Positions 1-64,000 of a stretch of DNA of 64,000 bases are shown here, piece after piece. Position numbers and translations under genes: made by a program. Source of the DNA: Adineta vaga (taxonomy: Eukaryota; Animalia; Rotifera); NCBI GenBank assembly GCA_021613535.1, contig CP075497.1:4960001-5024000 (forward strand). Reading direction: 5' to 3'. Under the pieces are notes generated by a model, which did not search any database, was not told the DNA's origin, and saw only the letters and a list, made by a program, of their open reading frames with translations. Numbering within the stretch: the stretch's first letter is position 1; each line of letters opens with the position of its first letter.

Positions 1-3000
1 AATTTCGTTTACAAATCATCACAAAAAAACAAAATAATTCTTCATCATACTTTTCAAACAATGTCGTTAACATAATTAACAATGTACATTGTTGTTCCCA
101 AATCATTGTCCAAAATGCTTCACATGTTGTTGGTAATGGTCCTTGTGTTGCAATGTAACGATTAACAATATCCGTGGATATAATAGGCATCTACAAAGAA
201 GAACAATGTTTGTTTTCGATGAACAAAAGAAATTTTCATTACATTGATGAAATTAGCATTGATATAATCACTATCTGTACCAGACTTCAGAATAACACGT
301 GTTTGATCATAAGGTAAAACATCTTTATAACGATTACGATAATAATTATTTTGACTAGTACCAATTTCAAATGTAAAACCTTCTTTTCGTCGTTGAAGTA
401 TCTGGAGAAGATTTTGTTTTCATGAATATATTAGTTTTATTGAGACTAGTTAAACTTACTTCATACTGTTCAATAAGATGACCTGTTGTTAGATCGTCGC
501 GTAAAGTTTCTAATGATTGTTCTAAAGGATGTTTTGCATTGAAATTTAATAAACCATTATCATATGCATCTTCCGAATCAGTATCATTATTGAATGGTGA
601 ATGACGTTTGTTTAATGGTCGAATAAGAAGTTCTAATTCTCCGAATGGTCGTTCACGTGATTGACGAATCATATTTACAACCTAAAAATGAATTTGATTC
701 GAAATGATATTTGTTTTTTTCCCACTTACGTCTTCATGTGAATGATTTTGAATATCAATATCATTAATCGATAAGATTTCATCACCTTCTTGAAGTAATG
801 CTCGATTAGCTGGCGTTTCTAAAGCCACTCTTGAAACAACAATCGGCATTTGTTCATCTCCGCCACCCTTCAAATCAAAGTAGAATTTTACTTTCTTTTT
901 TTAAAAATTCAATGAATTACTTTAACATTAAAACCATATCGACCATCTCCATCTGATTGAAGTTTTATTGAAATTGTATCAGAAGTTTGCCGTGGTATTG
1001 GTGGATCCATATAATTTGTTCCGTTCGACACGTCAGAGCTAGAAAAAAAAATTTGTTCTTTAAAATTTTCAAATCGTTACGAAGTAACAAAGATCATAAA
1101 GAATCCCCTTTGCTATATGTAAATCACAAAAACACAGAGAAGAAAGAAAGAAGAACATCTTTATGTTTTGATTACTCGAAAACAAAAACAAAGGAATGTA
1201 GTTTGAAAATTTTTCTTTACCTTTTTCGATAATCATTGTTTCGAGGTAATGTCGCATTCTTTGGTTTGTATTCATTAGCTTCCATCAATGCATTGCTATT
1301 GTTCGATGTTGAATGATTTGTTTGAAGAACTTTCGTACAATTAAATGGTTGACGAGGCGGTTTTGGAGGTGGAGGTGAACGATTGTGATTATATTTATCG
1401 GATTTAGCAATTGAGACCGAGGATGAAGAAAGAAATAGAACAGTTTTTAAATTGGAATTTCGTTTTAATGAAAGATTATTATTTGTTGTTGAAAGTGGTA
1501 ATGTTGATGAACCATTTGTTGTACGACTATTTCTTCGACTTGAAATTCTTTGAATTTCAATTTTGAAAAGTCACTTTTTTTAATTAATAAAACAAGAAGC
1601 AATTTACCTTTCGAATGTTTTGGGTTTTTTGCCATTTGTTTCAATTAATAGACCATTTGGTACGATATCATTACTAAAATAAATCTGTGTTGACAAGAAA
1701 ATTGTCTCATTCTTCATTGATTACCTTTGTCGAAATTTATTTGAAAATTGAAAGAATTTTTTCGGTGATGGTGAAATTGTTGTCAAACGAAAAAATGTAT
1801 GATGATCTACACATGATTTCCATAAATATTTACAACAACGATAACTACGTAATGTAAATACAATTGAATTATCATCCGGAGAATTCTAAATCAAATCAAG
1901 AAGACATCATTTTTTGATTTTTATATACAAAAAATTATTCATTTTCTCCAGATAACAACAGAACACACACACACACATACATGCTAAATACATGCTTAAA
2001 TTTAAAGTTTACCAGAATATATAAAGGTGATGGTATATCATCTTCCGTCTGCAATTGATTAGTTCTAACTTATAGAATATATGAAGGTAAATTAGTAATA
2101 CTTACAAGATTTTTAACTAATTGAACATAGAATGTTCGACGTTTGAACGAAATTTTCGTAATACGATCCCTAAGAAAGAAATGTCTAATTCGTTCATTGT
2201 ACTTAAACTTCTTTACTTACCAAGGAAAGGTATTTAATTTCGTTGAATTTTGAAAAACAGATATTCCAATTGCACAAACACCAACATATAATTCCACAAT
2301 TGAATTATTTATATTATCAGTTGTATTTGATACCTGATCAAATCGATTAAATCAATGTTGTCTCATTAAATAGAAACTTACTTTAACCGAAGCTTTATGT
2401 AGTTCAACACCATACATATCTAATGAACTAACAACATGAAGATAATTGACTTCAGCTTCCGCAGGAGATTGACCTCTATTTAACAAAAAAGAAAGAAAGA
2501 GATTGGTTTAACGTCTCGATTAGATCATGAATCGACAAGATACAAGACAAATAATATGATATTGATACATCATTAACAGTTATTAGAGATTGTTTTTAAT
2601 TAAATCATGAAAGAAAAAACAGTCGATTAAATTTGGTTTACAGAAAGGTCATGGAAAGATCATAAAAATATAGTCCATGTATAGAAAATCATTCTATTTT
2701 CCTATTAACCATATCATATTCTGTCAATAAACGACATAAACTCTGCTTGATTAAGACATTTATGGGATTATCTTGCAGTCTGTTTTATATCATTTGATAG
2801 ATGCTAATAGAGAAAAGAACAACGGTTTCTTATTGTTTTTTCCAAGTCAATTATCACTGAATCAGTAGATCTTTCATAATATTACTTTTCATTTCATAAA
2901 TAGTAATAACTAGAAATCGAACAAATGACTATCGACTCTCTTTTCTATTATCTATTACATCATTCTATGAATGTTTAATTAATTGTATCTCTTACTTGTG

Positions 3001-4093
3001 TTGTTTATGATATTGTTCGACTTCCTTTTCAAATTCTGAATTTTGAAATGGTACAAAACGAAAATCTTCTAAATAACCTTGTCGATGTTCATCTGAATCA
3101 TAATCACCAAGTTCACCTAGATAAATACAAATACATATATGTCATTTCTTTTTCTTTCTAATCCATTTTCTGCTTCATTTACTTTGTACAAGGTAACTTG
3201 CTAAAACTGCAGCTGTTGATCTTGGACACCACATTTTTCCACTGAGTAATTCCTTTTTTATTTGTAAAACATATAAATATTTTGTAAATTCATCATCAAT
3301 TTGTGTAGAAGGATCCGTGAGAAAAAAGCGAACTTTAAAATACAAATGATAAGGTGACATTGTTGTTAATTGTTTCTTAAGAACTTTCGTTGAATCTAAC
3401 CAACGATAAGCAAAATCTTGTGTTAAATCTTCAATAAGTAAACCGAAATATTTTCTTTCAACTGATAAATCCAAATAATCGAATACTTCATTGAGTAAAT
3501 CGATTCCTTTGCAACGACGCTATTGAATGAATATAAAAATTGAATTATTTAAAGAAATGATTTGTTTAACTTACATCAATATGAAATATTCGTTCAGTAT
3601 CATCAAGAAAATGAATAATACAAGGATAATGACGAAGACTTCGATCTCGTGCGATTTCAAATGCACGTACATTGTATGATCGACATGATGATGTTGATGA
3701 AACATGAGATGTTAAAATTGGTGTTGATGGTTTACTACTTGATGAACGTCTTAATGAAATCATCCGTTGAAGTAAACGTGTTTTACTCGATGATGATGAT
3801 GCATCATCCTGTAATTGAATTGATGAGCAATGATTAGTTGGCATTGTTGTAGCTTTTTGTCGGACAATGTCAGAGAGTTGTGATGATGATGATGGTTGTG
3901 TCATAACGACTGCTACATTTGAAGACTCGTCTGTTGATTGTGAAAGAGATTGAGATGATGATAGAGATGCAGTTGTTATTGCAATTGCTCCTGCTGTGGC
4001 CGTTGCTGCTGACGAGAGAACAAATTTTTTGTTGTTCGTTCTCGTTGCATTTTGTTGTTGAACAAATGGAGCCGCCAGTTTGTTTATCGTCAA
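1..4093 (-). CDS. PTPN4: FERM-PDZ-PTP non-receptor tyrosine phosphatase (PTPN3/PTPN4-like); multi-exon, 3' end outside window, exact start uncertain
   Basis: FERM segments (IIHFLDDTERIFHI; YFGL..WLD..FKVRFFLTDP; CKYLWKSCVDHHTFFRL), PDZ (DGRYGFNVKGG..IVVSRV..LQEGDEILSIN) and start of the PTP domain (NRYKDVLPYDQTRV, DYINANF, YIATQGPL..FWTMIWEQ), joined by GT-AG introns. PTPN3 versus PTPN4 cannot be resolved by eye. Confidence 0.9.
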
Positions 4094-4938
4094 TAGTAAA
4101 TATTATTTTTCAAAGAAATTCAATTCATTTTTCTTCTACGCCTTATAAGAATAGATCTTCAAGTAATAAAAAAAAAGAAAATCGAAAGAATAAAGATCGG
4201 ATAGAATTAATTGAATTACTATATCCATATGCAATTCAATCGATGATCAATACGATTAAGAAAAGAGAAGAAAAAAGGAACACAACGAACGATTCGGTCA
4301 ACGCGACTGTCTTCTTTACTCACTACAAGTCAATATTTGAGATGGACGAGAAAAAGAAAGATTCAAAGCTCATCGACCTTTTCTTATGTTCTACTTACAG
4401 GCATGATGAAAAAAAATGAACGGGGAAGAGAGAACATGCAATAAGAAACAGGAAACTCCATATGCTGCCGGCTCATTAACCAGCTACAGACAGATCGTTT
4501 TCCAATAACTGTTTAAGACAGCTAATCTTTTATACAAGTTTCTTTTTCCTGGAACAAGTAACTGACCACATTTATGATTTCCCATTGCCTGAAACTGATC
4601 AATTTGTTTGGTCATTAAGTCTCTTTACATTGGTAAAGAGACAGGAAGAGAAAGAGAAAAAAGAAATCAATAAATTCATGTATTTCCTGTGAGGATAAAT
4701 AATTCATTAAAACAAGTACAACTTACAATAGAAATGAAATATGACTAAACATTAGTTCAACTAATATCTCTATACAGATAGATGTATGTACATGTAATCG
4801 ACAATTGACATCGTTCTACGGGAGTTATAAAACTTGCATAATTGTTAGTATAGAGGAACAAAACGAAGAATAAAGGAAAAGAAGAATAGAACTACTATTA
4901 ACAAGCAACAGCAATCATATCGGCATCTCTTTCCTCTA

Positions 4939-4974
<36 letters not shown>

Positions 4975-5525
4975 CGTTCTCCTTTTTTCTCTCTTACTCG
5001 TTCTTCTATGTTCGTGCGAGCGTGTATATATGCGTGTGTGTGGAACAAAACAATATATATGAATAGAGCCTATGCTCCTTCGTTCGCTCGTTTGTTCGCT
5101 CTCTCTCCTTCTCTCTCTGTGTCGTTCTCGCCCTCTTCTCCCCCTCTTCCTTCAATGTCACTGCTCACCAACTGTACATACCCTATTTCGCCTTGGTGTG
5201 AGGGTCATAGAACACGCATTCATTCATTCATTCATTCATACAGCAATGACGGTCATCACTCTTCAGTCATCATGTTTTTTTTCCTTCTTTCTTTCAATCG
5301 TTTTTTTGTATGTGTGTATATGTGTGTGTGTCTTGAGTAGTCTCATCGAACAATCTGACCAGCATATACATATGAAAAAAAAGCAACATAGAAAGAATTT
5401 TATCGCAAAGATATGTCGATACCAACAAAAAAAATCACATACACAAAATGAGCAAAATATGTCAAGTTATAGTAGCATTAATATATGTACATATATGTAC
5501 ATCTGACTTGAATAAAGAGTCTAAT

Positions 5526-8500
5526 TTAAAAAAGTCGTCCACGACAGTTTTTCGAACCACAAAAACATTTAACTTCACGATCGGGTAATAATTCGCAATT
5601 ATAATGCCAAGTGAGTTCTAGGAGAATCGAATAGAAATGTGTGTCATAAAAAGAAAAGAATAAAATCAATATACCTTCTCCAGCTTTAACACGAGTACGA
5701 GTAAATAAAGCTAAATGCGGAAAATGTAAATCATGCGATTCAATAAAGACATTTTGAATATACATATTTGGATCACATGAATGATTAAAATATTTTCCTA
5801 AATTACTATATAAACTTCCATCAATAACATACGGTTCTTCTTCTTCTTCTTCTTCTTCTTCATCTTTGTTATTATTGTTTTCATAACGAATTTGCCTTAC
5901 TAAATCAAGACTTGTCTGATATCGATCATCAATTGTTTGAGCACGTTCATGTCCTTGATCGGACGTTATTAATTCTCCAATATATTGGCAAATGTATGTA
6001 CCACGTGGTAAATCATGTAATGTTCGTAGGCCCCATCCTTTATGTTTATCTTGAAATAATTGTAATTGAACAAATAAACCTTGTTGAATAAGTCGATTGG
6101 AACAGTGTTCTTTATGACATGAACATTTAGAATTACATTCATAAATACCACTTGAAACAGGATGAAGTAATCGTTTTTTTTGATAGGCCATGCTTTTAAC
6201 TGTATTTGAAAGTGAAAAACGATTTCGTTGTTTTTCCATGACAAATGGATCATGATTCAGTAAAGCTTGATTCAATGTTTTACGATAACAGGCACATTTC
6301 ATTCGATCACTACAACTATAATTGAAAGCAACAAACATTCTTCTTCTCATCTTGTAAATGAAAGAATCATTATAACTTACTTATCAATACAAGTACAACA
6401 CGATGTCATATTTGTATTATTATAAGCAGCATAAATTTTAGTATCAAATGGAAGAATTTGTGTTATATAAGTAAAATTATCTGGTTTATCATTATTTAAA
6501 TCATTATATACTGGTATTAAAATATTTTCTTGTCCATTGGCTAAATCTACTTTAACTAAAAACTTTTTATCAAATTTATCTAATGCCGGTACAAATCGTG
6601 TGAGTAAATCATCAATAAAAAACTTTATAGACAGTTTTGAATCTGTTCGAAAGAGATATTTTTCAATATCATCTAGTGAATAAAGTGTTCGATGACATGG
6701 TGTACGATAACCACGAGGTTTACCATCCACAATTGACCATTGACATTTAAATGGTAGTAAAAATGGATTAATATGCAATTGATTCGGATGAAAACTTTCT
6801 TCCGCCACTAAAACACATTGTGAATCACATTTATGTGGTACATATGGAATATTATTAAGTAAACGAAATTTTGGTAGAAGAATATCCGTATAATAAGCTG
6901 TAAGCATATTAGCACGTGAAGCGGAATGTGTTTCATCACTTGACGAAGAAGATTGGCGTTGGGGAATTGATAATTGTTTCGTATTCAATCGATCACGAAG
7001 TTTTTTCTTGCCTGAAATTGAATGGATCTTATTAAACGATTCAATTGAGTCGAAGAAAGAAAAACAATCGACTAAATAGTATTATTACCAAAAACAAAAA
7101 GTGACCCTGAAATTAGATTTATTTATCTAACTGGTAAAATATGTTTGTCTTATCAAACTATGTTTCTATTACCATGAAGAAGAAGAAGAAGAAAAAGAAA
7201 AAGAAGAGAGAAATCTATAATCCATTCTTCCGGAATGTTTCTTCTGATTGTCAGAATATGTTTTACTGTTAATTAATCATGTCCTTCGCCGTTTCTTTTC
7301 TAAGTACGTTATTCATGTCTGACAGACAAGCGATTGTTCTCCTTCTTCATATTTTATTCTTTTCACATGCAATACTTCATCATATTAAACGAGAGAAATA
7401 CCTTCATCGATATGATTGACATTCGTTTTCCGTTTACGTAAACGTGATAAATCAGTATTGGATATGATTAAATCTGTTATTGAATGTTGAGATTGAGACG
7501 ATGATAACGATGATGATATTCGAAGTTTTTTTGATAAAGATAATTCTTGAGAATCGTCAATAATTGATGCATTACAATGAATCCAGATTTGTGTTTGAGA
7601 TTTCCGTTCATAAAAACATATTTTTATCAATGAATAATCTTTTTCAATAATACGTGCATTATGATATTGTCCATCAAATTTTTTCACACGTATAATCATA
7701 CCTATACTAAAATTTAATTGTTTAGATAAATGACGATATCGAAATGCATTTCGATAGTATGTTTGTAAATCAGAATAATCAATATTTAATAAATGTTTGT
7801 CAAAGTCTTGACAAAGACAAAGATGAAATGTAGTCGATAGTTGATAACTCGCAGTAAAATTATCATAAAGAACAAGATATCGATTCGCATTTTTCATTGA
7901 ACAAGGCTTTTCATATATAAAACCAAGTAATGATGAACAACGAGAATAAATACGTGCTCGACTTGGTATTGATAATATTGGATTTGTGTTATTTATATAT
8001 AAATGTCGTTTTGGAGCACATTCTGGTGATGAATTTAACGTATGATTGATCTAGGAATGGAAAAAGAAACTAGTGAGATTTTATTGAATTTAAAATATAA
8101 TCTTACCACAATGATATGAGTTTCTGGTAGATTTGAATAAAATAATGCTGCTGTACAGATTCGAAGTGATTGATTCGGTGTAATATGTATCAATTCAGTC
8201 TCGATATCGAGTTTTGGAATGAATCTTTTTAAAAGTCCTAAATCTTCTTTGTCATGTTGATTGAAATCGGCTATGGCACCGTCGATTTCAATATCACTAT
8301 CGGTATCGTTGTCGTCATCAATGACAATCAATGTGTCAGATTGCTTTTCCTAACAGATGTCGAGTTCAAACGATGTATTTCTTTCGTTTTTGACATACTT
8401 ACAGAGAGTACAAATGATGAAGTAGAACGACGAATATTGAACATTGATGAAGATCTTTTGTCATTATTGAAATTTGCTAAAACAAAAACAATGAAATAAA

Positions 8501-9131
8501 TTTTTCAACTATCGAATGTTCATAAATATGCTTTTGAAAAAAACGTTCATTCTTGCATAAAATTCGAGTTTACTAACTCATATTTTATGAGAAAATGATC
8601 GATTTTTCGAATCAAATAATAATTTAAAAAGTAATTATATTCAGTTATTGATCTTAAATAAGATTAGTATGTATCAACATGCAATGAAATCGTGCAGAGA
8701 CGTTTCTGTACTAAAAAATAAAGCAATTGCAAAAGAAATTTCTTAAAATCAATTTAATTTCAATACGTGCAGAGTGACTAATAATTATAATTTATTGTTT
8801 AGTAATAATTCTTTATCAAACTCGTTTAGCTAATCAATCGTTTTCTCACTAACTATGTTTACTTGTTATTGACATTCCAAAGAATGAAAAATAATCGGAG
8901 AAACGATCAATCGGAAATAAAGAAAATAGATCGAAGTGTTTTCTTTTTTAAAGAAAAAGTCGATTTCAAGTTCGTTCACACGCTATTAACTTATAGATAG
9001 AATCTAACCTTTGACATTTTCAATTCTTCCATCGAATGAAATACTGTTCTCTTTGTTTTGCTGTAAAATAAAATATTAAAAACTACATTATGTTAAAATA
9101 GATATTAGTACTATACTTGTTCAAAGAACAT
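5526..9131 (-). CDS. SETDB1: SETDB1-like H3K9 methyltransferase, copy A (Tudor-MBD-preSET-split SET-postSET)
   Basis: MBD-like YRTPCHRTLYSLDDIEKYLFRT; pre-SET CCTC/CAC/IYECNSKCSC..CSNR; SET KGWGLRTL, YFNHSCDPN, ELTWHY; post-SET CFCGSKNCRGRL. ATG at 9131 inferred by chaining in-frame exons (MFFEQ|QNKENS..|ANFNND..|EKQSDT). Confidence 0.9.
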
Positions 9132-9458
9132 ATTATGTTCTTTAACAATTCAAAACAAAGACAATACCAAAACTAAAAGAATTCGTCTTTATGTATCTAA
9201 AAACAAAGCTTAAATTTAATATTCGATTGAACAAAAAAAAGAAGAAGTAAGAATGTTGAATTAATTTAACTTTTATCGTTTCCTATTTTTACTATAATAA
9301 TAACAAAATGTATCACGAAAAAGACAAAAACACAAAATGAAATGTTCAACAAATATGAAAGAAAGTATCACGGTTAATCTCGTAGACAAATAAAATATCA
9401 GACAATTAGCAAACTGAACAAAAAAAAGAGAGAGAGAAAAAGCAAAAACAAAAGTCGA

Positions 9459-12319
9459 TTATAACAAGCGACCACGACAATTTGACGCTTGACAATGACA
9501 ATCAATATGAACTCCAGGCATACAACCGACTGTATAATTGTAATCCCAACATATTTCTAATGATTTCAAAAGTTGAAAATAGAGAAAAAAAACATATGAA
9601 TTTACCTTCACCAGCTCGAATAGTTCGACAAGCAAAAAGAGCAATAATTGGAAATCGAATATCATGTGAATTAATAAATACCTACAAAACGAAAAAGAAA
9701 ATCGATTTTCTGAAAAGAAATAGAAGCTCATTTGATAGTGATTACATTTTGAATATGAACATTGGGTTTACATGAATGATTGTAAAATCTACTGATCGAA
9801 CCATAATGTTTAGCATCGAGTATTAAACATGATTCTTCATCTTCGTTGTCACTATCTTCGTCTTCATCATCATTGGAACTATCACTTGATAACCGAACAC
9901 AACGTTTTGCAGGAATTGATATTCGTTCTATAATTTATGAAAATTATCGTTTCATTCTATCGATCAGATCATCAGTTGAATGCATGAACTTCTTACCATC
10001 TGATGTTCTCATATAATTCAGACAATTTTTCATTGATTTCTTTCGTTTTTTCCTCCCAGTTGTATGCCCATGGCTTCTATGATCTAATATAGCCAAATAT
10101 TTGAAATCACGTTTTCGTGCCATCGTTTCCGTAATTAATTCACCCACATATGCATTTAAAAAACTATTCCAAGATATATTTCATTTCTAATTTTTCGATT
10201 TCATTCATCTTACCTTCCATGTGGTATATCATGAAGAGCACGTATCGCCCAACCTTTATTATATGTATGAAATAATTGTATTTGTTGATATAAACTATTT
10301 TGTACGAGACGATTTGTACATTGTTTTGTATGACATGAACATTGAGAATTACATTCATAGATTCCACTCCATATAGGTACTTTTAAACGTTGATGAATAT
10401 ATGCGAAACGTGAAATCATTTGTTCATCGGTAAGATTTTGTTTCTGCCACGATAAGATCTGTTCGTTTTTATATAATTTAGCTTGTTCGAATGTTTTAAG
10501 CCAACAAGAACATTTTAATCGATTATGACAACTTTATCAGAGAAACAAGTCCAGAAATTGTCTTCATTTTCTATATTGAACTTACTTATCTGTGCATGAA
10601 CAACATGTTATTGTTGTTAGATCATTTTCAAAGCTTAATTTTGAACGAGTTTCTGTTCCATACATAAATGTATCGGGAAGATCAAGATTATTTTCATTAA
10701 AAACAGATATTTTCACATGTTCTTTTCCTTGTGATAGATCTTGTTTGAGAACATATTTTGAATTATATTCGACGAATGAATTCAAACGTGTTGTACGATC
10801 ATCAATAAAGAATTTAATTGTTAATTTTGAATTCGTTTCAAATAAATAATTTTCAACTTCATCTAAAGTTAAAAGTGATCGACCGCATGGTGAACGATAC
10901 AAATAATTCACACGAGATACTGTTTTATGTGTCGATGGTTTCTTGCTGTAATAACCTTTTGCATAACGATCAATATATAAATATCTCCAACCATATCTAA
11001 TCACAGTCAAAGTTAGAAGAAAGGAAACGATTCAACGAAAATAATACGAACGAAAATGGTAATGTATATGGATTTTGTAGGATTTGATTGGGATTGAAAT
11101 TTTCTTCTATAGTTAAGACACAATATGGTGAACATTGATGAGGTTGATAAACATTCGAGCAAAATGACTGAATTAATGATGTTGATGATAGTGAAGCTAA
11201 AATTATTTCTGTTTTTACAAAATTTTCTCTTCTTTTTTCGAAATTTAGAATAGATCACTTCTTTGAAATGTACATGGAACTTACATGATACTATTTCGTT
11301 CGATGTTTGTTTAGGTTGTAGAATCATTGGACTTGCTAATTCAACTGGTGACATGATAATATCATCGATTAATATCGATTGTTGATGCATCCAAATTTCT
11401 GTTTGTGCTTGTCTTTCATAAAATTTTAATTTCATAATTGAACAATCGATTTCAATGATTTGAGCATGATGATAATTTTCGTCGAACTTTTTCACTCGAA
11501 CATAATCATGTAATTGATATCGTTTTTTATTTAATTTTTGATGAAAAAGAATCTCTTCAAGATCTTTTCGTATGGATTTTGATTCGATCGAACGAGAATT
11601 TCGTTCAAAATCTTGACATAAACATAAATGTATTCGATCATTGTTTGTTGTATAAACTGCAGTGCCATCATCCAATAAAATTAAATGACGAGAATGATTG
11701 TAAATTGAAGGACTTTCATCAATGAAACCTAGAGAAAATTTCGTTTTCATGAATGAGGTATACATAACTCGACATTGATGAGGCATAGAAACATGTTCAA
11801 TGTTACAGTGAATTGATAAATATAAATGACGTTTTGGTATTGAATAAAAATAATTTAAATGTGAAATCTAATCAGTAGAAATTCATTCAAAATCAAAGAT
11901 AAGTGTTCATATCTTACAGTTATATTTTGTTGTTGTTCAAGATTAAAGACGGATGCAATAAGATGAACATCCATGATTCGATTTTCATAAATCAGTAGAA
12001 GATTAGTTTGTTTTTCTAAAGTATTTGGTAATATACCCAATAATGATAGTGAAGTATTTGTCTAAAGAATAGAAAGATATTGATTTGTTATACGAAATAT
12101 ATGTGACTAACATCAGATAATGTCGATGTTGATGTATTAGATTCGATTATTAAACAATCACTATGTGAACTTTCATTATCATCATCGATAATGATTGCAT
12201 CTTTCGATAGATTTGTAAAATTTTCTTTGTTTTTCTTCAAATTAGAAAATAAAATAAAAATAGAAAGATTTAATTATACATACTTTATTTGATTCATATG
12301 TTGTTCTTGTTGACGGCAT
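9459..12319 (-). CDS. SETDB1: SETDB1-like H3K9 methyltransferase, copy B
   Basis: Tudor-like VRVKKFDENYHHAQII; MBD-like YRSPCGRSLLTLDEVENYLFET; GIYECNSQCSC..CTNR; KGWAIRAL; FYNHSCKPN; EICWDYNY; CHCQASNCRGRLL. Start MPSTRTTYESNK|gtatgt. Confidence 0.9.
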
Positions 12320-12690
12320 TTTTCATCGATGAACAAAATAAATGTTCAAGAAAAAGAGAGAGATAGGAAAAAATCTCGATTAGATGACGATAAATTCGAC
12401 GAAAAGAAGAACAAGTATGGATTCCATCTCGTATATAACATAGATGTTTTAGCAGTCTTTTCGCATATGTTCTTTTGTTTTTTCTTCATTCTCTTTCCTC
12501 TTAGAGAAAGATATACAGACGAGAACGATTATTTAAATTTAAAGCTGGTTGGACCTGGAGAATGAAGAATATATATTCGATACATAATCGTATATGTACA
12601 ATAAACTTGGGAAGAAAAATGTTTATTGAATATCAACACATTGAAATTAATTTTAACACAGTTAGAAAATTGATAGATTTCAACAAGTTC

Positions 12691-13838
12691 CTAGAGACGA
12701 CGTTCCCATTCACGAGCTGATTGAATACATGCTTCTATATTAACGAACAAATAACGAAAACGAAAACGAAATATTGTCTTTCTTACCATCATGTAGATAT
12801 AAACATTTATCACCGAGGGAACAACTACCTCGAACAGCATATTTACACGGAATAATACGTGTCTGAATATGATCATCTAAAATCGAGGATTGTGATTGAT
12901 GTGCAGGAATAACTGATGATGTTAATGTACATTCAGATGTAATCGGTGCAGTGTTATAACATGAAACACTATCGAAATTTTCTTCATCATATTCAATATT
13001 ATCGGATGGCTTTATTGTATCAACTGTTTTTTTCATTCTCGACTAATCAAAAGAAAAGAATACAACGAATCTTGACGATAACTGTACATACAGGATCCAA
13101 CAGATATGAATATTGTTGTGAAGATGACTTTGAACAATGAGTTTTCATTAGCTAAATATATTTGAAAAGACAATAAAAGTTAATTCAACTATTGATGCTT
13201 ATTGGATTCTCGAAAAAGTGATTAGTATCTTTAAATTTCATCAAAATCGAAACATTTCATAGACAACTAACTCGTTTCATACTTGATTGAGAATATCGCA
13301 GCTTTTATCCAAAGTGTCGACTTGATCTACAGAAATATCCAATGACTTTTTACTTCAATTATATACGAACAATCACAAACTTTGAATTTCATTAATATTT
13401 TGTGTTACACTAATGAATTTGCCAACTGTCGATTGAAGACTATTGACGAGTTGTTTTTTCTAATATTAAACATAACTATAACTTCGTTTTTCGAAAGAGT
13501 TATTCTATTCTACCTGAGATTCAACCGACTTTTTAATAATTCGAAAACGATGAAACGGTTCTAAATCATTGCTCAAATCAAATATCTGCTTATCATCATT
13601 AAGTGAACGATAATTGTTAGATATATAATCATACATTTGTAATGTATATGTAGAATTCGTTTCCAATTTAATATCAAAATGATTATTAACTAAATATCGA
13701 AGTTTTGCTATTGACATTCGATGATCAGTTAAGACAACTTGTTGACGTCGTAAACCAAATTCAACAATAATTCGTTTTCTGTCATTCTAAACAAAGAAAT
13801 ACCCATTTTTATAGAATGAAAATAAACAAACATACCAT
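12691..13838 (-). CDS. Hypothetical protein, paralog 1: N-terminal PB1/ubiquitin-like domain and C-terminal CCCH zinc finger
   Basis: Exon 1 contributes only ATG|gtatgt, then NDRKRIIVEFGLRRQQVVL..; finger CKYAVRGSCSLGDKCLYLH (C-x7-C-x5-C-x3-H); last exon EACIQSAREWERRL*. Confidence 0.7.
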
Positions 13839-14278
13839 ATTCTGATCTGCAATAAGAAAGAAATGCAAAACTTTTTTATTCCACGATTTGAACTAAATCT
13901 GAAATATATAAATATCATATATCATGTATCTACGCATTATCTTTATTAACAAATCTCGTATGATCTAAAGACTTCTACTATACTTCTAACATTAATAAAA
14001 ATGATACTAAAAATATGATCATAGCAACAAAAAAACGATTTATTACAGATAAAAAAAAGAATACTTCCGAGTTTGTTATAAGAAAAAAAGGATTTAACAA
14101 TAACGATAATAAAAACAGAAACAAATACAAGCCCTACTCCAAACTTAGAAAGCACAGCTGTATGTGTATTAAATAATGTAAAGTAGAAACAAATGAATGT
14201 GTTGAATCATACTAACAAGCACGAATAATACATTTACAACTAAGAAAAGATAAGACAATTGAATAAAAAATGACTTTG

Positions 14279-15571
14279 TTAAACAACATGAATAAATCGA
14301 CATTGACTTCCTAAATTAAGAGAATGAGATTTTGTTTTCAAACTAAATCCTATTGAAAATTGTTTACCTCGTCTAAAAAGAAAGATACAAAGAAATTATC
14401 AACTAAAATCAGTTCAATATACTTACTTGCAATTACCACCAGCAGCATATTTACAAGGAACTAAAATATATATATATATATAAATATAAATACGAACTAT
14501 TGGAATTTGTCAACGTACTATTCTTCTTTTTCTCCAGTGGTAATGGTGCTTTATTAGGATTGACAGGTTTCTTAACACACGGCTTATTATTAGATTGATC
14601 TTTATTGTAATTCCATTGATATTTCACTTTATTTCTGTTCACATATGGACGAGAACGATATGGTTGACAACGCCATTCAAGTTTGCTATTACTATTCTTA
14701 GTCAATATTGAATTTGGTTCATTGATAATAGTATTATCTTCACGACATTCCAAGTAAACACTTTCAAATCTATGACTACTATATGCTGATTCAAATGTTG
14801 ACACACTTTCAGTATCACGATCGATGCCTTCATCAGGACTTGAAGACTCTCGTGATAATGATTTGAAACCGGGTGGAATAAGTAGATGTTCATTCGATAG
14901 ATTCACATGGAACGAAACATTATCTTCATTATTAAGCATCTAAAATGAATGAAACATTTCGATTCTTTCATTCTTACAATATAAAACTTAACCTGGATGA
15001 GATTTTGATAATTGTTACGAATAGATTTGATCAAAACTAGAAAAGAAAAGTTTAAAAAAAAGACCATAAATATTAATTAATGAAGTAAAGATTTGGTTGA
15101 CTAATTCTATAGAAACTAGTTTATTTTCTTACTAACCAGCAACTTCATTTAGATTTTTTGACGCTATGTTTAATCGTTGTTTTACAGAAATCTAAACGAA
15201 ATAATTGATTTTCAGTTTTACGTGATAAGGAGTCTTACTAAATCATTTTCATCTGAATCGATTTTTGTGCTAGTCTTGCTATTCAATTGTATTTTAAATC
15301 GTTGAAAATTATCTAATTGATGAAAATTAAATATTTTTGTTGAATCAATTCGTTGATTAGATAATAAAATTTCGTATTGTTTCAAATCAAATACTTTTTG
15401 GAAGGTTTTCGAAAATAACTCTAATAATTCATTGATAGTAAATATGTGTTTCTTCAATTTAAGACGTTGTCGTTGTTGACCAAATTCAACAATAATCATC
15501 GGTAAATCCTTAATCATAATGAGAATATGTAGAGAATCACGATAAAAACATTGTTTTGATCAGCATACCAT
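14279..15571 (-). CDS. Hypothetical protein, paralog 2: N-terminal PB1/ubiquitin-like domain and C-terminal CCCH zinc finger
   Basis: Same ATG|gtatg first exon, then DLPMIIVEFGQQRQRLKL..; finger CKYAAGGNCKRGSQCRFIH assembled across a 5-nt exon at 14368-14372. Confidence 0.7.
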
Positions 15572-15868
15572 ATCGTTTGCTTCAGTAATACATTGTCCTC
15601 ATCTAAATATCATAAATATGTACGTATATATCGAAATGTCCAATAGTGAACTATTCGTTTCACTTGAAGCAGCTTCTTTTTTTTCGTGACTATGGTCAAG
15701 ATTAATAAAATTTTCAACAGCCAATCAATATACTGGCGATATGAATTATATATATATATATATATATATTATAATATATTAGAAACAACAAAAGAAAATA
15801 ATAAATACATCAATCGCGAATAATTACAACGATTTACACGCTTCAGATGCTTATTGTCACAGACAATT

Positions 15869-16297
15869 TTATTTCTTTCGATTTCGTAGTCCTTTTGTCA
15901 CATGTACAGAGGTCGCCATTGGCATTGATTTATACAAACGAGATGATCGTTGAAATGCAGATGATGATGATGAATCGCTTACTGATTTCGATGAAGATGT
16001 GATTGCGAGAAGACTTTTAAGCATTGATCGTTCAAATTCTAATCGTTTGGAATCATTGGGTGGAACATTTAATAATTGAAATTGTCGTGATCGATGTTCA
16101 TAAAGTAAACGAAGTAAAAGCAAGCGGTGATCACCTTGTGAACCATTGGATTGATTAAGTAAATTTTCAATTTGTTCAGATAATGTTAATTCAACTTTCT
16201 AATTAATCATACAAATGACATTATTGAAAATAAAGATGAGATAACTTACGTGTGGTTTCCGTCGAAAACTTGCTCTTAATTTATCGAATAGATGCAT
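15869..16297 (-). CDS. Small hypothetical protein (~125 aa, 2 exons)
   Basis: MHLFDKLRASFRRKPH|gtaagt..ttag|KVELTLSEQIENLL.. splices in frame into ORF 15869..16123; no family recognised. Confidence 0.55.
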
Positions 16298-16626
16298 ATT
16301 CGAATATAGAAGAAATCTATTATGATAATGGACGAAAGATGAAGAAACGAAAAAAAGAAAAAGAAAAGAAAATAGATAGAAATGATGTCTATGTCGTTAT
16401 TGTCAACCGATAGGACACATATGGACAGAAATTGGTCACCCTTGGTTAATTGATATGCTGAATAGATAGAGATCTGTATAACTCAATTTATTTGATCGGT
16501 AAAACAAATAGATTTATCTCTTTATGGATCATTTCAATAAATGTATGTATGTATATACTAAGGGTTTAAAATTCTTTATTTTACATATTTGAAATCAGAA
16601 AAAGTACATGATTAAATAAAATCTAT

Positions 16627-17358
16627 TTAACGTCGTTGTAAACTTATGTTAGGTAAGATTTGTTCTGATAATGTTCGATCATCAAATGCTTCATTTAATT
16701 CACCATATTTTGATAGAATATGATTTGGATTGATAGCTTCTTGCATTGAATCAGTTTTCGGTTGTTTCATTCCAAGAAAAAATCCTAAAGATGCAAGAAA
16801 CGATACATTACCACATGCTACAATAGCTAATATATATGCCCAACGAATTTGACAAGTATCAAGATTAAAATCATTGACATTCGAACCACATACAGTTCGA
16901 ATTGTATCATGATCGAAGCCGGACGGATAAACAATAAGAGCAATTAATAAACAAATTGAACAAATGATTTGAATCAATGAACAAATAAAATAAACAAGTC
17001 GAGCACGTACAAATAAGAAGAGTGTAAATAATGCTAAACAAATCAGAATAAGCAAAGCAGAAAAACCAACAAAAAATGTTGCGACAGCAAATGGTGCACT
17101 AAGAATTGTATTGAAATTCATCCATGTTCCTTGACAATCAAATTCATAATCATTGATAGTACTTATACAATAAGAATATAAACCAAAATGACCGGCTCGT
17201 GGACTTGCTATTGTATCACCAATCCATTGAGGTTGAACAAAAATAAATATATTTAAAATAGCAAAACAACCGGTCAGAAATATCCAAACAAAACCAATGA
17301 TTCTTGATGTCCATTTAAATGATGAATTTTTCTGTGTTGCTATTGTTGTCTTCCGCAT
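16627..17358 (-). CDS. LHFPL/TMHS-family tetraspan membrane protein (LHFPL3/4/5-like), intronless CDS
   Basis: Four hydrophobic segments; family motifs QPQWIGDT, GHFGLYSYC, YPSGFD..IRTVCG, CQIRWAYILAI. Confidence 0.88.
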   Translation of the reverse strand: MRKTTIATQKNSSFKWTSRIIGFVWIFLTGCFAILNIFIFVQPQWIGDTIASPRAGHFGLYSYCISTINDYEFDCQGTWMNFNTILSAPFAVATFFVGFSALLILICLALFTLFLFVRARLVYFICSLIQIICSICLLIALIVYPSGFDHDTIRTVCGSNVNDFNLDTCQIRWAYILAIVACGNVSFLASLGFFLGMKQPKTDSMQEAINPNHILSKYGELNEAFDDRTLSEQILPNISLQRR

Positions 17359-18457
17359 TTGATCGAAAAATCTCTGATCTGTATATGTAATTTTGCAATC
17401 GAATTACAATACAATTTGCCTTTGTTAATCCTTTCTTATTCTTTTTGATTTATCGTCCTTCGCATCTCAATTTACACGTGCAAAAAAGATTTTGTAGTCA
17501 AAGTTTATCATGTAATGAGGATGACATAAAATTCTTGTCTTTCTATTTGTTGTTGAGGAGATAATGACCTTTTTTCAAAAATTCTTAAGCCGAAAAGTTC
17601 AAGGATTTTCTATTTCATTATGACGAAAGATTGAACGAAACAATACATATGACTTTGTTGTGTTAATAATGACAAAACAAGTATGTGTCGAATGTTGACT
17701 AACAACTTATTAGATTTATTGAATTGTATCTATCTAATTATAGATTAGGATTAAAGAACAATGTTGAACAATATGATTACTAGTGAATGTATATACAAAG
17801 AATAGAGGAGCTGTGCGTGCAAGTAAATCAATTTATCATGGAAGTTCATACTCTGATTTTTTTGTATTAGAATTTTCACATGAACAACACTAGATCTTGT
17901 ACAAGATATACAATTTGTTCTTAGGGCTATTAATAAAGATCATCAACATAAAGAAACCTTTTAAATATCTTATTGTGCGACAACAGTGTTTTTTTTATGA
18001 TTATTATTATTCTGTTTCCTCTATAGGAATGAATAAAAATCTTACTAATTTCATTCTATACAAATATACTATATATATATATATATATATATTGGTTTAG
18101 TAATTATATTAAATTTCTTGCACAAATTTTCCTCTTAACTTGAAGAAAAAGTGATTGAAATATAGTCAATTATTCTTCCGAACGTTATTATTATTGTCCA
18201 ATATTCAGTAACTAATAAATATGTAAAACATTCTCGTTCGCAAATGTTGGTTGACTAAAAATTACTTTTCTTTTCTTTTTCTCTCGTTTCTCTTTTGTTC
18301 GTCGTCGAAAGAAGAATTGCAACAGAATCTTATCAACACATCATCATCGAGTGAAGTAACAAGATATTTCTTCAACATCAAAACTTCCACACAGACGTAA
18401 TAAGACAAAAATATTGACTAAGACGAAAAAAAGTGAAATAACGATTGTCATCAACGA

Positions 18458-19129
18458 ATGGCTGATTTAGATTCTTTAAGAACAATACTTCATTCAAGAC
18501 ATATTGATTCGAGCAATGTCAAGCCATATACTGGTTTTCGTCTTAGAAAGAATGGTAATTTTTGCTTTTTCATTCAATCAATTTGAATAAGCAACTGACA
18601 AACTTTTCTGGGATATTTTTTTTAAAAACAAGTAGTGAAAACAAATGATTCTATTTTCTTTATTTCAGGTGATTTAATTCTAACGACTCCATCACTTGAT
18701 TCTTGTCGAGTTAATAATAATCCACTTCATCGATACGAAGCACGTATGTCTGCTGACCTTCAAAAAGAAATTGATTATCGTATTTTATCTTACGATGCAC
18801 TTGAAAACCGTCGCTATCAAGAATTAAGAATGAAACAACCAATGCCATATCAAGTCACACGTATTTTTCAAGAACGATGTAAATAGAAATAAATATTTAT
18901 TAAAATGAACATTTCATATTTTCATTTAGTTGGTTCTCTTGCTTCTCCTCGGGTTGATTCGTCACGAATAATTCGTACTCAAACAACTCCAGGCTATCGT
19001 TTTGTCGATCAAATTCCTCATTCGAATCGAACAATGGTTTCGCAACGTTTTAATAAAATAAGTCCATTTGTTACAGAACATGGTAATAATCCTAATGCGA
19101 AACCTACATTTCGACAATCAGCAGTCTGA
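18458..19129 (+). CDS. Hypothetical protein (3 exons)
   Basis: MADLDSLRTILHSRH..RKN|gtaatt..tcag|GDLILTTP.. joins ORFs 18635..18886 and 18905..19129 through GT-AG introns; AATAAA follows the stop. Confidence 0.55.
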
Positions 19130-19609
19130 ATTCTATACTTGATGAAAAGTTTTATTAATTCTTTTCATTTCTTTTTCTATTCAATTTTTAAATAAACAAA
19201 CATTTATTTGGTATCTTCATATTGAATGATCAACCTATGAATAGTGCATACATTGATTTAGAAGTGAAGACATGATTGATTAGAGGAAAAAAATCTATTT
19301 TCGAATAGATTCCTATCAGCTCTATATTAATAAATTGCAATAGCTATTCACCAGTTAGAATTTGCATAAGATCAAGTCGTAGTGAAATATATTTCATTAA
19401 TATTTTAACAAAATGAATTTGTTAACGCGAACACCACATTTATGTTGACAACTATGAAGAAGACTAAAACATTCCTATGAATAAAGAAAAAGAAAACGAA
19501 AAATAACGATACAGAATAATCATTGCACAATAAGAGTTTACAATTGACATTCTCAATAAATGATTTACTCATCACAAGTTAGGCAAACAAAGAAAGCAAG
19601 GAAATAGTT

Positions 19610-20698
19610 TTAATTCTTTTTGTTTTCATAATTTTTACTGAAATATTTCAATTTTTCTTCTGGATTGGGAATGATTGTGTCTGCACCGGGACGCCAACCA
19701 GCAGGACAAACTAAAATATATCGTCAGAGTTATGTTTTTCTGATTGATATTAAAATTTACCTTCTCCATGTTTTTCCGTATACTGAAACGCTTGAAGAAG
19801 TCGAAGTGTTTCATCAACTGAACGACCAACTGGAAGGTCATTCATAGTTATTTGTCGAAGAATGCCTTGCCCATCAATAATAAATAATCCTCTATAAAGA
19901 AATCATAAAATGAACTGTTTTCTCTTTCTCAGTCTTACCTCAATGCATGACCAACATCTTGTAAGAATACACCATAATCTTTCGAGACTTGATGTGTCAA
20001 ATCGGATAAGAGTGGAATTTGAATTTTGCCCAAACCACCTTGTTCCCGAGGTGTGTTAATCCATGCTATGAAACGAAGGGAAAGAGAATTATTTGAGAAA
20101 TAAATAAAAACTAAAATGTGGAATACCTAAATGAGTAAATTGTGAATCGACAGAAATAGCCACAACTATCGATATAGAAATTAGGATGTTATCTTATTGT
20201 AAACTAGAGAATCATTTGTATATGTACTTTCAGTATTAATATTTCTAAATTCTTCAATACGATCAGAAAAGGCAATAATTTCAGTTGGACATACGAATGT
20301 ACTATAATCGAAAAGAGAAAGAGAATTAAAATTCTATTTTCAATACGTATATTACTTACAAATCCAATGGATAAAATAAAAGTACGAGATATTTATTTTT
20401 GAAATCTTTTAAACTAATTTCTTTAAATCCTCCGTTAACAACAGCAATACCATCGAAGGATGGTGCTGGTTTACTAACTAAAGAACCGAAAGGAAATCAT
20501 TATCAAATGGTACTATAAATAGAATGACTAACTTTGAGCTTTGCTATATTGTAAACTGAGTGGTTCTCTAGTCGGACGACTTTCACATGGATAAGCACCA
20601 TTACTATCCAAATGTTGAATACATACTGGTTCTTCTTTTTTACATGAAATAAGTGAACTCGAAAAAAACAGTAAAATAATGAAAGATATAAGAGACAT
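19610..20698 (-). CDS. PRDX4: Typical 2-Cys peroxiredoxin with signal peptide (PRDX4-like)
   Basis: Signal peptide [19 protein letters not shown]; SKPAPSF; FYPLDF|[14 protein letters not shown]; [14 protein letters not shown]; HGE|VCPAGW. The short exons are missed by the ORF track. Confidence 0.92.
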
Positions 20699-21330
20699 CA
20701 ATTGTCAAAACGTGAGTCTTTTTCGTATAAATCTAGAATATAAGTTGAGCTTCAATGTATTCATGAATAGTATTATTCTTTCGTCACTATTTTAATACGA
20801 AAAAATAAAGATTCTCATGATAAAATTGAAGGTCTAGAACACTTGAAATTAGGACTCAGTGTTTGCAATGGCAAATGTACACTACGTCTAAGATATCCAT
20901 TGCAAATCTTGGCTAGGACACATGAATGTATGATGCACAAATTCTATTTATTAACAATATGTACATTATAAAAAGTTTCATCAATTAAGCTTCTTTTTTC
21001 AAGTACAATTATCACTTAGTCAGCTAAAACCAGCTGCTGCTGTATATGTATCTTGTCTGTATAGTTTTATAAAGTAGGTTTGTCATATATTCATTGGCTA
21101 CATACGAGAAACCAATTAGAAAGAAGGAAATAATTTTCTACTTCGATTAGTTTTATTCAACCAATCATTATTTAGCGCCACTAATCATGAAGAAAAAGAC
21201 GTTGCAAGTGGTTATTCTACCCGTTGATAATATCTCTTTCTCATTCTTTTCCGTCAAATATATATCGATGCACTGTCTTTCTTACGCAAGGGTTACACAT
21301 ATTTTTTTTACACATTTTTAGATCTGATCT

Positions 21331-21989
21331 ATGCCAAACCGTAAGAAGCCGAATACATTATTTTTGCCTGCTCGAATCAAGCGGCTTATGCAAAAAGATG
21401 AAGAAGTATGATAAATCATTTTTTGCCATTTCTATTCTTTCGAAATACATGTGTTTTTTTTCTCGATATGTTTTAGGTAGGCAAACTATCTGCAACAGTT
21501 CCGGTGATTGCAGCACGTGCATTAGAACAATTTCTTGAAGAACTTATTACTAAAACCGCATCAATCACAAGTTCACTTCAAGCAAAAACATTAACACCCG
21601 ATCATATACGACAACATATCTATGCTGATTCACGTCTTTCATTTCTTCAAGATTTAGCAAATCGAATGGCAAGTGGCCCAAATACGACTGCTCGCTCACT
21701 TTCAACATCTTCTGCAACATCAACACCGTCTGCAACCACAACAAATCGTCCACCATTTCAACAACAATTAAGTATACCCTATCAAGATCCTCTGCCCTTA
21801 CCATCGACAACATCTTCTAATCAAACGAATTTGCTCTATCTTAATCAGCAAATAAGTCGTTCATATTCAAATCAATATTATTCAAAAGTCAAAACCAATA
21901 AACGCCGTTTTAATCTTGTTGATGACGAACAAGATGATGATGACGATGACGATGATGAACCATTCATCGCTGATCATACAGCCACGTGA
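21331..21989 (+). CDS. DRAP1: NC2-alpha / Dr1-associated corepressor (histone fold)
   Basis: PARIKRLMQKDEE|VGKLSATVPVIAARALEQFLEELI..AKTLTPDHI; acidic tail. Confidence 0.88.
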
Positions 21990-22193
21990 ACAATTGAAGA
22001 AAAAGAAGAAAAAGATAATCTTTTCTTGTATAGTTTCGTTTGTTTTTCTTACTCTGTTCTTGTTGTTTGTGTTTTTTTTGTATTAGACCTTATTGTTTCT
22101 CTTTTCGATTCCTACGTGACGATAAGATACAATGTTACTCCGTCCAGGAAACTTCTTTGATTTTTTTCTTGACTTATTTCAGATCGAATTCAA

Positions 22194-23968
22194 ATGATGA
22201 CCGATTGGCGAGAATTTCGTCCTCAACAAAAATTACTCAATTCAAACTTTGATGGTTATCGTCTAACACTTGAACCATTAGCACAATATTCATTAAAATT
22301 TGATCAAAATCTTCATGTACAAAAGGATTTCGAACTCGGAAATGATTCGTATACATTCAATTGTATTAAAGGTTTTAAATCAATCAATCAACTCTCTATG
22401 AATAATGAGAATCTATATTTTATTGATCAGACACATTCCATTCAACAAATTAGTATTTCAGCAGATCAATCTCTATCACATTTACAACAACCTTTCAATG
22501 TTTATCAGTTACCAAAGACTACATTAAATGCTTCCATGTTTTTTATTAGTAATTCTTTAGTTTTTGTATGTGATGGTCAGTCGAGATTATTTCTTCTGAA
22601 TACAAGCACTCCCAAATGGAAACTTCTACATGAAGAAGAGTTAACTGAAAGTATTACATCACCTATACGATTATTGCATGCTGTTTGTTGTGAAGAATAT
22701 TTACATGTGATTCTTGGTTTCATTCAAACGGATTGTCAATTACTTTGGATTACATTTTCGATTGGATCATCGAGTGAAATTAAATTAACAAGAAAAAGAA
22801 TATTGAATGGAAAAAAATGGCCAGATTTTGTCGCAATTGAATCAAATGGTCAGGGAATATATATTGCAGCTGAAGGTTTATCTAAATTTACATTTGATTC
22901 TCAAATTGAAGTAAGATATAAAATGATTTGAATATCATTTAAAAAAGGAATTATTTTCTTTTTAGGTTAAACCCGAGGAAGTTCCACAAAAACCTGTGGT
23001 AGAAAATATTGAATCGCCATATCGTTATATTTGGTCGCAGACTTATACAACAATTGAAATTGAGATTGATTCTAAAACAAATGAACCTCAACAATGGTCC
23101 ATAGTTATTGAATCCGATCATCTTAAATGTTCTCTCAATGATACGATTTTAATCGATGCAAAACTTCATGATAAAATTGACTCAAAAGAAAGTTCATATA
23201 CGATTACGAAAGATAAAAATAATCAATTGAATATAACTCTTCAAAAAGCAACTAGTGGAGTATTTTGGAATGAAGTTTTCAAAGAAGGTCAAAGTATATT
23301 CGGTGATATTAAAATGATCGATATGCCAGAAACGAATAATACTGTTGATGATGATGACATTAAACAAGCATATAATAGTCAACAATTAGAAGAATGTGAT
23401 CAATATTCGAATGAAACTGATACATATTTAGTACGATTCGATGGTGATACACATCGAATAACCCATCAAGCTTTGATTTGTAACCAAATTTTGTTTACAA
23501 AATTAGATCCACCATTATTATGTATTCGTCATGATGTAAGTAGAACAGATAGTCATCATTCTTTTCGCATTCGAATTTTGTTTCATTTAGGTCGATGGAT
23601 TAATTTGGCAAATCAATTCTGTTACATCTAATGATCAAATACCATGGAATCATGAGGCAACATTAAACGCATTCGGTTATGTGCAAGCTTCGAAACAAAA
23701 TCGTAAATTTCTTTCAACACCACCAGATTGTTCTTATGCATTAATATCTGATATTTCGTCACATCTGTATCTTTATAAACAATATTCTCCAGCATCGAAT
23801 CTTCCAGGCTCATCATTACGTAATCGTAAAACAGGAAAACTTGTTGAAAGTGTTGCTAAACAACATATGATTTCATTAGAAAATCGTAATGAAATTCTTG
23901 GTCTTCTAACAACAAATGAACGAACTTATATTTTGACTGATGATCAATTATTTATCATTGCTATTTAA
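22194..23968 (+). CDS. NUDCD1: NudC domain-containing protein 1 (CS-domain co-chaperone)
   Basis: RPQQKLLNSNFDGYRLTLEPL; CS domain YIWSQT..; YNSQQLEECD; LCIRHD|VDGLIW; HEATLNAFGYVQASK. Confidence 0.9.
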
Positions 23969-24018
23969 AGTATCGTTCATTGTTTCGTTTTGTTTCTTTT
24001 AGATAATTCTTTCCAAAA

Positions 24019-25232
24019 ATGGATGGTGGACATTTAACAATTGAAAATGTCACACAATTATTACATCAACATACATTTCCTGCATCTGTTGAAGCTGCAT
24101 TACTTGCTATACGTGAATGTTCAATGTTTACACGTCAAGATTTATCAATGTTAGCAAATCAATTCATATTTTGTCATTCATCATCAACTTCCAATACAAA
24201 TTCAACTCAAAAAATTTGGTCTAAAACATTGAATAACATTCAAGAACTTCATACATTAGATTTAATTCGACAGTTTCTGGAAAATCAATCCGATTCATCA
24301 GCTGCTAATCGTGTCTTTGATATGATCTTTTTGGATATTTTATCCGATAAAGATCATCCATTATTTACACTCTATTATAATTCATTCTTGAAATTTCTTT
24401 CATTAGTCATTTCATTTGAATCGAAAACTGCGTTAACAATCATTGCACGATGGTTTTTAACATTATCCAAAGCAACAACAGATACATTTATAACAAAAAT
24501 AATTGAACATATTATACGTGATCATATTGCATTGGCAATAACAAAATCAGTGAATAATCTTTGTATCATATCACCATTATTTACATTATGTTTCATCAAT
24601 CAAACGTGTATATTATTAGATAGTGAAACTTTTCATATTGATACAAAAGTAATTCAAACATTGATAGAATTATTAACTTTTGGATTGACAAATTCCACAA
24701 ATTCATTAGTTCTTACATTACAACAGGAATTTCTTGCAGAAAGTAAAGAGATATTTATTCAGGAATGAAGTTGATTTTTGACGTTTTTTTTTGTCTCATA
24801 ATAGATGATTCATCTTTATTCAATTTTGTTCCATCAATCGTTCGTTTAGATATTTTATTTCCAATGCGTCATTCAATTGAATCAACATCATTACGATTAC
24901 AATTCGATCATTTTCATACATCCATTCTATCCTTTCTATTCTCCATGGTTACTAATAATTCTTATGAGAATCAAGTTTTTCAAAAACATCTTTTTCCTTT
25001 GAATTATTTCGAACAAATACCTGTGACTATTCAAGATTCTACTGAACATGACAAATTAATCAATGAATGTATTCAACGTTATTTACAAATCTTTGCCATT
25101 TGTCGAACATCTTCATTACCATTGGTACAATTATCCATTAATGAGCTAGGAAAATCTTTCCCTTTACTTACACGTGACAAATTATTTGATATTCTAAAAG
25201 AAAAAGAAGAACATATTCATGTTTCGAAATAG
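24019..25232 (+). CDS. INTS15: Integrator complex subunit 15 (C7orf26-like)
   Basis: QFIF..LNNIQELHTLDLIRQF..FLKFLSLVIS..ISPLFTLCFI parallels the recalled C7orf26 pattern (EFVF..LNSLQELQLLEIMCNYF..LGKLVSMAV..SPRFCCQFI); 2 exons. Confidence 0.7.
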
Positions 25233-25266
25233 AATAGATTCTGATATATGTATATTTGTATTTCAG

Positions 25267-26237
25267 ATGGATAAAGAAAAATCGACGAACGATGCAGAAA
25301 GTAAACGTACAGAACGATTAGCACGTTTAAAAGAACTTCATCTTCGACGCGTGAGTAGAGAAATATAAAAACATATGAGAAAATATTCTATTCTTGTTGA
25401 AATTTTCAGAATGAAGCTCGAAAATTGAATCATGCAGAAGTTATCGAAGAAGATCATCGAAAAAATTTACCAACAAATTATGAACGTCGTTGTGAACGTG
25501 TTAAAAACCAAGAAGACAATCTCAAACGACGACATGAAGCTGCAACTAATGGTCTTGATTATGAACGTATCGAACAATTAGAATGGACAGCCGAAGATTG
25601 TGATAAATGGGAGAAAAAGCGAAAGAAAAAAACTCCCAATGTTGGATTTGATAGTAAGTTTAATTGAGAGGAAATGAAAGAATCTTAATTCATTGACATT
25701 CTGTTACTTGAAAAAGAAAAAAGATATTTAGTAGTTTATTACATGATTAAATAGTAGTCCTAGATTTTATGACATTCGAAGGTTGTATTTCTTTTTGTTA
25801 AACATATATTTATTTATAGATTATGAGCAATGTACTTATCGTGCTTATACAAAATTGACTGCACAAATAAAACCTGATATGGAAGCATGTAATAAACAAA
25901 AAGAAGAGCTGTATGTGTTATCATTTATATGATAAATCATCACACTTGAATGTATATCTATTTATATTGTAGAGGTGAAGATTATTATGCAACAGCTAGT
26001 TCAATGATTCATGGGACACATAAACCAAGTGATGCAGCTGTCAATCGTATGGTGGAAGATCTTGATCAACAATATTCTAAACGTGGTAAATTCTCTCGTC
26101 GACGTGCATTTGATATTGATGCCGATATTGATTATATCAATGAACGTAATAGAGCATTCAATAAAAAAATCGAACGTTATTATGGAAAATATACTGCCGA
26201 AATCAAGCAAAATTTGGAACGTGGTACAGCAGTTTGA
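25267..26237 (+). CDS. SYF2: Pre-mRNA splicing factor SYF2
   Basis: RLKELHLRR|[15 protein letters not shown]; [48 protein letters not shown]. Confidence 0.95.
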
Positions 26238-28993
26238 AAAACAACAACAACAGACATTTATTCTTCTCTTTCCTTCCTTTTTTTCTCTAAATGTAACGTT
26301 TCGTTTGTTGTTTTTGTCTGAATAAACAAACAATCTTGTCTATGTATATAGGTGATCAGTAGTTATTTGTACATGAACAAGACTACACGGAGAGGTGATG
26401 TCATCAAGTCTGTTGAAATGTCAATGCTTTTTACTAAGCCCATTTGATCGAATACACAAGCGAGTACTTGACGTGATATATGTGTACATATGTTCTCATT
26501 TCTTTCGTCAATTTTTTAATTATGATACGGGCACGTATTGCTTTGCATAGACGAGGATCGATTAATAAGACATTCATTTTTTTCGAGACGATAGAAAAGA
26601 TGAATATAGTATCGACTACGTTTCTTTTCTTTTCTTTCATTCTCAAGAACACATTCAATATAGTTAGATGGACTGACAGTTGAAGTAACGACAATATAAG
26701 ACAGACGACGAAATCATATTTATATCATGTACAGTTCATTTACAATTCAAGAGCTTATCAGTATTTATTCAGAATTGATATGTATAAAAAAACATTCATA
26801 TTAATCAATGACCTTGAGTATAAGGTATTCATGAGACTTGTTTCTTTTCATGATATTATACTATGTATAATTATATTGTACAAAAAAGAGTTTGAGCTGA
26901 ATACACAGAATCGTTAATCTTTTTTTTCTCTTTTACAGAATAACTTCATTCGTTATTCCTTTTCTAGAAAAAATTGACAAGTTGATATGTCTACAATATG
27001 AGTACACTTCATCAAAAACGAGTACACATTCAGTGAAGAAAATAAACGCGGACAAGAAGTTTCACTCTTGATTGATAATTTCAATTTTTCTATTCGTTTT
27101 TTTTTATGATTCTTTTTCCACTTCGCTTGTCCCATCAGCACCGATAATTGGACAATTGGTATTCGTTCTCTTGTCAGCATTGACATTCTCTTCTTAGACA
27201 GACAAGCTAGTTGGTTCGTTCATCGTTGTAAAATCTGAACTTTATTATTAAACTATATATAAAAAATGTGTGCCGGAGGAGAACGATGAAGAAGCCGCAC
27301 GCGCATACACACGTTCACAAAGCCTTTTTCTTTTTTTCTTCACATACACATTCTCTCTCTCTCTCTCTCTCTCTCTCTTCTTTCTACTCTTGCATCTCAC
27401 TCATTTATTCACTCACCTCCAAGTCGTGTGCTTTTCTTTTATTAATATCTGGATCTAAATTCTTTTGTTAGATATGTGCCAAAACTTGAAATAACCTTAC
27501 GGCGTAATTTCTCTTTGATCAAAAAATCTCAATACAACAAAAAGTCAATGTACTTTCATATGGCATACAACTCATTCTTTTTCAAATATTTTCCTTATCA
27601 TTCTCAATGTATCGTCTGGTGATCAAATCAATTTATGTAAGTGATTTTTCTTTTTGAAGTTTTTTTTTTTGTTTATTATAATAACGGATGCAGAAAGCAG
27701 AAAATCTACACACTTAACTTAATCTTTTTTTTTCTTCTCGATGATCAGTACTGGTTGGAGGTTTTTTTCTTATTTTATATGAATACTAATGATGCTCCGG
27801 TGAGCATACAAGTGAGAAGAAAAATTTATTAGATGTCACATTAGAATGTAGAAAAGAGGGAACGTCAAAAAATTAGAAAACGAACGACCTCAAGTAAAGA
27901 AAGAAAGAAAGAAAAGAAAGAAAAACGTAAGTGAAATTTTTTTTTTCTTTCTTTTGTTATGTCAATGCTTGTATGATTTCTACGTTTTATCTGTAAACAA
28001 TGACATAGAACAATAATTATCAAACAATGTAGAAAGATCTGTTCAATGCAATCGAAACGACGTAACAGTGAATAGAAAAAAAGTTGAGAAATAGAGAGTA
28101 TAACATATGCTTACATATTTCAAGTGTATGAAATGATTGCAATGGTGGATTAAATCTAAACCATATGATAACAAGGAAGAGCAACAAAATCGAATGTATC
28201 TATATTGTATGTCGAGATAAAAAGAAGAAGAAAAGTAATTAGGTTAAGGATAAAGAGACAATCATTTGATGTCAAACTTATTGGACAGATTATTTTAGTT
28301 TCGATGGGATTTTTTATTCTTTTTCTTATTCTTTTTTTATGAATAATTAAAGGTCAACATTTTTCTTTTTACAATGATGATAAGAAGGCATCGTCTCTAG
28401 TCATATTGATTCTCTTTTGTATTAATATAAATGTATTGAAGTCATTCATTTATACTTCGATATACTTTTGAAATTCGATCCGTATAGTCAACGATAGACA
28501 GAGAACGCGTGCGCACACAGTTGGATATCTACAATCCATCGTATTTGTGACAAATTCGTTTTGAAAATAGACCCACCGAAATTCGATCTGTCATTTTTCT
28601 TTTCTTAATGTTCAAACGGGCTTCAGGGTAAAACTACTCCAGATGAAAAAATTGCATCACACTTGGATATATATATATATATATATGGGTATGTGTGTTT
28701 TTGATTTGTCAATTCAACTTTATGATTACCTAGCAATTTATATTGAACAACGACTTTTTGATTACATGTGAATGTCTTTGAAATGTGAAGACATTCGAAG
28801 TTGTTTTTTTGATAAATAACATTTTTTTCTAATGTACGGATCATCGACTAGAGATAACCTTCTCTTTTATATCACTTTCTTTCTTACGCAATGGACACAA
28901 ATGTATATTTGTTGAGTTGTAATTGATTTCATTCACATCGTTTTTCTTTTTTACATTTTAGGGATTATCTACTTGTTCGTTCGTCAATAGACG

Positions 28994-30250
28994 ATGAACC
29001 AATTGGAAACAAATTTAGTTCTATGGGCAATATGTTCCATATTAGTATTCGAAATTTTGATTATTATCTGTTTATGTCGATTTTGTTTTAATCGTATCAA
29101 ACCTAAACGATTTTATGTCAAGGTAATTGAATTAAAAAGAAGGGGAGAAAAAGAATCATTTTAGAATTATATGAAATCAAGTATTGATATTTTGTTATTT
29201 TATAGAGAGAAGAATTTGAATATTTACAAGGTGTTGGTGGAACATCTTCACAATTTCAACCAATTATTCTTCGTCCACCTCAAGCCGATGAATTAGCACT
29301 TGTTGGTACAATTCGAGATCCAAATCCTCCTATCAGTTTCGATAATGGAATTCAAAACTTCGGTTATTATCGTGATAATACCGATAATGATATTCTCACA
29401 CAGGTACCACATCCTCCTTCAACATCTCAACATTCAAATTGGATCGAGCTAAGACCAACATTAGCACCACCACACCCTCCAGCATTAACCACAACTAGTA
29501 TATTAAAGACTGCACAGTTGCCAGCAGCTGATTATGAAATTCGCTCCTATCCAACAGATGAATATCTTTACACACATCAATCATCTTCACCTCCTCGTCC
29601 AACTGTCATTGATTTTCGTCAATATCGAGATGACTACAATAATCATGATCATTATTTCAATGGTACCGATGATAATAACAATAATGACGATGATGACGAC
29701 GACGACGATGATGATGATGATGATGACGACGACGACGATAATGATGATGAAGATTTACGAAATATTCACGTTCATTCTTTTCATCCTCCAGAAATGTTTC
29801 TTTCGCATACACAACGAACCGATACATCAACTGAATCACATCCTGGTAATTATTCCACATTATTACCTAGATCTATTCTGAAAGGAAATATTAACGAAAC
29901 ATCACCAGTCGACCTACTTTCTACAACATACTTTCAACCACAACATAGTCGAACATCATCAAATTATGATGAATCACCACGAACTTCAGTTAAAATCAAT
30001 ACAGATGAAGCTATTCCAATCGATTATCCAACTAGTGCAACCGAAAAAACGATTCCAAATGAATCATCTATTTCCATAAATATTCCAACATCATTTTCAT
30101 CGACACCAACTCGAATGCGTTTTGCTAGTGTTAGTCAATTGAACGAAATTGAATGGGAAGTACCACGTGAATTTCAAACTATTGTTTATGATTTAACCGA
30201 TGATCACCAACCACTTCGTGGTGCTTTAATCTATAGTTCGAATGAAAATT

Positions 30251-30286
<36 letters not shown>

Positions 30287-30465
30287 GTACTCGTGAAAGC
30301 CTATCAGTTAGACAGCGAAGTCAATCAGCTAATGTTGACCAAAGACCACATGTATCACGACTATTTGTTCCATGGGATCAAGACAAGCAAACAACACAAT
30401 CTTTTTATTTATCATCTCATCTCGAACAAGGTAATACAACACAACAACAAGCATTTGAATATTAA
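28994..30465 (+). CDS. Hypothetical single-pass membrane protein with long low-complexity tail
   Basis: MNQLETNLVLWAICSILVFEILIIICLCRFCF (TM plus Cys cluster)..FYVK|gtaatt..atag|REEFEYL.. continues in frame into ORF 29518..30465 with poly-Asp and poly-Asn tracts; an in-frame TAG lies two codons before the ATG. Confidence 0.65.
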
Positions 30466-31562
30466 TATTATTTTCAGGGTTAAGTCTGTTTTTTTGCTTC
30501 GTTTTTCTCCTAATCAATTCGTATTTTCATACAGTAGAGAAAAGTTCACCTTCAGATATCAAAAGAATGTCAATATTTGTATGCACTACTTGTTTGTCTC
30601 GACGTGTGATACACATTTTTATCAATTGTAACATTGTGTAACAAACATGAAACTCATACATGGATGAGAATGAATGATCATTGGCTGTATTGATTTTATG
30701 TATACCGTGTCAAATTTCTATTTTTTATTCTTTGTATCAAATCTGACAAATCGTTCATTTTTATTTCTTTTCTCGTTGTGTTTATTCTTATGTGCATGTT
30801 TTAATGACATCATATAAGATATGCCTCGTTTTTTGTTGATCTACTTCTGTCACGCCTTGGCTTTGAAATTCTTTGTTGTTTCTTTTCTTTGTTTTTTTTT
30901 CTCTTAACTAATGATGAGCTCTTGCTGATTTATGGAAAAGCAAAGCAAAGTAACAGTAAATTTAAAACACTGATGCAAAACTGTATGTATACAGTATTAG
31001 ACGAATTGATGATCATGTACACGATTAACTATGCAAATTAGTTTTAATTTAAACATTTACTAAACTATTCAATTTTCAAATGTATCATTGAAATTTTAAA
31101 TGAAATCTTAGATATGTTGGAAGCTCTACAATAATCGACTATGTATTGAAGACATTGATGTATAATGTGTTTTATCTCATTATTTTTTACATAGGATTGT
31201 ATCGAGTAATCTAGAAAATGAACTTCTTGCATGAAGAGAAACATTACAAATCGAATCATGTTTTGAGAGTACACGAAAAATCTGCACTTTAGTCTGATTC
31301 CCACTGATCAGATTAAATGAAATATATATAAATATATCACCTGAAAAAGCGAAATTGAATCATATCAAATCACCATAAATATTACTCATAGATATTTGAA
31401 TCATACAAAGAAGTATTATCTGTTTCGAATTAAGGAATAAAAACAAAAGAACAAAGCAATGAGATTCGTGGTAATGATGTATATATATTCAACTCATATT
31501 ATCCTTTCACCGATAGATCATTACGCCGAATGTTAAGTATAGATATTTGTTGGAAATATTTC

Positions 31563-34500
31563 TTATCGTCGACGTGTTTTGGATTTTGCTTTGGAACGAT
31601 TGATTGCATCAAGGAACTCGTTAGATTTCTTGTCGTTGGACGATTTTGCCGGTGATACTCCGCACATTGAACATTTGCACGATCGAATACGAACAATTTC
31701 TGCTGTTCGTTGTACAGTTGCTCCTGTTGTATTATCACGACAATCAACATTAATAGATTCTGTATAAGTTGAATCCGGTGCACAACAGAAACATTCTTTA
31801 TCAGCCACCGATCCACTGATAGGATCAAGTTCTTCGTATGACGGACAGAAGCCACCACATGAGTCTTGTTGAATTTCTTGTTGTGATATACATTCACCGA
31901 TTGTTACACGCGCAGCAGTCTTTCGCTTTGGTTCACATTGACCCGAAGAAGCTATTAAAAACAAATTCCAAACGAAAACAACCAATGATTACTGAAAAAC
32001 AGGCAAATCTTCTTACATGATGGGGGCGATGTATTGTTTGAAGATGGTAGAGTATATGTTCTTGGCGTCGTTACAGACACTTCCGGTGTTGGTGTTGCTG
32101 GTTCTACACAAGCAATAATCTCGACTGTAACATCTTTTGGTGCTTGACTTTCTGTTGTATGTATAAGACTGATATGAACAGCATTCACTTTCGTACTGAA
32201 ATCCACATTAATTCGTGGACTGTCTTCCAATTTTGAAGTCAACTGTAATGGACCCTTGTCTGCTGGTACAGCTCTGATCGGTTTATCATCTTTGTCCAAA
32301 AACATAACACGAATCTGATCCACATTACTTGTTTTCGGCAAACGAATCGATCGCACGATTGCGGGAGCAACCAATGGAAAAATAATAATGTATCCCTTAT
32401 CAGAAGATGGGAACGAAACACCTTTCGATCCAGGATTGATATCAGTCGGATTATAAGCGCCACTCGGTTTGACAAAGAAACGTGGAGCTGCTGGACTATT
32501 CTCACTAACCGCATCTTCAGGTATAAGAGAAACTTCTTCCCCACAACTTCTCGACGGACTTGTACTCTGTCTTGGAGTAGCACTTGTACCTGGATATGAT
32601 TGACCCAATGTAGATTCTTGCTGAGCAGGTGTTGAGCCTTGTGGTCCGGATGTAGATCCATCTTTGCCAGGTGTTGAACCTTGTGGTCCCGATGTTGATC
32701 CATCTTGACCGCGTGTTGAACCGTCTTGTCCTGTAGTTGATCCTGATTGACCAGGTGTTGAGCCTTGTGGTCCTGATGTAGAACCATCTTGTCCTTGTGT
32801 TGATCCTGATTGACCAGGTGTTGAACCTTGTGGTCCTGATGTTGATCCATCTTGACTGCGTGTTGAGCCTTGTGGTCCCGATGTTGATCCATCTTGACCG
32901 CGTGTTGAACCGTCTTGTCCTTGTGTTGATCCATCTTGACCACGTGTTGAGCCTTGTGGTCCCGATGTTGATCCTGATTGACCAGATGTTGAACCTTGTG
33001 GTCCTAACGTAGAACCGTCTTGACTGCGTGTTGAGCCTTGTGGTCCCGATGTTGATCCATCTTGACCGCGTGTTGAACCGTCTTGTCCTTGTGTTGATCC
33101 ATCTTGACCGCGTGTTGAGCCTTGTGGTCCCGATGTTGATCCATCTTGACCGCGTGTTGAACCGTCTTGTCCTTGTGTTGATCCATCTTGACCACGTGTT
33201 GAGCCTTGTGGTCCCGATGTTGATCCTGATTGACCAGATGTTGAACCTTGTGGTCCTAACGTAGAACCGTCTTGACTGCGTGTTGAGCCTTGTGGTCCCG
33301 ATGTTGATCCATCTTGACCGCGTGTTGAACCGTCTTGTCCTTGTGTTGATCCATCTTGACCGCGTGTTGAGCCTTGTGGTCCCGATGTTGATCCATCTTG
33401 ACCGCGTGTTGAACCGTCTTGTCCTTGTGTTGATCCATCTTGACCACGTGTTGAGCCTTGTGGTCCCGATGTTGATCCTGATTGACCAGATGTTGAACCT
33501 TGTGGTCCTGACGTAGAACCGTCTTGTCCTGGAGTTGATCCTGATTGACCGGGTGTTGAGCCTTGTGGTCCCGATGTTGATGCATCTTGTCCTGGTGTTG
33601 ATCCTGATTGACCAGATGTTGAACCTTGTGGTCCCGATGTTGATCCTGATTGACCAGGTGTTGATCCTTGTGGTCCCGATGTAGAACCGTCTTGTCCTGG
33701 AGTTGATCCTGATTGACCGGGTGTTGAGCCTTGTGGTCCCGATGTTGATGCATCTTGTCCTGGTGTTGATCCTGATTGACCAGATGTTGAACCTTGTGGT
33801 CCCGATGTTGATCCTGATTGACCAGATGTTGAACCTTGTGGTCCTGACGTAGAACCGTCTTGTCCTGGAGTTGATCCTGATTGACCGGGTGTTGAGCCTT
33901 GTGGTCCCGATGTTGATGCATCTTGTCCTGGTGTTGATCCTGATTGACCAGATGTTGAACCTTGTGGTCCCGATGTTGATCCTGATTGACCAGGTGTTGA
34001 ACCTTGTGGTCCTGATGTGGAATCGTCTTGTCCTGTAGTTGATCCTGATTGACCAGGTGTTGAGCCTTGTGATCCCGATGTCGATCCTGATTGACCGGGT
34101 GTTGATCCATCTTGTCCTGGTGTTGAGCCTTGTGGTCCTGAGGTAGATCCATCTTTGCCAGGTGTTGAACCTTGTGGTCCCGATGTTGATCCATCTTGTC
34201 CTTGTGTAGATCCTTGTGGTCCGGATGTAGATCCATCTTTGTCAGGTGTTGAACCTTGTGGTCCCGATGTTGATCCTGATTGACCGGGTGTTGAACCTTG
34301 TGGTCCTGATGTTGATCCATCTTGACTGCGTGTTGAGCCTTGTGGTCCCGATGTTGATCCATCTTGACCGCGTGTTGAACCGTCTTGTCCTTGTGTTGAT
34401 CCATCTTGACCACGTGTTGAGCCTTGTGGTCCCGATGTTGATCCTGATTGACCAGATGTTGAACCTTGTGGTCCTAACGTAGAACCGTCTTGACTGCGTG

Positions 34501-37500
34501 TTGAGCCTTGTGGTCCCGATGTTGATCCATCTTGACCGCGTGTTGAACCGTCTTGTCCTTGTGTTGATCCATCTTGACCGCGTGTTGAGCCTTGTGGTCC
34601 CGATGTTGATCCATCTTGACCGCGTGTTGAACCGTCTTGTCCTTGTGTTGATCCATCTTGACCACGTGTTGAGCCTTGTGGTCCCGATGTTGATCCTGAT
34701 TGACCAGATGTTGAACCTTGTGGTCCTAACGTAGAACCGTCTTGACTGCGTGTTGAGCCTTGTGGTCCCGATGTTGATCCATCTTGACCGCGTGTTGAAC
34801 CGTCTTGTCCTTGTGTTGATCCATCTTGACCGCGTGTTGAGCCTTGTGGTCCCGATGTTGATCCATCTTGACCGCGTGTTGAACCGTCTTGTCCTTGTGT
34901 TGATCCATCTTGACCACGTGTTGAGCCTTGTGGTCCCGATGTTGATCCTGATTGACCAGATGTTGAACCTTGTGGTCCTGACGTAGAACCGTCTTGTCCT
35001 GGAGTTGATCCTGATTGACCGGGTGTTGAGCCTTGTGGTCCCGATGTTGATGCATCTTGTCCTGGTGTTGATCCTGATTGACCAGATGTTGAACCTTGTG
35101 GTCCCGATGTTGATCCTGATTGACCAGGTGTCGATCCTTGTGGTCCTGATGTGGAACCATCTTTTCCTGGTGTTGAGCCTGATTGACCAGGTGTCGATCC
35201 TTGTGGTCCTGATGTTGAGCCATCTTGTCCTGGTGTTGAGCCTGATTGACCAGCTGTCGATCCTTGTGGTCCAGATGTTGATCCTGATTGACCAGATGTT
35301 GAACCTTGTGGTCCTGACGTAGAACCGTCTTGTCCTGGAGTTGATCCTGATTGACCGGGTGTTGAGCCTTGTGGTCCCGATGTTGATGCATCTTGTCCTG
35401 GTGTTGATCCTGATTGACCAGATGTTGAACCTTGTGGTCCCGATGTTGATCCTGATTGACCAGGTGTTGAACCTTGTGGTCCTGATGTGGAATCGTCTTG
35501 TCCTGTAGTTGATCCTGATTGACCAGGTGTTGAGCCTTGTGATCCCGATGTCGATCCTGATTGACCGGGTGTTGATCCATCTTGTCCTGGTGTTGAGCCT
35601 TGTGGTCCTGAGGTAGATCCATCTTTGCCAGGTGTTGAACCTTGTGGTCCCGATGTTGATCCATCTTGTCCTTGTGTAGATCCTTGTGGTCCGGATGTAG
35701 ATCCATCTTTGTCAGGTGTTGAACCTTGTGGTCCCGATGTTGATCCTGATTGACCGGGTGTTGAACCTTGTGGTCCTGATGTTGATCCATCTTGACTGCG
35801 TGTTGAGCCTTGTGGTCCCGATGTTGATCCTGATTGACCAGATGTTGAACCTTGTGGTCCTGATGTTGATCCGGATTGACCAGGTGTTGAGCCTTGTGGT
35901 CCTGATGTAGAACCATCTTGTCCTTGTGTTGATCCTGATTGACCAGGTGTCGATCCTTGTGGTCCCGATGTAGAACCGTCTTGTCCCGGAGTTGATCCTG
36001 ATTGACCAGGTGTTGAGCCTTGTGATCCCGATGTCGATCCTGATTGAACGGGTGTTGATCCATCTTGTCCTCGTGTTGAGCCTTGTGGTCCTGAGGTAGA
36101 TCCATCTTTGCCAGGTGTTGAACCTTGTGGTCCCGATGTTGATCCTGATTGACCAGATGTTGAACCTTGTGGTCCCGATGTTGATCCTGATTGACCGGGT
36201 GTTGAACCTTGTGGTCCTGATGTAGAACCGTCTTGTCCTTGTGTTGATCCTGATTGACCAGGTGTTAAGCCTTGTGGTCCCGATGTTGATCCTGATTGAC
36301 CAGGTGTTGATCCATCTTGTCCTCGTGTTGAGCCATCTTGTCCTGTAGTTGATCCTGATTGACCAGGTGTAGAAGCTTGTGGTCCTGATGTTGATCCTGA
36401 TTGACCAGGTGTTGAGCCTTGTGGTCCCGATGTTGATGCATCTTGTCCTGGTGTTGATCCTGATTGACCAGATGTTGAACCTTGTGGTCCCGATGTTGAT
36501 CCTGATTGACCAGATGTTGAACCTTGTGGTCCTGATGTAGAACCGTCTTGTCCTGGAGTTGATCCTGATTGACCAGGTGTTGAGCCTTGTGATCCCGATG
36601 TCGATCCTGATTGACCGGGTGTTGATCCATCTTGTCCTCGTGTTGAGCCTTGTGGTCCTGAGGTAGATCCATCTTTGCCAGGTGTTGAACCTTTTGGTCC
36701 CGATGTTGATCCTGATTGACCGGGTGTTGAATCTTGTGGTCCTGATGTAGAACCGTCTTGTCCTTGTGTTGATCCTGATTGACCGGGTGTTGAACCTTGT
36801 GGTCCTGGTGTTGATCCATCTTGTCCTTGTGTGGATCCTTGTGGTCCGGATGTAGATCCATCTTTGCCCGGTGTTGAACCTTGTGGTCCCGATGTTGATC
36901 CTGATTGACCAGATGTTGAGCCTTGTGGTCCCGATGTTGATCCTGATTGACCGGGTGTTGATCCATCTTGTCCTCGTGTTGAGCCATCTTGTCCTTGTGT
37001 TGATCCTGATTGACCAGGTGTCGATCCTTGTGGTCCCGATGTTGATCCTGATTGACCGGGTGTTGATCCATCTTGTCCTTGTGTTGATCCTGATTGATCA
37101 GGTGTTGAGCCTTGTGGTCCTGATGTTGATCCATCTTGACCGCGTGTTGAACCATCTTGTCCTTGTGTTGATCCTGATTGACCAGATGTTGAACCTTGTG
37201 GTCCTGATGTTGATCCTGATTGACCAGGTGTTGAGCCTTGTGGTCCTGATGTAGAACCATCTTGTCCTTGTGTTGATCCTGATTGACCAGGTGTCGATCC
37301 TTGTGGTCCCGATGTAGAACCGTCTTGTCCTGGAGTTGATCCTGATTGACCAGGTGTTGAGCCTTGTGATCCCGATGTCGATCCTGATTGACCGGGTGTT
37401 GATCCATCTTGTCCTCGTGTTGAGCCTTGTGGTCCTGAGGTAGATCCATCTTGTCCTTGTGTGGATCCTTGTGGTCCGGATGTAGATCCATCTTTGCCAG

Positions 37501-40500
37501 GTGTTGATCCGAGTGGTCCCGATGTTGATCCTGATTGACCGGGTGTTGAACCTTGTGGTCCTGGTGTTGATCCATCTTGTCCTTGTGTGGATCCTTGTGG
37601 TCCGGATGTAGATCCATCTTTGCCCGGTGTTGAACCTTGTGGTCCCGATGTTGATCCTGATTGACCAGATGTTGAGCCTTGTGGTCCCGATGTTGATCCT
37701 GATTGACCGGGTGTTGATCCATCTTGTCCTCGTGTTGAGCCATCTTGTCCTTGTGTTGATCCTGATTGACCAGGTGTCGATCCTTGTGGTCCCGATGTAG
37801 AGCCGTCTTGTCCTTGTGTTGATCCTGATTGACCAGGTGTCGATCCTTGTGGTCCCGATGTTGATCCTGATTGACCGGGTGTTGATCCATCTTGTCCTTG
37901 TGTTGATCCTGATTGACCAGGTGTTGAGCCTTGTGGTCCTGATGTTGATCCATCTTGACCGCGTGTTGAACCATCTTGTCCTTGTGTTGATCCTGATTGA
38001 CCAGATGTTGAGCCTTGTGGTCCTAATGTTGATCCATCTTGACCGCGTGTTGAACCATCTTGTCCTTGTGTTGATCCTGATTGACCAGATGTTGAGCCTT
38101 GTGGTCCCGATGTTGATCCTGATTGACCGGGTGTTGATCCATCTTGTCCTCGTGTTGAGCCATCTTGTCCTTGTGTTGATCCTGATTGACCAGGTGTTGA
38201 GCCTTGTGGTCCCGATGTTGATGCATCTTGTCCTGGTGTTGATCCTGATTGACCAGATGTTGAACCTTGTGGTCCCGATGTTGATCCTGATTGACCAGAT
38301 GTTGAACCTTGTGGTCCTGATGTTGATCCTGATTCACCAGGTGTTGAGCCTTGTGGTCCTGATGTAGAACCATCTTGTCCTTGTGTTGATCCTGATTGAC
38401 CAGGTGTCGATCCTTGTGGTCCTGATGTGGAACCATCTTGTCCTGGTGTTGAGCCTGATTGACCAGCTGTCGATCCTTGTGGTCCTGATGTGGAACCATC
38501 TTGGCCTGGTGTTGATCCTTGTGGTCCGGATGTAGATCCATCTTTGCCCGGTGTTGAACCTTGTGGTCCCGATGTTGATCCTGATTGACCAGATGTTGAG
38601 CCTTGTGGTCCCGATGTTGATCCTGATTGACCGGGTGTTGATCCATCTTGTCCTCGTGTTGAGCCATCTTGTCCTTGTGTTGATCCTGATTGACCAGGTG
38701 TCGATCCTTGTGGTCCCGATGTAGAGCCGTCTTGTCCTTGTGTTGATCCTGATTGACCAGGTGTCGATCCTTGTGGTCCCGATGTTGATCCTGATTGACC
38801 GGGTGTTGATCCATCTTGTCCTTGTGTTGATCCTGATTGACCAGGTGTTGAGCCTTGTGGTCCTGATGTTGATCCATCTTGACCGCGTGTTGAACCATCT
38901 TGTCCTTGTGTTGATCCTGATTGACCAGATGTTGAGCCTTGTGGTCCTGATGTTGATCCATCTTGACCGCGTGTTGAACCATCTTGTCCTTGTGTTGATC
39001 CTGATTGACCAGGTGTTGAACCTTGTGGTCCTGATGTAGAACCGTCTTGTCCTTGTGTTGATCCTGATTGACCAGGTGTTGAGCCTTGTGGTCCAGGTGT
39101 TGATCCCTGTGAAACTGAGGTAGATCCATTTTGGTTTGGTGTTGAACCTTGTTGGTGATGGGTGGTTCTTGGCTGTCGAGAGGTGGAACCTTCTTCACCG
39201 GTTGTTGTTTTTGGGATAGTTGTAGTGCTACTAGGAGTGCCGGTGGTGAAGCCTACTAAGAGAAATAGGTTTATATTTGGTTGTAGTTGTGTATTGGTAT
39301 ATGTGCATAAGTTTTAATGTTAGTACTCACGGGGACCTGTGGTTGATATTTCGCCTTCGCCACATGCTCGGACAGATAAAGTAACTTTCTTCGGTGTTTT
39401 GTTATCCTTCGTTTTTATTATCGTCAAAACAAAACTGTCGATTTTATCGTTCGGAAAATCTGCTGGATTCAAAGCTTCAGGTGCTCCAATGATAGGTCGG
39501 ATTTGTTCGCCGTTTACTGTAGTAAGATGTATTTCGATTTTTTGGACGTTGTTTGATTTTAGTTTGACGTCACGTATAATGGCACCTCCTTCAGGGAAAT
39601 CAACTACAAGAACTGGGTGTGGTACTCTGAAATTGACACCTTTTTTTATTAAATCTTTTGTATTGAGTTGATCATTAGGATTTTGAAGGATTGCATCGTC
39701 CGCCACGAGATTCTCAATCAATTCGATTTCATTACATGATGGTTTTGGAGTGAGTGGGTTACCAGTTGATAATGTTCCTTTGACGGGTTTAGTATGTTTA
39801 GGACGTTTCGTACTACGAATATTTTTTGTTGTTTTACCTCTGGTTGTTACGCCTCTTGACCACTACCCGTAGTACCTTGAGTTGTTATATCTGTTATTGA
39901 TGTACCTGGTTTCACTTTAGTTGTTTGAGGTTCACCAGGTGCTTGCGTAATATCAATTCCACCAGAAGTAGTTAATCCATCACCGTTTCTTGTTGTTCCA
40001 TTAACGATAGATTCAGTCGTACCTATAGATAATAAAATAATATTTTTAGATAAATAATCACAGTTCGAAGTAGTAAATGAATCGAATCGATTAGTAGTAG
40101 TTCGAAGGATATTATAATTTACCGATAGAATCAGTTGATTTTTTGGTGCCTGGTGGTGCAGTCGTTGATGCTGATCCATTCGATGGATGTTTAGTTCCAA
40201 CTGGTTGTTTAGTGGGTTTGTCTGTGCCATGGGGGCATGAAGAGTCTGGTTGTTTGACACATTTTAATGGCTCTCGTCTGTTTTGATTTCTATCATAGAA
40301 TTTATTGTGTTTACAAACACAACCTAACAACGAGAATTTTTCTAATGGTTTGAAAGGTTAAGAAAAAAAACTTACCGGCAAGACATTGTCGTTTACAGAT
40401 AGTATTTGATCCTTGTCTATGATCCGATCAGAACATGAATTTAAACATGTGGCCGGACATTCCTCATAGACACTTTCAGCACCACATCGAGGATATATGG

Positions 40501-42337
40501 TTTCACATTCACCTCGCCATTTTGGATATTTCTGTGGAAGATCATGACCAGTTAAAGCGCATCCGTGAGCAAAAATTGAATGCCATTGGCATGAACCTGG
40601 ATTACGTTCATGAATTTGTGTATAACGTTGATCTTCAATGCAAGATAAAACGAGTCCGAAAACACGTGAACCACATTTGCAGACACGATTCATGATGTTA
40701 TAACATTGTTTTTCCTAACCAATTAATTAAAAGAAGTTATACGCCGATCTAAATCAATATACATACAGCTTTTGTTCGATCGAATTTTTCTGGTGTCTTC
40801 ACATCTGTGCTGGTATTTGGTTTCGAATCTTTTACTCGATAACTTTCACTAAATACATCAATATCAATGGTTATTTGACCATTTGGTAAACGTAAATCAT
40901 TATCTTGATCATAATCAAAAGATCCGCAGAGACCTCGTACGCGTTCTCGATAGCTCGATTCTAATGTAACATAAACGGCATCCATCATATGCAATGTGCA
41001 TATCTTTCGATTCGATTAAAATAAATTGAGATGTAGCTTGACGAATAGAGAGATCCGTTGTTTGAAAGGGAAGTTGTTCGAGTTTTTTTCCATTCAATGT
41101 GATCGTATGAATATCGGAGAGAACAACAGTGTTACTATCAATGGTAAATTTCAATTGACGTTTGAAATCATTTTGTACGGAAGCTTCAATTTGGAAATGT
41201 TTTCCTTTACTATCAATATTCTAAATGTACATATAAGATGAATATTATGTAATTAGAATATACTCATTAATACTATTAAATAATATTCAATAATGAAGAA
41301 AAGTGGGTGTCAGCTGTGCTTTTTCCGGAAATTGTTTTTTTTTCTTAATCAATCGAACTCGAAAACAGCTGTGTCAATGTGCCATTAGTCTTACAATAAC
41401 AAGAAAGCAAATTTCCTTCTATGCGTAGGATAGTTTCCACCTTATTTTAACAATGACACGAAAAGATTCTCAACATATTAACTTGAAAATTTTTACACAT
41501 CTTTTTTTTTCGAAAGATGTAAATATAAGTATCAAATGAAATCAACTTGATGAAAATGTTTATATCGAATTCATAAGAAATTTAAATATACTATATTTTC
41601 TTGCTTTTTTTCAAAGACGAAATTAAATCATGAGACGAGTTTCAAGAAATTAGTGTCTTCTCGTTCTATAAATCTACTTAGTAATAGAATTTTCATTTGA
41701 CTTACTTTCACCAAAAGATAATTGCCTGGTTTAATACGAAGTAATTCTCCATCAAATGTTTCGACGTGACTAAGACCAAGCACTGAACATGTTCGAGATG
41801 AAAGTGGTTGTTTACTACAAATCCATCCACCATTTTGACATTGACTATAAAAAGTATACATAAAACAGAGATATTAAGATTTATTTTCAAACCATCGTTT
41901 TCCTTTTCGAAGTGCGACTTCATCAGCCATAAAGATTCTTCCATTATACCGACATGAACATTGACTTTGTGGAACACATTCACCATTTCGATTTTCATCG
42001 GCAACAGTTCCACTTGGACAGGCACAACCGGAATGACAATTACGTAAACATTCTTTATTGTTGGAGTTTACATATGGATTTTTGCAAGTTTTCGGACAAG
42101 TACTAATACATTTTGTTAATACTTTATCGGGACTACAGTCGGAAAGTTTACCATTACTAAAAACAAAATTCGAGATGATGATTAAAGTAAGACATTCAAG
42201 TTTCATTTGATCGTTTTGATCTACCTATCTTTGTAACCAGTTAAACAACGAAGAAGAGGGGATTTTCCACTTTGTTGAGTAGTACAAATTTGTACAATCA
42301 ATATAAAAGCCAACAATTTGCTTGCAAGACTGAGCAT
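31563..42337 (-). CDS. Giant secreted mucin/adhesive-like protein (~3,200 aa): signal peptide, TIL, VWD, C8, TIL, discoidin-like, heptad repeat, discoidin-like, CTCK
   Basis: Signal MLSLASKLLAFILIVQICTT; TIL CPKTC..CHSGCACPSG..CVPQSQC; VWD CSVLGLSHVETFDG..VRGLCGSFD; second TIL CPATC..; one 7,239-nt exon (32017-39255) carries the repeat; C-terminal cystine knot SCGGFCPS..CFCCAP..CKCSMC. Confidence 0.85.
32600..39140 (-). repeat. Coding 21-nt tandem repeat (~310 units) encoding xGxxGST heptads (PGQSGST, SGPQGST, Q/R/P-GQDGST, PGKDGST)
   Basis: Recurring + strand 21-mers such as gttgatcctgattgaccaggt and gttgaaccttgtggtcccgat; higher-order periods of 252 and 1470 nt. Confidence 0.95.
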
Positions 42338-43465
42338 GGTCAAGTTGGCTGTTTCGTCAAATCTCTATGTTTTGGTTTCGAGTAAGAGGGTTACAAGACT
42401 AATATATCATGGGATAGTCAATGATTGTCTACTTATATTTTTTTCTTTAACAAAGAAAAATTACATTTCTTCTGGTAACAGTTGTGAGAAATGATTGCTT
42501 ATTTTTGTGCACAAAAGATACTGCAATAGAAAAGCGATGGAAGATAATGATGATGATATCCTGATGGTGCGTAATTTTTCTTCATAATCATTTCATTTTT
42601 TTTCAACTGGACGACGTTAAAATGAATAATACACTAGAGCAATACGCTTCCAATGATTATACATATAAAAACAATTACAAAACGATTTAAATATTTTGTA
42701 CTTCTCTATTAAAACGACATCATTTCATATTGAACTCGTGAAAGAGAAGTTGCAGAAGACTTTTATATTGATGGTATGATATCAAATCAATCTTTCAATG
42801 ATAAATTTCCTCAGAAATACGTCATCTATCTGAAGATGTCCGAATTTCAAAAGTTTATTTTCATGAAAAGTAAATTAAGATTTATAATTAATTTTTCACT
42901 GATATAATATGATTATGGAATATCATTCTGTTGACAATTACATTGATGTTTTATGTAGATCATATCAAATTTTTATGGTATAAAAGAAAATTGATAATAG
43001 CATTATATTATTCGTATTTTATTCTATTGTATCGCTTTAACTATGATATCAGTTGTTTTTCATAGACTATCAATCTTCTGTTATTAGTTTGATCAAATAA
43101 ACAATGAATGTTTTAATAAAAGTACATATTGAAATATTTCCTTGATGAAATTAATTGGAGAAATAAGATTTACAAATAAATCGATTGAATATAACAATAT
43201 CTATCGTGTAAGAAATGTGATCATATTTGCTGTTCCAATTTATTTTTTCAAGAATTAGAGACAAAAACCAGAGGAGAAATTCTTATTTTTTTTCTGGTGA
43301 TTATATTGTATCTATGAATGCATAGGGAAAAAACAAGTATCGAATGTTGTCAGCGTGCGCGATCCCTCCTTTTCAACATCCCTCTAGCATATAATAGTAA
43401 GCGAACTGTTTAACAGAGTTGTGCTGCCGTCGACGCACAGCTCTCTGGTTGGTTTGGTGTTTTCG

Positions 43466-43493
43466 CCTTCTTCTTCTTCTTCTTCTTCTTCTT
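43466..43493. repeat. (CTT)n microsatellite
   Basis: About 9 consecutive ctt units. Confidence 0.9.
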
Positions 43494-43792
43494 CTCTTTT
43501 CTTTTATTTGCTTGCATGCTTCGTTCTTTTATTCTCTTTTTCTACCGCTGCTCTTGTCCTTGCTTACTTGGTGTACTGACTGTTGATGGTAGGGCGCGAA
43601 TGAAAGCAACACTGACGCAGAAATAACAAAGAGTAGCCGTCGTCACATAAACGCGCAACGGATAAAACTTATGTCTTTAACCATCCATCTTGATTTCTCT
43701 TAATAGATGTCGAGAAAACTGTTCATAAATAAAGAAAACTTTCGAAAAATCTTTCACCGACAGTCAATACAACACATTTCTTTTTGATGTGT

Positions 43793-43796
<4 letters not shown>

Positions 43797-43828
<32 letters not shown>
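43797..43828. repeat. (AT)n microsatellite; similar tracts near 15749, 18070, 28667 and 51615
   Basis: Uninterrupted AT dinucleotide run. Confidence 0.9.
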
Positions 43829-43833
<5 letters not shown>

Positions 43834-46635
43834 GTGGAAAAAAGAAGACAAGAAAGAAAAAGAAAGAGACAACGAGAGTAAGGTGCATTATCTAGCTTGC
43901 ATTGCCTCGTGTATTTGCCGTTCTGTTGTGTTCGTCTTTTTTTTCTATGACTCGGAACACATTAAGAAAGACAGAGAGAGAGAGAGAAAGGGGAAAGCGA
44001 ATAAGAGAAATAATATATATAAACTGATCGCGTCTGACATGGAACATCTTTTGATATACATATGACTCTTAAAGTAAAGTTATATTCTTCATCTGTTTTT
44101 GAGTAACAAATTCTTTGTTCGTGAAAAAAGCTGGTCTAGGTGATTTTTTTCAAATCTCAAACAAACAATCATCGATTTATTATTCTTATTCGTTCTCACA
44201 TATGAACACAATGTGTAGGTTTCAGACACATTCACTGTATAGTACATTCTCATATAGAGACAAGAGAGAGAGAAAGCGAGAACTACCGCTAACGTGGTGC
44301 GCACATATAAATTGCCTTCTTGTTCTCTTGCCTTCTCTACTCGTCCCTCCTTGTGTCTCTCTCTTTTACCACACCCCGTATGTGTGCGAAAGAGCGTCAC
44401 TATTCACATAACTATTCATTGCTTTCAAATTCTTTTCTTTTTTTGTGTTGAAGAGAGAGAGAGAGAGAATGAGAGGACGATGGTCATATGTTTCAATTCA
44501 TTATATATATAATACAGTTTAGTTGTTTTATAACAAAAGTTGACATGCAAAGATCGTTAAATCCAAATGCTAGTTTTGTATTGATCTTTAGCAAAATGAT
44601 CGGTACAATAAATTTAACTCGACAATAGAAAAGGCACAATGACAAATAGATAGTCTTGTATAAACATCAAACTATCATGGGAATTCCTACTGATTAGAAA
44701 AGAAAGAAAAAACTTGTTTAAATATGCGTCGATTAAAATCTAGTTCACTTAATTATCCATCAATTTTCGACGAATATTCAAATGAGAGTTCAGTCAATAT
44801 TTGCAAACGAAATTTTTTGTCATTATTATCTATTTTCAAAGGAACGATTTCAAAATGCACTAAAATAGCTATCAACAATAACAACAATAATAAGAATGAC
44901 AAGAGTAACGTCAACAAGATGCAGTTAGTCGTCGTTATCATTCTTTTCTTTCTCTCTAGATAGAATAGAAACGAGCAAGTAGATGCAATGAAATAGTCTA
45001 TGCAGAGAACTACCATTGAATGTTTACAGGTGTACATCAGAAACGACATTTAGTTTCTCTCTTGCTCTTTTTCTCTTCCAGTAAGACGACCGCCATTTCG
45101 TTCAATAGTCGAATGGTCAAAATAGGAAAGTTTTTCCTTGCTTTTGAAAATGTACGTATTGTTTATGTGTGTCATAAGATAGGAGGAGACGGACGGACGA
45201 GAAGAAGAATGTACACGTGTGGCGTGTTGTGCTTTCTTATGATTCCTATTTATTAACAACCGAAAAAACCTTTTTGCTTTTTTCGTCGCGTCTCTCTTAT
45301 TCTCTCCCTCTTTCTCTCCTGCTTGTTCGCTCGCTCGCTCGCTTGCTTGCTTGCCTTTGTGTATGTGTTCTCTTTCATTTTCTCCTGCGAAAGAGAGAAG
45401 AGAGAGAGAGAGAGAACAAGAGCGAGCGAGTAAGCAAGTAAGCATTGCTTACTCTCGCGCGTTCGCGTTTTGCTGCTTGTCTCTCTCACTCACTACTAGA
45501 CTACTACTATTACTATTGCTACTACTACTGCTACACATCGCGTCTTCTTCGCATCAGCATCCGTGCTTTCTTTTATTACAACGTTAGATTTTTTGCTGAC
45601 AATACATTTACACATAAGAATGAGTTGTCATTGCATTTTATATACATACTTTTTTCTACAACTAAAACAATTTTTATATGAAAAAAATAAAGAAAACAAC
45701 AGATTTGTCTGGACACTATGCTTATCTTTCTTTTCTTCTCTCTCTCTCTCTCTATTCTATGAGCGCACGCACACATATTGTTCGTTCTTCTCTGCTGCTG
45801 TACGCACAAAGAACATAGTCGAAGATTTAGTATGAATGATGCTAGTTTAGTTTTGTGTTCTTTCCATCTTTGTTTATTTTGAAAAGAGACATCGTATGCA
45901 TTTATTCTTGTGGTTGATTTTCCGCTCGACATTCGTGTATATATACATATATCAATATCATTTGTGAATGAATAAAAAAACGAGAGAAAAAATGAATTGA
46001 CATCATTTTTGATCATTTCATATAATTTTTGCTTCGATTCTTTTTTGCATCATGCGAATGTTTGTTTCCATTCCTCTTTTCTTGTCTTTCTCTGTCTCTC
46101 TTTCGTTTTTGATACAAAGACAATGAACGATGTATACCTATGTATATACTCGAAAATTTGAGGGATAGAAAAGATGCGAGAAGACTTTCTCTCTTATTTT
46201 GACCTCGATTGAACATTCGTCGTCGCATAATTATTCTCTTTTCTCTCTCTCTCTCGTCTCTCTGTCTCTCACTCGTTCTCTCTTGGTGAAGTAAGCAAGC
46301 GTATACGGCGCTCTATCCTAAAAAAAAAGAGTGTGCGTTCTCCCGCTCTCTGTCTTTCCTTCGGCGCGCGCATAGCGCAATGTGATCATCCATCATTGTA
46401 TTGCATATAGAGAAAGAGAGAAAGGAGAGAAGCAAAGAGAAGAAAACTGTAATGATCGCGTCTCTCCTTTAGCAAGTAGGCAAGCAAGAAGAGAGAAGGA
46501 AGACGGCGGCGACACAAGAGGAAAAAACAACAACAGGCGCGCGCGCTTTTCTTGCATACATACAGTTGAAAATACACACTATTCGAATTCGGAAGACGGT
46601 AGAAAAAAAACCTTTTTTCTCTTCTATTTTTTCAG

Positions 46636-48262
46636 ATGATCTTTTCACCCATTTCAACAATGAATACGGCACCATTAATCCCACCACGTGTGCAATCACC
46701 ATCATTTATTCGTAAAAGAAATTTACCAACTCCTCCTCCATCTTTTGCTGATGTCAACGATTCTTCGTCATGTTCCTCTTCTTCTTCCTCTGTTTCTTCT
46801 GCTTATTCGACAACAACTACTACTAGCAGCACGACTCTTAGTGACAATAATAATACAGTAGCATCGTGTGATTTACTAAATATAATAACGGATGCACGTT
46901 TTCGTCCAGTTTTTCAAGCAATTGATGAAATAAAACGACGTAAATGTCGACCCGATCTTGAACGTATACTTAAATATGTAGGAAAAAGATGTACAGGAAA
47001 TAATGTATCATATCAACGAGAAGAAATTCTTGTTATACTCGATGATTTACTTAAACTTGGCCTTATCACGAAAGTATTTCACAAAGGTGGTTTTACAATA
47101 CGAATAAAAAATGAAAAATGTGCAAAACTAATTGAAAAAATGAATGTATGTTATAATCAAAAGACACCAACTGCAACACCGATGAGTGCACATGAAGCTA
47201 TGGCTGTTGCTGCGGCTGCTGGAACGATTAATTTAAATAATCAACCATGGCCAATACCACAGCAATATGTGTTAAATTCAAATGAAAAGAATATTAATGA
47301 TCATCACCACCACTATCATCCTCACTCTCACCCTTATATACGCGAAACACCATCTCCAGAATTTGCTGTATTTAAAACGGGTAAGAAAGACAAAATGTTT
47401 CTTTTTTTCTTTCTTTCTTTCTTTTGTAATGTTCAATGTATAGTGCTTACTTTCTATGACTCGATTACATAATTGAGTCCCACTCATCATATGATAGACG
47501 AATAAGAACAAAAAGGAGAAAAAAAACGAGTGAGATCTTACTTGTTGATACTCTCAACTTACTTATCCCATAGGCTATATTTTGTATTTCTCAACACATC
47601 GTTTCTTATCTATATCTTTGATAGCAATTGTATAAAGAGAGAAATTGAATATTTTAGAACCATCATCATCATCTGTATATTTATCACTTGATCAAAACAA
47701 TAATTCTGGAAAACTACAAATGATTAAAGAAAATACATTAATAAATGGATCAAACCTATTATCTACATCAACTTCTTTCTCCTCGTCTTCTTCAAGTACA
47801 AAATCGTCAAAAAAACGAACTCGAAGTCAAACAGTATCATCACATGACAGTAAAAAATCACGTTCAACAAAAACATCTGATTCTATTCTATCGTCGTCTT
47901 CTTCTTCTTCTTCTTCTGTTCTTCCTCTTGTGAATAATAACAATAATACTAATGATGAACATTTATTTCGTAAACCATTGATAACCAATAATAATTTACC
48001 ACGAATAACTATTGAACAAATTCTTGGATTACGCGGTGATATTCCTGACGTGCACAACTGGTCAACAAGTCAATTAAATGAATTTTTTCATCAACAAGGC
48101 TATGAATATGCCGCTATTGTATTGAATAAATATCACATTAATGGAAATAAATTATATGAATTAAAACGCGAACAAGTATTTCGAATGTCGACGTTAAAAA
48201 TTGGTAAAGCGTTAAAATTATGGAATGTTATTGAACAGATACAACGAAAATGTTGGTCTTAA
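46636..48262 (+). CDS. SAMD1: SAMD1/atherin-like protein (N-terminal CpG-binding winged helix plus C-terminal SAM domain)
   Basis: VFQAIDEIKRRKCRPDLERILKYV..LITKVFHKGGFTIR resembles the recalled SAMD1 winged helix (ILDTIDSLRSRKARPDLERI..VLRVSYKGSISYR); SAM domain VHNWSTSQLNEFF..INGNKL..LKIGKALKL. Exons 46636-47380 and 47658-48262. Confidence 0.82.
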
Positions 48263-48562
48263 CGTCGTGAAATCAAACAAATCTCTTTTTGTTCTTTTTT
48301 TCTTTGTTTATGTTTATTTCTTTCTATGTGTACCTATATCTCTGTTGATTGAAGTAAACACAAATTTGAGTCTTTCCAACAACAACAAAAAGTTATATTC
48401 AAATGAAATTCATACCATTATAAATCATAAAGATGCTTACATTTCATGACTCGTCTTTTTGACTTGCTGCTATATTTTTTTTTGAACAAAGACAAAAAAA
48501 TTTATATATCAATACAAACAAACGAATAAACAAGGAAAAATTACAAGCAATGTTTTCTTCTT

Positions 48563-50526
48563 CTAAACTAATTGATTGATTTCTTTCATGAATGTATCGT
48601 ATGCATCATCGGTTGATGGTCCAGTCATCATTATATGATGTTGAGTTGTACTATTAGATGTATTACCTAAACGAGATCGCATTGAAAGTGGATCTTCAAA
48701 ACGTGATGTCGATTTCATTCCACCGATGTCGGATCCTTTTGAAATAGTACTACTACTACTTGTACCCGATGTCATTCCACTTCGTTTAACTTTCAATACA
48801 GTAGGAACAAATTTAGTTACATCTTGTCGTGCTCTAAAAAACAAATGGTATAGTTTCGAAGAGGAGGAATAAGAAGAGATTCCATTGATTACCTTATTTG
48901 AGGTTTTGCTTCAAAGGTCATGCTAGGTTTACTGGACATAGAAGCTAGATTATTAGTTGGTACGGATGGATGTTGTAGTTGTGGTTTTGCAATAAGACTT
49001 GGCGGAGCACTGAATACGTTTGGAGCTTGTTGACGGGCTAGTTTTGATGCATTTGGTGGTGCCATATTAGGAGGAAATGATGATCGAACATTTGGTGGCA
49101 TGCGAACATCTATAAGATACATAGCGTGTTACAAAATTATAATTGTTATAAATTTCTTACTTGGATTAGCAGCAAAAAATGATGCTGGTGGCGGTGGTGG
49201 AGGTAATCGCATACCTAAAAGTGTGAAAAATATACGTTGATGGAAAGAATTTTCAATGAGACTAACCGCGAGGAGGTGGAGGAAATGGTGGAGGCATGAT
49301 AAGAGGACGATCCTAGAAGAGAAAGCAAACGAATATTTGACTGAATGAAAAGAATAAGTTTCTTGATTGACGAACTGGATTGAGTTGTGGTGGTTGTGAG
49401 ACAGTAACTGGAGTACCGAATTCTTGCATTTCATTTTGCTGATAATCAGCAGCAATATTATCACTCCATCGACTCACAGGTGCTGTCGTTGGAAGAGACG
49501 AAGATGGATCAGTAAAACGAATTCGTCGTCGATCTAAAAAAGTAATTCATATGCATATCAAGTATCTATATATGAAAAGATATTCACCATTAATTTGTGC
49601 AGTTTTTGTAGGTAATGAGACTTCTGTAAAAGAAGAGGAATTGAATGAGACTTAAATGAATTGAATTGAAATTTTATTACCTTCATCATCGTCACTAATT
49701 TCTTCATTATCACTTAGAATTGGTGGTCGACCAGGTGGTGGTCCTGGTGGTTTTCTTGAGATGACAATGCGTTGAGTTTGTTCAACCGATCTTTAAAGAA
49801 AAACATTCAAACTAATATACAATGAAATGTGTTTTAGAGATAATTTACTCTTTTTGTTTAAGAATACCACGTGGTGTATCCTGTGATGCTGACACAGATC
49901 CATGAGGTAATTCCGGCATTGGAATTTCATCAAGTGTAACACGTTGAGTTTCTTTCACTGACTCTATCAACGAAAAAAAAAGAAGCAAATATTCAATAAA
50001 TAAATCGTTAAAAAGAAACAATATTTTCCTTACCAAACCATGTAATCAATTGAGCACGTGATTTTTCATACTCTGCATGTAATGTATCCATATGTAAAGC
50101 AGCATCAGGTTGGTCTTTTGTCTATTGAATATAATTCAAAGAGTCAAAAATGATTTCTAAATCATTTATTTACTTACATAAAGTCGATATACACGATCCC
50201 ATGTTTCTTTTACTTTCTTTCGTTTCTCTTGTAAAACTTTAATGTTATAAGGTGATGGATTAATTGGATCATATTCCATTCGATCCAAATGTTCCATATC
50301 AGTAATGAGACCTCTTGGATTCTTGTTTTTGAGTACATTTTGTCGTACCAATAAACGTTGTTTCTTATTTTTCTTCAATTCTTTCTTGCGAGCTTCTTTT
50401 CCTACAAGAACGAAAATTCTCTTCAATATCCTTTTTTACATTCATCTCAAAGGAAAACTTACGAGCTTGATCAGTTGGATTCATTATTTTACCACTTTTC
50501 GTTATACTAATATTTCTTCCACCCAT
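48563..50526 (-). CDS. WBP11: WW domain-binding protein 11 (splicing factor)
   Basis: MGGRNISITKSGKIMNPTDQAR|KEARKKELKKNKKQR; PPGPPPG; DVTKFVPTVLKVKR; TDDAYDTFMKEI. Confidence 0.93.
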
Positions 50527-50745
50527 CTTGAATTATAGATTTCGTTGATCTAGAAAGAAAATATATTTGTATTTATCAAGCACCAAATCCAAAATATATA
50601 TATATCGTTTTAGAAATGTTATAATCATTTTACATTCAACAACAAGGCAACACACATGTAAAGGAGAAGAAGAAAAAAATAAACATTAGACCCAAATGGA
50701 ATGTTTATATGTACACAATCACCCAGAAGGAAACACGTTTGAAAT

Positions 50746-57349
<6,604 letters not shown>

Positions 57350-57668
57350 CGTACAGACGGAGTAGCTCAAACGAGATGGAAAATATTCATCAACATATCT
57401 AGAAAAGATTTAAATTGCATAATTATATGAAATAAAATCATTCCTTTTTCTTTCAAATGAAAAAATGTAATGTAATGTGAGTGACGATATACTTACTTCT
57501 TATTGTTGAATGTTCTATCCAATCAAGACATTTTATTCGCATGATTTTCATTGGATCAATCTGTTGCGATTGTATGTTCGTCTCTGTATTTGTATCTGTA
57601 CTGTATATATTAATCTATTCTATTCTTTTCCATCGTTTCTTATTATTTATCACGAAAAAAAAGCAGTT

Positions 57669-58535
57669 ATGGAATACAAAGGAATGAATCGAATATTGCA
57701 TTTTATTGTTGGTATCTTTTTATTCCTTATTGTGCTTTTTCTCTATCTTGGTCTTCGTCCAATTTTTATTCTTGCTAGTCTTGCTCTCGGCATATTTCTT
57801 GTTGATTATTCAATTTTTCCATTTATATATCTTTATCAAGCATTTAAACAATGGTTACCTCTTTTATTTGAATTAAATATTTTAAATGGAGTATTGATTT
57901 CCACACGAATACTCCATTTTTCCAAATTTTCATCATTTATATTTATAACTATTTGTCTTGTACGAAGTCTTACTGTGATTTATTGTCGTCATTTACCTAT
58001 CAATGATGAACATCGTTTATATATTGAAAATAAAATTCAATTTTTAACAAGATTATTTTTAAAAGAATTCGAAAAACTTTCCAAACGTTTTACGAAATTA
58101 TTCTCTCAAAATGATGATCATGAATTGGAAAAATTTCAATTAGATCAAATCAAATCATTGGACAATGTTCCTTCTGAACATGATGAAACAATTCAACGTT
58201 TTCAAAAAATTGCTCACGAACTTTCATCACCAATGATCTCAAATATTGATTGTTCAAATAGTTCAACACCACCCATTCGTCGTCATCATCAACGTATTCT
58301 TCAACAAAGTGAACTCGAACCATTACCTCGAACACCAATTACACCAGCACATACAAATTCATCCAAAGAAAAAATTCTACATTCAACTATGAATGGGTCA
58401 TACACAGGACCTATGACAAGAAATCGTATCAAAACAGGTGGTTCATCCTCAATCACAACATCTCCATTGAAGAGCAAGGCACCAACGGAAATGACTTTTC
58501 TTATTTGTAAAAAAGATGAAATTACTTCTAAATAA
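57669..58535 (+). CDS. Hypothetical multi-pass membrane protein with polar C-terminal tail
   Basis: Intronless ORF (open from 57510) with several N-terminal hydrophobic segments; transcribed divergently from GCN2; start uncertain. Confidence 0.6.
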   Translation: MEYKGMNRILHFIVGIFLFLIVLFLYLGLRPIFILASLALGIFLVDYSIFPFIYLYQAFKQWLPLLFELNILNGVLISTRILHFSKFSSFIFITICLVRSLTVIYCRHLPINDEHRLYIENKIQFLTRLFLKEFEKLSKRFTKLFSQNDDHELEKFQLDQIKSLDNVPSEHDETIQRFQKIAHELSSPMISNIDCSNSSTPPIRRHHQRILQQSELEPLPRTPITPAHTNSSKEKILHSTMNGSYTGPMTRNRIKTGGSSSITTSPLKSKAPTEMTFLICKKDEITSK

Positions 58536-59146
58536 CAATCAAAAATTGGACAGATATTATGCTATTTTTTATTTCTATCAATCATTTAATGTCAGATGTT
58601 TTTCTTTTTTTTTACTTTCTTTAGTTAATTTAATAAAAAAAGAAAGATTATACATTAGATTCATCGTACAATGTTTGTAAACTGTAGCGAACGAGGTAGA
58701 CATTAGATTCTCTTTGTAAGTCAAAATTATGCAATAGTTCACAAAATGACGATTGTCACAGTTGTTTTATTTTCGAGACTGATGATTAATTTGCGTTTCT
58801 TCTTCTTCTGCGCTAATAGTACATGTCTGTGTGACCCTATAACAAGAGTCAAATTGATAATTATTTGAATGAAATGAAAGTATATTGTGTAGCGATGTTT
58901 TTATATTCGATAGAATGTAAAATATCAAATTCTTTTATTTCACGATGTGTATCTAATGGTGAATAAGAAGTTTATGTCGGCTACTTTTGTTGTATATGAC
59001 ACAATATCACGAGAATGAAGAAAGATATCTTGTTAAATCGGTTTATCTATATATTAGCTTATGAATATACTGAAACACTGATAAGATACAAGAAAATAAT
59101 GATATATAAACATCTCAAGGTTGCCTCTTATCATTAAAGAAAAACT

Positions 59147-60494
59147 ATGCGTTCGTCATCACTTTTAAAAGCTGTCGTTTCGGTTTGTAAAATCTTATGT
59201 TAGCTATGAACGTGTTTAATAATATTGTTTTTTATTTAGACTTTAAATCGTACATGTCAACGTTATCAAAATACAGCTAGTCAAGCAGACCTAGTATTAC
59301 ACACTGATCCTGTTCTTCCAATCATTGATTTTTCTTCATTTGCAAGTAAAAATGAAGCAAACAATTATTCTCGTGATATAATTGAAAAATTAGCTAATGC
59401 TTGTGAACATGTTGGATTCTTTTATGCGATTGGTATGTAGTGTTGTCATTCATGTTTCAACTAAATTCAACAATCATTTAGGTCATGGAGTATCAAATGA
59501 ATTACTTCTTCGAACATTATCTATCACACGTCAATTATTTGATCTAGATTCAAAAATAAAAAATCAATATGCTGCTCGTTTATTTACGAATTCATCAAAT
59601 AGAGATCAGAAATATGGTGGATTTGGTCGTGGTTATCAAAGTCTTGGTGAAAATGTTACGAATACAAAACGTGATCGACATGAAGGCTTTGATCTGTATC
59701 GTGAATTAGAAAAAAATCATCCACTTCGTTTACAATTTGATAATACAAATTTAACTGATAAGAATTTACCTGATTATCGTGATTTGGCTGTAGGACAGAA
59801 TCCATGGCCAAAGGAATTACCATTATTTAGAGAAATCTTAACAGAATACACTAAAGCTATGTTACAAGCAGGTGAACGTGTCATGCGTGGCATTGCTCTT
59901 TCCTTGGATTTACCTATGAATTATTTTGAAACAACGTTCAATGATTCATTTTGGGTAAAGAGAAAACACAATTTGTAATTGATTTCGTTCTAAACATCTT
60001 GTTATATTCTTTAGGTTATTCGTTGTATTCGTTATCCATCTGTTGAATCAAGTGAAAGCAAATCACCTGAATATGGTCATGGTTGTGGCGAACATTCTGA
60101 TTATGGTTGGCTGACATTTGTTAATCAAGATCTTGATTCACGTAATTGTCTTCATGTTCGAACAAGTGACACATCAAAAGCGACATATGTATCAGCTGAT
60201 CCTATCGTTGTTGAAGAGCAAATTGCATTAACATGTAATATTGGTGATATTGTTGCATTTATTACAAATAATAAATATCGTTCAACACGTCATTGTGTAG
60301 TTAGTCCTGTGAAACCAGCTCGATCACGTATATCAACTCCGTTCTTTTTCGAACCAAATCTTGATGTTAAATTACGCATTAATGAAACTGCTTCGGAATG
60401 TTATTATGGTGAATATTTAATCAATAAAGTTCGAAATAACTTCAATTATCACAATGATGAACCAATTGATCATGCGTATATACATATTCTATAA
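59147..60494 (+). CDS. 2-oxoglutarate/Fe(II) dioxygenase of the IPNS/DIOX_N type, DIN11-like
   Basis: LPIIDFS..ACEHVGFFYAIG|HGVS; RGYQSLGENVT..DRHEGFD; NPWP; FW|VIRCIRYP; CGEHSDYGWLTFVNQD (HxD); NIGD..RSTRHCV (distal H); RISTPFF (RxS). Three GT-AG introns. Confidence 0.9.
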
Positions 60495-61212
60495 AGAACT
60501 TTCTGTTGTTTTCTTTTGTACACACAATCTTTGAATGATAAATATAAACTGATGGTCATAATAACCAGAAAATATGTAATAAGAAAAGTTTCTTCCTAAT
60601 AAAACCTATGAAAAGTAATTGTTCAGAATTCTTTCTTAATCTTCGATACTTTCATCTGTTGTTTTGAAGGGAAAAAAAACCAGTTAACATATTTAGTTTT
60701 ATGTTCTATTCTAAACATAGTCATATATACCATTTATCTCTACATAAAGTATCAATAAATCTGCAAAAAATTACCCAAAAACAAAATGGCATCTGTATAT
60801 TTATAACTGTAAACTACGAACGACGTGTGTGCTTTTATTTTTTTTTCTTTCATAGGATTATTGGTTGGTTACATGTACTTCGTGCATAAGTTAGTTCCAA
60901 TAGTCTATACGTACATATTTCAGACCAAGGTTTCTCCAGGGTAAGATGTCAATATCTAAGCTAGAAAGAATGTGAAATATTATTTATTAGAACAATAGAA
61001 AACGATTATTGTTGTGTCATTGTCAATTCCGTAGATATTAATTATATAAACCTACATTCTTTATCAGTAGAAATCTAATCGAATAGAACGAAAGAAACAA
61101 ACAAAATAGTCCAGAAGTCTATAGAGAGTGGAGCTCCATTCTTTTTCAGAATCTGTTCTAACATAGTATTTTCCTCAACTATACCATAATAAAATCATCT
61201 TTTCAGAGCAAC

Positions 61213-61748
61213 ATGGCACGTGCGAAACAATGTTGTTTCAGTTTTTGTAAAGAATTCAAAGCGTATGTAGTCGAATATCGGATATTTTTCTTTTTGTACA
61301 GCATTTTGTTTTCTTTGACGTTAGATTTGCTACTCGTGGTAATGTTTTGGATTTAGCAATTGGTATCGTTATTGGTACTGCATTTACGAATGTTATTCAA
61401 TCACTCGTTGATGATGTTATAACACCACCCTTGGGTTTAGTTTTGGGTGGTGTTGATTTTGTTAATTTAACGATTAAAATGAAAAATTTCATTTATAAAG
61501 ATCAACCACCAGTTGTTATTCGTTATGGCAAATTTATTCAATCAATTATCACATTATCTATTGTAGCAATGGCATTATTTTGCGTCCTTAAAGGCATTAA
61601 TCAGTTGTACAAGATGACTTCGAAAAAGAAAGACAAGAATAAAACTGAAACAATAATTGAAGTGAACGAAGAAGTGAAACTTTTACGAGAAATTCGAGAT
61701 TTATTAGCTCGACAGTTACAAATGGAACCGATGGCTATTCGATTATAA
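61213..61748 (+). CDS. mscL: Large-conductance mechanosensitive channel MscL (bacterial type) with one spliceosomal intron (61263-61324)
   Basis: KEFKA|FATRGNVLDLAIGIVIGTAFTNVIQSLVDDVITPPLGLVLGGVDF..YGKFIQSII..LLREIRDLL matches the MscL S1-TM1-TM2-C-helix layout. Confidence 0.95.
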
Positions 61749-62717
61749 TTTAATTTTCTTCTAAGGTATTTTTCTTCATAAAACAAATGGAATAAATATA
61801 TGTCGCATTAATATTCAAGAAAATTTATTGCAAAGACAACGAACTCATTTTGATGCAACTGAAAGTATCTGAATGAATTAGAATAAATTAGCAAAATGAT
61901 ATTATTGGCAAGAACATTGTCAATAATGATGCTTCACTAGCTGCTGATTAGAGAAAATTACACATCTAACAAAACAATTTCTAAGCCTGAAGTTATTGGT
62001 AATTATTGTAAATAAATACAGCGAAATTTCTTGGATAGTCAAGTTAAGGATGTGAATATATTTTACGCATTTCAAAAGAAAAACCGCATATTTGTTCGAC
62101 TATATCTGTATTCAACATATTTTATCAATGAAACAAATCTACTAGATATAATTGTCTACTTGACTTTACTATTCAGTTGGTGTTTTAGATTTGGTATAAT
62201 GAAAAATATTTTTATTACTCTGCTTTACTTTCTTTACCTTCATAGAGTACATGTCTCTTCAGACGAATAATAAACTAGATGTCTGAATTGCAATAGAATA
62301 AAATAGTCGTAAAGCGTTAAGTATTTCAAGTTTCATCGATAATCATCACCACAAACTACCTTTCAAAACTTATTGGACTGCATAGTTTTTGACGAAATTT
62401 CAGTACTACATTCAAATTAAGTCTAACCAACGCTGTCACAATGAAGTAAAGAATAATAAATCTTCAGTCTTTGTTTATTACTATTTTACAAACCTTTACT
62501 ATAGGTTTAGGAGGAAAATAATTCTCTGAAGGTCTATATCCCGCCAATAAATTCAAAAAAGACTTATAAAATAACAATAAATGTAGATTAAAAGTTTACA
62601 ATGTTTCACTAACATGTTTTAATGTTTGAGGGTGGGTGTGAGTATGTTTAATTCTTCTGTAAACGACAGTTTTAACGCGTTTCTTTTCATTAATTTTTAC
62701 TCCTATGCTAGATAAAT

Positions 62718-63250
62718 ATGAAACGTACAAAACAATGTTGTTTTAGTTTTTGTGGAACACTCAAAGAGTACGTATTCAATCCTTAAATGTTTTTTTTGTA
62801 CGTTAGCTGTATTTTTATTTTATTAGACTTGCTACTTGAGGTAATATCTTGAATTCAGCGATAAGTTTTGTTCTTGGCACTGCATTTTCTAATGTTATTC
62901 AATCACTTGTTGATGATATTATGACACCACCCTTAGGTTTAGTTTTGGGTGGTGTTGATTTCATTAATTTAACAATTAAAATGCCAAATTTCATTTATAA
63001 AGATCAACCACCAGTTGTTATTCGTTACGGAAGATTTATTCAAGCACTTATTACTCTAGTTATTGGGGGACTGTCACTTTTGGGTATACTCAAGAGTATC
63101 TATAAACTTTATAGAATAGCTTCGGAACAGGAACAAAAATCTGATTGTGAAACAGCAAATGAAGTAAGAGAAGAAGTGAAACTTTTACGAGAAATTCGGG
63201 ATATATTAGCTCGATCATCCCAAATGGAATCAGTGGATATTCAACTATAA
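62718..63250 (+). pseudogene. mscL: Second MscL copy with premature stop codon
   Basis: Same intron position (62768-62826). Spliced frame reads MKRTKQCCFSFCGTLKELAT*GNILNSAISFVLG; TGA at 62837-62839 replaces the Arg of RGN; the remaining frame is open. Confidence 0.8.
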
Positions 63251-63832
63251 CATCTTTTTTGTTCCACGACTTTTTTTTTCCAAAGATTAACTCTCTTTGT
63301 TATATTGCTTAATGTCATAGAAAAAAAAACATTTATTTGTTCGAAAAATGTCCGACGGCAATAGAAGTATATGCGTAGCGAAAGAATAAACGACTTCTAA
63401 ACTGTACAAATATATGATCTGCTAATGAGAAAAAAAGCACTACACACTCAAAAATAACTCGATGAGACCAAAGAGTAAAATAATAGATGAACAAAGAAAA
63501 AAAATTGATGACATGAACAAAATTTGAGTATTCGACAATCATTTTTATAAAAAAAAAAGAGAGAGAAGAAACAAGTAATACAAACGAAGTACACACGTAC
63601 ATATACAAAACGAAAAAGAAACTAACATGAAGTAAAATGTAACAAGAAACAAAAAAGGTAAAAATCGATTAATACGATTTCGACATGAGACGTAAATAAT
63701 CATTAATTATCTTTAACAGATAGATGACGAGATTCATGAGAAAGACGAAACATGCGAATATGAATACACATTGAAAATTGCACGAACTAAATACATATTC
63801 AATATGTTTTCATTGACTTGTTATCTTAGGAT

Positions 63833-64000
63833 TCATTTTTTGACTCGAGAACGAACTTTACGTGCAGGTTTGTCTAAATGATCAATGAATGATATTGTGA
63901 AATTGTAAAATAAAATCTCTTACCTTGTTGAGAACTGTCACTGTCTCGACGCATACCACCGACACCTTGTGCTGCTTGATTAGCTAATTTTGAAGCATAT
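63833..64000 (-). CDS. 3' end of an unidentified gene extending beyond the window
   Basis: ..YASKLANQAAQGVGGMRRDSDSSQQ|gtaag..ttag|DKPARKVRSRVKK* spliced in frame. Confidence 0.55.

Follow-up and report, generated by a model that had tools for sequence, protein, structure and literature searches.

How a channel that serves as the textbook example of gating by the lipid bilayer, and that is treated as essentially microbial, comes to be encoded among the genes of an animal is the question raised by a locus of the bdelloid rotifer Adineta vaga. The window analysed for the current report, that is, the whole stretch of 64,000 nt that was examined, corresponds to 4.96-5.02 Mb within the six-contig genome of this species, and a first-pass annotation of its sequence had proposed that it carries a bacterial osmotic safety-valve channel, MscL, domesticated after horizontal transfer and protective on rehydration. 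The observation behind that proposal is confirmed here and its interpretation is partly supported. We assign a probability of about 0.8 to the reading that the gene in question (copy 1 in what follows) is a functional, transcribed and full-length MscL gene of A. vaga, one of seven in the genome, which descends from a single old transfer, most likely from a bacterium. The gene is already annotated in public databases and its sequence is not new; a search of the literature turned up no relevant study of MscL, or of mechanosensitive channels, in bdelloids or in Adineta. What is new in this analysis is the recognition of an N-terminal Cys cluster peculiar to the bdelloid proteins, of a loop glycosylation sequon, and of a tandem neighbour, copy 2, that is heterozygous for a stop codon. 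The coordinates of all the features discussed are collected in Table 1.

The exons of copy 1 were searched separately and the full-length product was taken from the public record for protein I4U23_028836 of Adineta vaga (P0001, 157 aa), which the predicted spliced product matches letter for letter; exon 1 contributes 16 codons plus 2 nt, with a translation identical to residues 1-16 of P0001. The intact reading frame with its RGNVLDLAIG and LLREIRDLL motifs, and all the other sequence features listed in the first-pass annotation, were found where they had been placed. They include the canonical 62-nt GT-AG intron, whose site is shared, in position and phase, by the introns of all seven A. vaga paralogues (51-62 nt long). 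Once this intron is taken out, the alignment with bacterial MscL runs unbroken over the junction (residues 10-147 of the query against residues 2-132 of E. coli MscL), and the ORFs called for bdelloid homologues in metagenomic data either start after the intron or read through it. An alternative acceptor within the intron, at 61300-61301, was rejected, since its use would leave 23 extra nt in the message and disrupt the reading frame.

The profile search that had been suggested as a check gave an E value of 4.5e-36 for exon 2 alone (124.4 bits against a cut-off of 27.4 for the Pfam MscL profile, PF01741), and P0001 also scores above the NCBIfam equivalog cut-offs for NF001843 (152 bits, cut-off 142) and TIGR00220 (120.9, cut-off 71). 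With phmmer, P0001 aligns end to end with the solved E. coli MscL at E 6e-31, and its matches to the solved actinobacterial, staphylococcal and archaeal proteins (1e-9, 1e-17 and 2e-8, respectively) are far weaker than this E. coli-type match. The pore and gate positions R21-G22-N23, D26, L27, A28, G30, I31 and G34 of P0001 correspond to R13-G14-N15, D18, L19, A20, G22, V23 and G26 of the E. coli protein. An AF2 model of P0001 (pLDDT 76.6) places helices at residues 4-21, 24-56, 85-128 and 132-150 and a hairpin at 66-83, so that the predicted order of elements is that of MscL: S1, TM1, hairpin, TM2 and C-terminal helix. The top Foldseek matches to the model are the MscL structures 2oar, 4y7k and 6ctd, at a probability of 1.0 and with TM-scores of 0.33-0.35, which are low, as one would expect of a single subunit. 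By profile, architecture and gate residues alike, the predicted product of copy 1 is a genuine MscL. Solved MscLs are pentamers, and the family is tension-gated, with a non-selective conductance of roughly 3 nS. Since the rotifer protein retains every working element of the bacterial channel (the amphipathic S1, the hydrophobic gate of TM1, the loop, TM2, the charged cluster and the C-terminal bundle helix), it would be expected, as a member of this family, to assemble as a homo-oligomer that near-lytic membrane tension might open into a large non-selective pore, releasing solutes during hypo-osmotic swelling.

Table 1. Features of the MscL locus and of its chromosomal surroundings (positions are those of the 64,000-nt window)
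Feature	Position	Strand	Basis or comment
Pre-SET/SET/Tudor gene (SETDB1-like)	5526-11783		Pfam
LHFPL	16627-17355		Pfam
INTS15	24019-24765		Pfam
SAMD1 WH domain	46636-47469		Pfam
GCN2 kinase gene, 5' part	about 55039-57472	-	tblastx collinearity with annotated RWD/Pkinase/HisRS-like gene (L095, L096)
2OG-Fe(II) oxygenase gene, intron-bearing	59206-60510	+	Upstream neighbour; Pfam DIOX_N, E 4e-9
Conserved upstream non-coding region	60845-61206	+	Promoter, 5'UTR or 5' intron; three Adineta species
Putative 17-nt 5'UTR exon	60924-60940	+	String cag-17 nt-gtaag
3' splice acceptor ttttcag	61200-61206	+	For cis-splicing of an intron in the 5'UTR, or for spliced-leader trans-splicing
MscL copy 1, whole gene	61213-61748	+	Two exons; ATG at 61213, TAA end
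Copy 1 exon 1	61213-61262	+	Start codon, CCFSFC Cys cluster, first half of S1 helix (KEFK + 2 nt of Ala)
Copy 1 intron	61263-61324	+	62 nt, GT-AG, phase 2, GTATGT...GTTAG
Copy 1 exon 2	61325-61748	+	S1 end, TM1 with gate residues, loop with N-L-T sequon, TM2, charged cluster, C-terminal helix, stop
Copy 1 3'UTR	61749-61936	+	Ends at probable polyadenylation site
Tandem MscL copy 2 (I4U23_028837)	62718-63250	+	tblastn, sequence
Copy 2 exon 1	62718-62767	+	
Copy 2 intron	62768-62826	+	59 nt
In-frame TGA in copy 2	62837-62839	+	Arg codon of RGN motif, four codons into exon 2
Copy 2 exon 2	62827-63250	+	
PBC/homeobox (Pbx-type) gene	63331-64000	-	Downstream, continues past window end; tblastx to L095 7751-8459 (PBC + Homeodomain)

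The family to which this protein belongs is typically bacterial, and so are its closest relatives outside the bdelloids, as would be the case if the gene were a bacterial contaminant or had been joined to rotifer DNA by mis-assembly. We regard that explanation as having a negligible chance of being correct, on several kinds of evidence. In each of the seven copies the conserved S1 codons are interrupted by a GT-AG intron. The coding sequence of copy 1 has a GC content of 0.32 (GC3 0.23) against 0.33 for the window, in keeping with the host-like AT richness that had been remarked upon, and the closest bacterial gene has a GC content of 0.51. The metazoan genes reported earlier from the same contig (the SETDB1-like gene, LHFPL and SAMD1) were borne out by Pfam, which adds INTS15 to them. 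Single ORFs from the GCN2 region, in which the exons are too short, gave no Pfam match; that gene, which is conserved in eukaryotes, was recognized by collinearity with the annotated loci of A. ricciae and A. steineri. The order GCN2, a gene of unknown function, 2OG-oxygenase, MscL and Pbx recurs in the independently assembled genomes of A. vaga, A. ricciae and A. steineri, and the syntenic oxygenase gene is annotated with DIOX_N and 2OG-FeII_Oxy domains in both of these annotated loci (L095 and L096). The non-coding DNA upstream of copy 1 is also kept between the species, and an independent DNA run from 2013 covers the whole MscL locus continuously and at even depth. The MscL gene is thus physically integrated in a bdelloid chromosome, beside metazoan genes and in a synteny common to three species.

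Another explanation is that copy 1 is a decaying relic without function, whose transcription is at most noise. The RNA-like contigs at the locus (61473-61936 for copy 1 and 62975-63132 for copy 2) come from runs of low depth that are only guessed to be RNA, they cover just the 3' part of copy 1, and the reference allele of the adjacent copy 2 contains a stop codon; all of this might be expected of a relic. However, the frame of copy 1 is intact, its gate and structural residues are all conserved, and orthologues that are 71-82% identical to it occur in A. ricciae, A. steineri and five species of Rotaria. Pairwise dN/dS values between copy 1 and its paralogues lie between 0.17 and 0.43 despite dS values of 0.5-1.6, and every one of the 10 coding differences found between alleles or strains of copy 1 is synonymous. 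Copy 1 is under purifying selection, and we consider it very unlikely that the gene is such a relic.

The evidence for transcription is of a more limited kind. One contig, from run X1 (61638-61936), continues with 8 non-templated A residues, which suggests polyadenylation at 61936; signals of the poly(A) type are found at 61882-61887 (AATAAA) and 61922-61927 (AATAAT). In the search for a spliced junction in RNA, which had been recommended as a check on the gene, no read or contig was found to cross the intron of copy 1, for which coverage extends over 61473-61936. For this reason, and because of the quality of the runs, we infer splicing in vivo, and even transcription, largely from comparative evidence together with that one A-tailed contig. 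An RNA-like contig was also seen in intergenic DNA, at 61979-62202, where carry-over of DNA is possible. Taken with its host-like composition, its intron, the purifying selection and the A-tailed contig, copy 1 has the characteristics of a domesticated gene, with splicing as the predicted element among them.

How the 5' end of such a transcript might be formed can be considered from the region immediately upstream, which is 67-73% identical (blastn) to the orthologous loci of A. ricciae and A. steineri and includes, in a three-way Adineta alignment, an invariant block of 12 nt at 60878-60889. The first-pass annotation had placed a splice acceptor ending 6 nt before the ATG, and ttttcag is indeed found there. 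It had also proposed a 17-nt exon of the 5'UTR; the cag and gtaag that define this exon are present in A. vaga and kept in A. steineri and are not kept in A. ricciae, and no RNA-like contig covers 60924-60940. In 7/7 of the A. vaga paralogues the ATG is preceded, at a distance of 0-12 nt, by a T-rich tract with a YAG, and the orthologues of copy 1 in A. ricciae and A. steineri likewise have an acceptor at this place. In bdelloids, more than half of the mRNAs are known to receive a 23-nt leader by trans-splicing (PMC1925144). Because the acceptor is so regularly found in this position and the leader is so common in bdelloids, trans-splicing of the spliced leader at the pre-ATG acceptor appears at least as likely as the use of a 5'UTR exon.

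The idea of a single domesticated gene does not survive a search of the whole genome, in which seven MscL loci were found, as pairs on C2, C3 and C6 and a single locus on C5, and the family extends to other species of Adineta and to Rotaria and Didymodactylos. Copy 1 falls in the C6a group of orthologues (82% identity to the A. ricciae protein and 80% to that of A. steineri), and each of the paralogue clades includes sequences from Adineta as well as from Rotaria. Copy 2 is placed as the sister of copy 1, on a long branch, and has no counterpart at the loci of A. ricciae and A. steineri; it is a duplicate of the A. vaga lineage with altered pore residues. At the equivalents of D18, L19 and G22 it carries N, S and S, and in this respect it departs from the MscL gate. 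In the literature on MscL mutagenesis, the G22S mutant of E. coli MscL, which has Ser at the same equivalent position, is a low-threshold gain-of-function channel. The single TGA that the genome search reports for the copy 2 locus is heterozygous: in DNA run X8, position 62837 reads C instead of T at 77.6 of a depth of 143.9, and the other allele therefore has CGA (Arg).

With respect to origin, the 29 bdelloid sequences group in a single clade (SH-aLRT 95), in which that of Didymodactylos carnosus is basal. HMMER scores are at least 152 bits within this clade and at most 120 outside of it, and the identity of the bdelloid proteins to their nearest bacterial relatives is about 45-52%. A search built on a 5-sequence alignment found 597 matching bacterial loci in GTDB, at 39-49% identity. 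Among the outside relatives that can be placed, P0123 has gyrB and a mutase as neighbours, two further ones lie in Bacteroidota-type and TetR/MarR contexts, and others are bacterial by name (Neisseria, Gracilibacteria); for P0124, which is on a short contig, the locus indicates only that the gene is intronless. Most of the matches are unnamed; wherever one of the best 120 carries a name it is bdelloid, and no other animal is named among them, the rotifer genomes covered being those of bdelloids. The non-metazoan origin claimed at the outset is supported to the extent that the bdelloid proteins are one clade and every nearest outside relative that could be checked is bacterial. The sequence evidence points to a non-metazoan and most likely bacterial origin of the family, through one transfer.

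MscL is also found patchily in some microbial eukaryotes, and one might suppose instead that the family did not come from a bacterium, being either inherited vertically from an early eukaryote with losses elsewhere or acquired from a fungus, oomycete or protist that possesses the gene. The tree on which the bdelloid clade is based came from a quick search over 137 columns, was unrooted and was built without the eukaryotic MscLs of fungi, oomycetes and others; no bacterial sister group of the bdelloid clade was resolved in it, and therefore no donor is identified, and many of the near matches are unnamed metagenomic proteins. Against a source of this kind stand the checkable nearest non-bdelloid matches, which are all bacterial and in no case eukaryotic, the listed Atlas neighbours, which are 89-100% bacterial, the much greater similarity of P0001 to E. 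coli-type MscL than to the other solved proteins, and the state of the basal D. carnosus gene, whose ORF is continuous across the shared intron site, as expected for a prokaryotic source. We consider a non-bacterial source improbable.

A bacterial transfer would then be an ancient one. The presence of the family in Adineta, Rotaria and Didymodactylos means that it took place before the crown bdelloids. In the reading that we favour, the gene came into the bdelloids a single time, with a bacterium as its most likely source, before Didymodactylos split from Adineta and Rotaria, and then took on the base composition of its host; the phase-2 spliceosomal intron within the S1 codons would have been gained in the stem of Adineta and Rotaria, an acceptor just before the ATG would also have been gained, and the family would have duplicated repeatedly.

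Two features of the protein distinguish the bdelloid family from its bacterial relatives and suggest, from their distribution among the sequences, that it was refitted for a eukaryotic membrane. All 25 of the modelled bdelloid N-termini have at least two Cys among the 12 residues that precede EFK, whereas 190 of 196 bacterial sequences have none, and an N-x-S/T sequon is present in the loop of 116/118 bdelloid-like sequences as against 4/179 bacterial ones. Candidate modifications are palmitoylation at the Cys cluster before S1 and glycosylation at the N-x-T sequon of the extracytoplasmic loop. The likely destination of the protein would be the secretory pathway or the plasma membrane, with both termini in the cytosol. 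It is tempting to extend these observations to a picture in which the bdelloids have re-engineered MscL, with an S-acylated Cys cluster that anchors the tension-sensing S1, an N-glycan on the outer loop and functionally distinct paralogues serving as safety valves for cell volume, among them a copy 2 whose hydrophilic gate substitutions (of the G22S type) would let it open at low tension and which is being silenced on one haplotype by its stop codon; as a whole we hold this picture only tentatively, as one that is rather less likely to be right than wrong. If true, it would make the bdelloid proteins the first MscL family to be native and adapted to an animal, and their natural variants could supply MscL-based tools for use in animal cells.

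Insights into the physiological role can be drawn from the species in which the gene has been kept. Protection on rehydration, as first suggested, remains conjectural, and a role in rehydration alone is weakened because orthologues of copy 1 persist in two rotifers that live in water throughout and failed to survive desiccation, Rotaria magnacalcarata and R. socialis (PMC4632278). A working channel of the MscL type might have some job other than rehydration after anhydrobiosis, such as the everyday control of volume in fresh water, or letting solutes or proteins out of certain cells or out of an intracellular compartment. Four of the paralogue clades are older than the split between Adineta and Rotaria, which suggests sub-functionalisation and would agree with such other uses, as would the retention of copy 1 in the two aquatic species; that retention is equally compatible with an added role in rehydration, and we found no direct evidence that counts against the other uses. 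We view a job outside rehydration as a possibility to be taken seriously, but not as the expected outcome.

A conserved, multi-copy and selectively maintained MscL family in an animal would mean that natural gene transfer is able to equip metazoan cells with a valve gated by force from lipid. The Cys cluster and the sequon provide concrete candidates for adaptations to eukaryotic membrane biogenesis, and they may be of interest to groups whose mechanical or ultrasound actuators are bacterial MscLs expressed in animal cells. For the biology of bdelloids, MscL is an added candidate effector in osmotic stress, and its retention in species that do not withstand drying is a warning against linking it to anhydrobiosis alone. 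The weight of the finding is tempered by the fact that foreign genes are common in bdelloids, that the MscL sequences are public and automatically annotated, and that the function is predicted.

About 10% of the expressed genes of bdelloids are non-metazoan, and many of these are ancient, shared among species and intron-acquiring (PMC4632278). The MscL gene resembles them in its age, in its presence across species and in bearing an intron, and it is unlike bdelloid foreign genes in general in that its locus is internal to the chromosome and lies among conserved metazoan genes. With the other bdelloid MscLs, which carry the automatic UniRef name "Large-conductance mechanosensitive channel", copy 1 shares its clade, the Cys cluster, the sequon, the acceptor before the ATG and, D. 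carnosus excepted, the position of the intron; what sets it apart from its counterparts in A. ricciae and A. steineri is the young tandem duplicate that accompanies it in A. vaga only. That duplicate differs from the G22S mutant in being natural, in having several substitutions and in its heterozygous stop codon. The closest comparison is with E. coli MscL (solved as 28oa, 9tiu and others), which copy 1 resembles in its length class, its S1 (KEFxxF), the RGN motif, the gate equivalents, TM2, the KKK(D/E) charged cluster and the C-terminal LL-EIRDLL helix. The rotifer gene differs from it in being nuclear and in having a spliceosomal intron within the S1 codons, and the rotifer protein in having an N-terminal extension of 9 residues with a CCxxFC cluster and a loop that begins with an N-L-T sequon.

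Joined in order, the translation of exon 1, an Ala residue and the translation of exon 2 of the first MscL gene (copy 1) give exactly the stored protein I4U23_028836 (157 aa, "hypothetical protein"), the identical public record by which the organism is Adineta vaga, a bdelloid rotifer; this record was used as the product in all full-length analyses of copy 1. The host genome comprises six contigs (100.8 Mb). Exon 2 alone matches the Pfam MscL profile at 124 bits (E 4.5e-36, profile positions 8-122 of 123), the full-length product lies above the cut-offs of two NCBIfam MscL equivalogs, and its residues 10-147 align with residues 2-132 of the solved E. coli MscL (E 6e-31) in a match that is unbroken over the exon junction. 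An AlphaFold model based on an 80-sequence alignment (pLDDT 76.6) has its elements in the order seen in MscL, and its top PDB matches are MscL structures, at the low TM-scores that a lone extended subunit would be expected to give. At the positions equivalent to the E. coli gate residues L19, G22, V23 and G26, the product has L27, G30, I31 and G34. The first-pass annotation had read an intact MscL ORF with a 62-nt GT-AG intron here and had proposed a profile comparison; the coordinates, the Pfam score from that comparison and the identical public protein all agree with its reading.

Positions of the two MscL copies and of the parts of copy 1 in the window
Feature	Position	Strand	Basis or description
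Copy 1 start codon ATG	61213	+	sequence
Copy 1 exon 1	61213-61262	+	16 codons + two bases
Copy 1 intron	61263-61324	+	62-nt, GTATGT...GTTAG
Copy 1 exon 2	61325-61748	+	424-nt, stop TAA at 61746-61748
MscL copy 2, tandem duplicate	62718-63250	+	sequence, translated search

Copy 1 is a gene of the animal, and a contaminant is excluded. In a DNA run from 2013, assembled contigs extend over the entire locus with even depth, and the orthologue loci of A. steineri and A. ricciae have the same order of GCN2 (minus strand), an unknown gene (about 290 aa in these two species), a 2OG-Fe(II) oxygenase gene and MscL, which in A. steineri is followed by a Pbx-type homeobox gene. Collinearity of the window with these loci extends from about 55.0 kb to the window end, and about 360 nt of non-coding DNA upstream of copy 1 is kept across the three Adineta species. 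The host-like composition and metazoan neighbours noticed earlier are borne out by coding GC (0.32) and GC3 (0.23; neighbouring host ORFs, 0.14-0.15; GC of the nearest bacterial MscL gene, 0.51), and by Pfam support for SETDB1-like (Pre-SET, SET, Tudor), LHFPL, INTS15 and SAMD1 winged-helix genes in the window.

The oxygenase gene directly upstream of MscL (59206-60510, +) bears an intron, matches Pfam DIOX_N and is syntenic in the three Adineta species; its annotated orthologues carry DIOX_N and 2OG-FeII_Oxy. Genes of this family typically belong to plants, fungi and bacteria, so it may be a second foreign gene adjoining MscL. Between GCN2 and the oxygenase lies a 341-aa ORF (57510-58535, +) without a Pfam match; it keeps this place in A. 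ricciae and A. steineri, where translated identity reaches 82%. Elsewhere in the window, which is otherwise about 30% GC, the 8-kb stretch 32001-40000 has a GC of 0.45-0.51 and an AT skew down to -0.42.

Searching the genome in six frames detected seven MscL loci, with a tandem pair on each of contigs 2, 3 and 6, copies 1 and 2 being the pair of contig 6, and one locus on contig 5, so that the domesticated animal gene of the first-pass annotation stands but is not single. In all seven copies, an intron 51-62 nt long occupies the identical phase-2 position after the KEFK codons, and a T-rich tract with YAG at its end lies 0-12 nt upstream of the ATG. Synonymous divergence within pairs is 0.47-0.80, and pair members are the closest or near-closest relatives of each other; the contig 3 members fall in separate old clades when orthologues of other genera are included. 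This pattern hints either at old tandem duplication accompanied by a degree of gene conversion or at duplication of the whole genome. At least 120 public clusters share at least 60% identity with the copy 1 product, all named ones being from Adineta or Rotaria, and many unnamed bdelloid-type metagenomic ORFs run through the intron or begin just past it. Didymodactylos carnosus encodes its MscL in one uninterrupted ORF (CAJNOQ010018234.1:4045-4578, 177 aa), without an intron at the site common to Adineta and Rotaria. The public model of this gene (P0126) starts at an upstream ATG and inserts a spurious intron, its annotated N-terminus probably being wrong. The shared intron was either gained after the divergence of Didymodactylos or lost in that genus. 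A bdelloid-type MscL nearest the A. vaga contig 3 'b' copy (Ga0210259_11794641:120-575) also lacks an intron at the shared site, either because some bdelloid has lost it or because the contig derives from a transcript; this 1.8-kb metagenome contig includes DNA upstream of the MscL as well as a second gene.

An exhaustive HMMER scan over 1.84 billion representatives gave a step in score between five bdelloid-type clusters (152-193 bits) and all others (at most 120 bits and 52% identity). The nearest outside relatives with a traceable origin are bacterial: P0123 adjoins gyrB and methylmalonyl-CoA mutase, P0269 has a Bacteroidota-type gene context, P0280 adjoins TetR and MarR regulators, P0132 is from Neisseria and P0141 from Gracilibacteria. 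The 3.5-kb contig of the relative P0124, where the adjoining gene encodes a ZIP transporter, is intronless, which fits a bacterial origin but is not proof of it. A scan of GTDB genomes detected 597 bacterial MscL loci in many phyla at 39-49% identity, many Gram-negative phyla being equally near; solved actinobacterial, staphylococcal and archaeal MscLs are much farther from the copy 1 product than the E. coli type. In a maximum-likelihood tree (quick search, LG+C20, 248 rows, 137 columns, unrooted), all 29 bdelloid MscLs and one metagenomic fragment form one clade (SH-aLRT 95) with D. carnosus basal, and within it four older paralogue clades each hold both Adineta and Rotaria; no bacterial sister group was resolved in this tree. 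The horizontal acquisition proposed earlier is favoured by bdelloid monophyly and by the bacterial nature of the traceable relatives. Most likely, the family entered the bdelloid stem once and long ago, from a bacterial donor with an E. coli-type MscL, and then duplicated and was inherited vertically. Bdelloid MscLs were the only named eukaryotic ones in the tree, and bdelloids the only rotifer class within the searches; the odds of a eukaryotic donor, or of an acquisition slightly older than the bdelloid stem, are low.

Copy 2 is the sister of copy 1 on a long branch, and is evidently young, because no orthologue of it was found in the A. ricciae or A. steineri loci. In its reference allele, TGA at 62837-62839 replaces the Arg of the RGN motif, and the public model (P0109) bypasses it via a later acceptor, losing the start of TM1. 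The contigs of the 2013 DNA run differ at position 62837, one having T and another, of similar depth, C; therefore the other allele reads CGA (Arg) and the stop is heterozygous. Where E. coli MscL has D18, L19 and G22, copy 2 has Asn, Ser and Ser, and in MscL mutagenesis a hydrophilic residue at G22 lowers the gating threshold. For exon 2, the seven A. vaga copies compared pairwise have a dN/dS of 0.17-0.43 (dS 0.5-1.6), the highest value being that of copy 2 against copy 1. One run, guessed to be RNA, has a contig over 62975-63132. As a speculation, copy 2 might be a leaky channel under relaxed or negative selection.

Ten coding differences separate copy 1 in the window from other same-species contigs, and all ten (two in one Leu codon) are protein-neutral. 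Contigs of the RNA-like runs cover 61473-61936 at low depth, and one (61638-61936) terminates in eight non-genomic A's, 49 nt past AATAAA, which indicates polyadenylation at 61936 and a 188-nt 3'UTR. Another (61979-62202) is intergenic, between the MscL copies, with alternative-haplotype variants; it reflects either intergenic transcription or DNA carry-over, and limits such runs as evidence of expression. Because no assembled contig of these runs spans the copy 1 intron or 5' end, the case for splicing is comparative: removal of the predicted intron restores the frame, all paralogues have it at this site and bacterial S1 is matched without interruption. The acceptor noticed earlier just 5' of the ATG is very probably used, since every paralogue and three Adineta orthologues retain it. 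The candidate 17-nt 5'UTR exon (60924-60940) has its flanking cag and gtaag kept in A. steineri and not in A. ricciae. Trans-splicing at 61206/61207 would be an equally good explanation, since more than half of bdelloid mRNAs receive a 23-nt spliced leader, as related in PMC1925144 (citing Pouchkina-Stantcheva and Tunnacliffe 2005). Short blocks at 60878-60889 and 61020-61070 (+), one of them 12 nt long and about 335 nt before the ATG, are invariant in the three species and are candidate promoter or regulatory elements.

Given its family membership, the most likely role of copy 1 would be protection against hypo-osmotic shock. Orthologues of this copy are present in Rotaria magnacalcarata and R. 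socialis, permanently freshwater species that died under experimental desiccation (PMC4632278), and their retention there makes general freshwater volume control at least as likely as a rehydration-specific role. Foreign genes account for about a tenth of bdelloid transcripts (PMC4632278). Bdelloid MscL sequences are already public, with orthologues titled large-conductance mechanosensitive channel in UniRef, and our literature search found no study on bdelloid MscL. What is new here is the synteny across three species, the duplicate specific to A. vaga with its heterozygous stop, the intronless basal orthologue, the Cys cluster and sequon statistics, and the caveat on rehydration drawn from non-desiccating species.

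Every one of the 25 bdelloid N-termini whose models include exon 1 has two to five Cys in the 12-residue stretch ahead of EFK, usually as C-C-x-x-F-C, a motif present in D. carnosus too, and 116 of 118 bdelloid-type sequences have N-x-S/T at the start of the loop. Both termini of MscL are cytoplasmic and the loop is outside, so that S-acylation of the Cys cluster and N-glycosylation of the loop are plausible; such features would argue for insertion through the secretory pathway. They set the bdelloid proteins apart from bacterial MscLs, in which both are nearly absent: the corresponding N-terminal stretch has zero Cys in 190 of 196, and the loop sequon occurs in 4 of 179.
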